Of a stretch of DNA of 64,000 nt, positions 1-64,000 are shown piece by piece. The stretch's first letter is position 1, and each line of letters begins with the position of its first letter. The translations under genes were made by a program, and so were the position numbers. This stretch comes from Armatimonadota bacterium (GTDB lineage: Bacteria > Armatimonadota > SYMT01): the NCBI GenBank assembly GCA_041690135.1, contig JAWLHY010000003.1, positions 544,001 through 608,000 on the forward strand. The letters are read 5' to 3'. The notes below the pieces were generated by a model. That model ran no database searches, was not told where the DNA came from, and saw nothing but the letters and a program-made list of their open reading frames with translations.

Positions 1-2612
1 ACTCCACCCGCGTGCGCTACGAGCCGTTCGCCTACGAGGCCCTCCGGGAGGCGCAGGCCCGCGTGTTCGGCTCCCCCGGCATTCCGGACCTCCGCATCGA
101 GCGGGCGAACACCCTCTTCTGTTTTGGCGCGGACTTCCTGGAAACGTGGGTCAGCAACGTCCAGTACGCGCGCAGCTTTTCGGAGTGGCGGCAGGCGCGC
201 CTGCGGGAAGAGCATTCGGGGCGGTACGTTTTCTTCGGCCCCCGGTTGTCGCTGACGGGGGCGAACGCGGACCAGTGGGTGCCGATCCGGCCGGGCACGG
301 AAGCGCTGGTGGCTCGCGCGCTGACAGGGATGCTGGGCACGGGCACCGCGGAAACCTCGACCGGTGAGGTGGCGGCCCTGGCACAGGGGGCGGGCGTGAG
401 CGCGGAGGTGCTGGAGCGCCTGGCGCGGGAGTTCGTCGCCCCCTCGCCGTCGCTAGCCATCCCCATCGGGATCGCCGACGCCGGAGAGGCGGCCACCGTC
501 GCGAATGAAGCGGTCCTTCGCCTGAACCAGGCCGCGGGAAACGTAGGACGGACTTATATTCCGGATTGGCCGCATGCTTTGGGGACTACGGCCCGCCACC
601 GGGAAGTGCGGGAACTGGTCGAAGCGATGCGCGCGGGCGAGGTCGGTCTGCTGTTCCTGCACGACGCCAATCCCGTCTACCATCTGCCGACGGCCCTGCG
701 CGTGGCAGAGGCGATCGGCCGGGTGCCCACGGTGGTGAGCTTCTCCAGTTATCTGGATGAAACGACGAGCCTGGCCTCTCTGGTCTTGCCGGACCATCGC
801 CCGCTGGAGTCGTGGGGGGCTTATGCGCCTCGGGAAGGCCTCCTCGGCCTCCTCCAACCCGCCGTGCTTCCGGTGTTTGACACTCGGCAGACGGGAGATG
901 TGCTGCTGGCAGCGGCCACCCGCCGCGGTCGAGGCCTGGATGCGGCGGACTTCCACGCCTACCTGCGCGAGCGACTGGGACTGGAAGACGAGCAAGCGTG
1001 GAAAAGGGCGCTCCACCGCGGCGGAGTCTTCACGGCCGGCGGGAAAGCCCCCACGCTGGATGCGGGCCTGCGCTGGCAGGCGGTGGCCGGTACCTCGCCG
1101 GAGGCGACCGGAGTACGGGCGGATGAGCGGCCGGCCGGCACCACACCGCCGGTCGCGGGGAGGCCGGGTGGGGAGACCAGCGCCGGGCAGGCCCCGGCCG
1201 GGACGGGTGCCGAAAGCACTCCCCTGGCAGCGCCCTCCGAAGGACCGCTGCTCCTGCATCTCTTTCCCTCCCTGCACTTCTTCGACGGGCGGACCGCCAA
1301 CCGGCCATGGGCTCAGGAGATCCCCGAACCGATGGCCAAGGCCGTCTGGGGGAGTTGGGTCGAGCTGCACCCCGAGACGGCCGCACGGCTCGAGGTCTCG
1401 CAGGATGATCTAGTGCTCTTGACCACGGAAGCGGGACGGCTGGAAGTACCGGCCCTGGTGACGGATCGGGTCCGGCCCGATGTGGCCGCAGTCCAGATCG
1501 GACAGGGACACACTGCCTATACCCGGTACGCCACCGGCGTCGGAATCAATCCGATCCGGCTGCTCACGGGAGCGGTCGAGCGTCCATCCGGCGCGCTTAT
1601 CATGTCCGGCCTGCCGGTCACCGTCTCCCGGCTCTCCGTGCAGCGGCGGGTGGTCGTGCTGCAGACTTCGGAGCAACTGGTGGAGGAGAACGTCGCGCAC
1701 GGCCTCTCTCTTGCTGCCTTCCGGCACGAGAGCCCAGGGGCCGTGAACAAGACCGAGGGAGGCTTCGCCGGGCGGGAGGAGGAGCGCGCCAGCCTGTACC
1801 GGTACGTGCCCAACGGGGCTCATCACTGGGGCATGGCGATCGATCTGGACCGGTGCATCGGGTGCAATGCCTGTGTAGCGGCCTGCTATGCGGAGAACAA
1901 CGTGCCGGTCGTTGGGCGTGAGGAATGCGCGCGCGGCCGCCAGATGAGCTGGCTCCGCATCGAGAACTACGGCGGGAACCTTTCGGCGGCAGCAGGGGTG
2001 ACCGGCGCGGAGGGGGAGCGACCGGTCACCGGTGGGCCGTCGCTGGCCGGGGCGATTGCCGCGGCCACCCCGCGCGACCTCCGCATCCGGTTCCTACCGA
2101 TGCTCTGCCAGCAGTGCAACAACGCGCCGTGCGAGTACGTCTGCCCCGTCTACGCGACCATGCACAGCGACGAGGGGCTCAATCAGCAGGTCTACAACCG
2201 GTGCGTGGGCACGCGCTTCTGCTCCAACAACTGCCCCTACAAGGTCCGGCGGTTCAACTGGTTTACCTACCAGTTCCCGTTCCCGCTCGACCAACAGTTG
2301 AACCCGGACGTGATCCACCGCCCGAAAGGTGTGATGGAAAAGTGCACCTTCTGTATCCAGCGCATCCGCCGGGTGCGGATCGACGCGACCTCCGACGGTG
2401 GGGAAATCCGGGATGGCCGGATCATGACCGCCTGCCAGCAGACCTGTCCCACGGACGCGATTATTTTCGGCGACCTGCGGGACCCGAACAGCCGGGTGCG
2501 CCAACTGGCCGACGGGCCGCGCGGCCATGGAGCGCTGAGCCACCTGAACACGTACCCGAACATCACCTACCTCGCTCGCGTGTGGGCGGAAACGGACGAG
2601 GAGGGAAGGTAG
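1..2612 (+). CDS. actB: Alternative complex III subunit ActB (molybdopterin-oxidoreductase-like domain + Fe-S ferredoxin domain), 5' partial
   Basis: ADFLETW, FFDGRTANRPWAQE and ELHP segments; C-terminal Cys motifs CIGCNAC, CQQCNNAPC, CVGTRFCSNNC, GVMEKCTFC..ACQQTCP; followed by an NrfD-type gene. Confidence 0.9.
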   Translation, partial: STRVRYEPFAYEALREAQARVFGSPGIPDLRIERANTLFCFGADFLETWVSNVQYARSFSEWRQARLREEHSGRYVFFGPRLSLTGANADQWVPIRPGTEALVARALTGMLGTGTAETSTGEVAALAQGAGVSAEVLERLAREFVAPSPSLAIPIGIADAGEAATVANEAVLRLNQAAGNVGRTYIPDWPHALGTTARHREVRELVEAMRAGEVGLLFLHDANPVYHLPTALRVAEAIGRVPTVVSFSSYLDETTSLASLVLPDHRPLESWGAYAPREGLLGLLQPAVLPVFDTRQTGDVLLAAATRRGRGLDAADFHAYLRERLGLEDEQAWKRALHRGGVFTAGGKAPTLDAGLRWQAVAGTSPEATGVRADERPAGTTPPVAGRPGGETSAGQAPAGTGAESTPLAAPSEGPLLLHLFPSLHFFDGRTANRPWAQEIPEPMAKAVWGSWVELHPETAARLEVSQDDLVLLTTEAGRLEVPALVTDRVRPDVAAVQIGQGHTAYTRYATGVGINPIRLLTGAVERPSGALIMSGLPVTVSRLSVQRRVVVLQTSEQLVEENVAHGLSLAAFRHESPGAVNKTEGGFAGREEERASLYRYVPNGAHHWGMAIDLDRCIGCNACVAACYAENNVPVVGREECARGRQMSWLRIENYGGNLSAAAGVTGAEGERPVTGGPSLAGAIAAATPRDLRIRFLPMLCQQCNNAPCEYVCPVYATMHSDEGLNQQVYNRCVGTRFCSNNCPYKVRRFNWFTYQFPFPLDQQLNPDVIHRPKGVMEKCTFCIQRIRRVRIDATSDGGEIRDGRIMTACQQTCPTDAIIFGDLRDPNSRVRQLADGPRGHGALSHLNTYPNITYLARVWAETDEEGR

Positions 2613-2616
2613 ACCC

Positions 2617-4059
2617 ATGCCCTCCCTTTCCCCGACGACCGCGGAAGAGGCGCAAGGCCCGGCCCCTTCAATCGCCATCGAGCGCGAACAAGCCGCCCCA
2701 GCGCCGGCCCACTCCACGGAGTACCGGGAAATCACCGAGGCTGTGCTCGCCCGGATGGGTGAGGGAGGCAAAGGGTACGTGCTGATCCTGGCGGGAACCG
2801 CCCTGCTCATGGTCCTCGGAGCGGTGGCCTGGGGGTTCCAGCTCTGGTACGGGGTCGGCGTGTCGGGTCTCCAGCACCCGATGATGTGGGCCACCTACAT
2901 CACCTCCTTCGTCTGGTGGATCGGCATCGCCCACGCCGGAACCCTGCTTTCCGCTGTCCTCTACCTCACCGGCGCCACCTTCCGACCGGCATTCTCACGG
3001 CTGGCGGAGGGGATTGCGCTGATGGCCGTGCTGGCGGCGGCCTCCTACCCCATCATCCACCTGGGGCGAGCCTGGCGCTTCTACTGGCTGCTGCCCTACC
3101 CCAACCAGCGCGACCTCTGGGTGACGTTCCGCTCTCCGCTGATCTTCGACGTCTTCGCGTTGCTGGCCGACTTCGCCATCTCGCTTCTCTTCTTCTGGGC
3201 GGGCCTGCTGCCCGACCTGGCGGTCCTGCGCGACCGCTCGGTGGGCTGGAAGCGCACCCTCTACGGCGTGCTGGCGCTGGGGTGGGAGGGCCGGGCGAGC
3301 CAGTGGAAGCATTTCCGCGCGGGCTACTCCGTGCTGGCCGGACTGGTGGCGGTGCTGGTCATTGCCGGCCATACGGTGGTGTCGTGGGACTTCTCGCTGG
3401 CGCTGGTTCCCGGCTGGCACTCCACGCTGTTCCCGCTCTACTTCCTCGCCGGCGCGATCTTCACCGGCCTGGCGATGAGCCTGCTGTTCATCGTGCCGCT
3501 CCGGGGTTGGCTGCGCCTCCACCGCTGCATCAGCGACGAGAACCTGGACCGCATCGCCCGCCTGCTGCTCGGGGCGTCGCTGTTCCTCACCTTCTTCCGC
3601 AGCCTGGAATTCTACCTGGTCTGGCTCCGGGGCAGTGAGCTCGCGCGCATCGACCTGCTGTACAAGAGCGCCGGCCCCTTCGCCCTCGTCTTCTGGACTA
3701 TGATCGTCTGCAACTCGCTCGTGCCGTTGGCGTTCCTCTGGCAGCGGGTCCGGCGCAGTGCGGTAGCGCTGGTCCTCGTGGCACTGACGGTGTGTGTCGG
3801 CATGTGGTTGGAGCGGCTCATCATCATCACCGCCAGCCTCGGCCGGGATTACCTACCCTACGCCTGGGCGCCCGGCGCCTACTCGATGACCCTGCTGGAG
3901 TGGGGGATCTTTGCGGGCACCGCTGGCTGGTTCTTTTTCTCCCTGCTGCTCTTCGTGCGGTACTTCCCCGTGCTGCCCATGCACGAGATCAAGCGGAACC
4001 GGTTGCGGCACGCCCGCGAGGAACAGGCCATGGCGAGGGGCGAGCCCCCGCCCGATTAG
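2617..4059 (+). CDS. actC: ACIII quinol-binding membrane subunit ActC (NrfD/PsrC family)
   Basis: Polytopic; FVWWIGIAHAGTLLSA, IHLGRAWRFYW, PGWHST, GMWLER motifs. Confidence 0.9.
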   Translation: MPSLSPTTAEEAQGPAPSIAIEREQAAPAPAHSTEYREITEAVLARMGEGGKGYVLILAGTALLMVLGAVAWGFQLWYGVGVSGLQHPMMWATYITSFVWWIGIAHAGTLLSAVLYLTGATFRPAFSRLAEGIALMAVLAAASYPIIHLGRAWRFYWLLPYPNQRDLWVTFRSPLIFDVFALLADFAISLLFFWAGLLPDLAVLRDRSVGWKRTLYGVLALGWEGRASQWKHFRAGYSVLAGLVAVLVIAGHTVVSWDFSLALVPGWHSTLFPLYFLAGAIFTGLAMSLLFIVPLRGWLRLHRCISDENLDRIARLLLGASLFLTFFRSLEFYLVWLRGSELARIDLLYKSAGPFALVFWTMIVCNSLVPLAFLWQRVRRSAVALVLVALTVCVGMWLERLIIITASLGRDYLPYAWAPGAYSMTLLEWGIFAGTAGWFFFSLLLFVRYFPVLPMHEIKRNRLRHAREEQAMARGEPPPD

Positions 4060-4530
4060 GGTAAGGATAACGATCAGGATAAGGAGGGGAAGGAGCGCGG
4101 GCGTCTCGCCCGCCAGGGAAGGGACCCGCGGAGGGTGGATGATGAGAAGGGTGGAGGGTGGGGCGGGCGTCTCGCCCGCCAGAAGTCGTGAGTGGGGGAG
4201 TGGTGGAGTGGGGCGGGCGACGCTACGATCAGGTCCCGTTTGGGGGAACAGATCCGTACCCGTCAGGGTGAATGGATCTGTAGGGGCATCGGCTCTGGTT
4301 GCCCTGTTCTGCATGAGATGAGTGCTCGCAAGAACGTAGCCGCCTCAGCAACTGAATCCGGCCAACTGCGGCCCCTGTGCCTTCCCCGCCTCGCTTGGCG
4401 CCGCGCAGTGGGGTGGTGAGGGGTGGAGTAGTGGGTGGGGCGGGCGTCTCGCTCGCCGGATTACGATCACGATTGAGATCACGATCACGATCACGAAGGG
4501 AACGGAGTGGGGCGGGCGTCTCGCCCGCCA
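4059..4530. repeat. Intergenic cluster of REP-like palindromes (GCGGGCGTCTCGCCCGC) with hexamer microsatellites
   Basis: Copies near 4097, 4163, 4440 and 4512; (AGGATA)-like run at ~4060-4084; (GATCAC)n at ~4466-4494. Confidence 0.8.
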
Positions 4531-4557
4531 CGGTACCCGTTGTGACAGGACAGAGGG

Positions 4558-5112
4558 ATGCAGGCCATGGGGCGCTTTGAAGGGGTAATCGGGTATTTCG
4601 AGACGGCCGATGACCTGCGAGCGGCGGCCGCCAAGGCGCGGGAGGCGCGGTTCGACCTGGATGCCTACCTCCCGGTGGGAGATATGACCGCGGTCGAGGC
4701 GGCAGCTCCGGGGGAAAGCCCGGTCCGCTGGCTGGCGCTGGCCGGCGGGTTGACGGGGCTGGCCGCGGCGCTCTGGATGACGATCTGGATGTCCTGGGAT
4801 TATCCGCTGGTGACCGGTGGAAAGCCGATCACGTCGCTTCCCCCATTTCTGGTGATCGCCTTCGAAGTGATGCTCCTGTTCGCGGGAGCCGGGGCCTTCA
4901 TCGGTTTGCTGCTGCTGGGCGGTCTGCCGCGACTGGTCCCCACTACCTCTTACCGCAATGCCTTCGCGGTGGATACGTTCGCCCTGCTCATCCGCTCCCT
5001 TCCCGGCGCCCGGGACCGGGAACGGGCGGAGGAGATCCTGCGGGAAGCGGGGGCCTACGAGATCCGGCCCATCCTGGACGAGAAGCGGGAGCGCCTGGAG
5101 GAGACGTTGTGA
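4558..5112 (+). CDS. actD: ACIII subunit ActD (DUF3341)
   Basis: DAYLP, two TM helices, DYPLVTGGKP, IAFEVMLLFA. Confidence 0.85.
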   Translation: MQAMGRFEGVIGYFETADDLRAAAAKAREARFDLDAYLPVGDMTAVEAAAPGESPVRWLALAGGLTGLAAALWMTIWMSWDYPLVTGGKPITSLPPFLVIAFEVMLLFAGAGAFIGLLLLGGLPRLVPTTSYRNAFAVDTFALLIRSLPGARDRERAEEILREAGAYEIRPILDEKRERLEETL

Positions 5113-6410
5113 CCGTGATCGAGATTCGCCGCGATTCCGGCCGGGGAGCGCTGGAGAAGATGCTGCGGGAGGCGGCGACAATAGCCGCGCCGCCGCAGCG
5201 CCTCCGCCTCTACGCGCTGGGGTGCCTGGGGATCGGCTTGCTGGCGACAGCCCTGGGTCTGTTGCTGGCGCCCGCTGTCACCTGGCCGGCGCTGCTGATC
5301 AACGTGCTCTTCTGGGTCGGCGTGGCGCAGGGCGGGGTGGCGTTCGCCGCCCTGGTCCGGCTGACGCACGCGCGCTGGAGTCGCGCGGCGCAGCGGATCG
5401 CGGCAAGCCTGGGGGTATTCCTGCCTATCGGGCTGGTGTTGGTGCCGGTCCTCGGCCTGGGCCGTGGCTATCTCTTTCCCGTGGCCCTGGCACCGGAGAC
5501 CCATCCCTGGCTGGGAGTGGGTGGGGCCATGGCTCGCGCTTTTTTGGCCGTGGCCGTGATGACGGGGGTGAGCCTGACCTTCCTCTACTTCTCGGTGCGC
5601 CCGGATCTCGGAGCTCTTCACGCCGCGGAGGGTACGGAGAGTGCGGAGGAAAGTCCTGGCCTTCTGCTCCGGAACTGGCACGGCCGGGAAGCCGAACGAG
5701 AGCGGGGCCGGCGAGCGCTGCACCTCCTCTCACCGCTGGTGCTGGGGGTCTTCTTCGTGGCCGGAGCCTCGCTGGCGATCGACCTGGGGCTGACGGCGGA
5801 GATTCGGTTTGCCGGCACGTTGTTTCCGGTGATGTATGTCGTCTCCTCCCTCTACGCGGCAGTGGGGATCACGGTCGCCCTGGCGGCGGCATGGCGACGC
5901 AGCGGGACGGCCGCGCGACAAATCTTGCGCCCGGAGGTGTTCGGGGACCTGGGGAACGTGCTCTGGGCGCTCGCGATCACCTTCGGCTATCTCTGGTGGT
6001 GCCGCTATCTCATCGTCTGGATGACGAACCTGCCCAACGAGGCCGCCCACCACCTGCTCCGCTGGCAAACGTGGCCCTGGAGCCTGGGGTCGTGGGCAGC
6101 TCTGATCCTGGGGGCGGCGCTGCCCTTGATCCTGCTGTTCAGCCGGGCCGTCAAACGGCAGTCCATGTCCCTGGCCGGGGTGGGCGTACTCGGAGCCCTG
6201 GGGGTCTTCCTCTTCCGCAGCGTGGAAACACTTGCCGGCCTGGGTATCATCCAGGGATTGCTCGCCGTACTGGTGCTGGCGGGGGTGAGCCTGGGTTTCC
6301 TGGGTGCGGCTGCCCTGGCCTACATGTGGCTGCTGGCCCGCATTCCGATTTTCCCGGTGGAAGACCCGGAGTTCGTGGAGGCGCTGGCAGTGAGGGACGT
6401 GCGTGTCTAA
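5109..6410 (+). CDS. actF: ACIII subunit ActF-like (NrfD paralog)
   Basis: Polytopic; ARWSR, DLGNVL, YLWWCRYLIVWMTNLPNE resembles the ActF YLxFxQxxxIWYxNLPEE motif; GTGA overlap with actD. Confidence 0.75.
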   Translation: MTVIEIRRDSGRGALEKMLREAATIAAPPQRLRLYALGCLGIGLLATALGLLLAPAVTWPALLINVLFWVGVAQGGVAFAALVRLTHARWSRAAQRIAASLGVFLPIGLVLVPVLGLGRGYLFPVALAPETHPWLGVGGAMARAFLAVAVMTGVSLTFLYFSVRPDLGALHAAEGTESAEESPGLLLRNWHGREAERERGRRALHLLSPLVLGVFFVAGASLAIDLGLTAEIRFAGTLFPVMYVVSSLYAAVGITVALAAAWRRSGTAARQILRPEVFGDLGNVLWALAITFGYLWWCRYLIVWMTNLPNEAAHHLLRWQTWPWSLGSWAALILGAALPLILLFSRAVKRQSMSLAGVGVLGALGVFLFRSVETLAGLGIIQGLLAVLVLAGVSLGFLGAAALAYMWLLARIPIFPVEDPEFVEALAVRDVRV

Positions 6411-6921
6411 CGGAAAGCGTCATATCAGCGTGGTCTTGCTCATTACGGGGATCGTGGTCGTCTCCCTGATCCTGATCGCGATCCAGTCGACGGAGGCCGA
6501 TCCCGCCCCGCACCAGCCGATCGACTTCTTTCACAGCGTGCACGCGCGGGACAACGGCATCGCTTGCGGGTTTTGCCATCGCACCGCGGAAACCGCCGCC
6601 TTCGCCGGAATGCCGAGCACCCAGACCTGTATCACCTGCCATCGCGTGGTGATCTCGAACGTACCGGAGATCTGGAAGCTTCGCAGCTACTGGGAACTAG
6701 GGGAGGCGATCCCCTGGAAGCGCACCCACGACCTCCCGGCCCATGTCTACTTCAGTCACGAGGCCCACACCGCCGGCGGCAAGATGGGATGCGAGCCGTG
6801 CCACGGGAAGGTAGAAGAGATGGATCGGGTGCGGCAGGTAAAGCCGCTTACGATGGGCTGGTGTATGGATTGCCACCGGCAGGAGAACGCGAGCACGGAG
6901 TGCTGGTCATGTCACCGCTAG
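6403..6921 (+). CDS. actA: Pentaheme cytochrome c, ActA-like
   Basis: N-terminal TM; five CxxCH (CGFCH, CITCH, CEPCH, CMDCH, CWSCH); QPIDFFH, LPAHVYFSH, PLTMGWC. Confidence 0.85.
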   Translation: MSNGKRHISVVLLITGIVVVSLILIAIQSTEADPAPHQPIDFFHSVHARDNGIACGFCHRTAETAAFAGMPSTQTCITCHRVVISNVPEIWKLRSYWELGEAIPWKRTHDLPAHVYFSHEAHTAGGKMGCEPCHGKVEEMDRVRQVKPLTMGWCMDCHRQENASTECWSCHR

Positions 6922-7814
6922 CCCAGGAGCAGAAACGGAACCTGCGCATCCTCGGGTGGAGCAGCGTGGCCGTCGTGGTTCTCCTGGTGGGGGCCGCGGC
7001 TGCGCTATACCTGGGCTACGAGATCCCACCTCGAGAGATGCAGGATTACTACGCCTCGGCGACCGGCTACGCGCCGCCCCCACAGGGAGTAGGAGCGGTC
7101 CCCGGCACGGTGCCCCGGGGCTCCCTCGACCTGCTGAGCTTGGCCCGCGCGCCGGCCGGACCGGGCGGTCCCCTTCCCGAGCGCGGAGCGGCTCCGGGCG
7201 AGAGACCGGCTGAAGCGCCGGGCGAGCGAGGCGGTCCATCCCGTTTTGCCGCGCATCCCCGGCCCTACGGCGAGCAGGTCTTGCGGGAGTACGTGGAGGC
7301 GCGCACTGCCGGGGAGCGACGCAGCCCCCAGGCGCCGGAAGGTTCCTCGCCGAATGGCGTCCGGGCGAACGCAACGCCGAGCCCGCCCGGGCAGGACCAT
7401 ACCCACGCCGAAGGGCAAGAGCACGCTCACCCCGAGAGCCCGGACGGCAGGTCTGGCGCTCACTCAACCCCGGTCCGGGTGCTCCCTGAACAGCGGAACC
7501 CACTGCCGCGCGATCCCTCGGTGCTCGCTCTGGGCAAACGCCAGTACACAATCAATTGCGGCATGTGCCACGGCACGCCTGGCGGTCCCCCCGGCCCTGT
7601 GGCCGAGCATTACCAGCCCCGGCCTCCCGACCTGGCGGAGCATCTCCCGCATCATTCGGACGCTCAGCTCTACTCGCTGATCACCCACGGCATCCGTTCG
7701 GCGCCGACCCCGGAAGCGGCCCGCTACCTCTCCGAAGAGTGGCATGCCTTCCGGGCCACCACCAGTCCCCGCGAACGCTGGGCTATCGTGGCGTACCTGC
7801 GGTCCCTGCGCTGA
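6909..7814 (+). CDS. Monoheme cytochrome c, ActE-like, with a long Pro/His-rich linker
   Basis: ATG at 6909; TM anchor, PGTVPRG, YTINCGMCHG, ERWAIVAYLRSL. Confidence 0.7.
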   Translation: MSPLAQEQKRNLRILGWSSVAVVVLLVGAAAALYLGYEIPPREMQDYYASATGYAPPPQGVGAVPGTVPRGSLDLLSLARAPAGPGGPLPERGAAPGERPAEAPGERGGPSRFAAHPRPYGEQVLREYVEARTAGERRSPQAPEGSSPNGVRANATPSPPGQDHTHAEGQEHAHPESPDGRSGAHSTPVRVLPEQRNPLPRDPSVLALGKRQYTINCGMCHGTPGGPPGPVAEHYQPRPPDLAEHLPHHSDAQLYSLITHGIRSAPTPEAARYLSEEWHAFRATTSPRERWAIVAYLRSLR

Positions 7815-8097
7815 AGGCCGAGGGGCGACCGAATCTCGCGCAGAGCCGCAAAGGGAAAGAGAGAAAGCCGGGCGCCGCGAATCCGGATGAGTTTCTTGGC
7901 AGTTCCTCTACGTGCCAAACGCACATGAGGCTCCTCCGCAACCGCTGGTCCGTATGAATGACACCGACTTCTCTCGGTTCGGTCCTCAACAGATCAGTCT
8001 TGTGGTGAACTCCGCCTGTTTGCTCCCCAACCTTCCGTGACCCTCCGTTCGATCCATGTTCTCCGTGTCGAGGATCGGCAGAGGGCGAAGAGGGCGA

Positions 8098-8319
8098 TCA
8101 CTCGGGGGAGCGCCGGCGGGGAGAGGCGGGTTCGATCTGGACGAGATTACCGGGACCGGAGGAATCGGGGGCGGAACCCTGGGAAGGGCAGGAGTTCGTG
8201 GTTCCGCAGCCACCGCACCCGCCGCAGCCCTCTTTCTTGCCCGATCCCGTGAAGGACCGGACCACGTAGACCGCAGCCGCCGCGCCGATGAGGTAGAAAA
8301 GGACTTGATCCCAGGGCAT
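8098..8319 (-). CDS. FeoB-associated Cys-rich membrane protein
   Basis: Single TM followed by GCGGCGGCG...C, directly downstream of feoB. Confidence 0.75.
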   Translation of the reverse strand: MPWDQVLFYLIGAAAAVYVVRSFTGSGKKEGCGGCGGCGTTNSCPSQGSAPDSSGPGNLVQIEPASPRRRSPE

Positions 8320-8513
8320 ATCGGATTAGGATTAGGATGAAGATTAGGATTAGGAAAGGGATCGCTCGGATCCGTAAACGGTTCGTGGCACCGAAGTGGA
8401 TTCCTGCACTCGATCTATCTTAGCCTCCACACCCCGGAACTCTCTCCCGGCAAGAGGTTAATCCGTCCGCGTTCTGTCGCCCACCCGGCCCCTCTTAATC
8501 CTAATCTTCATCC

Positions 8514-10631
8514 TTATCCTAATCCGATGAGGCGTCCTAGCTGAAAGACCAGGGTGGCGCCGCCCCAGGCCAGGACCGCCATGTAGCCCCACTGGAGCAG
8601 GGCCCACTTCCAGCTTCCGGTCTCGCGCCGGACGACCGCCATGGTGGAGACGCACTGCATGGCGAGGACGTAGAAGACCAGCAGCGCCAGGGCGGATGCC
8701 GGGGAGAACCGGGGGGCGCCGGTGGTCGGGTTGACTTCGGCGCGCATCTGGTCCCGCACGGAGACCGAAGCTTTCTCCTCGTCCGCGTCTTCCACGTTGT
8801 AGACGATGGCCATCGTGCTCACGAAGACCTCGCGCGCGGCGAACGAGCCGAGGATGCCGATGCCGACCTTCCAGTCCATCCCGAACGGCTGAATGAGCGG
8901 CTCCAGCAGGTGCCCGGCCCGGCCGGCGACGCTGTGCTTCAGGCGCTCGCTCCGCGGCTGCGAGGCGTTGCCGGGGAAGTTCATCGCGAACCAGAGCACG
9001 ATGCTGATGGCGAGAATGATCGTTCCGGCCCGCTTCAGGAATTCGGAGCCCCGCTGCCAGGTCTGCAGCGATACCGTCTTCAGGGAAGGCACCTTGTACG
9101 GCGGAAGCTCGATGAGGAACAGCGGGGCTTCCCCTTTGAACAGCGTCCGCTTGAAGAGAGAGGCCATGCCCAGGGCGGCGACGAGCCCCAGGATATAGAG
9201 CGATACCATCACCAGCGCGGGCACGGAGACCACGCCCCACAGTTTGGCGGCGGGGATGAACCCGGCGATGAGGAGCGTGTAGACCGGCAGGCGGGCGCTG
9301 CAGCTCATCAGGGGCGCAACGAGAATGGTGACCATCCGGTCCCGCTTGTTCTCGATGGTCCGGGTCGCCATGATGCCGGGGATGGCGCAGGCGAACGAGC
9401 TGAGGAGCGGGATAAAGCTCTTGCCGTGGAGACCCACCTTACTCATCACGCGGTCCATCACGAACGCGGCGCGCGCCATGTAGCCGCTGTCTTCGAGGAG
9501 GCCCAGGAAAAAGAACAGGAAGAAGATCTGCGGTAGGAAGATGACGACGCCGCCGACCCCGGCGATGACACCGTCTAACACCAGGTCACGCAGGTCGCCC
9601 TCCGGGAGGCGTGCCCCGGCCCATTCGGAGATCCACCCCTGGGCGGTTTCGATCCAGCTCATGGGAATACCGCTCCAGGTGAAGATCGCCTGGAACATGA
9701 GCCCCATCAGCAGGAAGAAGACCACGAACCCCCACACCCGGTGCGTGGCCACGCTGTCGACCCGGTCGCTCCAGGTAACGGGCATCTCTCCCTGGCGGGT
9801 CACGCGGTCGCAGACCTCGTTAATCCAACCGTAGCGGGCCTCAACGGGCGCGGAGAGGGGATCGATGTCCGCCGCTTCCAGCCGGGCCCGAGCCGCGTCC
9901 GCGGCTTCGAGCACGCGCGAGGAGACCCGCAGCTCGCCGGCGCCGGACGGCTCCGAGAGCAGGGCGATGGCCGCGAAGAAGGCGCCGGAGGCGGGGACGG
10001 CCTGCTCTTCCACCAGCATCCGGGCGAGCGTCTCGGCCTCGCGCTCCATGGCGTCGGGGAGGCGCCAGTGCCGGACCGGCGGAGCGGGAGCGGGACGGGA
10101 AAGCTGCTCGCGGATCTCCTTGAGCCCCTTGCCCCGGGAGGCCACGGCGGGGATGACGGGAATGCCCAACTCGCGCGCGAGGGCCTCCGCGTCGATCTCC
10201 AGGCCCACCCGCTCAGCCACGTCCGTCATGTTCAGGCAGAGCACCACGGGAAGTCCCAGGTCCATCACCTGCGTGGCAAGGTAGAGGTTTCGCTCCAGGT
10301 TGCTTGCGTCAACCACCACGAGCACCAGCTCCGGCGCGGGGGGATGGCGGGCGAGAAGAACGTCCCGAGCTACCTCTTCGTCCGGAGAGCGGGCGTTCAG
10401 GCTGTAGGTGCCGGGCAGGTCGAGCAGCGTGATATCCGTACCAGTAAGGCGGCCTTCCTTGCGCTCGACGGTGACGCCCGCGTAGTTCCCGACCCGGTGT
10501 CGCAGCCCGGTGAGGGCGTTGAACACGGTGGTCTTTCCGCAGTTCGGGTTGCCCGCAAGGGCCACGTAGCGGACGGCGGTTCCGTTCGACGTTCCGGCGA
10601 CCTCGGCGGGACGCCCGGCGACAACACTCAT
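8514..10631 (-). CDS. feoB: Ferrous iron transporter FeoB
   Basis: GNPNCGKT, VGNYAGVTVE, DLPG, LEDSGYMARAAF, CSARLP. Confidence 0.97.
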   Translation of the reverse strand: MSVVAGRPAEVAGTSNGTAVRYVALAGNPNCGKTTVFNALTGLRHRVGNYAGVTVERKEGRLTGTDITLLDLPGTYSLNARSPDEEVARDVLLARHPPAPELVLVVVDASNLERNLYLATQVMDLGLPVVLCLNMTDVAERVGLEIDAEALARELGIPVIPAVASRGKGLKEIREQLSRPAPAPPVRHWRLPDAMEREAETLARMLVEEQAVPASGAFFAAIALLSEPSGAGELRVSSRVLEAADAARARLEAADIDPLSAPVEARYGWINEVCDRVTRQGEMPVTWSDRVDSVATHRVWGFVVFFLLMGLMFQAIFTWSGIPMSWIETAQGWISEWAGARLPEGDLRDLVLDGVIAGVGGVVIFLPQIFFLFFFLGLLEDSGYMARAAFVMDRVMSKVGLHGKSFIPLLSSFACAIPGIMATRTIENKRDRMVTILVAPLMSCSARLPVYTLLIAGFIPAAKLWGVVSVPALVMVSLYILGLVAALGMASLFKRTLFKGEAPLFLIELPPYKVPSLKTVSLQTWQRGSEFLKRAGTIILAISIVLWFAMNFPGNASQPRSERLKHSVAGRAGHLLEPLIQPFGMDWKVGIGILGSFAAREVFVSTMAIVYNVEDADEEKASVSVRDQMRAEVNPTTGAPRFSPASALALLVFYVLAMQCVSTMAVVRRETGSWKWALLQWGYMAVLAWGGATLVFQLGRLIGLG

Positions 10632-10879
10632 GCCTGGCTCTCGGTTTCGACGATAACGGATTCGGCTTCCTGGCGGCGGAGGGAGAGGTGGCTGCCTCTC
10701 ACCTTGATCTCCAGAGGATCCCCGAGCGGCGCCACGCGGATGAATTGTACCGGGGCGCCCCGGATCAGGCCCATTTCCTGAAGACGCTGGCGGCCGGCGG
10801 AAGTAAGGGCCGAGCCCTCAATCCGTCGGACTTTGCCGGCTTGCCCAGGGCGGAGCTGGGTCAAAGGACACTCGACCAT
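10628..10879 (-). CDS. feoA: FeoA
   Basis: RLQEMGL..G, APLGDP, LSLRRQEA; ATGA overlap with feoB. Confidence 0.93.
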   Translation of the reverse strand: MVECPLTQLRPGQAGKVRRIEGSALTSAGRQRLQEMGLIRGAPVQFIRVAPLGDPLEIKVRGSHLSLRRQEAESVIVETESQA

Positions 10880-10895
10880 AGCGGATGAAGCGATA

Positions 10896-11159
10896 TCAGC
10901 GGGAGAAAAGGGAGGGACGCGACGGGGCAGGGCGCGTGGCCCCTACCGGTTCGACAATGATCTGCCCGGCGAGCGCCTGGCTGAGCCCCACGCGCGCGTG
11001 CTGGATCTGGCAAATGCAGGAGGGCCCGCTCTGCACGCAGCGGATGACGGCATTCTCGGTGAAGCCCATCTCCCGGAGACGCTGGCAAACATCCGACTGA
11101 CCCTCCAGCCGGAGGACGCGAACCGAGGAACCGGGGCGAACGGCACTCAATGCAGTCAT
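10896..11159 (-). CDS. feoA: Second FeoA-domain protein
   Basis: Start ATG 11159; RLREMGF, RVGLSQALAGQIIV. Confidence 0.8.
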   Translation of the reverse strand: MTALSAVRPGSSVRVLRLEGQSDVCQRLREMGFTENAVIRCVQSGPSCICQIQHARVGLSQALAGQIIVEPVGATRPAPSRPSLFSR

Positions 11160-11289
11160 CAAATCTCTCCACCTGCGCGCGGACCGTCTTCCCTCATGAG
11201 GAGACCGCCCTTCCGGAGAAGCGCACCGCCAGTCTCTGCGGCAGTATATCATTCGGGCTTAGGCCGGTCAACGAGGGCTACATCTGCCC

Positions 11290-11305
11290 TTTAGCATGCC
11301 CTAAA
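11290..11305. promoter_or_regulatory. Putative DtxR/MntR-family metal operator upstream of the feo operon
   Basis: Palindrome TTTAG-CATGCC-CTAAA (TTAG-N6-CTAA), ~130 bp upstream of the first feoA. Confidence 0.5.
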
Positions 11306-11579
11306 ACTGTTCGGTGTCCGGCACCGGTTTCCTCTCCCGCTCTTCCCCGAAAACCCGGTTCGCTACCGGCACAACCAAATCTCAACCCTCCTCCGGGTCG
11401 CAGTTCCGGTTGGGCTTCTCGGGCGCCGTAGTCCGGGCTGCGCGGGCTGTTCACGGCCGATTCTTGAACAGCACGGCCGGTAGCGGCATCTCAGATGCGT
11501 CACCGGTGACGAGCGGTGCCGGGGGGATGTCCCCTGGGCCCTTCGAAGCCGTCCCAACCGCGCTTGAAAGGGACGAGGG

Positions 11580-14500
11580 ATGCGTTTGCGGCTGATCGGT
11601 TTATTGGCGTTTCTGGCTCTCCTCTTTGGCTCGCCTGCCCGGGCCCAGTCCTACACCCTCACCCCCCTGGGCAGCCTGCCGGGCTATGCCAATAGCACGG
11701 CCACCTCCGTCAACAGTCTCGGGCAGGTAGCGGGGTTCGCGCAGAATGCTCCGGCTACCCCGTCGCGACCGTTCCTCTATGCGAACGAGACCTTGCAGGA
11801 AGTGGGGAGCACGGGAGCGGAAGGTCAGGCCCTGGGCATCAACTCGTCCGAGCAGATCGCGGGTTACTATCTGGAGGCCGGCCTCTCGCAACCATTCCTC
11901 TACGTGGCGCCGAACGTGAAGCACCTGGGCACTCTCGGGGGGACCGAAGGGGCTGCTTTCGCCGTGAACGAGGCGGGAGTCGTGGCCGGGTGGTCGCGGC
12001 TGGCCGGGGGCGCTCGGCACGCCGCCCGGTTTGCACTGGACGAAGAGGGTAACCCGCGGGCGCCCCTCGACCTCGGGACGCTCGGGGGAGCGGAGAGCTT
12101 CGCTTACGGTATCAACCTGTTCGGGCAGGTGGTCGGTGAGGCGCAAACCGCGGGCGGACAATTCCGGGCGTTTTTCTATAACGGCGTGATGAACGAGCTC
12201 CCCACCCTCGGCGGCAGCGGCGGCGTGGCGTGGGCGGTCAACAGCGGCCAGCAGGTGGTGGGGGCTTCCCAGGTCGCCGGCAACGCGGTGATGCACGCTT
12301 TCCTCTGGCATCCGACGCAAGGAATCCGGGATCTCGGCACCCTCGGTGGTTCGGAGAGCCACGCCCGGGCGATCAACAACTCCGGCCTGGTGGTCGGTTA
12401 CTCCACGCTGGCCTCGGGCAGCAATACCCACGCTTTCGTCTGGCACCAAACCAGCGGGATGGTCGATCTCAATTCCCTGTTGCCCAACGGTTCCGGCTGG
12501 GAGCTACTGGAAGCGCGCGGCATCAACGATGCCGGCCAGATCGTGGGAGTCGGACTGTTCGGGGGAGTGCGTGCGGCATTTCTGCTGACCCCGCCCGTGG
12601 CCGACTGCTCCATCGCCCTTTCTACGCCGCAGACTTCGGTCGCCGAGTACAGCCAGCTCACCTTCACCGTCACCCTCACCAACCACGGTCCGAACGGCGC
12701 GCCGCTCGGCCGCGCGATCCTGTCGCTGCCCAGTGGCTGGCCGGTAAACTCCGTCAACATCCCTGGTGGCACGCACAGCGTGCAGGGTAGCTCGGTGATC
12801 CTCAACTTCGGAGGCCTGACGAACGGGCAGATCGTGACGGCGGAAGTCGTCACTACGGCCGCGACCCCCGGGAATTTCGTCGTCACTTCTTCCCTACAGG
12901 CGAACAAGAACGACCCGGACGTTACGAACAACAGCGCCCAGGTCTCGCTCAGTGTCAGCGACGAGCCCCCCCTGGTGGACCTTCGCCTGCTGGTGGAAGC
13001 CACCCCGGAGCCGGTGGGCCGCAACCGGAATCTCTCCTACCACTTTATGGTGACCAACTTCGGCCCCGTGGCAGCGTCGGGGACGAACCTGGTGCTTTCA
13101 CTGCCCCTCGCGGCCACCTTCATCTCGGCCGAGAGCAGCCAGGGAAGCCTGGAATTCGTGCCTGGCAATCCACCTCAGCAGGGGGAGGAACAGCGGAATT
13201 TCGTCCTGGGAGGCCTCGGGATCATCGGAGTAGGCGAGACGGTTACGGGAACCATCGTGATCCAGTACGCCAACTCGGGGACCTACAACTACATCCTGAA
13301 CGTCTTCTCCACGGATACGGACACGCATCCGGAGGACAATGAAAGCAGCGGCTCGCACACGGTGGTGGCGCCCCTTTCGGCTAACCTCGGCCTCACGGGG
13401 GCGGACAGTCCGGACCCGGCGCTCAACGGCCAGAACATTACCTATACTTTCAACGTGAACAACCAGGGACCCGACACGGCCACCGACGTGCGGTTGGCGG
13501 TGGACCTGCCGGGAGGCGTTACGGTCTTCTCGACCAGCACTCCGCAGGGAGTAGCGATTGAGACCGGCGGCGATGTGCTGTTCAAGCTGGGGAACATCAA
13601 CAACGGGGCTACCGTCCAGGTCAGCGTGGTGGTGACGCCGGGCGGTACCGGTACCTACAACTACTCCGCCAGTGTCACCACCGCTTCCGATGAGGCGATG
13701 ACGGGGAATAACTCCGCCTCCGGCTCGACCCTGGTCCAGGCGGTCGCCAACCTGGGGCTGACCGCTACCGACTCCCCGGACCCGGTTTTCGTGGGCTCCG
13801 ACCTGACGTACACCTTCGACGTGACGAACGCGGGGCCGGACGCGGCTCCGAACGCCCGCCTGCTGGTGGACCTTCCCGCCGGGGTGGAGATCCGTTCCGC
13901 CAGCACGCCCCAGGGCAGCGCCACAACCCTGATGAACGGAGACGTGCGCTTCGATTTCGGGAGCGTGGCCAACGGCGCCAACCTCCGTGCTACGGTAGTG
14001 GTGCGCCCGCAGTCCGAAGGGGCCCTCGCCTATTCGGCAACCGTGAGCTCCGACGCGCAGGACTCCTCGATGGGGAACAACACTCGCGCGGGGAGCACGC
14101 TCGCGCGGTTGCAGGCAAACCTGGGCCTCACGGTCACCGACAGCCCGGACCCGGTGCTCGTCGATCAACAGTTGACCTACACGCTGACGGTAGCGAACGC
14201 GGGCCCGCACACGGCGAAGAACGTGCGCCTCACGCTCGACCTGGCGCCCGGCGTGCAGATCGTGTCACGGAATGCGCCGCAGGGCACGTCCGCGGTGGTG
14301 GGCGGCGACGTTGTTTTTACCCTCGGCGACCTGGCCAACGGCGCCACGGTGCCCTGCACGGTAGTGGTCACCAGTTCCCAGGAAGGCACCCTCCCTTATT
14401 CCGCCACCGTGGTGACCGACTCGGTCGATCCCGAGAGCGCAAACAATACCCGCTCCGGAAACACCGGGGTCAACGCCGGGGTGGTGCAGGCGAACCTCGG

Positions 14501-15977
14501 GCTCACCGCCACGGATGGGCCCGACCCGGTGAACGTGGGCTCGCAGCTCACCTACACGTTCGTGGTCACCAACGCCGGACCGGATGAGGGCCGGGACGTG
14601 CGGCTGGAGGTGGATCTCCCGGAGGGGGTTTCCTTCGTTTCCGCCAATGCGACGAAAGGAAGCGGCACCCTGGTCGGGGGGGATGTCGCGTTCACCTTCG
14701 GCAACCTGGCGAACGGCGAAGGGGTGACGGCTACCGTGGTGGTGACCCCCCTGCAGGCCGGAACCCTCGCCTACTCCGCCGTGCTGGAGACCAGTTCCGA
14801 AGACACGGACATGACCGACAACACCCGTTCCGGCACGACCGCCGTGAACCCGGCGCCCCTGGTGGCGGACCTGGGCGTGACCGCCACGGATGGCCCCGAT
14901 CCGCTGGTGGTGGGGGGGGAGATCACCTACACCTTTACCGTCACGAACCACGGCCCCGACCCGGCGAGCGGCGTGGTGCTGAACATCGATCTGCCGGCGG
15001 GAGTGCAGCTCGTCTCCGCCAGCGCGCCGGGGGTGCAGTTCTCCCAGGTCGACGGCAACCTCCTGTGCACCATTGGGGCGATGGCCAATGCCGCAAGCGT
15101 GCCGATTACGGTGAAGGTGACCGCCACCGCGGAAGGCGCGCAGGCGTACTCCGCAACGGTGACGACCACCGCGACCGACAACAACTCGGCGAACAACACC
15201 GTCGACGGCAGTACCACCGTCCAGCCGGAGCCGGTGGCGGATCTCACGGTGAACGTCACCGACACCCCGGACCCGGTCGACACCGGCAAGACGCTGACCT
15301 ACACGTACACCGTGGCAAACGCCGGCCCGGAGACCACTTCCGGCACGTTCCAGGCGACCCTTCCCGCGGGTGTTACGCTCCTCTCGGTGGTGTCGACGTC
15401 CGGCGAGGTCACCGTCGGCGGCAACGGCGTGACCTGCACCTTCACGGGCCTGGCCAACGGGAGCTCCTTCACGGTGACGGTGCGGGTCGAGGTCAACACC
15501 CCCGGCACGAAGACCGCCACGGGACAGGTGCAGGGGACGCTGGACGATCCCAACGAGACCAATAACTCGGCCACCGCTACGACCACCGTCAATGCAGTGG
15601 CGCGACCGGACCTCACGGGGACCTGGACCGTGCAGCCGACCCAGAAGGGAAAGAAGTTCAAGCGGACCCGGATGCGCTACACGGTGAAGGGCACTTTCAC
15701 CGTACAGAACGTGGGCACGGCGAACTCCAAGAAGACGTTCGTAACCTTCTACCTGTCGGATGACGCCGTGCTGGACGCCGGCGACAAGCAGCTCCGGCGG
15801 GTGACGGTAGCGCCGCTCCGCCCCGGCCGTGGCCTGAAGAAGGCGGTCACCACCGTAATGCCCGTGGACGAGAGCGCGGCCGGAAAGTACCTGATCGCGG
15901 TGGTCGACTCCGCGGCGAAAGCGGAAGAAAACAGCGAGGCGAACAACACCGTTGCGTCTGCGACCATCCCGGAGTAA
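11580..15977 (+). CDS. Large secreted protein: HAF extracellular repeats + ~8 DUF11 Ig-like domains + C-terminal CARDB-like domain
   Basis: Signal peptide (PARA/Q); DLGTLGG..S.A..IN..GQVVG repeats; repeated ANLGLT..DSPDPV..G..LTYTF.VTN.GPD; FYLSDD and E.NN at the C-terminus. Confidence 0.9.
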   Translation: MRLRLIGLLAFLALLFGSPARAQSYTLTPLGSLPGYANSTATSVNSLGQVAGFAQNAPATPSRPFLYANETLQEVGSTGAEGQALGINSSEQIAGYYLEAGLSQPFLYVAPNVKHLGTLGGTEGAAFAVNEAGVVAGWSRLAGGARHAARFALDEEGNPRAPLDLGTLGGAESFAYGINLFGQVVGEAQTAGGQFRAFFYNGVMNELPTLGGSGGVAWAVNSGQQVVGASQVAGNAVMHAFLWHPTQGIRDLGTLGGSESHARAINNSGLVVGYSTLASGSNTHAFVWHQTSGMVDLNSLLPNGSGWELLEARGINDAGQIVGVGLFGGVRAAFLLTPPVADCSIALSTPQTSVAEYSQLTFTVTLTNHGPNGAPLGRAILSLPSGWPVNSVNIPGGTHSVQGSSVILNFGGLTNGQIVTAEVVTTAATPGNFVVTSSLQANKNDPDVTNNSAQVSLSVSDEPPLVDLRLLVEATPEPVGRNRNLSYHFMVTNFGPVAASGTNLVLSLPLAATFISAESSQGSLEFVPGNPPQQGEEQRNFVLGGLGIIGVGETVTGTIVIQYANSGTYNYILNVFSTDTDTHPEDNESSGSHTVVAPLSANLGLTGADSPDPALNGQNITYTFNVNNQGPDTATDVRLAVDLPGGVTVFSTSTPQGVAIETGGDVLFKLGNINNGATVQVSVVVTPGGTGTYNYSASVTTASDEAMTGNNSASGSTLVQAVANLGLTATDSPDPVFVGSDLTYTFDVTNAGPDAAPNARLLVDLPAGVEIRSASTPQGSATTLMNGDVRFDFGSVANGANLRATVVVRPQSEGALAYSATVSSDAQDSSMGNNTRAGSTLARLQANLGLTVTDSPDPVLVDQQLTYTLTVANAGPHTAKNVRLTLDLAPGVQIVSRNAPQGTSAVVGGDVVFTLGDLANGATVPCTVVVTSSQEGTLPYSATVVTDSVDPESANNTRSGNTGVNAGVVQANLGLTATDGPDPVNVGSQLTYTFVVTNAGPDEGRDVRLEVDLPEGVSFVSANATKGSGTLVGGDVAFTFGNLANGEGVTATVVVTPLQAGTLAYSAVLETSSEDTDMTDNTRSGTTAVNPAPLVADLGVTATDGPDPLVVGGEITYTFTVTNHGPDPASGVVLNIDLPAGVQLVSASAPGVQFSQVDGNLLCTIGAMANAASVPITVKVTATAEGAQAYSATVTTTATDNNSANNTVDGSTTVQPEPVADLTVNVTDTPDPVDTGKTLTYTYTVANAGPETTSGTFQATLPAGVTLLSVVSTSGEVTVGGNGVTCTFTGLANGSSFTVTVRVEVNTPGTKTATGQVQGTLDDPNETNNSATATTTVNAVARPDLTGTWTVQPTQKGKKFKRTRMRYTVKGTFTVQNVGTANSKKTFVTFYLSDDAVLDAGDKQLRRVTVAPLRPGRGLKKAVTTVMPVDESAAGKYLIAVVDSAAKAEENSEANNTVASATIPE

Positions 15978-16007
15978 CGGAGTGATCCGCGAATTGGGCG
16001 AAGGGTA

Positions 16008-16424
16008 GGAGCGCGGGCGTCTCGCCCGGCAGAAGTTGCGAGTACTGGAGTGGGGCGGGCGTCTTCGCCCCCCCGCGCTCGGTCACGAGCGGGGTAGCCT
16101 GGAGAGCACTGAGCGATTGCCTCCGCACCCCACCCCACTACCGGTAACCGGAAAGGTGGTGGTAGGGTCGTGGTCGCTGTCCCCGACCAGGATCATGCCA
16201 CTGTACCCGGAATGCATACCGGCAGCCACTATGCTGGCGGTAGGATGGGGGCGTACACCTGGCCCCCGAATGCATCACGGTGGTCGTCCCGTGCTGCGGG
16301 CATCTCGCCCGCCAGCGGGCGGCAACCCGAACATGGCTCCGGACCTGGAATGCATTCCAGCAGCTGCCCCACTCGGTCTTACTCTCTGCGCTGGCTACCG
16401 TGGCGGGCGAGACGCCCGCAGCAC
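16008..16424. repeat. REP-like GCGGGCGTCTCGCCCGC cluster between convergent genes
   Basis: Copies near 16013, 16055 and 16296, and an inverted copy at ~16403. Confidence 0.7.
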
Positions 16425-16501
16425 TTCCCGCCGCGTCCCTCCACCACTCCACCTAACCCATCCTCCGTATCCTGTCCATCCTGTTCCTTCCGTCCCGGAG
16501 A

Positions 16502-17530
16502 TCAGGTGGGCAGGGTCACGGCCTCGCCGGTGTCGGACGAGCGGTACACCGCTTCCGTGAACTCCATGTATAGGAATCCGTCCCGGAACGAGGGTTCCAC
16601 GGGCGTGCCCTCGCGGATCGCCCGGATGAAGTCCCTCTCCACGGTCCATTCCCGCACCAGGTCGGGCGGGATCGGAAGGGGCGCGGCCTCCCGGTCTTCC
16701 TTGCGGCCGCCGCGGATCTCGTCTGTGTCCAGGTTGTAGCGCAGGGTCCCGTCGGTGCCGTAGAGGTGGATGAAGTTGTGCGGGGCGTACCGGGTGACCC
16801 CGCTGAAGCTGTAGCTCCCCACGGCGCCGTTCGCCAGTTCCGCCGCGATGGCGACCGATTCGGCGATGCGGACCTCCATCCACTCTCCCGTTTCCGGGTC
16901 CCGTCGGCGCGGGGTATGCGTCTTGGCCACAGCGGACACGCGCCGGTGGGGACCGGCCCAGCGGTGGATCACCTCGATCCACATCCCCAGCGTCAGCGTG
17001 TTGTAGCCCTGGAGGGCGAAGTTCTGCCGCCAGTGGAGCGCCGCCGTGGGGTCCGCGTTGGCGGGGGAAAGCCCGGTGGCGTGGACCTCTCGCAGCTCGC
17101 CCAGGTAGCCATCCGCAATCAGCTTGCGGATAAGCCGGTCGCCCTTCATCCCCGCGGGCGGGGGGCAGAGCATGGCTACCTGCGCCGGGTGCGCTTCCGC
17201 GGCTTCCAGCATGGAGCGGGCTTCGGCGGCGGTACGCGCCATCCGGGCCTGGCAGAAGACGTGCTTCCCGGCGTTCAGCGCCGCAATGCTCATCTCGGCG
17301 TGAGTGTAAGGCCAGGTACCGATGAAGACGGCGTCCAGGTCGTCCCGCACGATCAACTCCCGCCAGTCGGTCATCACGTCCGGGATACCCCATTCGCAGG
17401 CCACCGCCTCTCCACTCTCCCGCGACCGGTTGCAGACCGCCGTCACGGCGACTCCGTCGATCCCGCGCAGCCCCGGCAGGTGCCGCAGCCGAACAATTCC
17501 TCCCGCCCCAATAATTCCGATTCTCAGCAC
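16502..17530 (-). CDS. Gfo/Idh/MocA family oxidoreductase
   Basis: GTG 17530 with AAGGAG SD; IGIIGAGG Rossmann motif; AGKHVFCQARMA. Confidence 0.9.
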   Translation of the reverse strand: MLRIGIIGAGGIVRLRHLPGLRGIDGVAVTAVCNRSRESGEAVACEWGIPDVMTDWRELIVRDDLDAVFIGTWPYTHAEMSIAALNAGKHVFCQARMARTAAEARSMLEAAEAHPAQVAMLCPPPAGMKGDRLIRKLIADGYLGELREVHATGLSPANADPTAALHWRQNFALQGYNTLTLGMWIEVIHRWAGPHRRVSAVAKTHTPRRRDPETGEWMEVRIAESVAIAAELANGAVGSYSFSGVTRYAPHNFIHLYGTDGTLRYNLDTDEIRGGRKEDREAAPLPIPPDLVREWTVERDFIRAIREGTPVEPSFRDGFLYMEFTEAVYRSSDTGEAVTLPT

Positions 17531-17578
17531 GTTGGCTCTCCTTTTGCTCCATCCGACGCACCCTGGTTCCTGGTACTC

Positions 17579-17727
17579 GTAGGGAACGTCTCGCCGTAGC
17601 GTTCCGCCGGCCTGAGTCTGATCCCGCCCTGCCAACTCGGAAAGGATCACGTGTAGGACCCAGTCCGGTTTGGCGCAACGGCTTCAACTTCGTCGACAGC
17701 GGAATGGAGCGGCGTCACATTCCCTAC
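17579..17727. repeat. Inverted pair of GTAG-family REP sequences (REPIN-like)
   Basis: GTAGGGAACG..CGTTCCG at 17579 (+) and GTAGGGAATG..CATTCCGCTG at 17697-17727 (-); the latter matches 54009-54039 at 30/31 nt. Confidence 0.7.
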
Positions 17728-17826
17728 CGTCCGGGTCTCCCAAGGCGAGTTGAAGTCAGGACCAGTTCCATTGCGCCCTCGGTGGGCACGCACGGTAATC
17801 TCAACGCAGTATGCCGGATGCGCTAT

Positions 17827-18687
17827 TTAGGCGCCGAACACCTTGGCCCGCAGCGGAGTCTGGATCTCGTAGATGGAGCCCCCGCGCTCGTGCTTGGGAA
17901 ACGGCACCCGGATATCCATTTCCTTCACCCGGTAGCTCGTGGTGGGTCGGCCCCGCAGGATCTTCGCGTCGAAAGCGGCCAGGTCCGGCACTCCCAGGCA
18001 GGGCCAGGCGTCCACGGCCGCCAGTTCCAGCAGAAAAAGGCGCCGCGGCCGGTGGGAGGTGTTGATCCTGGACCCATGGAGGGTGCGGCAATGATGGATG
18101 CTGATACCCCCGGCGTGGACCGGTACCGGGACCGCCTCCCCGAGGTCGATCCCTTCCCGTGCAGGGTCGATCGCGCCTACGAAACACCCGTCCTGGTGGT
18201 GGTCCAGTACAGGCCAGCGGTGGGAGCCCGGCACCATCAGCATGCAGCCGTTCTCCTCCAGGCAGTCGTCGAGGGCGATCCCCACCGCCAGCACGTCGTC
18301 ATTCGTGTGGGGGTAAAAGGCGAAATCCTGGTGCCATTCCACCGGGCTCCCGTAACCGGCGGCCTTCATGTTCAGCTTGTTGCCGTGCAGCCGGATTTCG
18401 GGCCCAATCAGGGCCGTGGCAATCTCCAGCAGCCGCTCCGACTGCGCGAGGCGTCCAAAGTAGGGATGCGTGTTGATCGGCGCCTTTAGCCGCCGGACCC
18501 GCGGCTCCTCGGGGGAGTGCTCCGGCTCCAGGTCGTATACGTCGTTGTGCGCGGTGACCGCGCGGGACTGTTCCACCAGATCCTCCACGATCGCACGCGC
18601 CTCCGCCATCTCGGCGGGGGTAAAGACGCCTTCCACCGCCAGGAAGCCGTGCTCCCGGTAGAAATCGATCTGCGCCTGTGTCAACAT
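17827..18687 (-). CDS. Phytanoyl-CoA dioxygenase (PhyH) family Fe(II)/2OG dioxygenase
   Basis: MLTQAQIDFYREHGF, WHQD, ENGC..VPGSH, HGSRIN. Confidence 0.9.
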   Translation of the reverse strand: MLTQAQIDFYREHGFLAVEGVFTPAEMAEARAIVEDLVEQSRAVTAHNDVYDLEPEHSPEEPRVRRLKAPINTHPYFGRLAQSERLLEIATALIGPEIRLHGNKLNMKAAGYGSPVEWHQDFAFYPHTNDDVLAVGIALDDCLEENGCMLMVPGSHRWPVLDHHQDGCFVGAIDPAREGIDLGEAVPVPVHAGGISIHHCRTLHGSRINTSHRPRRLFLLELAAVDAWPCLGVPDLAAFDAKILRGRPTTSYRVKEMDIRVPFPKHERGGSIYEIQTPLRAKVFGA

Positions 18688-18835
18688 CCGTGGTGCCCTC
18701 CACCCCAGAATTGGTCTCCACCGTTGGAATGCCCTTTGCCAATTCGCGAGCGGCCCGCAGGTGGGTTTGGACTGCCCCGCTCCTGCGGGAACACCGGCTG
18801 GCAACTGGGCAACGAATTAATGAAGGGAGCCGGGT

Positions 18836-19429
18836 GTGGACCGCTGCGTCATCCTGGTGGACAACAGCAACCTCTTCATCGCGGGGCGACAACTCGCGGC
18901 GAAGCGCAACGGGGCGAATGGGAAGAGAAACGGGAAAGAGGAGAAGAGCCGGGCCCCGGAAAAGGGTAGTCGCGGCGGCGAGGGTCCACCGCGTGACGCG
19001 AAGTGGCGCCTCGACTTCGACGCCCTCTATCGCTGCCTCGCCGCGGACCGCGAGGTCCATGCGGCCATTATGGTGGGGTCCGCCCCCTCCGATGAAGAGG
19101 CCGGCTGGGACGTGGCGGCGCGCGCGGCCGGCTTCCAAACCATCGTCCAGCGGCGCGAGCCCGGGCTGGGAGAAAAGGAAGTCGATACGGAGCTGGTCGC
19201 CCGGGGCGCGGAGTTGATCGCGGGGACGGACGCGGTGATGGTCCTCGTGCTGGGCTCCGGCGACCGGGATTATGTGCCGCTGGTCGAGCTCGCCAAGCGG
19301 CACGGCTGGGACGTAGAGCTGCGGGCCTTCAAGTCCTCCTATGACAATGGGGGCGAGCTCGCCGGCAAGTCCGACCGGGTGCTTCCGCTGGATGAGTGCT
19401 TCGATGAGCTTACCCTCTCGCCGGAGTGA
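18836..19429 (+). CDS. NYN-domain (PIN-like) protein
   Basis: VDNSN, EKEVDTEL, LGSGDRDYVP acidic motifs. Confidence 0.85.
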   Translation: MDRCVILVDNSNLFIAGRQLAAKRNGANGKRNGKEEKSRAPEKGSRGGEGPPRDAKWRLDFDALYRCLAADREVHAAIMVGSAPSDEEAGWDVAARAAGFQTIVQRREPGLGEKEVDTELVARGAELIAGTDAVMVLVLGSGDRDYVPLVELAKRHGWDVELRAFKSSYDNGGELAGKSDRVLPLDECFDELTLSPE

Positions 19430-19450
19430 CCGTGGGGGAGGCAGCGGAGC

Positions 19451-19494
19451 AGGAGTAAGAGTAGGAGTAAGAGTAGGAGTAAGAGTAGGAGTGG
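19451..19494 (+). repeat. (AGGAGTAAGAGT)n microsatellite
   Basis: About 3.5 tandem 12-mers between the NYN and PrcB-like genes. Confidence 0.85.
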
Positions 19495-19522
19495 GATCTG
19501 GGTGGGTTGGGGGAGGCGAGAG

Positions 19523-19984
19523 ATGCGAGCGCGTGGAATTGCGGCGGTTGTGGTGGGGGCCGCCCTGCTGAGTATGGGAACTTCGGTGGAAACGGCGGCC
19601 GAGGGTAAGAACGTGCGGACGCTGCTGCAGGGCAGCCGGAGCGGCATTCGCACGGCCCGTAGGGAAGTGGTGAAGTCCCAGGCGGAGTGGGAGAAACTCT
19701 GGAAACTGCACCTGGCCGGCAAGATCCAGAACCCGGCCCCCGAGCCTCCGAAGGTGAACTGGGAGAAGGAACTGGTCCTGGCCGTCTTCCTGGGTGCGCG
19801 GCCCACCGGAGGGTATGCGGTGCAGATTGAGGGTGCCCGGGCGGAGAAGGGCAAGCTCGTCGTGACCCTATCGGAACGGAAACCCGGTCCCAGCGATCTC
19901 GTCACCCAGGCGTTCACCGCGCCCTTCCACATGGTGGCCGTCCCCCGTTCCGCCGTCGAGGTGGAGTGGCGCCCCAAGCCCTAG
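19523..19984 (+). CDS. Secreted PrcB C-terminal-domain protein
   Basis: Signal peptide; VNWEKELVLAVFLGARPTGGY, VTQAFTAPFHMV. Confidence 0.8.
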   Translation: MRARGIAAVVVGAALLSMGTSVETAAEGKNVRTLLQGSRSGIRTARREVVKSQAEWEKLWKLHLAGKIQNPAPEPPKVNWEKELVLAVFLGARPTGGYAVQIEGARAEKGKLVVTLSERKPGPSDLVTQAFTAPFHMVAVPRSAVEVEWRPKP

Positions 19985-21354
19985 CGGCGGGGAAACTCGA
20001 ACATCCGCCACCCCGGAAAATACTCCGGGTTCAGCACGCCGGTGATGCGTCGCGCGGAGACCAGATTCATCGCCACAATCACGGCGACCCAGAGCGTCAG
20101 GAGTCCGCGTGCCGCCCGCTGTGAGGGCAGGCGGCTAATGCCCTCCACTACCAGAACGGCCAGAGCCGGCAGGGCAACCAAGAGATAGCGCCCCCCCGCA
20201 TTGAACTCCATGTCGGACAGCCAGAAGGCTCCCTGCTGTCCGGCGAAAACGGTAAACAGCAGACCCACGCAGGCGAAAAGCATGTAGCGGGAGGGACGCC
20301 GTTCGAGGCAGAGGCAAGGATCGATCGGCACTTGTTTGCGTCCTTTTCGAGACTTGACGAAACCGGCGATCGCAGCCAGGAGGACCAGGGTTACGAGCCC
20401 AAATAACCAGGCGTCCAGCGGATAGGCCAGCCATCCACGCTGAACCCAGGTAGAGACGTAGGTTTCGAACAGGGTGAAGGCGGCCGTCCGCGCGGGGCCG
20501 GCGACCTCCGCCAATTCCCATCCGCTCCCCCGGGTACTGGGGGTGTGGATGAAGGGAGTTCCATGTTGGAGCACATTGCGCACGTACCACCAACCCGCGC
20601 CGGCGCACCCTACTCCCAGGATAATAGCGCAGCGGCGCAAACGATTTCCCGCCGCCTGCTGAGGTCGGAACCACTGGGCCAGAACGAGGAGAAGGCCCAA
20701 CGGGGCCGCCGAAAGCTTGGTCAACCCGGCGCACGCCGCCAACAGACCGGCAGTCCAGGGGAGAGCTGGGTGTTCTTCCTTGTCGGTATACAGATGCTGG
20801 GCGGTCAGCAAGGCCGCCGCACCCAGGATCAGAGCGATGCCGTCCGGGTTGGCGTGGCAGAGGTAGAGCAGGGTTAGCGGCATCAGAAGGACCGTGGCCA
20901 CCAGAACGAACTGGTCCCCTTCTCGCTTTGGGAAGAGCCGCCGGCCCAGGCGTTGGATAATGAACAACAACAGCCATCCCAACGCCACCATTAACCAGCG
21001 CACGGCATGCCAACGTATCGCCTCCGGCTGGGAGGCCGAGAGCGCGTACGGGATCGCCTGGAGAGCATAGGCCAAAGGCGGGTGCTGCGCCTCGTACCCT
21101 GCTTCTCCCCCACCCTGAGGGCTCCAGAGCGGCAGGCGCCTCTCCTCTACCAGGAAACGAACGTAGTGCATGTGCGCCGCTTCGTCGGGAGGGGCGGTCA
21201 ACGGTTGGATCACGCTGAACAAGAGAGCGAACATCGTGTAAACCACCACCAGCAGAAGCCACGCCAGACGCCAGCGTTCAGAGACGGAGGGTCGAAGAGG
21301 TTGGTCGTTATCTGGCGGGTCAGGATGGCGCATCAACGGAAACCTTCGTCTCAT
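19981..21354 (-). CDS. GT-C (ArnT/PMT/DUF2142-like) membrane glycosyltransferase
   Basis: PDEAAH, YEAQHPPL, LTK, WWYVRN, GRYLL; polytopic; start codon uncertain. Confidence 0.7.
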   Translation of the reverse strand: MRRRFPLMRHPDPPDNDQPLRPSVSERWRLAWLLLVVVYTMFALLFSVIQPLTAPPDEAAHMHYVRFLVEERRLPLWSPQGGGEAGYEAQHPPLAYALQAIPYALSASQPEAIRWHAVRWLMVALGWLLLFIIQRLGRRLFPKREGDQFVLVATVLLMPLTLLYLCHANPDGIALILGAAALLTAQHLYTDKEEHPALPWTAGLLAACAGLTKLSAAPLGLLLVLAQWFRPQQAAGNRLRRCAIILGVGCAGAGWWYVRNVLQHGTPFIHTPSTRGSGWELAEVAGPARTAAFTLFETYVSTWVQRGWLAYPLDAWLFGLVTLVLLAAIAGFVKSRKGRKQVPIDPCLCLERRPSRYMLFACVGLLFTVFAGQQGAFWLSDMEFNAGGRYLLVALPALAVLVVEGISRLPSQRAARGLLTLWVAVIVAMNLVSARRITGVLNPEYFPGWRMFEFPRR

Positions 21355-21533
21355 CGGACCTAGCGTGGTCGGGCTGGCAGCGAATCTAGCAATTCGCTCA
21401 CCAACACAGATTGTTGGTGGCGAGCCACACTTCCTTCGCCTGCGTTCGTTCCTCCAGGCACGCGCATCCCACCTTCGAGTGCGGCGGACTCCCGCTGGCG
21501 CAGGGTGCCGCCGCACTCTTCCACGGCAGTACG

Positions 21534-22202
21534 TTAGAAGGCCAGGGGCATCGTCACGCGACCTTCATCCGGCAGCCCTTTCCGGAGGTGCCGCAGAATC
21601 CGACGTTCGATGTTCTGCACCCGCTGGCCCGAAATGCCGAGGGTCGCCGCCACCGTCGCCCGCGTGAGACCCTCCCAGTAACGGAGGTACAGGATATACC
21701 GATCCCGTCTTCGGAGTGTTTTCAGCGCCGCGGAGAGGAACTCCAGTGTTTCGGCCCACAACATGCTGGCTTCCGGCCCCGGCGCCGGGTCGATCTCCGC
21801 TCGCATGAGATCGGTGTCTCCCCGTTCCAGCAGGAACTCGTAGGAGAGGGGCGGCAGGTCGGAGGGGAGAGCGGTCTCTCGACCGGCGCGAATCCGGTGG
21901 CGCCGATCTCTTCCCGCCGGATCCTGCCGCTGGGCCTCCCGCACCAACGCCCGACGCACGCAGGTATGGGCATAGTCCAGAAAGCTGATCTCCCGATCGG
22001 CGCGGTAGTTGCGGGCCGCCACCGCCACCGCCAGGAACGCCTCCCCCAGGAACGCCTCCCGGTCCATCCAGGCCGGCAGCCGTCGAACCCATCGCCGGGT
22101 CAAGCGCTGCGTGTGTCGTAAGGCCTCCGCCACGGCCTCGGAATCCGGTGCTCCGGAGCCTGGGGAACGGGAGGGGAACGGAGATCCAACATAAGTTTGC
22201 AT
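21534..22202 (-). CDS. Alternative sigma-70 family factor (FliA/WhiG-like)
   Basis: Region 2 (AARNYRADREISFLDYA) and region 4 HTH (LRYWEGLT..VAATLGIS..RVQNIERRIL). Confidence 0.8.
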   Translation of the reverse strand: MQTYVGSPFPSRSPGSGAPDSEAVAEALRHTQRLTRRWVRRLPAWMDREAFLGEAFLAVAVAARNYRADREISFLDYAHTCVRRALVREAQRQDPAGRDRRHRIRAGRETALPSDLPPLSYEFLLERGDTDLMRAEIDPAPGPEASMLWAETLEFLSAALKTLRRRDRYILYLRYWEGLTRATVAATLGISGQRVQNIERRILRHLRKGLPDEGRVTMPLAF

Positions 22203-22375
22203 TTTTAGGGCCGCCTTTCCAGATATTCGGGTTTTCAGTGGGGGCTGTCCTGCGCTACAATACTAACGTGTTCGGTTTAATATGTATACATCAGTCGGCC
22301 AACCGCTGCAAGTACAACTTTCCGTGGAGATGTTGGCCGGCAGGGCTGGAGGCCGACCGGAAGGAGGAAAACCTG

Positions 22376-22840
22376 ATGACACGCAAGCCGGAGTTTGGAA
22401 GACGGTTCCGGGAACTGATCTCGGGAATGACGCAGGAGACCGTGGCGGACCGCCTCGGTATCAGCCAGGCGTCGGTGAGCCGCATGGCGCGCGACTACCC
22501 GCCGGGGCCGAAGCTGCTATCCCGCATCATCCGCGAGTTCGGCGTCGACGAAGCGGAGTGGCGGGCCCTTTCGGGCTATGAAGAGCCGGAGTCGGAGGAA
22601 GACCGGTTGACCGTGATCGCCACTCGCGCCATGGAGGAGGTCCTGCGCCGGGCCGGCCTGGATGGGCCCAGCGGAGCCCAGCGGCTCGTGGAAGGGCTGC
22701 AAGCCCTCAACCGGAAGTACGGTCGCGCGATTCCTCTCGACCTGACCCAGGGGCTGGAGGAGAGCGAGCGCCTCACTCCAGAGCGGGCGGAAGCGATCCT
22801 GCGGGACCTGGAAGAGCAGCTTCGCGCCGGCCTGATCTGA
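22376..22840 (+). CDS. XRE-family HTH regulator
   Basis: AAGGAGG SD before ATG 22376; MTQETVADRLGISQASVSRM. Confidence 0.85.
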   Translation: MTRKPEFGRRFRELISGMTQETVADRLGISQASVSRMARDYPPGPKLLSRIIREFGVDEAEWRALSGYEEPESEEDRLTVIATRAMEEVLRRAGLDGPSGAQRLVEGLQALNRKYGRAIPLDLTQGLEESERLTPERAEAILRDLEEQLRAGLI

Positions 22841-22892
22841 CACTTCCTGACACCGAAATGTCCGGTCACCTGACAAGCGTTCCCGGATAATG

Positions 22893-22904
22893 GAACATAT
22901 GTTT
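22893..22904. promoter_or_regulatory. Putative Gram-positive-type LexA (SOS) box
   Basis: GAAC-ATAT-GTTT, ~24 bp upstream of the ImmA-like gene. Confidence 0.5.
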
Positions 22905-22927
22905 GATTATTGGGGCGAGGGCGTACC

Positions 22928-23710
22928 ATGAACCGGTGGGTAGAAGAGCGGGTGGAAGCGATCCGGCTGGCGCTGAAGATCGTGGGGTTTCCGGCGGAGG
23001 CGGACCTGTACCGGCTGGTGGACTGGCTGGAGGGGTGCATTGTGCTGCGCCACAGCCCGGTGGGCATCGGCATGTGTATCCACCGGGACGACGGCCGCGC
23101 GGTGATCACGCTTCCGCAGGGAGTGGAGCGGCGGGAGCTGGACCACATCCTCTGCGAGGAGGTGGGGCATTACCTGCTGACGTGCGGCATGGCCTCGCTG
23201 CTGCGCCAGTTGGATCCCGCCGATCCGCAGGTACGCCGGCTGGCCCGCGTGTGGGACTGGCGGGACGAGGCGCTGGTGCGCGAGTTCGTCCACGCCTGGT
23301 ACCTGCCGTCGCGCCTGGTGCAGCAATTCCCGGACGATGAGGAACTGGCCTTCCGCTCGGGCTGCAGCCTGGAAGTGGTGGTCCGCCGGCGCGCGGCACT
23401 GGCAGGCGAAGCGGTGCGCTTGATCGGCCCGCCCCGCTGGAGCGCCGCCCGGGAGTACCGCCTGAAACGCCAGCGGATCGGCGCCCAGCCCTACCTGCAG
23501 ATCCTGCCCCGCGGCGAGGCCCGTCCCGAGTTCCTGGTGCCGCTGCCGGACGCCGACGCGCGGGAGATGCTGCTGCAGGCCACCGCCGACCTGATCGCCC
23601 TCACCAACCGGGAGCACGCCCTGAAGTACGCCCCCTTCCGCTGCACCGCCGACGAGGCCGTGAACGTGAGCCTATCGGAGCTGGAAGCGTGGTCCGGCAA
23701 GGGGGCGTGA
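22928..23710 (+). CDS. ImmA/IrrE-family metallopeptidase-like protein
   Basis: ILCEEVGHYL (EExxH variant), downstream E..A..F...W.LP; follows an XRE gene. Confidence 0.7.
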   Translation: MNRWVEERVEAIRLALKIVGFPAEADLYRLVDWLEGCIVLRHSPVGIGMCIHRDDGRAVITLPQGVERRELDHILCEEVGHYLLTCGMASLLRQLDPADPQVRRLARVWDWRDEALVREFVHAWYLPSRLVQQFPDDEELAFRSGCSLEVVVRRRAALAGEAVRLIGPPRWSAAREYRLKRQRIGAQPYLQILPRGEARPEFLVPLPDADAREMLLQATADLIALTNREHALKYAPFRCTADEAVNVSLSELEAWSGKGA

Positions 23711-23937
23711 AGACCGGGGGCACACGTTCAGCCTGGGTGAGCCTTTGGCACAAAGGGACACGAAAAGGGAACGAGAAAGGTCACGGTACTGCGCATCCGC
23801 AATCCAACTGGTTGGGTCACCTCAGGTAGCAGAGGGGCTTGTCCCCGCGGGTCACGGTACGCGCACGAGGTGCACCTCATCCACACCCTCTTTCACGGCC
23901 CATGGAAGCTGCATCTCCAATAGCACTATCGGGGCAA

Positions 23938-24414
23938 TCAGCGAATATAGGACACTGAGCCCACATAGCGTAGAACTACCGGGCTATTCCGGTGTCTTGC
24001 CTCATTGGGTTCATGAGAATAGTCGTAGAGTAATACCACTGCGTTAGCCGGGGGCGAGATCTGTTCTCCATACGTGTCAACAAACCGAGGGACGATGATC
24101 TCGTCATAGGAGAAGCCTTCCAGCAATTTCCGTAAGCTATCCGCCGGCTCATCAATAACCTCAGCTTCTCGGAGGTCATCGTCGAAGCGTCCAAGCGAGA
24201 AGTCCTCGGCGAAAACTGGAGGTATGCGTTCACCACTATTACGGTATCGGGGCGTCAGGTATTCTTCCAATGCTTCGAGTGTAGGTGCATTGCCTACCCA
24301 TAGCGAAACAATCCCCTCTTCTTCCACCTTGATCTCCATTTCAGCGCTATGGGGCACTTCAATCCGCCGGGTAAGAAGCCTACTCCAAAGAGTCGCTGGC
24401 CTTATCAGGACCAT
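23938..24414 (-). CDS. Imm22-like immunity protein
   Basis: VSLWVGN, FDDDLRE, LLEGFSY, NAVVLLYDY, YVGSVSY; lower GC; start codon uncertain. Confidence 0.75.
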   Translation of the reverse strand: MVLIRPATLWSRLLTRRIEVPHSAEMEIKVEEEGIVSLWVGNAPTLEALEEYLTPRYRNSGERIPPVFAEDFSLGRFDDDLREAEVIDEPADSLRKLLEGFSYDEIIVPRFVDTYGEQISPPANAVVLLYDYSHEPNEARHRNSPVVLRYVGSVSYIR

Positions 24415-24430
24415 GCACCGGGGGAAAAGC

Positions 24431-24910
24431 CTACTTACTCGGGTTTACCGGTCTCCATCCTTCACCCGTGCATAGGTGCTCTAGGCTTTCCCGAGGATTG
24501 TCTCCCACGATCTGCAGAGTTCCATCCGACGCCACATACCTCCGTCCGTTCTCGTCCATCAACAGATCGAATATTCCAGACCAACGTTCCCCTACATAGC
24601 AGAGGGGGGTGCCGGCTAGCTGATCGTAATAGGGTCGCTCGCCCTCCCAGCGTGTGAGCAGCCAATCGCCTGCGCCAAAGTAGCTGCAGCGGTCGAGATC
24701 GATGGGTATACGGTCGTCATCAACGGACAGACACAATCCCCCAAACTCCGCCAGGAATTCCTTGACGATCGGATGGACGGGGAATCCCGCCTGTTCCAGG
24801 TACTCTTCGAAACTCCGGGTATCCACGCGTCGCCCGGGGGACCAGCCCGCACTCCGCAGGCGCGCGGTGGCTGTTTCCGAGAGCTCTTGCAATGCCTTCT
24901 CCTTTTTCAA
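24431..24910 (-). CDS. SUKH-3-like immunity protein
   Basis: LRSAGWSPGRRVD, FLAEFGGL, LCYVGE, LLMDENGRRY. Confidence 0.8.
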   Translation of the reverse strand: MKKEKALQELSETATARLRSAGWSPGRRVDTRSFEEYLEQAGFPVHPIVKEFLAEFGGLCLSVDDDRIPIDLDRCSYFGAGDWLLTRWEGERPYYDQLAGTPLCYVGERWSGIFDLLMDENGRRYVASDGTLQIVGDNPRESLEHLCTGEGWRPVNPSK

Positions 24911-24964
24911 CCCTCAAGTCGTGAGCCAATCGGAGTTGGAAGCATGGTCTGCCGCTCCCGCGAG

Positions 24965-25594
24965 TTACTCCAGGCGCACAGAAGGCAGTTGGGACCGGAA
25001 CCGCGCGACACGATCGGCATCCAGTGGCCCGGACTCCACCAGCAAGCGAAGCAGCCCCAGTTGCACCATGCGTTCCGCCACCATCAGGGGGTCCGGATCG
25101 ATCACGGATTGACTGCTCGGCTCGGCGCTGAAGACCTGCCTGGGGCGATTGAAGATCCAGTGATCCACGATCTCCATCACCCTCTCGGCCGCTTCCACCG
25201 CGTTTGCCACGGAATCGGCTTCGTTGATACCGATATCGAGTGCGCTGACCGCGGCCCGCGATGCCGCCACCGTGGCCATCCAGGAGATACCGGCATCATC
25301 GTCGCCCAGGTCCAGATCGACACACTCGGCGGTGAACTGCGTCTCCTCATCGGGCGACAGGGCGACCCCGGAGACGTGGAGCCAGAGTCGCTCCACGATC
25401 GCCCCGAGGGTGGCGGCCGTCGATATCTCATTCAGCCGGTCGAGTTCCCTGGCGAAGGGGAGCAACCGCTCCACCATTCCCGCAGCGAATGCCGCTCTCT
25501 GCGAAGAGGGAAGCTCCGCCAGGTGACCGCTCAAGACCTTCAGGTGCGCCTCCGTGGATCCCGGGTCCATGGTCAAGCTGCTTTCAGCCTCCAT
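24965..25594 (-). CDS. DUF416/YjaG-like helical protein (immunity-like)
   Basis: QRAAFAAGMVERLLP, VERLW, DPLMVAERMVQ. Confidence 0.55.
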   Translation of the reverse strand: MEAESSLTMDPGSTEAHLKVLSGHLAELPSSQRAAFAAGMVERLLPFARELDRLNEISTAATLGAIVERLWLHVSGVALSPDEETQFTAECVDLDLGDDDAGISWMATVAASRAAVSALDIGINEADSVANAVEAAERVMEIVDHWIFNRPRQVFSAEPSSQSVIDPDPLMVAERMVQLGLLRLLVESGPLDADRVARFRSQLPSVRLE

Positions 25595-25705
25595 CGCTTC
25601 GCCCCGGGTCCACACCTTCGATAGATCCGCCAACCTCGCGCACACGTTTTTGTACTTCAACGCTCACGGCAAGCCTCCCGCACCTGCCGCGCCACTACCT
25701 CATCT

Positions 25706-25900
25706 TTACCAGCCTCGGCCCCCGGCCCAGCGGACCGGGAAGAGGTCCACCGCGCCGTCGCTGGCGGAGCCGACCACGATGCCCCGGTCGTTGAGGTCGG
25801 CTCCGCCGCTATAGGGTAGCCCGCGGAGTTTGCCGAGGAGCTTCGGCTTGCCCTTCTTCCAGATGACGGCGCGGTGGACCACACCCTGGCTTTGGCCCAC
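25706..25900 (-). pseudogene. Fragment duplicated from the adjacent HAF-repeat gene
   Basis: IWKKGKPKLLGKLRGLPYS..DLNDRG matches LWKKGKPKLLKSLRGLPYS..DVNDRG in 25939..26964. Confidence 0.7.
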
Positions 25901-25938
25901 GGTCCAACCTCGCGCGGAGCGGCCTTACGGCAGCGGCC

Positions 25939-26964
25939 TCACGGGAGGGGGCGGAGGAGGAAAGTGCGGTCCTGGAAGTTTAGCTGGCCGGTGCCGACGA
26001 TCCAGCCCTGGTCGTTTACGTTCAGGGCGGACTCCAGAATCCATCCGGAGCCGGTGGGGATCAGGTCGTTCAGGTCATAGACCTGTCCCTCGCGCCAGAG
26101 CACCGCGTGCGATACACCGGACGGAAGCTGAGCGATTCCAACAATGAGGCCCGCCTCGTTGATCGCCTTAGCCCCGGCGTCCGGGCCTCCGAGGCCCGGC
26201 AGGACCGAGGGGAGGCCCTCCTGCCAGACGACGGCAGGGCCCGCGCTGTCCTGGGAGACCGATCCGACGACCTGGCCCGCCTCGTTGAGATCCTCGGCAG
26301 AGCTCTCGGTATATCCGCCTACGAGCGGCAGCTTTGTAATGCGGCCACGCTCCCAACTACAGGCGTACGAGATCTGTCCCGAGCCGGAGTAGCCAACGAT
26401 CTGCCCACGATTGTTGATGGCTCGGGCCAGGCTGCGGGTAGCTCCCGGAAGCACTGGGAGCTTGCGGGCACTGGACCCCTTCCAGAGCACGGGCACGAGG
26501 TCGCCCTGCCCTTTACTCGCGTCGCCCACGATCTGTCCGCGGTCGTTGACATCGTGCGCGGTGGAATAGGGCAGCCCGCGCAGGCTCTTCAGGAGCTTCG
26601 GCTTGCCTTTTTTCCAGAGGACCCCACGGGTGAAAGCGCCGCGACTGTAGCCCACCACGACACCGCGGTCGTTGATGCCCAGGGCATGGCTATCGATGTC
26701 GCGGCGATGGGGAGGCAGGACGGCGCCGGCGCCGTCCTGGAGCAAGAAGCCGCGGGAGGAGCCGTTCACGCCGGACCAACCGACGACCTGCCCGCTGCCG
26801 TTCACCGCAGTCAGGTAGCCGGACTGCGAGGGGGTGGGCAGCGCCAGAGCGGTGATGCTATAGGCCGGCACCGTGCCGGCGACTGCGGGGCGGGGCGCGC
26901 GGACGGCGGCGAGGGCGGCGAGCAGCAGAAAGCAGCAGAGACTGAGGCGAGCACGTACGGCCAT
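25939..26964 (-). CDS. Secreted HAF-repeat protein
   Basis: ATG 26964, signal peptide, repeated A..IN..GQIVG, DLNDLIP..SGW.L. Confidence 0.85.
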   Translation of the reverse strand: MAVRARLSLCCFLLLAALAAVRAPRPAVAGTVPAYSITALALPTPSQSGYLTAVNGSGQVVGWSGVNGSSRGFLLQDGAGAVLPPHRRDIDSHALGINDRGVVVGYSRGAFTRGVLWKKGKPKLLKSLRGLPYSTAHDVNDRGQIVGDASKGQGDLVPVLWKGSSARKLPVLPGATRSLARAINNRGQIVGYSGSGQISYACSWERGRITKLPLVGGYTESSAEDLNEAGQVVGSVSQDSAGPAVVWQEGLPSVLPGLGGPDAGAKAINEAGLIVGIAQLPSGVSHAVLWREGQVYDLNDLIPTGSGWILESALNVNDQGWIVGTGQLNFQDRTFLLRPLP

Positions 26965-27193
26965 AAAAGGATTCTCCGCCTGCCTGTTGGCAGCCCGGGC
27001 GGCGCATTCCTCTCTGAAGAACGAAAGGACCCGATAGTTCATGACTCCCGAGATCCGCATCTTCGATACCGCGGGCGAGCGCCAGCCGCTGCCGGACCGG
27101 TTCGTGCTCGGCTGGGACATCGAGCTGCTGGAGCGCGGCGGCTGCGGCAGCTTCAGCTCCCGGCGTGCTGCGCGCAAGAGGCTCCTGTCGTAT

Positions 27194-27610
27194 CTATTCC
27201 TCCAGGATCTCGCCATCCGTCCAGTGCCCCGGGTCATGTCGCAAAGCGCCCGTCAGCCAGGCATGGAGCACGGCCACTCCCTCTGATCGCGGAATCCAGT
27301 GCCGGTGCGACATCTCAGTCCCTTCCGGATCGAGAATGACGCTGGCGCCTGTGGCATCGGGGTCCCCCAGGGAGTAGTACTGCTCATCCTCGTACCGGGT
27401 ATGGATCAGCACCCAGTATTCTCCGCAGAGCCCGACCGACATCACGTCTTCCGGGTCCCGCTCCACGTTGACGAATGAGTATTCCTGGTTGATGGCAAAG
27501 AGCTCCCGATCCAGCTCCGCCAGGCGAGCCGTCAGTTGCTCGAGGGAGGCGATTGGCTCTCGCCTCCGCTTCCAGGGCTCCGGCCAGCACGGCACGTCCA
27601 GGCAGATCAT
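27194..27610 (-). CDS. Imm1-like immunity protein
   Basis: MSVGL, YYSLGD, IP....AVLHAWLTG...GHW; TAATG coupling with the upstream ORF. Confidence 0.55.
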   Translation of the reverse strand: MICLDVPCWPEPWKRRREPIASLEQLTARLAELDRELFAINQEYSFVNVERDPEDVMSVGLCGEYWVLIHTRYEDEQYYSLGDPDATGASVILDPEGTEMSHRHWIPRSEGVAVLHAWLTGALRHDPGHWTDGEILEE

Positions 27611-27858
27611 TACCGGCAACTCTCCACCGAAGCGGAGGAATAGCGCTCCAGACGGCAGAGCGAAGTGTACTCCCCAAACTCGGGGTAGGGCTCCCAGTGC
27701 TCGGCCACGCTTGCCTGGCCCGTCTTCTCCACCTCCGTCTCTTCGACCCGGTCGCGACGGACGATATACATCTCACCCTCTTCGTCGAAGACGTAGTGAG
27801 TGGCGCAGATGACATCATCCGTATCTTCCCGGAACTCGCGATGGCGGATGAATCTCAA
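27610..27858 (-). CDS. Small acidic hypothetical protein, probably a C-terminal fragment of an immunity-like protein
   Basis: TTG 27858 after AGAGG; HWEPYPEFGEY. Confidence 0.45.
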   Translation of the reverse strand: MRFIRHREFREDTDDVICATHYVFDEEGEMYIVRRDRVEETEVEKTGQASVAEHWEPYPEFGEYTSLCRLERYSSASVESCR

Positions 27859-27886
27859 GAACAGCCTCTGCGAGCCGGAGGCTCGG

Positions 27887-28204
27887 TCAGTCCGTGTGCA
27901 CGACGTACCCGTCACCTGATATCCAGTACTCGCAGCCCAGGTGGAGGACAAACTGCCCTTCTTCCCGCCACTGCCGGATCTCCTCGTCGAACAACTCCGG
28001 GTCGTCCTCGGGGAAGGCTTCCGGGCTCTCCAGATACTCCGCGAAATCCGAAGGGAGGTCGGAGATTCCCATAACTCCGGACTCGTCCTGAAACGCCTGA
28101 ACCGATATCGGCTGCGGGGAGAGTTCCAACTCAGCGGTGAGCGCCTCCATCTGGCGGGCGGCGGCCGCCTGGTACTTGCGAGTGAAGCGATAGATCCGGT
28201 CCAC
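27887..28204 (-). CDS. Acidic hypothetical protein
   Basis: 105-aa ORF co-oriented within the immunity-like array. Confidence 0.5.
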   Translation of the reverse strand: MDRIYRFTRKYQAAAARQMEALTAELELSPQPISVQAFQDESGVMGISDLPSDFAEYLESPEAFPEDDPELFDEEIRQWREEGQFVLHLGCEYWISGDGYVVHTD

Positions 28205-28269
28205 CAGGGGTGGGGGTGTTGCCAGCGGGATCGTCTTGCGCTCCCAGCCGTCCTTTGGGTAGCGCCGGG

Positions 28270-28854
28270 CTAGCTTGCCACCAGCCTCTCGATGTATTCT
28301 CTGAGCCCATCCGCATCATCATACGCAGGCTCAACCGACACGTTTTCTGCGATCAGACGTCTTCTGATGGGTTCGATCTCGCTCTCCGAACAAAAAGAAA
28401 TTCCGTTGAGTCGTGGGAAGACCAGATCACTGCCCACCAGGAGAGGAGCGTGCATGTCGCAGTACCACGCAATTCGCCCCATGTCTTCCTGGCCGATATC
28501 GATAGGATTTCGCAAGATGGGGAATGGACTCAGCCTGAGAATCCCCATGAAGAACCGCACATCGCTGAAACCCTCAGCGAAGAAGGGCCGGGGAGACGGA
28601 CGCGCCGGCATAGAGGTGAATACCTGATTCCACTGTCTCAAGTCGAATTGGCCCCATACTTCCGGTATTGCGGCCATCAGCGCCTGCGCCTCGTTGTCGC
28701 CAAACCGCGTGAACAGCGTGATCAACAACTCCTGCGGATCCAGTGCGGCCAGCGTAGGCATTCTGGACAATACATACTGCCGAAACGTAAGCGGCGTTGG
28801 ATCCGCAAAGATGATCTCTTCAAGGATGACGTACACAGGATTCGCAGATCTCAC
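28270..28854 (-). CDS. Hypothetical protein
   Basis: GTGA overlap with the upstream gene; lower GC. Confidence 0.55.
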   Translation of the reverse strand: MRSANPVYVILEEIIFADPTPLTFRQYVLSRMPTLAALDPQELLITLFTRFGDNEAQALMAAIPEVWGQFDLRQWNQVFTSMPARPSPRPFFAEGFSDVRFFMGILRLSPFPILRNPIDIGQEDMGRIAWYCDMHAPLLVGSDLVFPRLNGISFCSESEIEPIRRRLIAENVSVEPAYDDADGLREYIERLVAS

Positions 28855-29858
28855 GGGACCGCACTCCAGGCCGCCGGAACGGCCTCGTCCAGGTACCACT
28901 CCCAGAAGGCGCGTCTCCGGAGCGGGTCCGACTCCGGGTTCCACTCACCCCCGCCGGAAAAGGCGCCCGCCGCGTAGACGGCCGGGTCAATCTCCTCGGG
29001 ATCGACGACATCGTCGGACGTGGGGTCCAGGTGCGCGGCGTCGAAGGGGGCATCGAACAGGGCGAAGCGGGCCGTATTGAGGGCGGCGTTCAACACCTCC
29101 AGCGCGACCCGGTAGCCTTGCTCGGAGTTCACTTCCCGATCGAAGTACCTTTCCCCTTGCCGGATAAACTCCTTCAGGTCTTCGTAGTCGCATCGGCAGT
29201 CGAGGTACGCGTGGACACCGGCCAGGATCTCCTGTGGAAGGGAGCCCTCTTCCGCGGATGCACTCCAGATGGGCAGGACCTTCTCCGTCGCCAGCATGGC
29301 CAGGTGGACCCGCCGCCGCAGTCCCGGATTTCGCGGGAAGTCCCTGGAGTCCAGACGCGGACCCAACTCCGACCAGATCAGTTGCCGGCAGCCGAGCTTG
29401 AGATCTGAGTTCTCCTCCCCCGCGAGAGAGGACTTGCAGAGTTCGATCGCTGCGATCAGCGATCCAGGCATCCCCCGTTCCGCCGGATCATCATCCCGGA
29501 TGATCGAGAACCCTCCGGCCAGTAGGGCTATCTCGATGTGGCGGCTGATATCCGTATTGGCGGGCTCTGACGGATCTGCTTCATGCCACTCCGGTGCGAA
29601 TGCTTCCGGATATCCCTCCAGAAAGAACTCTTCGTCGCGGCCTTGCTGAATACGGACATCGAAGCCAAGCAAGGGGGAGCGAAGGCGAACCGCGGGGACT
29701 TCATCATAAAAATCGGTATTCTCGAAGTCGAATTCCGCGCCACCGAGAATGCACCTCGAAACCCGGCGAGCTACCTCCTCCAGGGTCCCCCTGCTGCGAA
29801 AACCAACAATGAAAATGAGATAGTGCATGGGCAAGGGCGCCCCTCTAGGTTCCGTCAT
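28851..29858 (-). CDS. Two-domain protein with a C-terminal Imm5-like immunity domain
   Basis: EKVLPIW, YAAGAFSGG, RRRAFWEWYLDEAVP; separate acidic N-terminal domain. Confidence 0.7.
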   Translation of the reverse strand: MTEPRGAPLPMHYLIFIVGFRSRGTLEEVARRVSRCILGGAEFDFENTDFYDEVPAVRLRSPLLGFDVRIQQGRDEEFFLEGYPEAFAPEWHEADPSEPANTDISRHIEIALLAGGFSIIRDDDPAERGMPGSLIAAIELCKSSLAGEENSDLKLGCRQLIWSELGPRLDSRDFPRNPGLRRRVHLAMLATEKVLPIWSASAEEGSLPQEILAGVHAYLDCRCDYEDLKEFIRQGERYFDREVNSEQGYRVALEVLNAALNTARFALFDAPFDAAHLDPTSDDVVDPEEIDPAVYAAGAFSGGGEWNPESDPLRRRAFWEWYLDEAVPAAWSAVP

Positions 29859-30120
29859 GGCGGGACCATCCGGCGATGCAAAGGGAACTCCAACGCGTAC
29901 TGGTTCGCCAGCGGCCTGGGATTCCTATTGGGGTAGACCGGTCACCGGGTCCTGCTGGTCCGTCGCAACTTCCCTGACCAGGGGGCGGGATGGATTAGGA
30001 CCCGGATGAGGATAAAGAGTCCCGGTTCCAGGACCGCATCTTGACCAGGAGGCTGCCCGAACGTGTAATTGCGACTTCCCTTGATCTCTCGCTCCTCGCC
30101 ATGACCTACCGTGTCCATTG

Positions 30121-30250
30121 CCCGAACATTTACGCCCCACAGGGGTGCCTGACCACCCGAACATTTACGCCCCACAGGGGTGCCTGACCACCCGAACATT
30201 TACGCCCCACAGGGGTGCCTGACCACCTGACCACCTGAACACCTAAACAC
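30121..30250 (+). repeat. Three exact tandem 35-bp repeats followed by degenerate octamers
   Basis: CCCGAACATTTACGCCCCACAGGGGTGCCTGACCA at 30121, 30156 and 30191; no spacers. Confidence 0.95.
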
Positions 30251-30325
30251 CCATTACCGTAACTCCCGCTTGCGTCGCGTGTCTCCTTCATAGGTAAGCG
30301 TCATCCTCAGAAATGCCAGGCCTCG

Positions 30326-31747
30326 ATGCAGCCCATCCATCCGCGCTCCCTCCTCACGCCCACCCAACGGTATTACAGCCGGCGGGAGTTCGTCCGCCGC
30401 ACCAGCCTCTCCGCGCTGGGGCTCTCGCTGGCGGACTGGATCCTTCTCGAGAAACAGGCGCGAGCGGACGGCCGACGGCCGCAGGCGAAGAACGTCCTCG
30501 TCATCCTGGAGCAGGGGGGCCTGAGCCACATCGACACCTTCGATCCGAAGCCGGACCTGCCGGGGGAGGACCGCAGCCCCTATAAGACCATCCGCACGAA
30601 GGTTCCGGGAATGGAGTTCACGGAGCTCCTCACAAAGACGGCACGGGTGGCCGATAAGCTGGCGGTGGTCCGGGGGATGCACCACACCATCGGGGATCAC
30701 CCGAAGGGCACCGCCTACATGCTCCAGGGGAACAACCCCAACAGCCCGCTGGGGTACCCGGATGTGGGGTGCGTCGTATCGCAGGTGATCGGCTCGGAGT
30801 GCTCCTACCTGCCGCCGTACATCATGGTTCCCGGCAACAGCGAGCAGGCCTACAACACCACCCACGGGTTCCTCTCCGCGTCCCAGGCGGCGTTCAAGAC
30901 CCAGGGCGCCGACCTCGCGGACCCGGGTTGGACCGTGGCGGGGCTCACCCCCACCATTGGGCTCGACCGGACCGGCCGCCGACAGTCCCTGCTGAACCGC
31001 TTCGAGCGCGGCTTCGTAGAGACGATCGGCGACGACTTCGTGGATGCGGCGCGCAACAGCTACGCGCAGGCATTCAACGCGGTTACCAGTCCCCAGGCGC
31101 GCGCGGCGTTCGACTTCACCACGGAGTCGGACCGCACGAAGGAAGCCTACGGTCGCGGGCATCGGGGGCACTGCTACCTGCTGGGGCGCAAGCTGATCGA
31201 GGCGGGGGTGCGGTTCGTCACGGTGGATGTCCGCTGGCCGAAGAGCGGCGTGCCTTCGGACGGTGCCAACCTGAACTGGGACCACCACGACAACATGTAT
31301 GTGAACGGCTCCTGCGGAAAGGACCGCGTCCTCTGCGGCGGCGAGGGGCGGTACGGTATCGGCACCTGGCCGATGATGGGCAGCACCGACCACGCCTTCG
31401 CGGCCCTCATCGACGACATGGACCAGCGCGGGCTGCTGGCGGAGACCCTCGTCTGCTTCATCACCGAGTTCGGCCGCTCGCCCAAGATCAACCGGTGCAA
31501 GGGTCGCGACCACTGGCCGCAGGCGTACTCCATCGTCTTTGCCGGTGCGGGCGTTCCCGGCGGACAGGTCATCGGCGCCACTGATAAGCAGGGCGGCTCC
31601 GTGGTCGACCAGCCGCACACCCCGCAGGACTACGCCGAAACGATCTACCGCAAGCTCGGCATCAACACGGAGCTGCGCCTGAAGGGCCCCGATGACCGCC
31701 CCGTCGACTTCACCGAGGGCGGCCGTCCCATCCCCGAACTGTTCTGA
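30326..31747 (+). CDS. DUF1501 family protein
   Basis: SRREF Tat-like motif, GGLSHIDTFDPKP, WDHH, EFGRSPKIN, GRDHWP. Confidence 0.92.
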   Translation: MQPIHPRSLLTPTQRYYSRREFVRRTSLSALGLSLADWILLEKQARADGRRPQAKNVLVILEQGGLSHIDTFDPKPDLPGEDRSPYKTIRTKVPGMEFTELLTKTARVADKLAVVRGMHHTIGDHPKGTAYMLQGNNPNSPLGYPDVGCVVSQVIGSECSYLPPYIMVPGNSEQAYNTTHGFLSASQAAFKTQGADLADPGWTVAGLTPTIGLDRTGRRQSLLNRFERGFVETIGDDFVDAARNSYAQAFNAVTSPQARAAFDFTTESDRTKEAYGRGHRGHCYLLGRKLIEAGVRFVTVDVRWPKSGVPSDGANLNWDHHDNMYVNGSCGKDRVLCGGEGRYGIGTWPMMGSTDHAFAALIDDMDQRGLLAETLVCFITEFGRSPKINRCKGRDHWPQAYSIVFAGAGVPGGQVIGATDKQGGSVVDQPHTPQDYAETIYRKLGINTELRLKGPDDRPVDFTEGGRPIPELF

Positions 31748-31787
31748 GACGGCGGAAACCCGGTAGAATTGGAGTAGAGGAACCGCC

Positions 31788-32489
31788 ATGGCGATGCCGT
31801 CCACCACTCCGGTCATCTATCAGCGCGGGTCGCGGTACGGGCCCGACGGGGTTTACTACCCTGCCGAGGAGGAACGCACCGTGCCCCTGTCGGATCGGGC
31901 GATTACCCTGATCTTCTATTTCCGATTTGCATTGCGCCGGGCCTTCCGGGCGTTCCCGGACGTGTATGTCGGCGCGGATCAGTTCATCTACTGGGAGCCG
32001 GGGAACACCGACAAGAAGATCGCGCCCGACGGTTACGTCATCCGCGGAGTGCCGTCCGAGCCGTTGCGCGACGTCATCCGGATCTGGGAGGAGGCCGTGC
32101 CCAGCCTGGTGATCGAAGTGTCTTCCAAAGGAAGTCGCAGTGAAGACCGGGGTGAGAAGTTCCTCAAGTACCAGGATGTGCTGGGCTGCCCGGAATACCT
32201 CATTTACGACGACGACACCGAAGAGCTGCTGTTCTACCGCCGTATCGCCGGGAAGTACCGGCTCCAGGCGCCGAGTCACGACGGGCGCTACACCAGTCAC
32301 GAGTTGGGGGTACAGTTCGCCCGGGATCCGGAAACACTGGTGCGCGTGTTCGATCTCGACGGCCGACCCGTCACTGCCCCGGAAGAACTGGCGGACCGCT
32401 ACGCCATGGAGCAGCGCCGGCTCCGCGAGCTCGAGGAAGAGAACGAGCGGTTACTCGCCGAACTAGCACGCTTGCGAGCGCAGGGTTAA
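31788..32489 (+). CDS. Uma2 family endonuclease-like protein
   Basis: APDGYV, PSLVIEVSS..S..EDRGEK..Y, EYLIYD, coiled-coil tail. Confidence 0.88.
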   Translation: MAMPSTTPVIYQRGSRYGPDGVYYPAEEERTVPLSDRAITLIFYFRFALRRAFRAFPDVYVGADQFIYWEPGNTDKKIAPDGYVIRGVPSEPLRDVIRIWEEAVPSLVIEVSSKGSRSEDRGEKFLKYQDVLGCPEYLIYDDDTEELLFYRRIAGKYRLQAPSHDGRYTSHELGVQFARDPETLVRVFDLDGRPVTAPEELADRYAMEQRRLRELEEENERLLAELARLRAQG

Positions 32490-32577
32490 CGAGGCTCTTG
32501 CGGGCAGTGAAGAGATCATCCCACGCCCCGCGACCGTGCCAGCCAATCGACGGACTCCTACCACCGGATAAATCCAC

Positions 32578-33810
32578 GTGCCAAATATCACCCGCGTCTC
32601 GACGCGCGACGCCCGTTACACGCTCCAGCCCGGAGAAGGCGTCGACGCCGTCCACTCCGAACCCCAGTATTCCTACGCCGTCACCCTGCTGGAGACGGAC
32701 GCCGGCGTTACCGGTACCGGCCTCACGTTTACCCTGGGAGCCGGGAACGACCTCGTCTGCCGGGCCATCGAGGCCCTGGCGGAACCGCTTGTCGGGCGCG
32801 ATCTCGAGGAGTTGATGTCCGAGTTTGGGTGGATCCAGCGCTCCCTCGCCGATCACCCGCAGTACCGTTGGCTGGGGCCGCATAAGGGCGTGGTGCACCT
32901 GGCGCTCGCCTCGCTCACCAATGCCTGCTTCGACCTCTGGGCCAAGAGCCGCGGCGTGCCCCTCTGGAAGTTGCTGCTCGATCTCACCCCGGAGCAGGTG
33001 GTGGCGCTGCTGGACCTGAGCTACCTCGACGACGCCCTCACCGCTCGCGAGGCCCTCACACTGCTCCGCGCTCACCAGTCCACGCGGGACGCCCGGGAGG
33101 GGATCCTCCGGGAGGGATATCCCGGCTACGACACTTCCGTGGGCTGGTTTCAGTACTCCGATGACGAGGTCCGGGAGAACAGCCGGCGGGCGCTGGCGGC
33201 GGGCTTCACGGCGATGAAACTGAAGGTCGGCTCGCCGGACCCCACCCGCGATATCCGGCGCGCGAACCTGATCCGCGACACGGCGGGCTCCGGCGTGCGG
33301 ATCATGCTGGACGCGAACCAGGCATGGAACCTGCCGACCGCGATCCGGGTCGGCCTGGAGCTCTCCCGGATGTCCCCCTACTGGATCGAGGAGCCCACTC
33401 ACCCCGACGACGTGTTCGCGCACCAGACCCTGGCCCGCGCCCTCGCCCCGATCCCGATCGCCCTGGGAGAACACGTGCCGCACCGCGTGCTGTTCAAGAG
33501 CTTCATGCAGGCGAGCGCCGCTCAATTCATTCAGGTCGATGCGCTCCGGGTCGCCGGGGTCAGCGAGTTCCTGGCGGTCAGCCTGCTCGCCCGCAAGTTC
33601 GGGTTGAAGGTGGTCCCTCACGTGGGCGACATGGGCCAGATCCATCAGCACCTGGTCCTGTTCAACCACGTTGCCCTGGGCCTGGAGAAGGTTTTCCTCG
33701 AGTACATCCCGCACCTTAGAAAGCATTTCGTCCATCCCGCCGTCGTCGAGGACGGCCGGTACCGGACGCCCCAGGAGCCGGGCAGCAGCTCCGATCTGGT
33801 GGGTGAGTAG
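32578..33810 (+). CDS. Enolase-superfamily acid-sugar dehydratase (L-fuconate dehydratase-like)
   Basis: [31 protein letters not shown]. Confidence 0.88.
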
Positions 33811-33814
33811 AACG

Positions 33815-35083
33815 ATGCCTGAAACCAGCAAGATCGAACGTGCCTATGAACTGGCCCGCGAGCACTACGCCGCACTCGGGGTCGATACCGCGCAAGCCCT
33901 GGAGACGCTGCGGAGCGTCGCCATTTCCCTTCACTGCTGGCAGGGAGACGACGTCGGCGGCTTTGAGAACGAGGCCGGCCTCACCGGCGGCGGCATCATG
34001 GCTACGGGAAACTATCCCGGTCGCGCCCGGACGCCGGACGAGCTCCGGGCCGACGCGGACCAGGCGCTGGCCCTCATCCCGGGCTGCCACCGGTTCAACC
34101 TCCACGCCATCTACGCCGAGTTCGGCGGCAAGAGAGTTGACCGGGACGAGATCGGTCCCGAGCACTTCTCCGGCTGGATCGACTGGGCTCGCGCGAAGGG
34201 GATCGGGCTGGACTTCAATCCCACTTTCTTCTCGCACCCCCTGGCGGACGATGGGTTCACCCTCGCCAGCGCGGACGAAGGGCGGCGGGCGTTCTGGGTG
34301 CGCCATGGCCTCGCCTGCCGCACCATCGGCGCCGCGATGGGGGAGGCGCTCGGCAAGCCGTGCGTGACCAACGTCTGGATCCCGGATGGCTACAAGGACA
34401 TGCCGGCCGACCGCAAGACCCCCCGCGAGCGCCTGAAGCGTTCCCTGGACGAGATGTTCGCGGCGCCGATCGACCCGCGCCACAACCTGGATGCGGTGGA
34501 GGGCAAGCTGTTCGGCCTCGGCTCCGAGAGCTACGTGGTCGGCTCGCACGAGTTCTACTACGGCTATGCGCTCTCGAACCGGAAGCTGCTCTGCCTGGAC
34601 GCCGGCCACTATCACCCCACCGAAACGATCTCGGACAAGATCAGCTCCGTGCTTACCTACCTGCCGGAGATCCTGCTGCACGTCAGCCGTGGGGTGCGGT
34701 GGGACAGCGATCACGTCGTCATCCTCTCCGACGACCTGCGCGCCATCGCCGAGGAGCTGGTCCGCGGCGACTACCTGGGGCGGGTGCACGTGGGGCTGGA
34801 CTTCTTCGATGCCAGCATCAACCGCGTGGCCGCGTGGGTGATCGGCACCCGGAGCATGATCAAGGCCCTCCTGATCGCCCTGCTGGAACCCTCCGCCCGC
34901 CTGCGGGAGCTGGAGGCCGAGGGAGATTTCACCACCCGCCTCGCCCTCTTGGAAGAGGCGAAGACCCTTCCGTTCGGCGCGGTGTGGGACTACTACTGCC
35001 TGCAGCAGGATGTCCCCGTCGGCCTGGACTGGATGGAGAACGTCCGCGCCTACGAGAAGACTGTTCTCGCCGAGCGGGGATAA
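33815..35083 (+). CDS. rhaA: L-rhamnose isomerase
   Basis: [50 protein letters not shown]. Confidence 0.96.
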
Positions 35084-35566
35084 GGGGCTCGAGTCGGACC
35101 TGAAGCGCATCGGCTCGTCGGGGAGCGCTTCAGGTCCGGACGATTTCGGCAGTTCGGGCGAAACGCTCCGTGAGGATGCAGGTCCAGGCTTATCCGCTCG
35201 ACTGCGGCTTCCGCAATTCCGAACAGCCTACTGAGCCTGGACTCGTCTCGTTTATTCGCGGCCTGGACGAGAGCTCTCGCGGAGTCCCGTCCTCAGACGG
35301 CCAACTTGCAATACTGGTCCAGGATCCTGGGAGCATCTGTCCCGATACGCTGGAGGCACAACAAGTTCGCGCCACCGGGACGGGAGCCCGTGTTTGGAAC
35401 CGCGAACTACCGTCTGAAGACGGGACTCCGCAATGGGGCATGACCTGCGCTGGTTCGTCCGGATGGACGGCGAATTCAGCAGGGAGGGGCGGGGCCGTTC
35501 CGGATCGGCCCCCGCAGTAAGACCTCAAGTCTCTTCCGAAGTGCTGCCAGGAGCGCCGATAGGCCC

Positions 35567-36949
35567 CTAAGACGCGGCTTTCTTTCCCCCGCCTCTAGCC
35601 TTGGCCGCCTTCAGCCCCTTGGGGGAGAGCACGCAGCGGAAACCGACGTGCGAGCTGCCGGTATCGATGGCGCCCTTGCCGCGCCCGCCCGGCATGTAGC
35701 GGGAGCAGTACTGATCCGTACAGAGGAAGGAGCCGCCGCGCTGGATCCGCTTCGGGATGCCGGGCTCGTCCGGATCGTGGCTGTCGGCGGGCCCCTGCGG
35801 GTTCTTGACCGGGCTCTGGGCGTAGTAGTCGGGCTGATACCAGTCAGAGCACCACTGCCACACGTTCCCCGCCATGTCGTGGAGGCCGAAACCGTTCGCG
35901 GGGAAGGCGCCCACCGGCGAGGTGCGGGCGTATCCGTCTTCCTTCTTGTTGGAGTTCGGGAAGCGGCCCTGGAAGGTGTTCCCCATGATCTTGCCGTTCG
36001 GCCGGAACTGGTCGCCCCAGGTGTACGGCATCTGGGTCAGCCCGCCCCGCGCGGCGTACTCGAACTCCGCCTCGGTGGGAAGGCGCTTGCCGGCCCACTT
36101 GCAATAGGCTTCGGCATCCTCGTAGGCGATGTGGACCACCGGGTGGGTCTCCCGCCCGGCGATGCTGCTGTCCGGCCCCTCCGGATGCTTCCAACTGGCG
36201 CCGGGTACATAGCGCCACCAGTGCCCCACGTTGTCCAGGGGAACGGCGTTGGCGGGCGGCGCGAAGACGACGGCGCCCGGCACCAGTACTTCCGGGGGAG
36301 CGCCGGGGAAGTCCTTCGGGTCCGGCTTGCGCTCGGCGACGGTAACGTAGCCCGTCGCCTTAACAAACTTCTGATACTGGGCGTTGGTCACCGGGTGGCG
36401 GTCCATCCAGAACCCGTCCAGCTCCACCGTGTGGATCGGGCGGGCGTCCCGGAACGGCTCATAGTCGGCGCCCATGGAGAACTTTCCAGAGGGGACCCAA
36501 ACCATGCCCTCCGGTGCGGGACCGGGGGCGGCCTCCTTCTTCACCACGGTCGGCTCGACCTTGCCGGCGTCTTTCACTTTGGCGCCGTGCGGGTCCGGCA
36601 TCTGGAAGCGCGGATCGGCATTCTTCAGCGGCACCACGCAGCAGGTCGGGCCGGACGCGCCATGGCCGTGCCCGTCGTCGGGGGTGTGTGCCGCGGTAGT
36701 CGCCGTGTCGGACTTCGCCGGAGTGTTCTCTTCTCCAGGGGCTTCCGCGGACGCGGTCTTTGCCGGATCGCCGGCAGAGGCGCTTTGCCCCGCCGGGGTA
36801 TTCGCCGGTACGGCCGCCCCCTCCGGGCCGTTGGCGGCCGGCGCGCACCCCACCAGCAGGGCCGCGGCGCTTCCCAGGAGACCCCGGCGCAGGTGGGCCG
36901 CGCTCCAGGCCTGTCTTCGTTGCTTCATCTCGAAACCGGATCCGGCCAT
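35567..36949 (-). CDS. Formylglycine-generating enzyme (sulfatase maturase), lipoprotein
   Basis: LVGC lipobox; RLPTEAEFEYAARGG, DMAGNVWQW, RGGSFLCTDQYCSRY with both catalytic Cys. Confidence 0.9.
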   Translation of the reverse strand: MAGSGFEMKQRRQAWSAAHLRRGLLGSAAALLVGCAPAANGPEGAAVPANTPAGQSASAGDPAKTASAEAPGEENTPAKSDTATTAAHTPDDGHGHGASGPTCCVVPLKNADPRFQMPDPHGAKVKDAGKVEPTVVKKEAAPGPAPEGMVWVPSGKFSMGADYEPFRDARPIHTVELDGFWMDRHPVTNAQYQKFVKATGYVTVAERKPDPKDFPGAPPEVLVPGAVVFAPPANAVPLDNVGHWWRYVPGASWKHPEGPDSSIAGRETHPVVHIAYEDAEAYCKWAGKRLPTEAEFEYAARGGLTQMPYTWGDQFRPNGKIMGNTFQGRFPNSNKKEDGYARTSPVGAFPANGFGLHDMAGNVWQWCSDWYQPDYYAQSPVKNPQGPADSHDPDEPGIPKRIQRGGSFLCTDQYCSRYMPGGRGKGAIDTGSSHVGFRCVLSPKGLKAAKARGGGKKAAS

Positions 36950-37065
36950 CACATACCTCAAAAGCTCAACGCTCGTTCCCTGGGACGAAAGCGCAGGCGG
37001 TCGTCGCCCCCACTTTCCCTACTCCCCCGCACGCCCCGGGCGTTCCCAACCCGTGCCGGCATCTG

Positions 37066-38400
37066 CTATGGCTTACCCGGCCACCACGCGTCCAGGCGTT
37101 TCGTCATGCGCTTCACGCGGCCGGGTTCCTGCTCTGCCAGGTTGGTCGCTTCGTGCGGGTCCTTCTCCAGGTGGTACAGTTCGACTTTACCGTCCGGCTC
37201 GTTCTGGGAGGCGGGTATGATCAGCTTCCAGTCGTCCTCGATGGTCCACCGCCACCGCAGGCTGCTGGCCGGCCGGTTCAGATCCACGGCGTTGTGCGTG
37301 AAGCATTCTCCGAAGAGCCGCTTCCGGTTGCCTACTGCCTCGTTGTCCAGCAGGTTGAGGCCTTGCATGTCGGGGGTCGGTTTCAGACCCACGGCCCTGA
37401 GGAGCGTCGGGGCCAGGTCGATCGACATCGCGAGCTGCTTCGACATCTTCGGGCGCACGCGACCGGGCCAGCGGACCATAATCGGGGTGCGCAGTCCGCC
37501 GTCGTACTGCGACTGCTTTGACTTGGGCGCGTAGCGGGGCCGCTCGGGGTCCTGAATCCACCCGTTGTCGGCCACGTAAACCACGATCGTGTTCTCCGCC
37601 AGCCCGTGCCCGGAAAGGTAATCCATCAACTCGCCGCACGTCTCGTCGAACCACTCCACCATCGCCCAGTACTTCGCAACCTGGAGGGTGGGCGCCTTGT
37701 CCCGGTACTTGTCCAGCAGGCGCTGCGGGGGCGTGTGGGGGTCGTGCGGCAGCAGCGGCGCGTACCACACGAAGAACGGCTTCTTCTCCTTCTGGGCGCC
37801 CTCGATGAAATCGTAGATCGGCCGCATCGACTCTCGCCCGATCTTCAGGCCCTCGTCGCCGTGCCGGGAGCCCTGGGTCATCCCATGCGTGAACCCGCCC
37901 CGCTTGAAGTCGCCCTGCCACCACTTCCCGGTCTGGAAGCTCAGGTAGCCCTGCTCCCCCAGCACGCGCGGCAGCGTCGGCACCGCCTCGATGTGCCGGT
38001 TCATCACCTCGCGACCCTCCAGGAAAGCGGGCGACTGGTAGAAATCCCGCGGCCGCATGGTGGTCCCGGCGGGGAGAGGCGGGTCGTTGCTGGTGACCTT
38101 GTGTTGATGCGGGTACAGCCCCGTGATGATCGACGCCAGGCTCGGGCAGCAGAGGCTGGAGGGCACATAGCCCCGGGTGAAAGTGAGGCTCTGCGAGGCG
38201 AGGCGGTCCAGGTGCGGCGTCCGGATGTGGGGATGCCCCATGAAGGAGTAGTCCGTCCACGCGTGGTCGTCCGAAACGATCATCACGATGTTCGGCGGCT
38301 GCGACGTTCCGGGCTTCGGGTCCGCCGCCTGCGCGCACACGCCTGCCAGCGCCAGGCAGGCGAGGGCGACGATTCCGGCTAGGTTCTTCAAGGTCCGCAT
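37066..38400 (-). CDS. Secreted sulfatase (S1 family)
   Basis: PNIVMIVSDD, CCPSLASIITG, GKW, DNG. Confidence 0.9.
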   Translation of the reverse strand: MRTLKNLAGIVALACLALAGVCAQAADPKPGTSQPPNIVMIVSDDHAWTDYSFMGHPHIRTPHLDRLASQSLTFTRGYVPSSLCCPSLASIITGLYPHQHKVTSNDPPLPAGTTMRPRDFYQSPAFLEGREVMNRHIEAVPTLPRVLGEQGYLSFQTGKWWQGDFKRGGFTHGMTQGSRHGDEGLKIGRESMRPIYDFIEGAQKEKKPFFVWYAPLLPHDPHTPPQRLLDKYRDKAPTLQVAKYWAMVEWFDETCGELMDYLSGHGLAENTIVVYVADNGWIQDPERPRYAPKSKQSQYDGGLRTPIMVRWPGRVRPKMSKQLAMSIDLAPTLLRAVGLKPTPDMQGLNLLDNEAVGNRKRLFGECFTHNAVDLNRPASSLRWRWTIEDDWKLIIPASQNEPDGKVELYHLEKDPHEATNLAEQEPGRVKRMTKRLDAWWPGKP

Positions 38401-38649
38401 GGTGGGGTGGGTTTACGACAGCAACAAAAAGGGATGGCCCGGCTGCTCCGCACGGGCTTCCTTTCCAGGTTCACCACTTCGGCCGCTATGTCCTGGTAAC
38501 ACGCGCACACGCCCGGTTTGGGGATACACCGGTTACGGCCGTCTCTGCGAGGAGGGGTAGAACCCAACCGACTTCACAGATCAAAGGCCGCCGCACCGCC
38601 GGAGCGCAGCCATCTTGAAACTGCACCCCGGCACCCGACGTGGCAGGCC

Positions 38650-38792
38650 CCCTGGTCAGGGGCGGGACGGATTAGGACGAGGATAAGGATAAAGAGTCTC
38701 GGTTTCGGACCAGTGCCCTGATCAGGGGGCGGAGTGGATCAGGATAAGGATAAAGAGTCCCGTGTAATAACAGGTTCCCTGACCAGGGGGCT
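38650..38792 (+). repeat. Tandem copies of a dispersed CCCTGACCAGGGGGCGG...GGATAAAGAGTCCCG element
   Basis: Two copies plus a partial third here; a related copy at ~29971-30035. Confidence 0.7.
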
Positions 38793-39304
38793 GGCCACGC
38801 CTGCCCGGCGGAGCATAGGGTCTCTTACAGGTTCTGGTGCAAGAGGCTTGATTGCTTCGACGAGAGGCTCATCTGGGCTGAGGAGTTGCTGCAGATTCAC
38901 CACTCCTCGCCATGACGTGTATTTGCACTACCTGTCCACCCGAGCACCCGAACACCTGACCACCTCTTCTTCATCTTTCAAATCTGCGTCATCTGTGGAC
39001 TCTACCTGAAAGCCTGAATGCCCAACGCCCAATCCTTGCGGAAATCGGGAAATCCTGCGGGAAAGCGGTAGGCCGGGAGAGACCGCCCGCGAACTGACGA
39101 TATACTCCTCATGACAGGCGGTCGCTCCGCGGCCGCAAGGAAAGAGGCTGGTTCTGGGCGAACGAGATAGCCGGCAGGTTTCGTATCCATGAAACCTGGA
39201 AGCGTGTTGTGCGTCCAAAACTAAGGCCTATCGGATTTCCCCGCCGGCCTCTGCGGTTCTCTGGTTGCGGGGCCAGACGGTCATCGGGATTCTCACGACG
39301 TCAT

Positions 39305-40741
39305 ATGATCAGCATAAAAGGCAACAAGGCACGTCTCTGCGATGGGATCACGCGGCGGGATTTTGTCCGCCTGGGCGCCCTCGGGGCCATGGGCTTGAGC
39401 CTGCCGGAGGTGCTCCGGGCCGAGGCTGCGGCGGCGGAGGTCGCCAAGGCTTCCGGCAAGAGTTCCGGACGTCAGAAGAACGTCATCCTCTTCTTCCTCA
39501 TGGGCGGGCAGTCGCAGCTCGACATGTGGGACATGAAGCCGGACGCACCCGAGGGAATCCGCGGCGAGTTCAAGCCGATCAACACCAACGTCGATGGGAT
39601 TCAGATTTGCGAGCACATGCCGCTGCTCGCGCGCCGGGCGGACAAGTACGCCATCATCCGCTCGATGACGCACCACGTGAAGAACCACGCCCCCGCGGGT
39701 TACTTCGCGCTCACCGGCATGGCTCCCAAGCGGGACGTCAATAACTTCGGCCTGAACTCGGACGACTATCCGGCGCTGGGCTCGGTGGTGTCGTACCTCG
39801 ACCCCAGCAAAAAGAACGTTCCCACTTATGTGCAGCTTTCGCCCGGACTGGTCGGCGACACCGGCATCCAGATGCCCGGCTTCCACGCCGGGGTCCTCTC
39901 GGCCAAGTACGACCCGCTCAAGGTGACGAACGACCCGGATCAGGCGGGGTTCCAGGTAGAAGAGCTCTCGCTTCCCCGGCACATCAGCGAGAAGCGGCTC
40001 AACGCGCGCCGCTCGCTGCTGCAGTTGGTGGAGGATGAGTTCCCCCTGATTACGGAGTCGCCCACCGTCGGCAAGCTGGACCAGTTCTATCAGCGCGCCT
40101 TCAACCTGGTTACCTCGCCGGAGGCCCGCAAGGCGTTCGATATCGAGTCGGAGCCGCTCAAGCTGCGGGAGCGCTACGGTCGCAACATCTACGCTCAGCA
40201 GTGCCTCCTGGCCCGCCGCCTGGTGGAATCCGGCGTGCGCCTCGTCACCATCGTGTGGGGCGGCCCCATCAACGCGCCGCTCGACTACTGGGACACCCAC
40301 CAGGGCAACTTCCCGAAGCAGAAGGACAAGCTGATCCCGATCTTCGACAAGTGCTACAGCGCCCTCCTGGACGACCTGACGGAACGCGGCCTGATGGAGG
40401 ACACCCTCGTGGTGGCGATGGGCGAGTTCGGCCGCACCCCGCGCGTCGGCCAGATCACCGCCAACGGCGGCACGGACGCCACCGGTCGCGACCATTGGCC
40501 GTTCTGCTACAGCATCACGCTGGCGGGCGCCGGCATCCGCGGCGGGCAGGTGATCGGCAAGAGCGACGAGACGACCGCCACCTACACGGAACGCCCCGTC
40601 ACCCCGATGGACCTCACCGCCACCATCTACCACGCGATGGGGATCAACTACCAGGCGGAAATGCACGACCAGTTGAACCGGCCGCTCCCCATCGTCCGGG
40701 ACGGCGAGCCCGTCTACGAGCTCTGGGGCAGCAAGGTCTGA
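39305..40741 (+). CDS. DUF1501 family protein
   Basis: TRRDF Tat-like motif, GGQSQLDMWDMKP, WDTH, GEFGRTP, GRDHWP. Confidence 0.92.
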   Translation: MISIKGNKARLCDGITRRDFVRLGALGAMGLSLPEVLRAEAAAAEVAKASGKSSGRQKNVILFFLMGGQSQLDMWDMKPDAPEGIRGEFKPINTNVDGIQICEHMPLLARRADKYAIIRSMTHHVKNHAPAGYFALTGMAPKRDVNNFGLNSDDYPALGSVVSYLDPSKKNVPTYVQLSPGLVGDTGIQMPGFHAGVLSAKYDPLKVTNDPDQAGFQVEELSLPRHISEKRLNARRSLLQLVEDEFPLITESPTVGKLDQFYQRAFNLVTSPEARKAFDIESEPLKLRERYGRNIYAQQCLLARRLVESGVRLVTIVWGGPINAPLDYWDTHQGNFPKQKDKLIPIFDKCYSALLDDLTERGLMEDTLVVAMGEFGRTPRVGQITANGGTDATGRDHWPFCYSITLAGAGIRGGQVIGKSDETTATYTERPVTPMDLTATIYHAMGINYQAEMHDQLNRPLPIVRDGEPVYELWGSKV

Positions 40742-40922
40742 GGGGTTTTTTCACCACGGAGCCACGGAGACTACCACGGAGAGAAACCCAAAGGGGCACC
40801 GTAGCTGACTTTCCGTGTCGCGTCCGGTAATCAGAAGCAGAGGAGCCAGGGCCGATTGCCCTGGCTCTTTTTGCTGTACAAGTCCGAATTACCGGTTAGC
40901 GGCGGCTACCGCCACCTTCGCC

Positions 40923-40976
40923 GATATCGGGCAGTTGCACTGCCCGATATCACTTTGGGCGCAGTTGCACTGCGCC
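40923..40976. repeat. Two tandem REP-like palindromes
   Basis: GATATCGGGCAGT-TGC-ACTGCCCGATATC, then GGCGCAGT-TGC-ACTGCGCC. Confidence 0.75.
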
Positions 40977-41201
40977 GTCCTGGATTAGAACCTGTGTTGG
41001 AAGTCCAGGTTCCTTGGGCCCTGCCGTTTGACGCCAGTTCAGACTCTGAATGCGCCCACTCCCGTCCCGCCGCACCGCGGGCTCACTGGCGGCCCAGCCT
41101 GCCGAGGACTGAGCGTGAATACCGTCGAACATCCCCGCAGACCACGTTGCTTCCGCGCTTGGTGGTCCGCTGCCACGTTGCAGCCTACCGGAGTCGATCC
41201 T

Positions 41202-42614
41202 ATGAACCGCGCTGCCTCCCTTCTCGGCCTCTTTGCGGTGCTCGCCTGCCTCGTGCTCCCCGCGTCCCGAACGGCGCGCGCCGCCGAACCGGTGAAGAAG
41301 CCGAACATCGTCCTCTTCCTCGCGGATGATCTCGGCTGGGGCGACCTGGGCTGCTACGGCCACCCGACGATCAAGACCCCCAACCTGGATGCTTTCGCCC
41401 GGCAGGGCGTGCGGCTCACGCAGTGCTACGCCGCCAGCGCGGTCTGCTCCCCGTCCCGCTCGGCGCTGCTGACCGGGCGCACGCCCCACCGGAACGGCGT
41501 CTACACCTGGATCGCGGAGGACAGCGAGGTTCACCTGCCGCGGACCGAAGTCACGCTGCCGAAGCTGCTCAAGGAGCAGGGCTACACCACCTGCCACTCC
41601 GGTAAGTGGCACCTGAACGGCAAGTTCAACGATCCGGCCCAGCCCCAGCCCCACGACCACGGCTACGACTGGTGGCTCGGCACCCAGAACAACGCCGCGC
41701 CCAACCACAAGAACCCCACCAACTTCGTGCGGAACGGCACCCCCGTGGGCCCAATGGAAGGCTACTCGGCCGTGCTGGTGGTGGAGGAGGCGGTCCGCTG
41801 GCTGAAACAGCACCGGGACCGCTCCAAGCCGTTCTTCCTGGCGGTGTGGACCCACGAGCCGCACCTGCCGATCGAGAGCGATCCGAAGTTCCAGGAACCC
41901 TACACCCAATTGCCGGATCCCGATCTCCGGCAGCACCACGGCAACGTGACCCAGATGGACCACGCCTTCGGCAACCTGATGAAGGCGCTGGACGAAGAGA
42001 AGCTGACCGGTTCCACCCTCGTAGCGTTCACCTCGGACAACGGTCCGGAAGGTACCGGCGAGAAGGGCCGCACCCGAGGCTCTACGGGCGGCCTGCGAGG
42101 TCGCAAGCGCGCTATGTATGAGGGTGGCATCCGGGTGCCGGGCATCGTCCGCTGGCCAGGCCGCATCCCGGCCGGCACCACGAGCGACCTTCCGGTGATC
42201 GGCAGCGACTTCTTCCCCACGCTGCTCTCCGCCGCCGGCGCCCGCATCCCGGCGGACCGGACCCTGGACGGCACGAATGTCCTGGGTGCGCTCAACGGCA
42301 AGGCAGACACGCTTGAGCGGAAGATCCCGCTCTACTGGCGCCTGCGGATGGCCCCGAACAACCTCCACCTGGCCATGCGGAAGGGGGACTGGAAGATCAT
42401 CGCCGCCGAAGACGGCTCAAAGTGGGAGCTCTACCACCTGAAGTCCGACCCCCAGGAAACCACCGACCTCCGGGAGCGCGATCCCTCCCGTTTCGAAACC
42501 ATGCGGAAAGAGCTGCTCGCCCTGAACGCCCAGGTTGAGGCCGAAGGCCCGGACTGGTGGAAACGCCTCAGTCCTAACGGCGGCCGCCCCCTGAAGCAAG
42601 GCGCGGCCAAATAG
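41202..42614 (+). CDS. Secreted arylsulfatase
   Basis: Signal peptide; ADDLG, CSPSRSALLTGR, GKWHL, SDNG. Confidence 0.93.
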   Translation: MNRAASLLGLFAVLACLVLPASRTARAAEPVKKPNIVLFLADDLGWGDLGCYGHPTIKTPNLDAFARQGVRLTQCYAASAVCSPSRSALLTGRTPHRNGVYTWIAEDSEVHLPRTEVTLPKLLKEQGYTTCHSGKWHLNGKFNDPAQPQPHDHGYDWWLGTQNNAAPNHKNPTNFVRNGTPVGPMEGYSAVLVVEEAVRWLKQHRDRSKPFFLAVWTHEPHLPIESDPKFQEPYTQLPDPDLRQHHGNVTQMDHAFGNLMKALDEEKLTGSTLVAFTSDNGPEGTGEKGRTRGSTGGLRGRKRAMYEGGIRVPGIVRWPGRIPAGTTSDLPVIGSDFFPTLLSAAGARIPADRTLDGTNVLGALNGKADTLERKIPLYWRLRMAPNNLHLAMRKGDWKIIAAEDGSKWELYHLKSDPQETTDLRERDPSRFETMRKELLALNAQVEAEGPDWWKRLSPNGGRPLKQGAAK

Positions 42615-42684
42615 ATTAGTCTCTTATCAGTGCACTCCTGAGCAGAGCGCACACAATTGGCGTAGCTTCGGAAAGCTAGTGCGC

Positions 42685-42961
42685 GTCATTGCGAGCCCCG
42701 ACCGGTCCATTGCTGACTACGCGTACGATGCTCTGGATTGCGCCAATTCGCGTGCGAACTCCGTCCTCTGCGGGGCGTGGCAATCCCCCTGGTGAGCGAG
42801 TCTGGAGAGGGAATTCGGGAAGTCGCCCACTAGCCGTGGGTACCGCAGGAGGTTGTGCAATGCCGGCGTGCGTTGGCGAAAGGCGGCGATGCGGAGAGCA
42901 GGGGGATTGCCGCAAGCCTGCCCGGCGCAGCATAGGGTCGCTAAGGCTCCTTCGCAATGAC
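42685..42961. mobile_element. MITE-like palindromic element
   Basis: Perfect terminal IR GTCATTGCGA/TCGCAATGAC; internal IR GTGGCAATCCCCCTG (42777) / CAGGGGGATTGCCGC (42899). Confidence 0.6.
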
Positions 42962-43276
42962 ACCGTCTTCCTCTTGGTTCCTGCTACGGCGGGTTAGGTC
43001 AACTGGAACGGACGGGCTTCCCCGCCATCTCCTGATGAGGTAGAGGACGAACGACCCGAGGCCCGCGAACTTGTAGCTCGGGTCCACGTAATGCTCGATG
43101 ACGTAGAACGCGAAATAGTAGAACCGCGCGAAGCACCAGACCGTCAGCGCCAGCAAGAACGCGACCCGCAGGGTGGGGTACTCCAATAGCAGCGCCGCGG
43201 CGGCCATCATCCCCGCCAGGAGGAACAGGAACCCCTTCAGGATGATCAGTTTCGAACTGGTGATGTCGCCCATCAT
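42941..43276 (-). CDS. Small hypothetical membrane protein
   Basis: KGFLFL, RFYYFAFYVIEHYVDP; 3' end runs into the MITE-like element. Confidence 0.7.
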   Translation of the reverse strand: MMGDITSSKLIILKGFLFLLAGMMAAAALLLEYPTLRVAFLLALTVWCFARFYYFAFYVIEHYVDPSYKFAGLGSFVLYLIRRWRGSPSVPVDLTRRSRNQEEDGVIAKEP

Positions 43277-43428
43277 TTGGGAACTCCCAGGCTGGCTATG
43301 CAGCGGAACGCGCGGAGGGTTCGGAAGGGCGCACCTGTCGCCAGTGGATCGTATTGCGTACTGCGTGTCGCGTATTGCTGCCCTACGGGCGCCTGTAGGG
43401 GTGCACTCGGATCTTTCGGCTCACACCC

Positions 43429-45189
43429 ATGCTTTGCTCACGTTTTTCCCGGACCGCTCTTCTCATTTGTGGGTTTTTGCTCCCGCTGGGTTCCCTTTCG
43501 GCCACGCAGGCGCAGCCGGCGGCCGCTGAGACCCGGAAGCCGAACGTCATCCTGATCATGACGGACGACCAGGGCTATGGGGATCTCGGCGCCCACGGCA
43601 ACCGGATGATCCGCACACCGAACCTCGACCGTCTCCATGCGGAGAGCATCCGGCTCACGGACTTCCACGTCGACCCGACCTGTGCCCCGACCCGTGCGGC
43701 ATTGCTCACCGGCCGCTACTCCACCCGTACGGGTGTGTGGCACACGATCGCCGGTCGCTCCTTGATGGCGCACGACGAGGTAACGTTGGCGCAGGCATTC
43801 CGGAAGGGCGGCTACCGCACCGGCATCTTCGGCAAGTGGCACCTGGGGGAGAACTATCCCATGCGCCCGCAGGACCGCGGCTTCGACGAGGTGCTGGTTC
43901 ACGGGGGTGGGGGAGTGGCGCAGACACCCGACACCTGGGGCAACGACTACTTCGACGACACCTACCTGCGGAACGGCAAGCCGGAGAAGGCAAAGGGGTA
44001 TTGCACCGACGTCTGGTTCGATTCCGCGCTCCGGTTCATCGAGAAGTCGGGGAAGCGGCCGTTCCTGGCCTACATCCCCACCAACGCTCCCCACAGTCCC
44101 TATTTCGTGGACCCGAAGTACGCGGAGCCGTATCGCAAACAGGGGGTCCCGGACCCGATGGCCCAGTTCTACGGGATGATCACCCACCTGGACGAGAACG
44201 TGGGCCGGCTGCGGCAGCGGCTGCGGGACCTGGGCCTGGAGCGAGACACCATCATCTTCTTCATGACCGATAACGGCTCGGCGGCGGGCATGGTCCGCGG
44301 CAAGACCACCGGGCCCGGCTGGAAGGGCTACAACGCCGGTCTTCGGGCTCTCAAGGGCAGCGAGTACGATGGGGGCCACCGGGTGCCGTTCTTCGCCTAC
44401 TGGCCGGGGGGCGGTCTCACCGGGGGCCGGGATATCGACACGCTGGCGGCGCACGTGGACGTGGTCCCCACCCTGGCGGAGATCTGCGGGCTGAAGCTGC
44501 CGGACCGCTCCCTCGACGGCCGCAGCCTGCTACCTCTGCTGAGGGGGGAGAAGCGCGCCTGGCCGGAGCGGACCCTGTTCGTCCACTCGCAGCGCGTGCA
44601 GGACCCGGTGAAGTGGAAGCAGTCCGCCGTAATGACCCGCCGCTGGCGGCTGGTCAACGGGAAGGAGCTGTACGACATCCAGGCGGACCGGGGCCAGACG
44701 CGGGACCTGGCCGCGGAGCACCCGGAGGTCGTGACGCAACTGCGCGGCGAGTACGAGAAGTGGTGGACCGATCTCTCCCCCGCCTTCACCCGCGACGTGT
44801 CGATTGTCCTCGGCGGCAAGGAGAACCCGGTCGCGATCACCGCCCACGACTGGCGCGCCGCGGACGCCCAGGTGCCGTGGAACCACGGGATGATCGCGCG
44901 GCAGCCCCTTTCCAACGGCTGGTGGGCGGTCGACGTGCGGCGCCCCGGCACCTACACGGTCACCCTCCGCAGTTGGCCGCGGGAAGCGCCGGATGCCCCA
45001 GCCCTGGATGCCGGTACCGCGAAGCTGTCCGTCGGTGGCGTGGAGCAGAGCCGGCCGGTCCCGGATGGCGCCCGGTCCGTCACGTTCCAGGTGAAACTGC
45101 CGGCCGGCCCAACAAAGCTCCAGACCTGGCTTACCCGCCCCAACGGCGAAGCACGCGGTGCCTTCTATGTCGAGGTGAACCGGAAATAG
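43429..45189 (+). CDS. Secreted arylsulfatase with a C-terminal beta-sandwich extension
   Basis: TDDQGYGD, CAPTRAALLTGR, GKWHLG, TDNG. Confidence 0.93.
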   Translation: MLCSRFSRTALLICGFLLPLGSLSATQAQPAAAETRKPNVILIMTDDQGYGDLGAHGNRMIRTPNLDRLHAESIRLTDFHVDPTCAPTRAALLTGRYSTRTGVWHTIAGRSLMAHDEVTLAQAFRKGGYRTGIFGKWHLGENYPMRPQDRGFDEVLVHGGGGVAQTPDTWGNDYFDDTYLRNGKPEKAKGYCTDVWFDSALRFIEKSGKRPFLAYIPTNAPHSPYFVDPKYAEPYRKQGVPDPMAQFYGMITHLDENVGRLRQRLRDLGLERDTIIFFMTDNGSAAGMVRGKTTGPGWKGYNAGLRALKGSEYDGGHRVPFFAYWPGGGLTGGRDIDTLAAHVDVVPTLAEICGLKLPDRSLDGRSLLPLLRGEKRAWPERTLFVHSQRVQDPVKWKQSAVMTRRWRLVNGKELYDIQADRGQTRDLAAEHPEVVTQLRGEYEKWWTDLSPAFTRDVSIVLGGKENPVAITAHDWRAADAQVPWNHGMIARQPLSNGWWAVDVRRPGTYTVTLRSWPREAPDAPALDAGTAKLSVGGVEQSRPVPDGARSVTFQVKLPAGPTKLQTWLTRPNGEARGAFYVEVNRK

Positions 45190-45205
45190 TGCGCGCGCGT
45201 GCCTC

Positions 45206-45253
45206 GGGACGGACAGCCGTTCCCCTCGGCCGAGGGGACCGGCTGTCCGTCCC
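45206..45253. terminator. 48-bp near-perfect palindrome between convergent genes (putative bidirectional terminator)
   Basis: GGGACGGACAGCCGTTCCCCTCGG|CCGAGGGGACCGGCTGTCCGTCCC, one mismatched pair; no U-tract. Confidence 0.55.
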
Positions 45254-45258
45254 CGGGA

Positions 45259-46827
45259 TCAGTGGCTCGATGCGTGACGCATCCGGCTCGGGCGGAAACG
45301 AAGGAAGACGTGAACGCCCACCGGGAAATCGCCGTAGACCCTCCGCAATTCCGACGGCACCGCCTGCAGCGTGACGGACCCACCCAGCAGGGCATCGAAT
45401 CCGGAGAAGTGCCCCACCTCCCTCGAGTAACCCAGGGTGAAGGCGTTGACCGTGAAAAGCCGCTCGGCGTTCGGGCCGGCGCGGAAGAGGCCGTCCCGGT
45501 CGAGGCGCTCCACGCGGCCGAACAAGTAATTGCGCTGAGCCCAGTTATAGACCCCTTCCAGCCCAAAGGAGTCCTCGGTCCGGCCTCCATGCCCGTGTCC
45601 TTCCTCGTCGTTGCGGCCCCAAAGGAAGGAGGCGGCCCAGTAGCCTCGCTCCTGGTCCCGCACATAGGTGGCGGAGGCGCTGGTGCGGCGGACATCTCCC
45701 GGCTCATCCAGTTCCGGGGACTTCAACCAGCCACGCGAGACCTGCATGCTCCAGTTGGGTGAGGGGTTGTACCAGAGCCGGACCGAGGGGGAGTTGAGCC
45801 CCACCGAATCGAATGCCCAGCGGTTGGCGTCCGGCTCCCGGGCATTGAACCAGGACCCTTCCAGCTTCCACTTGCGGCCCTGGATGCCCCCGGTCACCAC
45901 CCCGTACGCGATATGGGTCGAGTCCTGCAGGTGGTGGGCCAGCGGGGTCTGCGGGTTATCCCAGGCACTGATCCGGTGGGGATAGGCGACCGGTCCCAGC
46001 GCGGGCTCGCCGACCGGAGCGAGGTAGAGCGACCAGGCCAGGTCGCGATTGATGGCGCGGGAGTACTGGGCGGCGATTTCCATGAAAAGGTCGTGAGGGT
46101 GCTGGCGGTCGATCAGGCCCTCTCCGGTCTGGAGAAGCTGTGGGACGCCGTTGTCCCCCACCGTCGCCGGTTCCAGGCTCATCATCAGCCGGAGCATCAG
46201 ATCGCCTTTCCCCAGTGACCGGTGCGCCATCCCCATGGCCCAGTTCTGGCTGACGAACCGGTCGAAGCCGCGGGGACCACCCTGGGCGACGTAGTCCAGG
46301 AAAGCGTTGCCCATCAACATCAGGTTCCAGTCGCCCCGGTTCCAATGCCGCATGAACATGGGGGTCGCGTCCGGCTGCCAGGAAGTCCCCGATCCCATCC
46401 GCCGATTCATGGTCAGGCCGGGGATGTCCGTGTCGAAGAAGCCGTGCATTGCCTCCCGCATGGCCGGGTGCCCCGCATGGCCGGGCATCCCTTCCCGGTG
46501 CTCCGGGCCGAGCGGCGAGGCCGGAGCCCCGCGGTGTGGGTCCGGGTGCTCCCCGGGTGGGGTCGCGGGTAACGTAGGCTCCTTCGGGTGCTCACCATGA
46601 GGCGCGGGCTTGGTCGCCGGTGCAGCCTGCGCCACCGCGAGGAGAAGGGAGGATCCTTCACTGGTGACGGGGGGTGAAACTGCAGGCAGGCCCAACTCAG
46701 CGGCAGGCTTCACGGCTTCCCCGGAAGGGCCCGGCGACGCATTCTCGGAGCAGGCGGGCGCACCCCCCAGGATCGCCGACAGCAGGCAGGACAGGACAAG
46801 CAGCGCGTGGGCGGAACGGCTCTTCAT
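45259..46827 (-). CDS. Putative outer-membrane beta-barrel protein with a His/Met-rich N-terminal metal-binding region
   Basis: ATG 46827; signal peptide; HGEH..GEHPDPH..GMPGHAGH..MREAMH; GSGTSWQP, DRQHPHDLFME, HHLQDSTHI; amphipathic strands. Confidence 0.7.
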   Translation of the reverse strand: MKSRSAHALLVLSCLLSAILGGAPACSENASPGPSGEAVKPAAELGLPAVSPPVTSEGSSLLLAVAQAAPATKPAPHGEHPKEPTLPATPPGEHPDPHRGAPASPLGPEHREGMPGHAGHPAMREAMHGFFDTDIPGLTMNRRMGSGTSWQPDATPMFMRHWNRGDWNLMLMGNAFLDYVAQGGPRGFDRFVSQNWAMGMAHRSLGKGDLMLRLMMSLEPATVGDNGVPQLLQTGEGLIDRQHPHDLFMEIAAQYSRAINRDLAWSLYLAPVGEPALGPVAYPHRISAWDNPQTPLAHHLQDSTHIAYGVVTGGIQGRKWKLEGSWFNAREPDANRWAFDSVGLNSPSVRLWYNPSPNWSMQVSRGWLKSPELDEPGDVRRTSASATYVRDQERGYWAASFLWGRNDEEGHGHGGRTEDSFGLEGVYNWAQRNYLFGRVERLDRDGLFRAGPNAERLFTVNAFTLGYSREVGHFSGFDALLGGSVTLQAVPSELRRVYGDFPVGVHVFLRFRPSRMRHASSH

Positions 46828-46910
46828 TTCGGAGTTCTCCGGCTGCGCTCCGCAGCCGGACCACTCTACCCTCGCCTGCTCCGCCGAAAAACACCGGCGG
46901 CCCTGGGCGA

Positions 46911-47786
46911 TTATGCGGCCCGCACCTCGATCTGGCCCTCTCGCACTCGGGTCTCCAATGTCGGTTGCTTGAAGGCGGAAGGCCCTTCTTCCACGTGACC
47001 ATCCGCCAGGCAGAAGCGCGAGCCGTGCCACGGGCAGACGACGCTGCCGTCCGGTTTCAACTCCCCCTCGGAAAGCGGACCGCCGAGGTGGGCGCACTTC
47101 TCCACGAGCGCGTGGATCCGGCCCTCCTGTCGCACGAGCAGCACGGGGGTTCCGTTGGCTTCCACCTTCCGCAGCTCGCCCTCCGGCAGCTCGGCTTCGG
47201 CCAGCACGGGGGTGAAGTCGTCCGGTCCGGAATACTCCGCCGCATGGTTCGTGCCGATATTATGCTCGTACACCAGGTGCCCGCCCAGGTAGGCCCCGGC
47301 CATCAGGGCAGTAAAGCCGAGGAGGCCCGTGCCGCGGCCCGCGTTCCGGTGCCCCCGCTTTCGAAGCGCCAGCGAAGCGGCAAACAGGAGCGTCGCGCCC
47401 CCGTTGAACGCCGCGTGGAGAATGCCCACCTTCCGGGCCTCCCCACTGGTGTGATGCCAGTCCGCCAGGCCGGTAATCGCCGTACCCACCGCCGCCACCA
47501 GGCCCAGGGTCACGGCCGCGTCGGCCCCCGCGGACAACTCCTCTTTACCCCGCGCCGCATCGACCATGTCCAGGGTGACCGCCGTGGTCCAGGCCCCCAC
47601 GGGTACGTCCGTCAACACCGGATGCAGTGGATGTCCGAGCCAGGTACCGTGCAGAAAGTTGCGCGTCTTCACGGCCGCGGGCTCGGACCGATCCAGCACG
47701 GCCGCAACCGGCTTATCCAGTACCTCGCCGACCTGTTCGGTCCACTCCTGGTCTTCCAGCGTCTGCAGCGGTGTGGGCAGCGGCAT
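46911..47786 (-). CDS. DUF2231 membrane domain + Rieske [2Fe-2S] protein
   Basis: GHPLHPVLTDVPVG, GLADW, GGHLVY; CAHLGG and CPWHGSRF. Confidence 0.9.
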   Translation of the reverse strand: MPLPTPLQTLEDQEWTEQVGEVLDKPVAAVLDRSEPAAVKTRNFLHGTWLGHPLHPVLTDVPVGAWTTAVTLDMVDAARGKEELSAGADAAVTLGLVAAVGTAITGLADWHHTSGEARKVGILHAAFNGGATLLFAASLALRKRGHRNAGRGTGLLGFTALMAGAYLGGHLVYEHNIGTNHAAEYSGPDDFTPVLAEAELPEGELRKVEANGTPVLLVRQEGRIHALVEKCAHLGGPLSEGELKPDGSVVCPWHGSRFCLADGHVEEGPSAFKQPTLETRVREGQIEVRAA

Positions 47787-47937
47787 CTTCCATTCCTCCG
47801 GTATTTGCGGTCGGGAGCGGGTCATTCCCAGGCGCGATTGGGGGTCCGGCAAACGCCGGCAGGGGTGCCCGTCTCCCGGTCTCTTACCTCGATGCTCGTC
47901 TGAGCAAACCCTCTCCGGACGGGTGTTCCTCAGAAGA

Positions 47938-48531
47938 CTAATTCGGAGGGGAAGTTTGGCGCTCCGGCTTTGCTCTCTCGCAGGCGGATAGGATGCGGTT
48001 CCCGGCTGCATCGTACTTCGGGTTGAAGGGCGGCAACTTCGGAGAGCTCAGCACCGAGAAGACTACCAGCACGCCCGCCAGAGCGGCGAGGCTGACCAGC
48101 CGTGGGAAGGGGTTCAGAGCGGTAAGCCCCTGCCGTGCGGCGCCCGGTAGGAGCAGCGTTGTAACCACCCCATACGCCACCAGGCTTTGCTCCGGCGCGG
48201 CTCCCAGTCCAAATACTCCCTTTGGGCAGGCGAGCACCCCCGACCAGACAAGAGAGCTGTGGACGGCGGCCACCCCCAATCCGGAGAATGCCAGGGGTAG
48301 CGCCAACAGACTCAGCGTTCCAGGAGCAACAGGCAGTGCGGTGGCCAGACCCACGCCAAGCAGGGCGACAATCGCCATGATGAAGGTACGCTGGTAAAAG
48401 CAGAGCGGGCAGGCGTTCAGGCCCAGCCCCATGCTGAGGTAGAGGCTGCCCAGAAGGGTGCCCGCGGCGGCGAGGAGGGCCAGGCGCTCCCAGGGTACCA
48501 GTCTGACGGGCGTATCTTTGGCTTCTTTCAT
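47938..48531 (-). CDS. DsbB-family disulfide bond formation protein
   Basis: GSLYLS..GLNACPLCFYQR, additional periplasmic Cys; ATGA overlap with the desaturase gene. Confidence 0.8.
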   Translation of the reverse strand: MKEAKDTPVRLVPWERLALLAAAGTLLGSLYLSMGLGLNACPLCFYQRTFIMAIVALLGVGLATALPVAPGTLSLLALPLAFSGLGVAAVHSSLVWSGVLACPKGVFGLGAAPEQSLVAYGVVTTLLLPGAARQGLTALNPFPRLVSLAALAGVLVVFSVLSSPKLPPFNPKYDAAGNRILSACERAKPERQTSPPN

Positions 48532-49406
48532 GACGGCACGGCCTTTCCTGCCGGGTAGGGTTCGAGCTCTTCCGCGGGACGCCCGGTAGAGGCCTCGCGA
48601 GCGGGGATATCCATCTTTTCCAAGTTCGCAACGGGTGTCTTCACGAGACCCCAGAGGCCCTGCCACTCCTCGCCGTCAAACTCCCGCAGGCCGTAGCGGA
48701 GGGTGCGCGCGTCGTCGCGGCGCCGGAAGGTGCGGCCGAGGCGATCCCACCAGGAGAAGATGCTGGAATAGTTGGAGTCGGTTTCCGGCTGCCAGTCCGA
48801 GTGATGGACGCGGTGCATGTTGGGCGAGACGATCACCGTGCGCAAGAAGCGGTCGTACCGCTCCGGCAGGGCGACGTTACTGTGATGGAATGCGATCACC
48901 GGCAGGAGAAATGTCTCGTAGAGCACCACCTGCCAGAGCGTTAGCCCCAGGAGCGGTACGATGGCGAGCCGCAGTGTCGAGGAGATGATGATCTCGCCGA
49001 AGTGGAAACGCAGGGCGGTCGTCACGTCCATCTCGGGATCGCTGTGATGCATCCGGTGGAAGCGCCAGAGGAACGGCACGCGGTGGTTGGCCCGGTGCCA
49101 CACGTACATCCAGGCATCGAACAGCAGCAGCGCCAGCGGCAGCTCCACCCAGGCGGGTGCGGTGAGTTGGTGCAGCAGGCCGAAGCGAGTCTCCTCCGAC
49201 CATGCGGCCGCGCCCGCGATCGCGGCAGCGAAGAGGAGACCGAGGACCGCCATGTTGAGACCGGCCATCACGAGGTTCCGGAAGGCGTGGCGGTACCGGT
49301 GGGGACGATCGACAAACACGGGAACCCAGGTCTCCAGGCACCAGAGGAGCACCAGTACTCCCACCGCGATGCCCGTCTGGACCTGCAACAAACTCGGTGT
49401 ATCCAC
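48528..49406 (-). CDS. Sterol desaturase / fatty acid hydroxylase family protein
   Basis: His boxes HRANH, HRMHH, FHH, HRVHH. Confidence 0.9.
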   Translation of the reverse strand: MDTPSLLQVQTGIAVGVLVLLWCLETWVPVFVDRPHRYRHAFRNLVMAGLNMAVLGLLFAAAIAGAAAWSEETRFGLLHQLTAPAWVELPLALLLFDAWMYVWHRANHRVPFLWRFHRMHHSDPEMDVTTALRFHFGEIIISSTLRLAIVPLLGLTLWQVVLYETFLLPVIAFHHSNVALPERYDRFLRTVIVSPNMHRVHHSDWQPETDSNYSSIFSWWDRLGRTFRRRDDARTLRYGLREFDGEEWQGLWGLVKTPVANLEKMDIPAREASTGRPAEELEPYPAGKAVPS

Positions 49407-49408
49407 GG

Positions 49409-49759
49409 CTATTCATCCTCTCCCCGCACGAGCGGTCCGCGCCAGGCCCGGATCCCTCCGGCCAGGTTGCGAACGTTCCTGAATCCTCGCTGGGCCAGCA
49501 CCCGGCTGGCCTGGGCACTTTTCAGCCCCACATTTCAATAGACCACGACCGGCTCGTCAGGATTCAGGTCCGCGGACACCGCTTCGAGGGTGCCGGACGG
49601 CACGTGTCGCGCGCCCGGCAGATGCCCGGAGGTGAACTGCTCCGTGGCGCGAATGTCCAGCAGAAGCAGCGGCCGAACGGACGCCATTTCCGCCTCCAGC
49701 GCGGCGGCCGAAACTTCCGGAACCGATGGAGAAACGAGAGCGAGTAGACGAGACAGCAT
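49409..49759 (-). CDS. Rhodanese-domain protein with predicted selenocysteine at the active site (116 aa, U75)
   Basis: AAGGAGG SD; LDIR..QFTSGHLPGA; in-frame TGA 49535-49537 at the catalytic Cys position; readthrough gives UNVGLKSAQASRVLAQRGFRNVRNLAGGIRAW...EDE, ending at TAG 49409, 2 nt before the next start. Confidence 0.88.
49493..49530 (-). promoter_or_regulatory. Candidate SECIS hairpin(s) for the rhodanese UGA
   Basis: UGGG-GCU-GAAA-AGU-G-CCCA (loop at +12) and GGCCAGC-CGGGU-GCUGGCC (loop at +31). Confidence 0.55.
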
Positions 49760-49803
49760 GGGACCTCCTTTGCCCTCAGCTTCTCACCCGGGGATATAAA
49801 CAA

Positions 49804-49842
49804 CTAGACAGGTTTCATGGGCCAGCCATAGAGAAAGGCTAT
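49804..49842. promoter_or_regulatory. LysR-type binding sites in the divergent promoter
   Basis: ATAG-N7-CTAT (T-N11-A) at 49828-49842 and a degenerate CTAG-N7-TCAT at 49804-49818. Confidence 0.6.
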
Positions 49843-49846
49843 AGCG

Positions 49847-50776
49847 GTGGAGATCACCTTCCGGCAGCTCCGCTATTTCCGCGCCGTGGCGGAACACGGG
49901 AACTTCACACGGGCGGCCGAGGCGCTGCTGGTGGCGCAGCCCACCGTCAGCCTTGCTATCAAGGACCTGGAGCGGGAGACGAAGGCGGTCCTGTTCGAGC
50001 CCGCGGGCCGCCAGGTGCGGTTGACGGCCGCGGGGCGCCTCCTGCTGCGCCACTGCGAGCGCATCCTGGGGGAAATGGACGCCATCGAGATCTCCCTGAG
50101 TGAGTTGTGGGGTGGGCAGGCAGGGAAGCTGGTCGTGGGGGCGAGCAGCACGCCCGGCACCTATCTGCTGCCCGAAATCCTCGGCAAGTTCCGAGCCGGG
50201 TCCCCACGGGTGGAAGTGGCGCTGGAGGTGACGGATACCGGCGAAGTGCTCCGCCGCGTGCAGGACGGCCGTCTCGACCTCGGGGTTGTCGGGGAAGCCC
50301 CCTTCGATCCGGCGCTCCACATCATGACCTTCCGCCGGGAAAGGCTGGTGCTGATCCTCTCCCCCGAACACCGTCTGGCCCGCCAGCGCTGGGTGACACT
50401 GCCGGACCTCTCCGGAGAGGCTTTTATCTGCCGGGAGGCGGGCTCCAGCACGCGAGAGATCGTCCGGCGCGCCCTGGAAGCACGAGGCATGGAGCTCCCG
50501 GTCACGATGGAGCTGGGAAATACCGAGGCGGTGAAGCGAGCGGTCTCCGCCGGCTTAGGTATCGCCTTCGTTTCGGAGCACGCGGTCGGGCTGGAAGTCC
50601 GGGCCGGCGTGCTCGTCACGCGAGAGATGCCGGACCTGGAGCTGACCCGCGGCCTTTACGTCGTCCGGAGAAGCAGCCTTCCCCTCACCCGGCTGCACGA
50701 GCGCTTCCTGGAGGTGCTCCTCGGCCATGGCGGGGTCTCGCCGCCGGTGCCGCCGGATGGCGCCGCCCCCTTCTGA
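49847..50776 (+). CDS. LysR-family regulator, CysL-like
   Basis: GNFTRAAEAL..AQPTVS HTH; GASSTPGTYLLP, REAGSSTR, ELGNTEAVKRAV.AGLG. Confidence 0.93.
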   Translation: MEITFRQLRYFRAVAEHGNFTRAAEALLVAQPTVSLAIKDLERETKAVLFEPAGRQVRLTAAGRLLLRHCERILGEMDAIEISLSELWGGQAGKLVVGASSTPGTYLLPEILGKFRAGSPRVEVALEVTDTGEVLRRVQDGRLDLGVVGEAPFDPALHIMTFRRERLVLILSPEHRLARQRWVTLPDLSGEAFICREAGSSTREIVRRALEARGMELPVTMELGNTEAVKRAVSAGLGIAFVSEHAVGLEVRAGVLVTREMPDLELTRGLYVVRRSSLPLTRLHERFLEVLLGHGGVSPPVPPDGAAPF

Positions 50777-50832
50777 AGACGATTCCTTGGGCGAATGGGC
50801 GCCGCCCCGGCACTGACGGTATCATGGGTGCA

Positions 50833-51258
50833 ATGCGTCCGTTCCTAAGCCACGCGGTGCGACTGGTCTTCTTACCGGTCGTGGTCCTTCTCCTGGGTTT
50901 CGCGCCCGGACCGTGGTATTGCGCCGATGGTTCTCCGTGCGCGGCGACCGCCGCCGCCTGCTGCTGCGGCTGTGCGGAAGCCGGGGGGACGGAGATCCAC
51001 GTCTGCGAGGACGCCGCCCCCGGCGAGGCGCTTTCCCCGGAAACCTGCGGCTGCTACCGGCTGGCGGTGGCGCCCGAATGCGTACCCGCGGGGGATCGCG
51101 AGCGACCCGACGTGGAGCCGGGCTTGCCGGCCCCGGTTGCGGTGATCGTCCCGCCGTTGCTGGTCGCCTCCCCGCGCGCTACTCCCGCCTCGGCGCACAG
51201 TCCACCTACCCATCTCATCTCCTCCGGGGACCCTCGCGGTCCGCCGCCCATCGGATAG
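50833..51258 (+). CDS. Cys-rich exported leader protein ending in RGPP (DUF2946/CutF/CruR-like arrest-peptide candidate)
   Basis: ATG 50824 or 50833; hydrophobic N-terminus, WYCADGSPC, CCCGC, CGC, Pro-rich tail ...DPRGPPPIG*. Confidence 0.72.
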   Translation: MRPFLSHAVRLVFLPVVVLLLGFAPGPWYCADGSPCAATAAACCCGCAEAGGTEIHVCEDAAPGEALSPETCGCYRLAVAPECVPAGDRERPDVEPGLPAPVAVIVPPLLVASPRATPASAHSPPTHLISSGDPRGPPPIG

Positions 51259-51333
51259 AGACCTGCAGTCCGTACCCACGCGACCCGGGTGGTACCGCGT
51301 GAGCAGTGATTCCTATCCATTGGAGATGATCTT

Positions 51334-52254
51334 TTGAGAGCCTATGCAGTTCTGCCGGCCTTGTGGCTGGTTGTAGTATCTGTCGCGGCGCCGGGGCCCG
51401 TGCGCGCCGCAACCCTACTAACCGCACCCCGGATGGCCGTTTGCGCCGTCTGTCGTGAGGGCGAGGAGCCGGTGCTGGCAACGGCGGTCCACCAGGGCCG
51501 CGAGTTCACCTTCTGCAGCGAGGAGTGCAAGAAGACCTTCCTCGCCAACCCGGCCGAGTTCTTGACCCATTCCCCAGCCGAACCGAAGCCTGCAGCCCCT
51601 AACCTTCAACCTTCAACTTCCAACCTTCAACCTGCCAACCCTGATCCCGTTATGCCAAACCGCAGAAGTCCTGGAGGCTCTGCGGCTCCCAGCTGACCGA
51701 GTTGACCCGGTGAGGGAACCTCCGTGCGAGGTTCAGGAGATCTACTGGCAACGCGTTTCAACCTGGGTATCCGGTACATTCCGGACGGAGTGATCGATCG
51801 GGCCAAATGGCGGAACACCCTGATGTACCGCCTGAGCCAGGACCTGCAAGCGGGTGTCGAATACAACCCGCTGGCGGATGATGTCGGGCTACTGGTCAAC
51901 TGGCGCGCCCTCCGCGAGACGGAGAATCGTCCGGCGCTTTCATTCGGCACTTCGTCGGACCGGATCGGCACCCCCTACGGGCGGGCTTACTTCGCCACGC
52001 TTTCGAAGGACCTGGAGCCGCGCATCGGGCTGCCCGTCAGCGTGTACGGGGGCGTGCTCTGGGGCTCGTTCGAGGATGAGTTCGTCTTCCCGTTCGGGGC
52101 GAACTTCCGGCTGGGCAACCAGTGGACGTTCACCCCACAGTACGACGGACACGCCTCCCACGGGCTGCTCACCTATTCGTGGGATCGTTACAGCGTCAGC
52201 GGCCTGCTGATCCGCTGGCGCTACCCGGGCGTGGCGTTTAATATCGGCTTCTGA
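51334..52254 (+). CDS. Exported YHS-domain + beta-barrel protein with a predicted UxxU (U121, U124; 306 aa)
   Basis: GGAGA SD + TTG; signal peptide; YHS motif CAVC...FTFCSEECKKTFLANP; in-frame AGC-TGA-CCG-AGT-TGA-CCC joins ORF 51334..51696 to ORF 51724..52254; C-terminal AFNIGF. Confidence 0.78.
51716..51734 (+). promoter_or_regulatory. Candidate SECIS hairpin
   Basis: GAACCTC-CGTGC-GAGGTTC, a perfect 7-bp stem; loop 17 nt after the second UGA and 26 nt after the first. Confidence 0.6.
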
Positions 52255-52432
52255 ACCCGATCGGTGCTCTCTCTGACACGGAGGGACACAGATTGGACGG
52301 GACGGAACGCAGAAGAACACGGCGGGACCGAGCCGTTCGCGGGCGATGGGGTCACCACGGAGCGCATAGAGACCACGGAGTGGAACCCCTTCCTTCTCCG
52401 AGGTCTCCGTGCGCTCCGTGGTGATTTCGTTC

Positions 52433-53320
52433 TTAAAAGAACGTCTCGAACGCAAACCGCAGCTCGTAGGGGTAGTCGCTGTGGTCCTGGGCGCCGCTGC
52501 GGGCGACCGGGACGAACACCCCGAACCGGAGCTGGTGATTGCCCTGGATGAACATCTGCGTGACGTGGAACCCGAACAGCCGGTGCCCGTTGTTCGCGTC
52601 GCGCCCGCTGCCCAGCGGGTCGTCCGCGTGGAACTCCCCGTGGATGCCGAAGGCGGTGTTCAGTCCCAGATCGGATGCCTCCACCTGCGGCTTGAACCAC
52701 CGCCCGTAAGCCGCGTCGAACATCAACATATCGCCCATGCGGAAGCCGCCCCCCACGTCGCGGTTCCAGACCACGCTGGCCCAGGTGGTGTCGTCCAGCC
52801 GCTCCAGGTCCCAGGCATACCCCAGCATGATCCCGGGATTGCCCGTCCCGGTCTGCGAGTGCGGGTCGAGGCGCTCCCCGGCGAGGCGGTGGCCGTCGTC
52901 GCCGGTGGGAAGCTTGATCCCATAGAAGATCGACTGCTGCTGATTGACGCCGATCTCCTGCCGCGCGGCGATCCGAGTCTTGGCGCGCAGGCTGAGGTCA
53001 CCCACCCCGGAAACCGTGGTGGAGCGCACCCCGCCTCCCGCCCGCCGCTCGTGGAGCGCGTTGTAGTAGGGGATCATCAGGCGGACGTTCAGCTTCGGAC
53101 TGAAGCCGTAGTCCACCATATACTCCTGCTCGAACATCCGCATCCGCTCGCCGCCCCGGCGGACAGTACCCGCGTCGAAGTATTTGAACTTCACTTCCGG
53201 GTGAATGACGCCAAACCCGAAGGTGATCGGCGTCTCCCCCCAGAGCGGCTCATGCGCCCGGGCCGGGGTAGCCCCAAGCAGCAGCGCCGCCAGGAGGCCG
53301 ATGCGTAGCATGCAATTCAT
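52433..53320 (-). CDS. Putative outer-membrane beta-barrel transporter
   Basis: Signal peptide (ARA/HEP), SGVGDLSL, GIKLPTG, QTGTG, C-terminal RFAFETFF; GGAGG SD just after the HMA gene. Confidence 0.75.
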   Translation of the reverse strand: MNCMLRIGLLAALLLGATPARAHEPLWGETPITFGFGVIHPEVKFKYFDAGTVRRGGERMRMFEQEYMVDYGFSPKLNVRLMIPYYNALHERRAGGGVRSTTVSGVGDLSLRAKTRIAARQEIGVNQQQSIFYGIKLPTGDDGHRLAGERLDPHSQTGTGNPGIMLGYAWDLERLDDTTWASVVWNRDVGGGFRMGDMLMFDAAYGRWFKPQVEASDLGLNTAFGIHGEFHADDPLGSGRDANNGHRLFGFHVTQMFIQGNHQLRFGVFVPVARSGAQDHSDYPYELRFAFETFF

Positions 53321-53332
53321 CGGATCGCCTCC

Positions 53333-53884
53333 TTATCGCTTCGGCCTCTTGTCTTCGGCGCCGTAGATCGCGGTGACCGCCAGGGAGCCCTTGCTGTCCG
53401 GACCCTGCGGATCGGGTTTCCAGAGCCCTTCCACCTCGACCTGGTCACCTACATGCCGGTTCAGCTGCACAGCAGTGTCCGGGTCCTCTTTCGCAGCCAC
53501 CACAGAGAGCGAGGTGGGGGATTTCATGCCGTCCAATTCGAGGAGCAATGTGTCTCCCCGTTTTACGACGGTGCCGGAGACGACCAACTCCACCTGGTCC
53601 TCGATCGGCTTGTAGCCGGCCTCCCGGATCTTCTCGAGCATCTTCGGGATCTCGGGCCAGGCACCGGGCTTCACCTTTACCTCCATGTGCGGAGGTCGAA
53701 GAATCAACTTGGATTGAGCAACGCCATCCAGGCGCTGCAGCCCCTTACGGAGCGTAATGCCTCAGGTCGCTCACGTGGCCCCTTTGATACCCAGCTTGAC
53801 GAGCTTGACATCGGCCAGGCCCGGAGAGGCGAGCAAGGAAGTAAGGGCGACGGAAGCCCCGAAGAAGAGAACCTTTCTAAACAT
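53333..53884 (-). CDS. Exported heavy-metal-associated (HMA, MerP/CopZ-like) protein with a predicted UxxU metal site (U38, U41; 183 aa)
   Basis: ATG 53884; signal peptide; LGIKGAT-U-AT-U-GITLRKGLQRLDGV...KIREAGY follows the HMA pattern GMxCxxC..I...L..L.GV...I..AGY; TGA at 53771-53773 and 53762-53764; joins ORFs 53771..54118 and 53333..53707. Confidence 0.88.
53737..53760 (-). promoter_or_regulatory. Candidate SECIS hairpin
   Basis: GCA-(UUAC)-GCUCC-GUAA-GGGGC-UGC; loop starts at +14 and +23 from the two UGAs. Confidence 0.5.
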
Positions 53885-53968
53885 GCGCAGTCGATCCAAT
53901 CCAGTTCCCGCGCCGGGAACAGTCACGCCGATCCATGCGGATGGCATAGGGAGTGGGGATGAAATGGA

Positions 53969-54095
53969 TGTTGTTGGAAAACCCACGGATGTCATGGGCC
54001 ACAGGACCGTAGGGAATGTGACGCCGTTCCATTCCGCTGGTCCGGCACTTGATCCCGTGGCGCCAAGAGTGCGCAGTCCGGGTTTCCCAACAGCA
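53969..54095. mobile_element. MITE-like element containing a GTAG REP
   Basis: Terminal IR TGTTGTTGGAAAACCC / GGGTTTCCCAACAGCA (14/16); internal REP at 54009-54039. Confidence 0.55.
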
Positions 54096-54189
54096 ACCGT
54101 AAAGATCCCCTCCGGCAATCCTGACCCGCATCCCGGTGAGATTCCGGGGCGAAGGGCGGAGCACGCCGGAGTTTGGAGCAGTGGAGGGA

Positions 54190-54678
54190 CTACGCAGTGG
54201 GCGGGGCTCGTGATGGCCCCAAAGAGAGGAGCGGAGGCGGGCTATGCCCCAGCGGATCAGCGGGGCGGGTACCGAACGTCGCCGTCAGCAGAGGGGGCGA
54301 CAGGTGAGCCGGCGGCAACAAACCGTCGGGAGCCGACTCGGGGTGTGAGGTCGTGGAGGTTCGCAGCGAGGGCGCGGCCGGCCGGGAAGAGACGATGAAC
54401 CGGCAGTGATCGCCGGTAGAAATCTGGGCTCCCGGACCCGGAGGCGCAGCCGCCAGCCCGGGATACCGGCCATGTCCGCAGCGAAGTTGCACCGGTGAGA
54501 CGCAGCAGGAAGCAGCTTCTACCCCGGCGGTACGGTCGTCCTTCGCGCAGTGGTACCCCCGGCTGTCGGCCACGCAGGGAGTGCCGTCCGGGCAGGACCA
54601 GTACGCGGCAAAGGGTGCGACCGGTCCCAGGACCAGCGTCAGGATCAGCAGTATCGCCAGGAGCAGCCGTCTCATCAT
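54190..54678 (-). CDS. Cys-rich exported leader protein ending in RAPP (DUF2946/CutF/CruR-like arrest-peptide candidate)
   Basis: Signal/TM segment; YWSCPDGTPC, SCC, CGH, DHC; Pro-rich tail ...GPSRAPPTA*. Confidence 0.75.
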   Translation of the reverse strand: MMRRLLLAILLILTLVLGPVAPFAAYWSCPDGTPCVADSRGYHCAKDDRTAGVEAASCCVSPVQLRCGHGRYPGLAAAPPGPGAQISTGDHCRFIVSSRPAAPSLRTSTTSHPESAPDGLLPPAHLSPPLLTATFGTRPADPLGHSPPPLLSLGPSRAPPTA

Positions 54679-54883
54679 GGGTAAGCGAGACCGGAAAGGA
54701 TCCGTCTCTGCTTAACCATACGGCACCCTCGGTCCCGGCGTCATCGCGAACGTGACAGTCGCGGGCACCTCTTTCCGTCCTAACTCCGCTGAAGGCCTCG
54801 AGCGAGTTCGGACGATCCGCATCCTGGGAAATACGACTTTGAAGCGACTCGAACTGAGCTGCGGGAGTGGACTGGAGGTAGGG

Positions 54884-55585
54884 ATGGAACGGGCGCAATT
54901 CTGGAAGGGGCTCGCGATCGGGATCGCGGCCACCCTGCTGGCGGCCGTTCTGATCATGCTAGTTTCGCTAACGGTGATGAGCGCGAACCAGGATGCAGGT
55001 GGTATCCCTCCGATGAACGGCGCCCGGCATGAGGATCCTCCCACGCGCCGCGAGACGAATGGCGGGATGATGGACCCGGACGGCATGATGGGCGGCGGCA
55101 GGATGATGGACGGCATGCCGCCCTGGATGATGAGCCGGCCGGATACCGGCGCGGCGGGTGGCGGCCCGGAGATGATGCGGGACATGCGGACCATCCGCCA
55201 ACTTCTGACCCAGCATGAGAAGATCGAGCGTTACCTGTGGGAGATCCCCGGCGGGGTCCGCGCCGTGACGACCAGCGAAGATCCGCAGGTGGCCCAGGCG
55301 ATCCGCACGCATGTCCGCCAGATGAAGGAGCGGCTCGAGCAGGGGCAGCCGATCCGGATGATGGACCCCCTCTTCCGCGAGCTCTTCCGGCATCACGAGA
55401 AGATCAACATACAGGTCGAAGAGGTGCCGGGCGGCGTACGCGTGACGGAAACCTCGCAGGACCCACAGGTGACGGCGCTTATCCGCCAGCATGCAAACCG
55501 GGCCGTCTCCGAGTTCGTGGAGCGGGGCATGCCGCGGGCCATGGAGCCGACGCCGCTGCCGCCTGGCTATGAGACCGGCCGGTGA
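54884..55585 (+). CDS. Membrane-anchored Met-rich periplasmic protein
   Basis: GGAGG SD + ATG 54884; TM; GGMMDPDGMMGGGRMMDGM; internal duplication HEKI......PGGVR...TS.DPQV...IR.H. Confidence 0.75.
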   Translation: MERAQFWKGLAIGIAATLLAAVLIMLVSLTVMSANQDAGGIPPMNGARHEDPPTRRETNGGMMDPDGMMGGGRMMDGMPPWMMSRPDTGAAGGGPEMMRDMRTIRQLLTQHEKIERYLWEIPGGVRAVTTSEDPQVAQAIRTHVRQMKERLEQGQPIRMMDPLFRELFRHHEKINIQVEEVPGGVRVTETSQDPQVTALIRQHANRAVSEFVERGMPRAMEPTPLPPGYETGR

Positions 55586-55617
55586 GCGGCCGGTGTGCAC
55601 CCCCACTCCAGTCAGGC

Positions 55618-56700
55618 TCAGAACTGCGAGAAGAGCAGTCCGCCCGCCAGCCCCAACACCAGGACGAACAGGCCCAGGCAGGCCGCCGCGCGATAGGAGC
55701 CCAGCACCTTCCCCAGCATCCAGAGGGAGGGGAAGCTGACCGAGGGCAGCACCACCAGCAGCGCCACGGCCGGGCCTTCGCCCATTCCGGCCCGGGTAAA
55801 CTCCGAGACCCAGAGGACTTCCGTGAAGGTCGGGACCATCAGCAGGGTCCCGAGCAGGGAGGCCGCCGCGGTGGGCAGCAGCCCGTTGCCGAAGCTCCGC
55901 GCCACCGCTTCCACCGGCAGCGCGGTCTTGAGCAGCCCGATCAGGAGAAAGCCGAGCAGCAGCATCGGCAGGACCATCCGGGCGATGGCGGCGGTCTGGG
56001 CCAGCCAGCGAGCGAGCATCTCGCCGACGGAGGTATCCGGCGGCGGACCTACCGGACAGACTTCCTCTTCCTGCTTGCCCGGTATCAACCGGCTCGCCAG
56101 GTACGTGGCGCCCAGGGCAGCGGCCACTCCCAGAACCAGCCGGGCCACGGCCAGCTTTACCGGCAGCAACTCGAAGGCGAGGATGAGGGTGACGGTGTTC
56201 AGCGCCGGCGCGGTGACGAAGTAAGCCATGGCCGCACCCCGTCCGGCGCCGGAGGCCCGCAGCCCCGCGGTAGCTCCCACCGCGCAGCAGGAGCAGAACA
56301 TACTCGGGAGCCCCATGATTAGGCCCGCAAACTGCTGCCGGAACCCGTTTCCGCCCAGATGTCGCCGGATCAACTCCGGCAGAAAGGCCTGGACCGCGCC
56401 GCCGATGAAGAGGCCGAGCAGGGTCGCCGACCAGACCGCATTCACATAATCGACGGTGTAGAGGAACGGCAAGGCCCACTGCGGTGCGTGCTGAAGATCC
56501 AGCGAGAGCGGAAACTTCGTGCCCAGGGGAGTGACGTTGACGATCCCCAGCTTGTTCAGCAGTGAGAGGATGCGGTACTGGAACACCAGCCCGAACAACA
56601 CCGCGAAGACGCCGAACACGACCCCATTGCGCTGGCGACGACTGAGAGGGGTGGGCCGGACGCTCTCCGGCTCTGGCATGGGGGCTGCAAGCGTGGACAT
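55618..56700 (-). CDS. DUF318/ArsP-like permease
   Basis: PSMFCSCC, AMAYFVTAPALN, GMGEGPAVALL..LPSVS. Confidence 0.85.
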   Translation of the reverse strand: MSTLAAPMPEPESVRPTPLSRRQRNGVVFGVFAVLFGLVFQYRILSLLNKLGIVNVTPLGTKFPLSLDLQHAPQWALPFLYTVDYVNAVWSATLLGLFIGGAVQAFLPELIRRHLGGNGFRQQFAGLIMGLPSMFCSCCAVGATAGLRASGAGRGAAMAYFVTAPALNTVTLILAFELLPVKLAVARLVLGVAAALGATYLASRLIPGKQEEEVCPVGPPPDTSVGEMLARWLAQTAAIARMVLPMLLLGFLLIGLLKTALPVEAVARSFGNGLLPTAAASLLGTLLMVPTFTEVLWVSEFTRAGMGEGPAVALLVVLPSVSFPSLWMLGKVLGSYRAAACLGLFVLVLGLAGGLLFSQF

Positions 56701-57123
56701 CCCGGAGTGGACCCTCTGGAACCTCCCGGCTATTTCAGTAAACCGCGCGGGAGGTGGTGAGTGAAGCGACGGCCTGGGCCACTCGGCACCCGGCCGGACT
56801 GTCGCGACGACTATTCACTTCACCATACCGGCCCGACCCCAATCCTTCCAATCAAAATCCTCGATGGGGAGGGAGATGAGCTATCGAGGGTCGCTATTCA
56901 GGTGCTCTTCGATAAGGATTAACTGTGCTTGGCACGCAGATCTCGGATCCCCCAAGCGGCCCGGTCTGGGCGCGGCTAGGTGGAGCGAACACCGTCCTGC
57001 CCTTGAGCGTGGAATCGCCGCATGCCGCGGCGTTTTGCGATCCTGGACCCGGTGCCTGATGTGGCTATCGGAGGTCGTCCCAGGATGCGGAAGCCGGGTC
57101 TGATGTCACCCAACTTGCACGAC

Positions 57124-57840
57124 CTAACCGGCCTGGGCCCGCCGGTTCACCTCGTTCCAGTCGATATGGTCGAGGAACTTGCCGACGTAATCGCCCTTGC
57201 GGTTCTGGTAGTCCACGTAGAACGCGTGCTCGTACACGTCGCACACCAGCAAAGGCTGCCCGAACCAGAGCACACCGACCTCGTGGAGATCGCTGGCCAC
57301 GTTATAGAGCTGACCGTTTACGGCGTCGCGCGCCAGGATGCCCCAGCCGTTCGCCGCTATGCAGGTGGCCCGGAAATCATCCATCCATCGCTCCACTGAG
57401 CCGAACCGCTTCGTCAGGGCCATGCGAATATCTTCCTGAGGTCCTGCCTTTTGCGCCGTCATGTTCTCGAAGTAAAGCTCGTGGAGCACGACGCTGTTCG
57501 CCCGATTCACGCGGTCCTTCACCAGCAGGCTGTGGGCCGGCGACGAAAGCGGCTGATTTCCCTCCAGCATCTGGCCGAGCTGCTGCTCGTCACTCAGGAA
57601 TGCCTTGAGTGCGCCCCCGTAGTGGGCCGTGTGGTGCGGCGCGAGCTGAGCGCGCGAGAGGAACCCCGGCAGCTCGGCATAGGGCAGGGGCTTCGGCTTC
57701 GCGGTCACCAACCCCGAATTGGCGGGAAACGCTTTTCCCTCCGCCGCCTCCGCGGGCGCTACCTCGGCGACCATGATGCCGGCGGCGCAGCCGGCAAATC
57801 CACGCAGCACCTCACGGCGAACGATCCTGGGAGTATTCAT
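57124..57840 (-). CDS. Tat-exported Fe/Mn superoxide dismutase-like protein (ChrC-like)
   Basis: RREVL twin-Arg; HHTAHY, NSVVLHELYFENM, FGSVERW, DVYEHAFYVDY. Confidence 0.85.
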   Translation of the reverse strand: MNTPRIVRREVLRGFAGCAAGIMVAEVAPAEAAEGKAFPANSGLVTAKPKPLPYAELPGFLSRAQLAPHHTAHYGGALKAFLSDEQQLGQMLEGNQPLSSPAHSLLVKDRVNRANSVVLHELYFENMTAQKAGPQEDIRMALTKRFGSVERWMDDFRATCIAANGWGILARDAVNGQLYNVASDLHEVGVLWFGQPLLVCDVYEHAFYVDYQNRKGDYVGKFLDHIDWNEVNRRAQAG

Positions 57841-58031
57841 TGCAGCTTCCTTACAGGGCAGAGCATTGACCTACGGCGATTATATACCTCAACAGGCTGT
57901 ACGATCTGCAGCGCTGGCCGGGATCCGGCATACCTAAGCGGAGGAACCTTCCGTAGAAGGGACCAAGATCGAACCGGCCGGGGCTCACGTCGTGCAAGCA
58001 TCTGGAATCCCTGATTCCGTCGCGATTCGAA

Positions 58032-58754
58032 GTGATGGTTGAGATGAATAACAGTGAACCGTTGCACCCTTCAGCGGCTCAGGTGGCTCGCAGGGCCCTG
58101 GTGCTCGCAGCAGTCACCTGCCGTGGTTCGATCGACCGTGCCTCCGGCGTGCCGGAAGCCGAGGCCCTTTACGTCAGTATACTGGAATGGCTTACGAGCA
58201 CCCGATTGTGGGCTGACGTGCAGCCTGATGAGAAAAGCCTCCTGGAAACACCCTTGGGGAGCTTGCCCGAGCGGGACGTGATCCGAGCCACCTGGCGGGT
58301 CGAAGGCATGGCGGTTCTGGCGTGGGCATTGAAGCTGCTGGATCCCCCGAGGCATGACGCGAAGGTCGATCCTTATGCCGTTGCGGAGGCCGTTGGCTTC
58401 TTGAGCGATGAAGTCCCAAATCTGATTAGCGCGGCAGAGCTCCAGCCATACGAGCATCTTGTGAGTTATCGGGAACTTCTGTACGCGGTCCACTCCCGGC
58501 TGCGGGCGTATCTCCGCCACCCCGCTTCCAAGGATTTCCGCGGTTGGATCGAAGAGGATTGGCTGGATTTGCTCCGGGTGAACACTTGCGAGCTTCTGGC
58601 GGGAGATGATCTCGGCATCGACGGGGTTCCCGTGGCGGAGGCTGACCTGGAGCGCATTCGCGAAGTGGAGTGGGTGACGACGGAACGGCATCGCGCCGTC
58701 CTCTGGCTCCTAGGGGATGCGGCTTCTTACTCCGAGGTGCACGTCGACACGTGA
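58032..58754 (+). CDS. DUF4272-like protein
   Basis: VARRALVL, WRVEGMAVLAWAL, ERHRAVLWL, YSEVHVDT. Confidence 0.75.
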   Translation: MMVEMNNSEPLHPSAAQVARRALVLAAVTCRGSIDRASGVPEAEALYVSILEWLTSTRLWADVQPDEKSLLETPLGSLPERDVIRATWRVEGMAVLAWALKLLDPPRHDAKVDPYAVAEAVGFLSDEVPNLISAAELQPYEHLVSYRELLYAVHSRLRAYLRHPASKDFRGWIEEDWLDLLRVNTCELLAGDDLGIDGVPVAEADLERIREVEWVTTERHRAVLWLLGDAASYSEVHVDT

Positions 58755-58809
58755 GAAGCCGGCGTGCCACCGCGCGGGATGCGCAGAGAATGGGAGTAGG
58801 GTAAGGGGA

Positions 58810-59049
58810 TCAACCCGGCATCCGAAGCCGCGCCTCCTCGCCCATTTCGAAGGCGTGGCACTCGCGCAGCCTGGACAGCGCGCTCTGCAAATCTGTGAAG
58901 TCCACCGCCGCGGAGAACCGCTGGGCCCGGTCGAGCATCCGCAGCAGTGGTTGAGGATTTCGCTCACGCGAAAGCGCCCGGAGAGCGATGAGGTAGTCCT
59001 CACGATACGCAGTGGGGATGAGAACTCGCCGTTCGCCACCGGCAATCAA
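58810..59049 (-). pseudogene. C-terminal remnant of a Fic-family protein
   Basis: RVLIPTAYREDYLIALRALSR...HAFE; no Fic catalytic motif upstream. Confidence 0.55.
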
Positions 59050-59248
59050 CTCTGCCTTCGCCCTGTCTTGCGGCTCGGGAGACGAGCGTCGTGAGCTCGG
59101 ATGAACTCACAAACACTTCCGGGAGATGGCGCAGCCGATTTTGTGCCGTATAAGTGCGCGGAATCGCCTGCGACGCCGGAAACGTGCAACCTAACTCGCT
59201 GGTATGCCAGAATCATACAACGTAAACATGGGTGCTGCGAGAGTGCTC

Positions 59249-59421
59249 TGTCCATCCGCCGCTTCGTTGTCCACGGCTTGGACGAGGGCGCGCATGTCGG
59301 CGATGGAATAAGCCAGGCCGGGGCCGGGACCGCCGACCATCTGCGGGATGTGGTCCCAGATGACGCAGCCGTGGTAGTCCAAGGCTCGCAACGCCTGCAT
59401 CACGCGGTGCATTTCCTGGTA
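59249..59421 (-). pseudogene. Diverged duplicate of the 3' end of the mannonate dehydratase gene
   Basis: Ungapped match to 59852-60024 (offset 603): DHIPQMVGGPGPGLAYSIA.MRALVQAV.NEAADG. Confidence 0.85.
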
Positions 59422-59453
59422 TGCGAAGCAGGTCACTTACGGTGGGATGCGCG

Positions 59454-59858
59454 TCACCAACCGCACTCGGGATACTCCGACTTGATTCGCTCCACCTCTC
59501 CCCGTGCAAGCCATTTCCACAGTTGGAGCAAAGTCCGGCGATCAACGTCGACAACCAGCGAGGCTAACAGTTCTTCGTAATCCTGATCCGCATACTTCTC
59601 GAGAGTGGCCGTCTCATCCCGGCTCCCCGTGATGATGTACATCGGACCTTCATCGAAACCGTAGCGGAGCCAGGCGTCTGGATGTTCTTCGTAGTCTCCT
59701 TCTTCCATGCCTTCGAGGTCTTCGTCGAACAACTCGTCAACGGCTCGTGATAAGTCGGCATCCGAGGGGTCGGCTGTGTCGCCCCCATACCTCTCCGCGA
59801 GAATGACCCAACCCTTTTGATCACCCAAGGCAGCTCCTTTCAGGGCGGAAGTGCCCAT
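59454..59858 (-). CDS. Small acidic hypothetical protein (immunity-like)
   Basis: RYGG..PS, EEHPDAWL, LLQLWKWLARGEVE; start codon uncertain. Confidence 0.6.
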   Translation of the reverse strand: MGTSALKGAALGDQKGWVILAERYGGDTADPSDADLSRAVDELFDEDLEGMEEGDYEEHPDAWLRYGFDEGPMYIITGSRDETATLEKYADQDYEELLASLVVDVDRRTLLQLWKWLARGEVERIKSEYPECGW

Positions 59859-60909
59859 CGGCAGCCTCGTTGTTCACGGCCTGGACCAGGGCGCGCATGT
59901 AGGCGATGGAATACGCCAGGCCGGGGCCGGGACCGCCGACCATCTGCGGGATGTGGTCCGGGATGATGCAGCCGTCGTACTCCACGGCCCGCAGCACCTG
60001 CATCACCCGATGCATATCCTGGTAGCCGTCGTCGATGAAGGTCTCCTGCCACGGCTCCGGCATGGGGTTGCTGACGTTGCGGAAGTGGACCTTGAACAGC
60101 TTGCCGCGCTCCCCGAAGTAGCGGACCGCCTCGACCACGTCGCAGCCCATGCCGATCTTGCCGCCTTCGAGCCAGCAGCCGACGCAGAGGCAGACGCCGA
60201 AGTTGGGGCTGTCCGCGATCTCCAGCGCGCGCCGGTAGCCGTCGAAGTTGCCGAAGATGCAGCGCGGCACGCCGCCCAGGGCGTAGACCGGCGGGTCATC
60301 CGGGTGGAAGCCGATGTAGACGCCCTCTTCCTCGGCCACGTGCATCACCTTCCGGATGAAGTAGGCGTAGTTGTCCCACAACTCGTCTTCGCTGTACTCC
60401 CGGCCATGGGTGAGCTCCCCTTCGTAGACCTTGCCGTTCCAGTGGCCCTTCGCCTGGGAGATGTCCAATTGCCGGGCGCGGACCCCGCCCCGGCCCGCGG
60501 TGTGGCTGGTGGTCCAGATCCCGTTCCCCATGTGGGCATAGGTGTGGTAGTGGACTCCCGCGGCGCCGAGCATCCGCAGGAAGTTGCAGAAGTCCTCGAT
60601 CTTCTCGTCGCGGCCCGACAGGTTCAGGGTGATCTGCTCCACGTTGTGCACGTCGTGCCGGGCGATGCGGTAGATCTGCATTCCGTAATCCGCCAGCCGC
60701 CGGGCGAACTCCCGGTAGCGTTCCACCGTGTGGTCGGCGGGGTTCGCCACGTTGAGCATCGCCCACTCGACCCCAAGCTGCTGCAGCAGGAGCAGCTCGT
60801 CGTCAGTCGCGTCGGAGGAGACGTAGGTCCCGATCTGGATGCCGGGCCGGGAGCCGAAGTACCCGGGCACCGCGCGCAGGGGATAGGAACCTGTTTGTGT
60901 GTCAGTCAT
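59821..60909 (-). CDS. Mannonate dehydratase (UxuA) family protein
   Basis: LWDNYAYF, AEEEGV.IGFHPDDPP, VHFRNV, ETFIDDG, PDHIP. Confidence 0.85.
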   Translation of the reverse strand: MTDTQTGSYPLRAVPGYFGSRPGIQIGTYVSSDATDDELLLLQQLGVEWAMLNVANPADHTVERYREFARRLADYGMQIYRIARHDVHNVEQITLNLSGRDEKIEDFCNFLRMLGAAGVHYHTYAHMGNGIWTTSHTAGRGGVRARQLDISQAKGHWNGKVYEGELTHGREYSEDELWDNYAYFIRKVMHVAEEEGVYIGFHPDDPPVYALGGVPRCIFGNFDGYRRALEIADSPNFGVCLCVGCWLEGGKIGMGCDVVEAVRYFGERGKLFKVHFRNVSNPMPEPWQETFIDDGYQDMHRVMQVLRAVEYDGCIIPDHIPQMVGGPGPGLAYSIAYMRALVQAVNNEAADGHFRPERSCLG

Positions 60910-61006
60910 CGTTGAAGATCCGGGAGTAGCTAAAGGGTAGGGGAAATAACTCGCCAATTTGATCCGGTCTTGTGGTGCACCAACCCCTTAGGGGTTTCAC
61001 ATCGCA

Positions 61007-61292
61007 GTAGCCGCGGAATTCCATTCCGTGGCGGGCACCGGTGAAGCGCGTCCGTCTCGGCCTCCAGAACTGCTCAGATGCTCCCGCGTGACCTTTGTGA
61101 AACGATAGGAACAAGGGTCCAGATGCCAGTAGTTTCTCCGAGGGCGGGCAAGGCGCCCGCCCCATTCGGCTTTTGCACCTTTACTGATCGCAGTCTCCGG
61201 CGGGCGGGACGCCCGCCCCACTCTGGTGATCGTGATCGTGATCGTGATCGTGATCGTGATCGAACTCTGGCGGGCGGGACGCCCGCGCTCCT
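61007..61292. repeat. REP cluster with a (GATCGT)n microsatellite
   Basis: GTAGCCGCGGAAT-TCC-ATTCCGTGG at 61007; two GCGGGCGGGACGCCCGC copies flanking (GATCGT)~6 at ~61228-61262. Confidence 0.75.
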
Positions 61293-61333
61293 TCTATTCG
61301 CCTCATTCGCGCTATTCGCGGATCACTCTTCCC

Positions 61334-63190
61334 CTACCGGGGCCGTTTGGCGGACTTGAGGGCGGCGATCACGTACTGGTCGATGGAGGGATACTTCACG
61401 TCCGGCGCGCCGGGATACATCACCTCGCACAGCACGCCCATTTCGCGACACCGCTCCTGCAGCTTCACCCCGAAGTTGGCGGTGTGGGTCGGGTCCTTTT
61501 CATCCTTCCCCAGGTTGGGCGGCGTGCCGAAGGTGAGGTAGACCGGCGGGTCGTCCTTCGTCACCAGCGCGTAGGGCGAGTACTCGGCGATCCAGGGCAG
61601 GATCTTCTCGCGCCCCGCCAGGAACTCGTCGAACTGCGAGATCTTCCGCGTCGGGTCGCCCTTGAAGCCGAAGGCATGGCCGCCGTAGCGGCTGTTCGGG
61701 GTCCACTCCTTCATCTGCTGCGGATCCAGCGTCGTCTGGGCGCCCGCCACGGCGGCGCACCAGAGACGCGTCGACTCCCGCGCGATCGGATCGCTGCTCT
61801 GCGGATCGGCCAGATCCGGATGGAACGCGAGCCAGAGGGAAGAGCACGCACCGGCGGAACCCCCGCTGGCGGCGATCCGCTCCTTGTCCAGGTTCCACTC
61901 CTTCGCCTTGCTCCGGACGAACTGCAGCGCGCGGGCGGCATCGTCGAGGGGCGCCTTCACCGGGGGCTGGACATCGCCCGCCTGCGAGGTAAAGCGGTAG
62001 TTGATCGAGACGACGGAGATCCCGGCATTCAGATAGGGGGTGGGGCTACCCATGCTGTGCTTGTCGCCGTTCAACCACCCGCCCCCGTGGATGAAGAAGA
62101 GCACCGGGGTGGGCTTGCCCGACTTCGCCTGGTAGAAGTCGAGCACGTTGCGCTCGTGCGGACCGTAGCGAACGTTTGCCTGGGTTGGCTTCATCGGCGG
62201 GACCGGCCAGCCTTTGAGGGTCGCAATGAGGTAGGCGGTGGTGTCCGCATGCTTCACGTCCGGGGCGCCCGGATAGACCAGCTCGCACGGGACTTCCACC
62301 TCCCGGCACTTCTCCTGAAGCCTCACGCCGTAGTTCGCGGTGTGGGTCGGGTCCCGCTGCTCCTTTCCGAGTGCGGGCGGCGCGGTGTAGGCCAGGTAGA
62401 CCGGCGGGTCATCCTTCGAGACGTGCTCGTAGGGCGAGTATTCCTTGATCCAGGGCAATACCTCCTCCCGGCGGGCCAGGAACTCCGCGAAGCGCGTGTC
62501 GCGGGACTTCAGGTCGTTGGGGTCCATGAAACCAAAGGCGTGACCGCCGTACCGGCTGTTCGGGGTCCACTCCTTGAGCTGGAGCGGGTCGAGCGAGGTC
62601 TGGGCCCCGCTCACCGCCGCGCACCAGAGACGGGTCGACTCCCGGGCCACGGGGTCCGCGCTCTTCCGGTCCGCCAGGTCCGGGTGGAAGGCCAGCCAGA
62701 GCGAAGAGCAAGCCCCCGCCGAGCCGCCGCTGGCCCCGATGCGCCGCTTGTCCAGGTTCCACTCTTTCGCCTTGCTCCGGACGAACTGCAGGGCCCGCGC
62801 CGCGTCGTGAATGGGCCACTCCACCGGCGGCTTCACCCCCGCCAGCTGCGCCTGCCAAGAATACCGGTAGTTGATGGAGACCACCGAGATCCCGGCGCTC
62901 AGATACTGCGCCACGTTGCTCACCCCACGCTTGTCGCCCGCTACCCAGCCGCCCCCGTGGATGAAGAACAGCACGGGCGTGGGCCGCCCCGACTTCGCCT
63001 GGTAGAAGTCGAGGACCTGTCGCTCGTGGGAGCCGTAGGGGACATTCTCGAACGTCGGCTTCGGCGCCGGGGAAGCGACGCCGGCGCCTGCCTGCGCGGC
63101 CTGTGCTCTGGCCGGAACGGCGCCGGTGACGGCTCCGTACAGAGTGAGGACGCCGGCGGCAGCCAGCAGGGGAAGGGCGGTGACTTTCAT
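61334..63190 (-). CDS. Secreted esterase with two tandem alpha/beta hydrolase domains
   Basis: Signal peptide; two copies each of HGGGW, GGSAG and DPTHTAN. Confidence 0.9.
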   Translation of the reverse strand: MKVTALPLLAAAGVLTLYGAVTGAVPARAQAAQAGAGVASPAPKPTFENVPYGSHERQVLDFYQAKSGRPTPVLFFIHGGGWVAGDKRGVSNVAQYLSAGISVVSINYRYSWQAQLAGVKPPVEWPIHDAARALQFVRSKAKEWNLDKRRIGASGGSAGACSSLWLAFHPDLADRKSADPVARESTRLWCAAVSGAQTSLDPLQLKEWTPNSRYGGHAFGFMDPNDLKSRDTRFAEFLARREEVLPWIKEYSPYEHVSKDDPPVYLAYTAPPALGKEQRDPTHTANYGVRLQEKCREVEVPCELVYPGAPDVKHADTTAYLIATLKGWPVPPMKPTQANVRYGPHERNVLDFYQAKSGKPTPVLFFIHGGGWLNGDKHSMGSPTPYLNAGISVVSINYRFTSQAGDVQPPVKAPLDDAARALQFVRSKAKEWNLDKERIAASGGSAGACSSLWLAFHPDLADPQSSDPIARESTRLWCAAVAGAQTTLDPQQMKEWTPNSRYGGHAFGFKGDPTRKISQFDEFLAGREKILPWIAEYSPYALVTKDDPPVYLTFGTPPNLGKDEKDPTHTANFGVKLQERCREMGVLCEVMYPGAPDVKYPSIDQYVIAALKSAKRPR

Positions 63191-63330
63191 GACGCAGGAT
63201 CCTGGGAAGAGGCAAGACGCTCCGGAAGAGGCCGGCACGGGGCACGTAAGCGACGTGACCGCGAGAAGGTGGCCGGGCGACCTCTTCCTATTATTAGCGG
63301 TCACCCGGCCTGCAACCTCTTGTCAGCGAA

Positions 63331-64000
63331 TCACCGGCGCCACGCGGGACTTGCCGCATCCCGTACCAGCAAGCGAGGTTCCCGGCCGTCGCTCCGGACC
63401 ACCCACACGTCGGTCTTTTCGCTCTCATCCGGGGACTTCGCGCGCTCGAACGCGATCCACTGCCCATCCGGGGAAATGCTGAAGGTGCGGACGTAGTCCG
63501 GAAACCGGGTCAACTGGGCCGTACGCCGCGTGGCAAAGTCGTAGCGGAAGAGATTTGACGACTCTTCGAGGAGATCCGCGCGGTGCGACCAGAGGAAGCC
63601 GGAGCCATCCGGAAGCCAGCGAAGGTCCTGGGCCAGCTGGTATCTCACCTCATCGAAGGTGACCAGTTTCTTCCCCAACTGGGCGCTGCCCTCCCGACCC
63701 TGGTAGATGCTGGAGTCCCCCTGGTCGTTGACGGTGTAGATGAGCTGATCCGCGAGCTCCGGCGTGGGGCCCCAATCCCACACCGTGGTTCCTAACGGGG
63801 CATCTTTTTTGAAGCCCAGCAATGGCTCGAACACATGACTGCCCGCCGGCAGGTTTAACGGCCAGCTCTCCAGGGTTCCGACCCCCTGGCGATAGCTGAT
63901 CCGGGAGCCATCCCGGCGCCAGACAGGGCGGTAGGCGCCGTAATACTCGATGCCGTCCCCCGATATGCCGAAATCCGGGGCTTTGATTGTCTTCCCGGCC
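63331..64000 (-). CDS. TolB/PD40-like beta-propeller protein, 5' partial
   Basis: WLPDGSGF, ISPDGQWIAF, VRSDG, SPAW. Confidence 0.75.
   Translation of the reverse strand, partial: AGKTIKAPDFGISGDGIEYYGAYRPVWRRDGSRISYRQGVGTLESWPLNLPAGSHVFEPLLGFKKDAPLGTTVWDWGPTPELADQLIYTVNDQGDSSIYQGREGSAQLGKKLVTFDEVRYQLAQDLRWLPDGSGFLWSHRADLLEESSNLFRYDFATRRTAQLTRFPDYVRTFSISPDGQWIAFERAKSPDESEKTDVWVVRSDGREPRLLVRDAASPAWRR

Follow-up and report, generated by a model that had tools for sequence, protein, structure and literature searches.

Five predicted selenocysteine codons in three neighbouring genes of an Armatimonadota bacterium, including a widespread outer-membrane barrel family

The question raised by this locus is whether five in-frame TGA triplets, which split three neighbouring genes under genetic code table 11, are stops or selenocysteine (Sec, U) codons. 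The locus lies in a window of 64,000 nucleotides (the whole stretch of DNA analysed), and its features are collected in Table 1. All five TGAs reported in the initial annotation were recovered at their positions: one in a rhodanese gene, two in the gene of an exported HMA protein, and two in the gene of an outer-membrane barrel protein. At the level of sequence, the analysis shows that the three genes are genuine selenoprotein genes, with five Sec codons between them, and that the genome decodes UGA as Sec through SelA, SelB, SelD and tRNA-Sec. Close homologues carry names that assign this genome to Armatimonadota. The best explanation overall, three selenoprotein genes with a role in soft-metal handling, is given a probability of about 0.75.

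Table 1. Position of the genes, codons and RNA structures discussed, in window coordinates
Feature	Position	Strand	Remarks
DUF2231-Rieske fusion protein	46911..48011	-	closes minus-strand operon; Pfam
DsbB-like protein	47938..48531	-	same strand and operon as rhodanese; Pfam
Fatty-acid hydroxylase family membrane protein	48528..49406	-	starts 2 nt past rhodanese stop, same operon
Sec-rhodanese gene	49409..49759	-	116 aa with TGA=U, one rhodanese domain, loop VVVYUNVGLKS, stop TAG
Candidate SECIS, rhodanese	49493..49511	-	7-bp GC-rich hairpin, loop CGGGU, begins 26 nt 3' of UGA
UGA, predicted Sec75 of rhodanese	49535..49537	-	TGA=U translation
LysR-type regulator	49847..50776	+	HTH_1 and LysR_substrate (Pfam), stop TGA
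Cys-rich membrane-anchored protein 1	50824..51258	+	motif WYCADGSPC; upstream partner of barrel gene
Double-Sec outer-membrane protein (predicted)	51334..52254	+	306 aa with TGA=U, stop TGA
UGA-CCG-AGU-UGA, predicted Sec121-Pro-Ser-Sec124	51694..51705	+	TGAs at 51694-51696 and 51703-51705
SECIS-like hairpin GAACCUC-CGUGC-GAGGUUC	51716..51734	+	base 10 nt past second UGA, 19 nt past first
Outer-membrane channel candidate (OMP295)	52433..53320	-	295 aa, PF13557-like, directly downstream of HMA gene
Exported double-Sec HMA protein (predicted)	53333..53884	-	183 aa with TGA=U
Two adjacent HMA hairpins	53718..53753	-	3' of UGAs; 53740-53753 loop GUAA, 53718-53738 loop UGGAU
UGA-GCG-ACC-UGA, predicted Sec38-Ala-Thr-Sec41	53762..53773	-	TGAs at 53771-53773 and 53762-53764
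Cys-rich membrane-anchored protein 2	54190..54678	-	WSCPDGTPC; upstream partner of HMA/OMP pair
Met-rich exported protein (MMDPDGMMGGGRMMDGMPPWMM)	54752..55585	+	system membership uncertain
ArsP_1-type permease with FCSCCAVG	55618..56700	-	system membership uncertain

The Sec machinery, which the initial annotation had left to be looked for, is present. Profile searches of the genome found selA (566.6 bits), selB (383.6 bits) and selD (369.6 bits), all above cut-off, together with a tRNA-Sec(UCA) of 67.2 bits, on which ARAGORN agrees. The tRNA-Sec gene is adjoined by selA and by selD, which itself contains Sec (KCGGUASK, with an in-frame TGA) and serves as an internal positive control. As had been claimed, TGA is locally an ordinary stop and TGG encodes Trp: TGA ends five of the 13 cluster genes (the fatty-acid hydroxylase, LysR, the barrel gene itself, the Met-rich protein and the permease), and TGG is used in all 13. 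Among relatives, selA occurs in 11/11 with TGA-bearing homologues, and none of the nine selA-less relatives carries such a homologue. Since the machinery is present, homologues of the rhodanese, HMA and barrel proteins have Cys or TGA in each Sec column, and the sequence downstream is conserved, with amino-acid conservation flanking the codons on both sides, the five UGAs are best read as Sec decoded by SelB and SECIS elements. Standard annotation does fragment such genes, as foreseen: public gene calls give the homologues as 'hypothetical proteins' of 176 aa or 113-145 aa, which begin right after the second TGA. No RNA sequencing run contained the locus, and the single DNA-like run leaves the TGAs uncovered.

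The main new find is the barrel gene, which is a widespread family of predicted outer-membrane proteins with two Sec, missed by current annotation. The product comprises, in order, a signal peptide, a YHS domain (Pfam, 31.8 bits, above the cut-off of 30.3), a Pro-rich linker, the motif PSUPSUPGEG and a 12-stranded β-barrel, and table 11 divides the gene into a YHS piece (51334..51696) and a barrel piece (51724..52254). The barrel has no counterpart among Pfam or NCBIfam models, the whole protein has no NCBIfam match at E<=0.01, NF041384 included, and the family is not among the 119 of a 2026 selenoprotein inventory (PMC13188914). A relative is encoded in 513 of 533 candidate stretches from species-representative genomes. 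The motif in the best 80 of these 513 loci is UxxU in 70, CxxU in nine, and cut at a contig edge in one; CxxC forms also exist and group in one clade. Motif and frame are kept across phyla, and the recurrence of the TGAs in the same frame in the related sequences is far beyond chance. Some database homologues carry W in the Sec columns; the simplest explanation is that their genes were called with a table in which TGA encodes Trp.

The AF2 model of the barrel has a pLDDT >94 over residues 40-206, with the UxxU tail disordered. The best structural matches are KdgM (Z 16.4, rmsd 2.5, 152 aligned), FapF (15.9) and a COG4313 channel (15.6), with autotransporter β-domains at Z 13.5-14.9 (EstA 14.9) and PcoB (Z 8.9) further down. 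The last 165 residues are predicted to fold as in the KdgM/NanC porins, FapF, COG4313, the autotransporters and PcoB, but at 5-16% identity, with no Pfam match and no sequence relation, and all of these lack both a Sec pair and an N-terminal module of the YHS/redoxin kind. The topology rule for even-stranded barrels predicts that the N-terminal tail (YHS and PSUPxUPGEG) of the modelled protein faces the periplasm; an autotransporter-type fold would put these modules outside the cell. The signal peptides of both UxxU proteins, and the outer-membrane barrel predicted for one of them, agree with the envelope location proposed earlier.

All three genes have hairpins downstream of their UGAs, as the initial annotation had described. 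The two UGAs of each UxxU gene are 9 nt apart and must share the structure that directly follows them, and in the barrel gene a single hairpin is the predicted element for both. This hairpin is paired in 81.8% of cells (25-60% in slid controls), with 49 cells bearing double-sided changes, and its covariation is 0.291 versus 0.139, a score reached by none of 500 shuffles. The double hairpin of the HMA gene is found in all 14 Sec-form genes and is missing in the one CxxC-form gene, with 89.6% pairing against 42-54% when slid. For the rhodanese, the orthologue in the closest relative (G005) has a different 7-bp hairpin ~19 nt downstream, a comparison of two sequences in which the hairpin positions are not identical.

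The HMA protein consists of a signal peptide, an HMA domain with GATUATU, and a C-terminal domain of ~90 aa with fold unassigned; table 11 leaves an N-terminal piece and 53333..53707. The Pfam HMA score is 24.7 bits, 0.1 bit short of the gathering cut-off of 24.8, and PDB alignments match the UxxU exactly to the GMTCxxC loop in CopA, ATP7B and MerP. Among 400 other genomes of the phylum, 12 encode full-length homologues, 13 in all: seven have a UxxU, five a CxxU and one a CxxC motif. The gene adjoins OMP295 in all six relatives with flanks (G005, G004, G002, G003, G018, G007), and G018 has the genes for OMP295, HMA, barrel and YHS+redoxin in this succession.

The rhodanese is a cytoplasmic, single-domain protein, shown by its translation to have a predicted Sec at the catalytic position (UxxG), and is of a known kind. 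Read with TGA=U, it matches Pfam Rhodanese at 70.9 bits (cut-off 22.2; 1.3e-19), whereas table 11 yields the pieces 49535..49759 and 49409..49531. In the alignment, the Sec column holds the catalytic Cys in 12 other best matches and U in the G005 orthologue. Rhodanese-like selenoproteins of forms 2 and 4 (UxxG; PMC13188914 Table 1) have the same single domain and catalytic-position Sec, and the U-N-V-G of the window protein is placed with them by motif alone. Membership of NF041203 (the CxU form) was rejected, at 38.7 bits against a cut-off of 115.

Two other accounts of the TGAs can be weighed against these data. It is very improbable that the UGAs encode a residue other than Sec, whether Cys, inserted by a tRNA(Cys) resembling tRNA-Sec, or Trp or some other amino acid, inserted through near-cognate read-through. 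Cys does stand in the same columns of some homologues, W in those of some database proteins, and natural SelB-dependent insertion of Cys at UGA has been described; against this, the tRNA-Sec gene has selA and the Sec-containing selD next to it, TGA is a normal stop in five of the 13 local genes, and TGA-bearing homologues are confined to selA-positive relatives. Still less probable is that the TGAs are real stops, in which case the pieces would be small genes in their own right or pseudogenes in decay, and the open read-through frames a coincidence. Gene callers do annotate the pieces separately, and a GTG with an RBS-like GAGGGA lies directly past the barrel UGAs. However, this apparent RBS and start fall inside the barrel hairpin, the RBS-like sequence being the 5' arm of the covarying structure; the barrel piece alone lacks a signal peptide, TGA stands in both columns in 70 of the best 80 barrel loci, across phyla, and the Cys forms run uninterrupted. 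The comparative sequence data thus effectively refute the real-stop reading.

Given Sec decoding, the relation of these proteins to known systems bears on their function. Eukaryotic selenoprotein L carries UxxU in a thioredoxin fold and has a 3'-UTR SECIS. It shares with the window proteins two Sec, two residues apart, able to form a diselenide, but they differ in fold and decoding, with no homology. The statement that UxxU is best known from selenoprotein L overlooks a bacterial UxxU HMA-like family that is already curated, NCBIfam NF041115 (UxxU_metal_bind), listed as the 'putative mercuric reductase' selenoprotein of the Olavius symbiont (PMC13188914 Table 1). The window HMA protein is a distant relative of this metal-binding selenoprotein: the HMA-type fold, the UxxU at the metal loop and the predicted heavy-metal role are shared, and MerP (its best match, signal-peptide region included) and UxxU_metal_bind are its best NCBIfam matches. 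It is not a member, at 36.9 bits against a cut-off of 95, and it adds the signal peptide, the C-terminal domain and the constant outer-membrane channel gene as partner. With MerP and CopZ it shares the ferredoxin-like HMA domain, but has Sec for both Cys and the C-terminal extension, scores 39.1 (cut-off 92.55) and 23.1 (cut-off 91), respectively, and has no mer or cop operon around its gene. Known envelope or multi-Sec cases include the GSU2204-family barrel, the FCYXU TonB-dependent receptor, the YHS-domain selenoprotein NF041384, and the SAO and Tso operons (PMC13188914). They are alike in heavy-metal-linked envelope or transport Sec and in clustered selenoprotein genes; the motif, fold and partners of the barrel protein differ from theirs, and it matches none of these families.

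Soft-metal handling by the cluster is a reasonable inference from the homology of its domains, and the window offers a metal context in the SO_0444-like permease and the Met-rich protein. The two selenolates of each UxxU would bind a soft metal ion in the periplasm, most likely Cu(I), or Hg(II) or Ag(I). The HMA protein may be a carrier similar to MerP and CopZ, docking on the channel encoded beside it, and the tethered YHS domain and UxxU tail of the barrel protein may pass the ion to, or receive it from, its own pore. The UxxU pair would be readily oxidised to a diselenide in the periplasm, and the site would therefore need a reductant. The strongest functional clue is visible in relatives only, and was absent from the initial annotation: 62 of the best 80 loci have a TlpA-like redoxin (Pfam Redoxin/AhpC-TSA, E down to 3e-23), either fused to the UxxU barrel or encoded next to it. 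Such a CxxC redoxin could keep the barrel-tail diselenol reduced. TlpA keeps the copper-binding cysteines of ScoI and CoxB reduced. By analogy, a periplasmic CxxC reductase would accompany a metal-binding chalcogen pair in the barrel relatives, within the same protein or as the product of an adjacent gene; the putative target is an outer-membrane diselenol rather than a Cys pair on an inner-membrane-anchored chaperone. No redoxin gene was found near the barrel gene in the window or in G005, and this step, if it applies here, would depend on a TlpA-like gene elsewhere in the genome, of which there are at least seven. The whole chain, from diselenol capture through HMA carrier and barrel hand-over to the redoxin reductant, is put forward tentatively, at slightly less than even odds.

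Alternatively, the UxxU pairs may be redox centres and not metal ligands, with the YHS and HMA folds as scaffolds only. A redoxin-fed diselenide/diselenol couple would then reduce or oxidise an outer-membrane substrate, such as a disulfide, a peroxide or an oxidised metal or metalloid. This is unlikely, yet a serious contender: it is favoured by the redoxin partners, by the DsbB encoded in the window, and by the thiol-oxidoreductase-like character of most bacterial selenoproteins (2026 review, PMC13188914), but the UxxU of the HMA protein coincides with the canonical metal loop in a metallochaperone fold, the YHS domain, which binds metal, is part of the UxxU barrel protein or encoded beside it in the window and many loci, and the window's own cluster has no redoxin. 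The redox and metal readings can both hold. A good deal less likely is an autotransporter-like protein, with YHS, redoxin and UxxU passengers on the surface or with the UxxU linker as a plug or gate of the pore. The order of signal peptide, passenger-like modules, linker and C-terminal 12-stranded barrel would suit it, as would the fold matches to the β-domains of EstA, BrkA, NalP and AIDA-I, and to FapF. However, the barrel has only ~165 residues and is nearest to KdgM, the pore of the AF2 models contains no helical linker, the shortest forms lack an N-terminal passenger altogether, and a TlpA-like reductase would be without an electron donor outside the cell; periplasmic reductases are DsbD/CcdA-dependent. 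In the AF2 models the UxxU tail lies neither in the pore nor on the redoxin, and in a 484-aa redoxin fusion protein the linker has a pLDDT <50 and the pTM is 0.50.

The proposal of one co-regulated system around the LysR regulator stands only in part. The LysR gene is divergent from the rhodanese operon, in which the rhodanese is the first gene and is followed by the fatty-acid-hydroxylase-family, DsbB and DUF2231-Rieske genes, and the divergent arrangement is kept in G005; the rhodanese operon alone is linked to LysR in both genomes. In G005 the modules lie on three contigs: LysR, Sec-rhodanese and the adjoining fatty-acid hydroxylase (C37), CysRich2, HMA and OMP (C8), and CysRich1 and barrel (C10). 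The window therefore holds three separable modules placed together, and the rhodanese operon is a module separate from the metal modules, with adjacency as the sole demonstrated tie. CysRich1 has no family match in Pfam or NCBIfam, shows weak paralogy to CysRich2, and is also upstream of the barrel in G005 and G003. The Met-rich exported protein matches no Pfam family above cut-off, and the permease has distant relatives in the SO_0444 Cu/Zn efflux and SaoE transporters. Beyond the window's family, the barrel gene has variable neighbours, mostly unrelated to metals; at one locus (L129) it is followed downstream by genes for a CDF transporter and an OEP.

Three genes of the window, broken under the standard code, each give one protein, of 116, 183 and 306 residues, when their in-frame TGA codons are read as selenocysteine (Sec, U), as the initial annotation had claimed. 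These are a rhodanese, an exported HMA protein and an outer-membrane barrel protein (see the table). Gene callers split all three, and the listed homologues of the barrel and HMA proteins are unnamed fragments, in line with the fragmentation foreseen for standard annotation. TGA is an ordinary stop in 5 of 13 cluster genes, the barrel gene among them, and TGG codons are found in 13/13; therefore no genetic-code change is involved, and the earlier statement that the code is unchanged genome-wide is borne out. The genome carrying the window is an assembly of 9.1 Mb in 25 contigs, 97% complete, with Armatimonadota as the label on close homologues (73-77% identity). The search of this genome that the initial annotation had advised recovered all four components of the Sec machinery: selA (566.6 bits), selD (369.6 bits) and a tRNA-Sec with anticodon UCA in one cluster on contig 1, and selB (383.6 bits) on contig 8. 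The selD gene has an in-frame TGA in its canonical KCGGUASK loop and is an internal control for Sec decoding in use in this genome. A tRNA-Ala(GGC) lies about 70 nt downstream of the contig 1 cluster.

Features of the Sec cluster and of related loci (positions in the window unless a contig is named)
Feature	Position	Strand	Remark
Sulfatase gene	37066-38400	-	upstream of selenoprotein cluster, unrelated
DUF1501 gene	39209-40741	+	upstream of selenoprotein cluster, unrelated
Sulfatase gene	41028-42614	+	upstream of selenoprotein cluster, unrelated
Sulfatase gene	43429-45189	+	upstream of selenoprotein cluster, unrelated
Rhodanese gene	49409-49759	-	
UGA, rhodanese	49535-49537	-	in-frame TGA
Inverted repeat ATAG-N7-CTAT (ATAGAGAAAGGCTAT)	49828-49842		T-N11-A type, candidate LysR box, spotted by eye
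CysRich1	50824-51258	+	
Barrel protein gene	51334-52254	+	
UGA pair, barrel protein	51694-51696 and 51703-51705	+	in-frame TGAs
OMP295	52433-53320	-	295-aa outer-membrane channel candidate
HMA protein gene	53333-53884	-	
UGA pair, HMA protein	53771-53773 and 53762-53764	-	in-frame TGAs
CysRich2	54190-54678	-	
Met-rich exported protein	54752-55585	+	no family over cut-off
selA, Sec-containing selD and tRNA-Sec (L001, L017, L020)	contig 1, 1149453-1152359		tight cluster, found by search of the genome

Homologues of all three proteins carry either Cys or TGA aligned at each U, and in orthologues coding conservation extends on both sides of the UGAs; both had been named beforehand as checks. Judged from sequence comparison, the five UGAs are Sec codons in three real genes. 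The relatives with TGA-bearing HMA or barrel homologues possess selA in 11/11 cases, and such homologues occur in 0/9 selA-less genomes. As selA is widespread in the group (in 32 of the 41 searched genomes, this one counted), the test is no more than modest. A lookup of sequencing runs for the locus gave one run (soil, small share 0.08) with scattered 151-nt contigs, none spanning a TGA, and listed no RNA run.

The motif (V/A)PSUPxUPGEG and the roughly 170 conserved residues after it are common to the barrel protein, its orthologues and distant relatives. The predicted structure of the protein (AF2), with a pLDDT that exceeds 94 over residues 40-206 and a UxxU tail left disordered, agrees with the beta-barrel named in the initial annotation: the model is a closed, all-beta, 12-stranded outer-membrane barrel with a KdgM-like fold. 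It superposes on KdgM with Z 16.4 and rmsd 2.5 over 152/171 residues; other superpositions include FapF (Z 15.9), a COG4313 channel (15.6), LpxR, autotransporter beta-domains (13.5-14.9) and PcoB (8.9). The barrel itself matches no Pfam or NCBIfam model, and membership of the KdgM/NanC porin sequence family was rejected, with no Pfam match on the barrel part and 10-13% identity in the structural alignments. A YHS domain (PF04945) scores 31.8 bits against a cut-off of 30.3, and the Sec residues are located outside it. The YHS-domain selenoprotein family NF041384 (GxU) was also rejected, as the 306-residue protein hits no NCBIfam family at E<=0.01.

The modules ahead of UxxU vary across the family, from a signal peptide only, through YHS as in the window, to YHS plus a TlpA-like redoxin with WCGPC. 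What precedes UxxU in the barrel proteins of Pyrinomonadaceae is a Cys-rich beta domain and a redoxin. The beta-rich domain, an additional one of some 100 residues, comes first, ahead of the redoxin, in the Pyrinomonadaceae loci L081-L139 (residues 24-125 of L113:5119-6570, for example); it has a conserved VVCCA(D/E)CWAE and no Pfam match. The AF2 model of a 484-residue fusion relative (L113) contains three confident domains joined with a disordered UxxU linker (pTM 0.50). A separate YHS+redoxin gene sits directly upstream of the barrel gene in Abditibacteriaceae, Thermoanaerobaculia and the relative G003, and downstream in G018/G031. Beyond YHS and redoxin, a Pfam survey of 10 distant loci found no conserved partner of the barrel, the other neighbours being variable.

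With one genome taken per species, barrel relatives were confirmed in 513 of 533 candidate stretches. Among the best 80 loci the pair is UxxU in 70 and CxxU in 9, with 1 cut by a contig end. By record title, 49 of these 80 are Acidobacteriota (33 of them Pyrinomonadaceae), 6 Armatimonadota/Abditibacteriota, 5 Planctomycetota, 5 Verrucomicrobiota and 4 Vulcanimicrobiota/Xenobia, the rest having other titles or none. CxxC forms (PTCAGCAGEA) number 4 among the distant representatives. A quick tree of the family places the CxxC forms in one clade (support 96), with motif-less forms nested, and CxxU arose several times within Verrucomicrobiota and Planctomycetota. In the genome carrying the window, a motif scan found no real copies of the barrel or HMA motif beyond the window, other matches being out-of-frame noise. 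A large protein collection holds 1071 clusters matching the barrel; the best 120 of these all lack a Pfam domain or informative name and are fragments from past the second TGA, most of 176 residues. Two barrel homologues, P0249 and P0139, have Trp at the Sec columns (PSWVMWPGEG, PACVGWPGEG), most likely from gene calls under a table with TGA as Trp, a second kind of mis-annotation of the family. Seven barrel loci (L064, L069, L071, L080, L060, L107, L136) are labelled Selenomonadaceae, Burkholderiales, Actinomycetota or Clostridia and cluster tightly with Vulcanimicrobiota, Armatimonadota or Acidobacteriota in the tree; these odd labels may reflect wrong labelling or binning of the metagenome-assembled genomes, or gene transfer.

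A hairpin 3' of each UGA had been proposed, and for the barrel and HMA genes this stood up to covariation and controls. In an ungapped alignment of 80 barrel sequences, a 7-bp helix (columns 23-29/35-41) is paired in 81.8% of cells, against 25-60% when slid; 49 cells are changed on both sides, and the covariation score was reached by 0 of 500 shuffles. A second register, 5 columns downstream, suits the Vulcanimicrobiota-type sequences. The base of the helix is 10 nt past the second UGA and 19 nt past the first, so one element must serve both. Inside this hairpin sit what look like a ribosome-binding site and a GTG start for the barrel as a gene of its own, a candidate that was rejected, as its product would lack a signal peptide. 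The HMA UGAs are followed by two adjacent hairpins in 14/14 Sec-form genes, and neither is present in the single CxxC gene, whose 43-nt stretch folds at -6.0 kcal/mol versus -15.5 to -23.7 in the Sec forms. Over the 14-sequence alignment the double hairpin is paired in 89.6% of cells versus 42-54% with slid partners, and helix 2 shows compensatory changes at its base. For the rhodanese, hairpins were seen in two sequences only, and they differ: a 7-bp GC-rich one starting 26 nt past the UGA in the window, and another at about 19 nt in the orthologue of G005, the closest relative, of the same family. UGA pairs 9 nt apart with conserved hairpin structure after them are thus found in two unrelated gene families, and such double UGAs are a natural system for studying how far SelB reaches from a SECIS.

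After its signal peptide the HMA protein has the HMA domain, which contains GATUATU, and then another domain of some 90 residues. Its HMA score (PF00403) is 24.7 bits, 0.1 bit under the gathering cut-off of 24.8. A phmmer search of PDB sequences aligned the region with the CopA N-domains (E 9e-10), ATP7B and MerP, setting UxxU on the GMTCxxC loop, in line with the proposed UxxU in place of CxxC. The nearest NCBIfam models are MerP and NF041115, and both were rejected as its family: MerP (TIGR02052) gives 39.1 bits against a cut-off of 92.55, and NF041115 (UxxU_metal_bind) 36.9 against a curated cut-off of 95, which makes the protein a relative and not a member. Searching 400 other genomes of the phylum gave 13 full-length homologues in 12 genomes; because 7 of these are UxxU and 5 CxxU against 1 CxxC (in G225), the second position is Sec with a single exception. 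G007 has a weaker CxxU relative. The family is small in the protein database, with 16 clusters, all unnamed fragments of 112-145 residues beginning just past the second TGA, and an Atlas search likewise returned only unnamed clusters.

In 6/6 relatives with flanks, the HMA gene adjoins a homologue of OMP295. Although OMP295 itself has no Pfam match, PF13557 (Phenol_MetA_deg) is found in 4 of 93 clusters of its homologues, and 25 of 30 matches in an Atlas feature search (score 0.98) belong to that family; it looks like a PF13557-type outer-membrane channel. Just past its signal peptide, residues 22-31 read AHEPLWGETP and are invariant or nearly so in 52 homologues. CopC-type proteins have N-terminal-His copper sites, which the N-terminus of OMP295 would resemble by analogy if cleavage leaves His first.

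The third gene has a Pfam Rhodanese domain (PF00581) at 70.9 bits against a cut-off of 22.2, with U at the Cys column of the active-site loop. VVVYU(N/G)xG has U in the window and in G005, and Cys in the remaining 12 of 14 best loci (one per genome, the window's own counted), so that U at the catalytic Cys, as first proposed, is upheld. The curated CxU form rhodanese_LYCAU (NF041203) was rejected as its identity (38.7 bits, curated cut-off 115). By motif, its UxxG matches rhodanese selenoprotein forms 2 and 4, to which Table 1 of a 2026 review (PMC13188914) assigns UxxG. The gene is the first of an operon that also encodes an FA-hydroxylase-family protein, DsbB and a DUF2231-Rieske protein; a LysR-type regulator (HTH_1 76.5 bits, LysR_substrate 185.3 bits) is encoded divergently from it. 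Between the LysR gene and the rhodanese operon, 5 nt before the LysR start, is the candidate LysR box, which is not conserved in the same region of G005.

The initial annotation saw one co-regulated system around LysR, and this stood only in part. The HMA and barrel modules are repeatedly linked, because they are kept together in G003 (a single run of CysRich2-OMP-HMA-CysRich1-YHS/redoxin-barrel) and in G018 (OMP-HMA-barrel-YHS/redoxin). In G005, however, the cluster is spread over three contigs, LysR, Sec-rhodanese and FA hydroxylase recurring in the same arrangement on C37, CysRich2, HMA and OMP on C8, and CysRich1 and barrel on C10; the rhodanese/LysR module is joined to the metal-type modules in the window only. 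Ahead of each UxxU gene stands one for a small, Cys-rich, membrane-anchored protein of no known family. The permease of the cluster matches ArsP_1 (PF03773) with 101.8 bits against 32.3, and its identification as the SO_0444 Cu/Zn efflux transporter (NF033936) was rejected at 72.4 bits against a cut-off of 300.

Among curated families there are already Sec-rhodaneses and a UxxU HMA-like selenoprotein; the rhodanese gene of the window adds a member to the former, and the HMA gene is a variant related to the latter. The barrel family is absent from the 119 families of the review's Table 1, from the passages searched in the deep-Sep and BSepDB papers, and from the papers that full-text searches gave on UxxU, outer-membrane, YHS/TlpA, Armatimonadota and Acidobacteri selenoproteins; an earlier listing in primary family papers or BSepDB entries is possible. 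A passage of the deep-Sep paper gives dependence on abundant Cys homologues as its own limitation, and the near-constant Sec form of the barrel may be why methods relying on such homologues missed the family. The splitting of all three genes by callers leaves annotation with a blind spot that recurs across phyla of soil and fresh water.

Two of the proteins encoded here, the exported HMA protein and the barrel protein of the outer membrane, have a UxxU pair each, and conserved hairpins follow 3' of both pairs. A bolder reading, with a probability of about 0.45, is that the PSUPxUPGEG barrel constitutes a large, previously unannotated selenoprotein family: a 12-stranded outer-membrane protein with a tethered periplasmic diselenol, usually in one polypeptide with a TlpA-like reductase and/or YHS, present in hundreds of species (Acidobacteriota, Armatimonadota, Planctomycetota, Verrucomicrobiota, Vulcanimicrobiota) and almost always in the Sec form. 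With such a family, aerobic soil lineages would have selenocysteine both in the periplasm and in the outer membrane, tied to TlpA-type reductases and YHS/HMA metal domains. If this is true, the bacterial outer membrane would gain its first selenolate-based metal gate or redox relay, one bacterial SECIS hairpin would naturally recode two UGAs 9 nt apart, and the window, with its HMA carrier and channel, would encode a selenium-dependent envelope metal pathway.

Mechanistically, the UxxU selenolate pairs would be periplasmic binding sites for soft metal, the HMA protein would be a carrier serving its partner channel, the tethered YHS-UxxU tail of the barrel would act at its own pore, and a TlpA-like reductase would hold the pair reduced; we advance this whole chain tentatively, at slightly under even odds. 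A purely redox role of the pairs, which overlaps with the metal chain, is rather unlikely. Like the reductase step of the metal chain, it would suit the TlpA-like redoxin found beside UxxU in 62 of 80 barrel loci (fused and adjacent genes together), and it would make the YHS and HMA folds scaffolds only; in the window and in G005 the barrel locus has no redoxin, and at least seven TlpA-like genes lie elsewhere in the genome carrying the window. An autotransporter-like or plug arrangement of the barrel is improbable: the beta-domain fold resembles that of type Va autotransporters (Z 13.5-14.9), but the AF2 model has a disordered linker and no pore helix.

In the Met-rich exported protein a stretch rich in Met, Gly and Asp, MMDPDGMMGGGRMMDGMPPWMM, is seen together with two E(I/V)PGGVR(A/V)xTxSxDPQV repeats; stretches rich in Met are a typical trait of periplasmic proteins that handle Cu(I). 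All Rfam families run against 49300-54800 gave no SECIS-family match, the sole match being a sub-threshold one to a plant miRNA (MIR6032, 37 bits versus 102) at 52344-52432. A promoter and terminator scan found sites no commoner than in shuffles. The MIR6032 match falls in the convergent gap between the barrel and OMP295 genes (52254-52433), where terminator-like hairpins are seen at 52319-52336 (-) and 52407-52421 (+); this gap is most likely a structured bidirectional terminator region.

Follow-up and report, generated by a model that had tools for sequence, protein, structure and literature searches.

A putative two-selenocysteine protein family with a UxxU motif ahead of a predicted outer-membrane beta-barrel

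A locus in a 64,000-nt stretch of DNA from an Armatimonadota bacterium (the whole of which is called the window) raises the question of whether two consecutive open reading frames (ORFs) separated by TGA codons are two genes or a single gene in which TGA is read as selenocysteine (Sec). Sequence reading placed ORF 51334..51696 (signal peptide and YHS domain) and ORF 51724..52254 (barrel) in one frame. The first was found to start with TTG at 51334 and to run for 120 codons to the TGA at 51694-51696; it is followed by CCG AGT, a second TGA (51703-51705), CCC GGT GAG GGA ACC TCC, and the GTG at 51724, from which the frame is open up to the TGA at 52252-52254. In the read-through translation TGA 51694 becomes U121 and TGA 51703 becomes U124, and the head motif, located after a low-complexity linker, reads S-A-A-P-S-Sec-P-S-Sec-P-G-E-G (Table 1). 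The YHS domain was matched by PF04945 above the gathering threshold (33.4 bits vs a cut-off of 30.3, E 4.6e-8, residues 54-79), and its Cys spacing is of the TRASH type. An earlier note, made from the sequence alone, had described the two ORFs, their shared frame, and the TGA-separated linker, and all of these statements hold; the microsatellite that it placed at 51601-51640 is also real (5.6 copies), with a period of 7 that is not divisible by 3.

Table 1. Coordinates of features at the locus (positions within the window)
Feature	Position	Strand	Remarks
Whole read-through gene	51334..52254	+	306 codons + terminal TGA; translated with TGA=U
Probable Sec-type signal peptide (MRAYAVLPALWLVVVSVAAPGPVRA)	51334..51408	+	Cleavage after VRA; boundaries by eye
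YHS/TRASH-type metal-binding domain	51433..51573	+	C-x2-C ... C-x3-C (CAVC ... FCSEEC); Pfam PF04945
7-nt microsatellite (AACCTTC, 5.6 copies)	51601..51640	+	Tandem Repeats Finder; inside Pro/Asn/Gln-rich linker
First probable Sec codon UGA (U121)	51694..51696	+	TGA 73/79, TGC 3, TGT 3, no TAA/TAG
Second probable Sec codon UGA (U124)	51703..51705	+	TGA 79/79; opposite Cys in Cys-form homologue P0195
PGEG motif and predicted 12-stranded outer-membrane beta-barrel	51706..52251	+	Alignments, AlphaFold2, Foldseek
SECIS-type hairpin	51716..51734	+	7-bp stem, 5-nt loop CGUGC 51723-51727

Relatives were found to be encoded in 472 of the species genomes scanned, with 1071 protein clusters detected. 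The best 80 of the 472 loci, which are non-independent because most are from Pyrinomonadaceae, were fetched for comparison; two of them (L003 and L076) end before the motif position and were left out, such that the window and the remaining 78 loci formed a set of 79 sequences from MAGs labeled Armatimonadota, Vulcanimicrobiota/Xenobia, Planctomycetota, Acidobacteriota, Verrucomicrobiota, and Abditibacteriota. An in-frame P[SAT]-TGA-P-x-TGA-P[GA]E[GS] was detected ahead of the barrel in all 79, with same-frame conservation spanning both TGAs and with neither codon replaced by TAA or TAG in any sequence. Such an in-frame TGA-P-x-TGA arrangement lies far beyond chance. The Ser preceding the first TGA is encoded by AGY in 41 and by TCN in 30 of the 77 distinct sequences, and the Pro, Gly, and Glu codons around the TGAs vary in the third base alone; both flanks of the TGAs appear to be under protein-level selection.

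These alignments bear directly on the possibility of two genes, in which the YHS protein would end at TGA 51694 and the barrel would start at GTG 51724 with GAGGGA as its ribosome-binding site. Gene callers split the locus in this way throughout, the 120 relatives listed are all of 104-187 aa and mostly start near xRGxG, and the window does have a GTG and a purine-rich stretch, both of which had been raised earlier as caveats. However, the GTG was found to be the conserved G-U of a hairpin loop (described below), its Val codon being GTC, GTT, or ATC in 28 of the 79 sequences, while GAGGGA encodes the invariant Glu-Gly of PGEG. Furthermore, no ATG, GTG, or TTG is present in the 12 codons past the second TGA in 22 of the 79, and independent initiation of the barrel is impossible in many relatives. 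Two genes would also be difficult to reconcile with (i) a predicted outer-membrane barrel left without a signal peptide; (ii) protein-like conservation of the residues ahead of and between the TGAs; (iii) bare upstream ORFs of 36-64 codons (e.g., L006, L008, L011, L013, and L074), which would be genes coding for a signal peptide alone; and (iv) Cys forms that are uninterrupted ORFs. Two separate genes are therefore regarded as highly improbable.

The dependence of the barrel on the upstream signal peptide, as argued in the earlier note, is supported. The barrel half has a terminal Phe and no signal peptide of its own, and one can be reached solely via read-through. A hydrophobic signal-like stretch was found behind the start codon in 72 of the 75 relatives with a complete upstream ORF by a crude hydropathy test, and at least 14 relatives have nothing but a signal peptide upstream. 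Because of these latter cases, the suggested selenium-controlled choice of a short YHS product or the full-length one cannot hold for the family as a whole.

Distant homologues were found to be uninterrupted ORFs with Cys-x-x-Cys at the position of UxxU. In P0195, P0224, P0250, and P0265 a signal peptide leads into PTCAGCAGEA and on to the barrel; YHS domains are added N-terminal of the Cys-form head in P0192, P0207, P0213, and P0244, and the head of P0180 reads VPSCALCP. When aligned by BLASTP (E 6e-27), U121 and U124 of the window were positioned opposite both Cys residues of P0195, and Cys occurs at codon 1 in 6 of the 79 sequences. A search of barrel homologues for CxxC or UxxU had been proposed; the comparison set has TGA there, apart from these six Cys codons, and the distant ORFs named have C-x-x-C. 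An alternative is a read-through that is free of selenium, by a leaky TGA (near-cognate Trp or Cys tRNA), or else a decaying pseudogene or an assembly error. The distant representative P0150 is consistent with such decoding, as it has Trp at the second Sec position (CVGW); however, the usual replacement is Cys, not Trp, and all 79 sequences retain the second TGA, whatever their phylum.

The sequence downstream of the TGAs argues further against selenium-free decoding. The stem of the hairpin pairs G51716-C51722 with G51728-C51734 without mismatch, and its loop starts 17 nt past UGA2 and 26 nt past UGA1. As given in PMC13188914, the bSECIS model has a 3-9 nt loop, a 4-16 bp stem, a G in loop positions 1-2, a distance of 16-37 nt from the UGA, and an energy of <= -7.5 kcal/mol; the window hairpin lies within these limits of loop size, stem length, loop G, spacing, and energy (-10.1 kcal/mol, z -2.41, when folded alone). 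In a 47-nt G+C-rich context the hairpin was no better than shuffles (z -0.72), and its stability was dropped as evidence for a SECIS. A search of 51300-52300 against Rfam at E <= 1 yielded no match. A single register for every lineage was rejected, as two were needed. With the register of each sequence taken as whichever pairs better, which inflates the percentage paired, 88% of cells were paired in group A (56 sequences) and 93.5% in group B (21 sequences), where the stem is displaced by 4 nt. In group A, 3 of 7 pairs changed on both sides and the covariation score was 0.360 vs 0.093 for shuffled alignments, with 0 of 500 shuffles reaching it; in group B, 6 of 8 pairs changed on both sides and 0 of 500 shuffles were as high. 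The perfect 7-bp hairpin noticed earlier at SECIS distance (51716-51734) is thus found to covary in relatives.

The source genome was found to encode selB (383.6 bits), selA (566.6 bits), and selD (369.6 bits), all over cut-offs, along with a tRNA-Sec (67.2 bits, over cut-off); each of the 40 other carrier genomes tested also had a selA over cut-off. The selD of the source genome carries one TGA itself. TGA is an ordinary stop in the source organism, because the terminator of the gene is a TGA, and this as well as the covarying hairpin with its loop G-U and the presence of selA in the carrier genomes speaks against read-through of a selenium-free kind, to which we attach very little probability. 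Overall, the conserved TGAs, their replacement by Cys, the covarying hairpin, and the Sec machinery support the earlier proposal of a read-through selenoprotein with UxxU at the barrel N-terminus, and on this comparative evidence both in-frame TGAs are almost certainly read as Sec.

The barrel was modeled by AlphaFold2 with a pLDDT of 88.3 and a pTM of 0.82 as 12-stranded, in line with the barrel proposed from the sequence; over the first 30 residues modeled, UxxU included, the pLDDT was only 68-74. Foldseek matched FapF, KdgM, NanC, OmpG, and OEP21, with a probability of 1.00 to FapF, KdgM, and NanC, and the best PDB matches were 12-stranded (FapF at E 8e-5, KdgM at a target-normalized TM-score [TMt] of 0.61, and NanC). 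The structure is predicted to be a closed antiparallel 12-stranded outer-membrane barrel of the KdgM/NanC-like type. Of the aligned relatives, at least 90% end in Phe, and the EYNP and GTSSDRIGT motifs were invariant in their alignments. KdgM, NanC, and FapF (PDB 4fqe, 2wjr, and 5o68) are similar to the window barrel in predicted fold and size, with an rmsd of 4.4 over 186 columns for KdgM, but share only 10-16% sequence identity with it. Pfam and NCBIfam gave no family for the barrel, described porin families included. One relative gave a weak match to YjbH (E 0.0074), and the protein Atlas returned unnamed clusters and a BcsS/YjbH lead, and nothing else.

Type Va autotransporters comprise a signal peptide, a variable N-terminal domain, a linker, and a C-terminal 12-stranded barrel, and the domain order of the window family matches this arrangement. 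A miniature autotransporter could therefore be envisaged, in which a YHS or thioredoxin passenger is carried through the barrel to the surface with UxxU inside the pore; that FapF, the best fold match, is a plugged barrel is compatible with this reading. However, no Pfam autotransporter match was found, autotransporter barrels were absent among the Foldseek matches listed, and the window barrel is far smaller than those of autotransporters. In addition, a TlpA-like reductase requires periplasmic electron donors. Export of a passenger is therefore considered improbable.

Several known selenoprotein families resemble parts of the window protein. NF041115, a UxxU metal-binding (seleno)protein ('putative mercuric reductase'), also has two Sec residues in U-x-x-U as a presumed soft-metal site, yet is labeled only 'metal-binding protein', not barrel, in Table 1 of PMC13188914, whereas in the window family UxxU heads a predicted membrane barrel. 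NF041384, a YHS (seleno)protein, likewise has a YHS domain but a single Sec in a GxU motif (PMC13188914), while the Sec residues of the window family are outside the YHS domain; the Cys-form P0192 scored 19.2 bits against NF041384 (cut-off 70). NF049945 (TonB-dependent receptor, FCYXU type) and NF041027 (GSU2204 MtrB/PioB-family) also have Sec in an outer-membrane beta-barrel, though with one Sec each and different motifs (PMC13188914). The read-through protein matched no NCBIfam family at E <= 0.1, so NF041115 and NF041384 were unmatched, and the NF049945 and NF041027 models likewise gave no match. Barrels of NF049945-type TonB-dependent receptors and of GSU2204 are large. TlpA/ResA-type reductases, including the UGC-type TlpA selenoprotein, are akin to the domain fused in most relatives, which scored 88.6 bits for ResA and 74.5 bits for TlpA, both under the family cut-offs. 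In contrast to the UGC-type TlpA selenoprotein, the Sec residues of the window family are outside the thioredoxin active site, and the window member is without the domain. No Pfam or NCBIfam model spans the U/C-x-x-U/C head together with the fused periplasmic domains.

The upstream ORF was found to differ among relatives, being a bare signal peptide, YHS, Redoxin/TlpA-like, or YHS plus TlpA-like, and the junction motif is constant despite these changes. By motif search, a Redoxin/TlpA/ResA-like domain lies in the same ORF just ahead of the motif in 50 of the 79 sequences, with a Cys-based W-x-x-C-x-x-C active site, and Pfam and NCBIfam confirmed the domain in L005 and L024; for 17 of the 79, a YHS or thioredoxin match was absent from the DNA fetched. 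A TlpA-like domain was not found in the window within 43,001-60,000. When all ORFs of at least 90 codons from the window region and the 80 loci were clustered, the upstream YHS/thioredoxin ORF was common to 62 loci, the remaining large clusters were antisense shadows of the barrel gene, and true neighbor genes were common to at most 12 loci. Fusion to a YHS domain is common, and metal-related neighbors were found at a minority of loci, including a YHS/HMBD P-type ATPase (3), a MerR regulator (3), a CDF efflux protein (9), and an RND pump (4); those of the window include a Met-rich protein and an ArsP_1 permease. A weak same-genome paralogue (L096, E 7.5e-12) was without the head motif.

These modules allow a redox relay in place of a metal site, with the diselenide as substrate or partner of a TlpA-like thioredoxin, passing reducing equivalents to an acceptor located at the outer membrane or past it, such as peroxides, chalcogen oxyanions, or surface disulfides. 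The frequent fusion to a Redoxin/TlpA/ResA-like domain points in this direction, as do a Sec-rhodanese and a DsbB-like gene close by in the window and, according to the review PMC13188914, the mostly redox nature of known selenoproteins. Against a relay, the window protein has YHS and no thioredoxin, the Cys forms likewise lack a thioredoxin while carrying as many as three YHS domains, and metal-efflux genes are neighbors at some loci. A relay in place of a metal site is considered possible, if not likely. TlpA-type reductases can prepare copper sites, and so the redox and metal roles are compatible rather than exclusive.

The reading that we consider likely is a single exported gene (51334-52254) with two UGAs decoded as Sec and a putative soft-metal or redox function. 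Signal peptide, YHS (TRASH-type) domain, linker, UxxU motif, and 12-stranded barrel would reside in one 306-residue protein. UGA 51694 and UGA 51703 would be decoded by SelB and tRNA-Sec, with one intragenic hairpin directing decoding at both UGAs, 9 nt apart. The two selenols would most likely act as a high-affinity site for a soft metal, with copper as the most probable one, or as a redox-active diselenide, positioned where the predicted barrel opens to the periplasm. The fused YHS domain could feed metal to this site, the TlpA-like thioredoxin, fused or adjacent in most relatives, could keep it reduced, and the barrel could serve as the path of the bound species across the outer membrane. 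We infer Sec insertion itself, the location in the outer membrane, the chemistry (metal or redox), and which way transport runs; the most likely function would be that of a site for soft metal or redox chemistry that is tethered to a channel of the outer membrane.

A bolder and unlikely extension is that the UxxU head in or at the pore acts as a selenium-dependent outer-membrane gate worked by diselenide formation or metal binding. If so, the thioredoxin and YHS modules would set the state of the gate, and passage of soft metal (or selenium) would be coupled to periplasmic redox state and selenium supply. Low selenium would yield a free periplasmic YHS protein in members like that of the window, and two UGAs would be recoded through a single SECIS hairpin whose place has shifted by 4 nt among lineages.

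Whatever its function, the family is widespread, undescribed so far, and routinely mis-annotated. It is new as a two-Sec selenoprotein family, being absent from Pfam, NCBIfam 20.0, and the 2026 inventory of 119 selenoprotein families (PMC13188914, Table 1); the available text of PMC13188914, bioRxiv 10.1101/2022.07.06.499078, and PMC12013277 holds no description of it, and their supplements might list an unnamed candidate. In the annotation of hundreds of genomes the gene falls into two pieces, a short ORF upstream and a 176-aa 'hypothetical' protein without an export signal, and recognition of the read-through mends this. With two close UGAs and one hairpin, the family would offer a natural test case for the flexibility of SECIS spacing. 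Furthermore, it would bring selenium chemistry to the outer membrane in little-studied phyla such as Armatimonadota, Acidobacteriota, Planctomycetota, and Verrucomicrobiota, and its YHS and TlpA-like fusions may connect, in a testable way, the use of selenium with redox control in the periplasm and the handling of metals.

The gene under study was found to comprise two open reading frames (ORFs) in the same frame, separated by TGA-CCG-AGT-TGA and six codons, with a perfect 7-bp hairpin after the TGAs (51716-51722 paired with 51728-51734, loop CGUGC) and a 7-nt repeat ahead of them; the earlier note was borne out here in every detail. A YHS domain was detected in the upstream ORF (33.4 bits against a cut-off of 30.3, Pfam), while the downstream (barrel) part had no match in Pfam or NCBIfam. 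Read-through of the two TGAs, 51694 (UGA1) and 51703 (UGA2), is in our judgement very probable. With a unit length not divisible by three, a gain or loss of repeat copies would separate the barrel from the signal peptide and YHS domain ahead of it, possibly making the repeat a phase-variation switch. The closest relative among the best 80 of 472 related loci, L001, differs in its upstream part and showed no such repeat.

Coordinates of the probable read-through gene and of neighboring features in the window
Feature	Position	Strand	Remarks
Upstream ORF, 120 codons	TTG 51334 to TGA 51694	+	hydrophobic N-terminus, CAVC...FCSEEC, Pro/Asn/Gln-rich tail
7-nt repeat, 5.6 copies	51601-51640	+	inside coding linker between YHS and Sec motif
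Junction	CCG AGT, TGA 51703, CCC GGT GAG GGA ACC TCC, GTG 51724	+	in frame with upstream ORF
Downstream part	GTG 51724, then 175 further codons to TGA 52252	+	same frame
Sec-rhodanese candidate	49409-49759	-	split by in-frame TGA 49535-49537
Cys-rich secreted protein	within 50107-51258	+	W-x-C-x-D-G-x-P-C after signal peptide
Cys-rich secreted protein	54190-54678	-	W-x-C-x-D-G-x-P-C after signal peptide
295-aa protein with signal peptide	52433-53320	-	C-terminal F-E-T-F-F; converges on 3′ end of barrel gene
Met-rich protein, stretch MMDPDGMMGGGRMMDGMPPWMM	54752-55585	+	adjoins ArsP_1-family permease
ArsP_1-family permease	55618-56700	-	PF03773, E 5e-29

Relatives of the barrel were identified by a word-index search, in which 1071 of 1125 candidate proteins matched at E <= 0.001. 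The 120 matches listed were 104-187 aa in length with no Pfam domain and no signal peptide, and most began at a common xRGxG, a uniform start that is a gene-calling artefact. Scanning a single genome for each species revealed 472 encoding stretches, the best 80 of which were analyzed by reading the upstream frame back from the invariant GTSSDRIGT motif. The motif (S)VP[SA]-stop-P-x-stop-PGEG was present in the window and 78 loci (79 sequences); L003 and L076, where the contig ends before the motif, were left out. The first stop was TGA in 73 sequences, TGC in 3 and TGT in 3, and the second was TGA in 79/79, with TAA or TAG at neither position; thus all 79 carry TGA or Cys at site 1 and TGA at site 2, the positions where the earlier note had looked to barrel homologues for Cys or TGA. 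Of the 77 distinct sequences, 41 use AGY and 30 use TCN for the Ser ahead of UGA1, and variation in the flanking Pro, Gly, and Glu codons is confined to the third base; judging from this codon usage, the flanking residues are under protein-level selection. The earlier note had cautioned that the barrel might be translated separately from GTG 51724 behind a Shine-Dalgarno-like GAGGGA. GTG 51724 corresponds to the Val conserved in PGEGxxV[RS]G, whose codon varies among the 79 sequences (GTG 51, GTC 22, GTT 4, ATC 2). In 22/79, none of the first 12 codons past UGA2 is ATG, GTG, or TTG. The GAGGGA is the invariant Glu-Gly codon pair, and the G-T of GTG 51724 forms the G-U of the hairpin loop (alignment columns 34-35). 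Neither caveat held.

An exhaustive search of representative proteins provided 204 matches at E <= 0.001, including more distant continuous ORFs. The C-x-x-C or UxxU that the earlier note proposed to seek before the barrel was found as C-x-x-C in these continuous-ORF homologues and as TGA-P-x-TGA in most close relatives. Among the continuous ORFs, (i) P0195, P0224, P0250, and P0265 run from a signal peptide through P-T-C-A-G-C-A-G-E-A into the barrel; (ii) P0192, P0207, P0213, P0244, and P0236 carry YHS domains in front of it, Pfam detecting YHS twice and TRASH once in P0192; and (iii) in P0180 a thioredoxin-like tail is followed by VPSCALCP. The two TGA positions of the window align with the two Cys of P0195 (BLASTP, 30% identity, E 6e-27). 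A further distant homologue, P0150, reads P-A-C-V-G-W-P-G-E-G, with Trp at the expected second Sec/Cys site; as TGG differs from TGA by one base, either an error in sequencing or calling or a genuine Trp variant may account for it.

The ORF that precedes UGA1 varied among the Sec forms, encoding: (i) a signal peptide alone, 36-64 codons (e.g., L006, L008, L011, L013, and L074); (ii) a signal peptide and YHS (the window, L016, L018, L022, and others); (iii) in most Pyrinomonadaceae, a signal peptide and a W-x-x-C-x-x-C-bearing Redoxin/TlpA/ResA-like domain; or (iv) YHS and a TlpA-like domain (L004, L005, L007, L010, and L014). A YHS or thioredoxin module was fused or just upstream in 62/79 sequences and was not found within the DNA fetched in 17/79. 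A separate ORF coding for nothing but a signal peptide is meaningful only if translation runs on beyond it.

The hairpin was examined in a gapless alignment of the 77 distinct sequences, which were assigned to two registers, with one tie (L012) placed in group A, giving 56 (A) and 21 (B) sequences. The group A stem, shared by the window, pairs columns 26-32 with 38-44 around an NGUNN loop. Paired cells amounted to 88% in group A and 93.5% in group B, percentages biased upward by the grouping on the better-pairing register, and the informative part is the changes on both sides, at 3/7 pairs in group A (e.g., U-A 27, C-G 22, A-U 6 at a single pair) and 6/8 in group B. The group A covariation score was 0.360 versus 0.093 when shuffled (slid controls 0.025-0.102); 0/500 shuffles scored as high in either group (group B slid controls 0.040-0.125). 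The group B stem lies 4 nt further downstream, while the peptide PGEGxxV[RS]G is unchanged between lineages (columns 26-48, window 51716-51738). Among the members of group A are the window, Pyrinomonadaceae, and Verrucomicrobiota, and among those of group B are Xenobia/Vulcanimicrobiota, Abditibacteriota, and some Planctomycetota. The window hairpin (5-nt loop, G at position 2 then U, 7-bp stem), whose loop begins 17 nt past UGA2 and 26 nt past UGA1, is within the bSECIS limits given in the Fig. 2 legend of PMC13188914. Its energy alone was -10.1 kcal/mol; in a 47-nt G+C-rich context it was not better than shuffles (z -0.72), and the region had no Rfam match.

The genome (9.1 Mb, 25 contigs, 97% complete) was found to encode selB (383.6 bits, cut-off 242), selA (566.6 bits, cut-off 268), selD (369.6 bits, interrupted by a single in-frame TGA), together with a tRNA-Sec (67.2 bits) adjoining selA and selD. 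The selD gene lies between selA and tRNA-Sec (G000:C1:1150877-1151803, locus L091). In all 40 other genomes with a related locus that were searched (40 of the 80 loci), selA was above cut-off. Across 41 related genomes, including this one, matches occurred in 11; among the 16 matches listed, ten were marked with two TGAs and one with one. The read-through gene itself terminates in TGA, so TGA is not reassigned genome-wide.

Topology and structure, which the earlier note had proposed to predict, were modeled by AlphaFold2 for residues 113-306 with Cys in place of Sec and an alignment of 37 read-through sequences. The model had about 12 long strands (pLDDT 88.3, pTM 0.82), with pLDDT 68-74 over the first 30 residues, UxxU included. 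With 10-16% identity, Foldseek matched it in the PDB to FapF (E 8e-5), KdgM (TMt 0.61), NanC, OmpG, OEP21, and designed barrels of 12 strands. Together with the C-terminal Phe, the predicted fold fits an outer-membrane barrel.

The U/C-x-x-U/C pair just before the predicted outer-membrane barrel, repeatedly fused to YHS/TRASH metal-binding domains and to TlpA-like periplasmic reductases, suggests a soft-metal or redox site. Such a site would be coupled to a channel and held in reduced form despite the oxidising periplasm; the proposed function as a whole is about an even call. When one representative ORF per neighbor cluster was scanned with Pfam, clusters were found for CDF cation efflux in 9 loci, for an RND pump in 4, and for a YHS- and HMBD-containing P-type ATPase and a MerR regulator in 3 each, a context that lends moderate support to this role. 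In the window, 54752-56700 is a possible metal-handling neighborhood, and a DsbB-like protein is also encoded. The inventoried Cu/Zn efflux selenoprotein SO_0444 presumably belongs to the same Pfam family as the permease. The rhodanese is a candidate second selenoprotein about 2 kb from the barrel gene and of a kind already listed (rhodanese UxxG/UxxS forms); its TGA lies exactly at the active-site position (VVVY-U-NVGLKS), and read through it is a single 116-aa protein (Pfam Rhodanese, E 1.3e-19). The two Cys-rich secreted proteins flank the barrel gene and have no Pfam or NCBIfam match; relatives of the minus-strand one were seen in L002 and L003 only. The 295-aa protein, likewise unmatched in Pfam and NCBIfam, looks like a further outer-membrane barrel.

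The barrel has no model in Pfam or NCBIfam release 20.0. Table 1 of a 2026 review (PMC13188914) lists 119 selenoprotein families and subfamilies; its UxxU entries are the Prx-like oxidoreductase, NF041115, and FmdB family, and its outer-membrane entries a TonB-dependent receptor and the GSU2204 barrel. No entry of that table matches the present family, and no description of it appeared in the portions of the literature that our search reached. The conserved TGAs, Cys forms, covarying hairpin, Sec machinery, and fold support the main proposal of the earlier note, a single read-through selenoprotein with UxxU at the barrel N-terminus. Overall, the barrel gene represents a new and widely mis-annotated family of predicted double-Sec selenoproteins, whose synthesis would follow the ordinary SelB/SECIS route.
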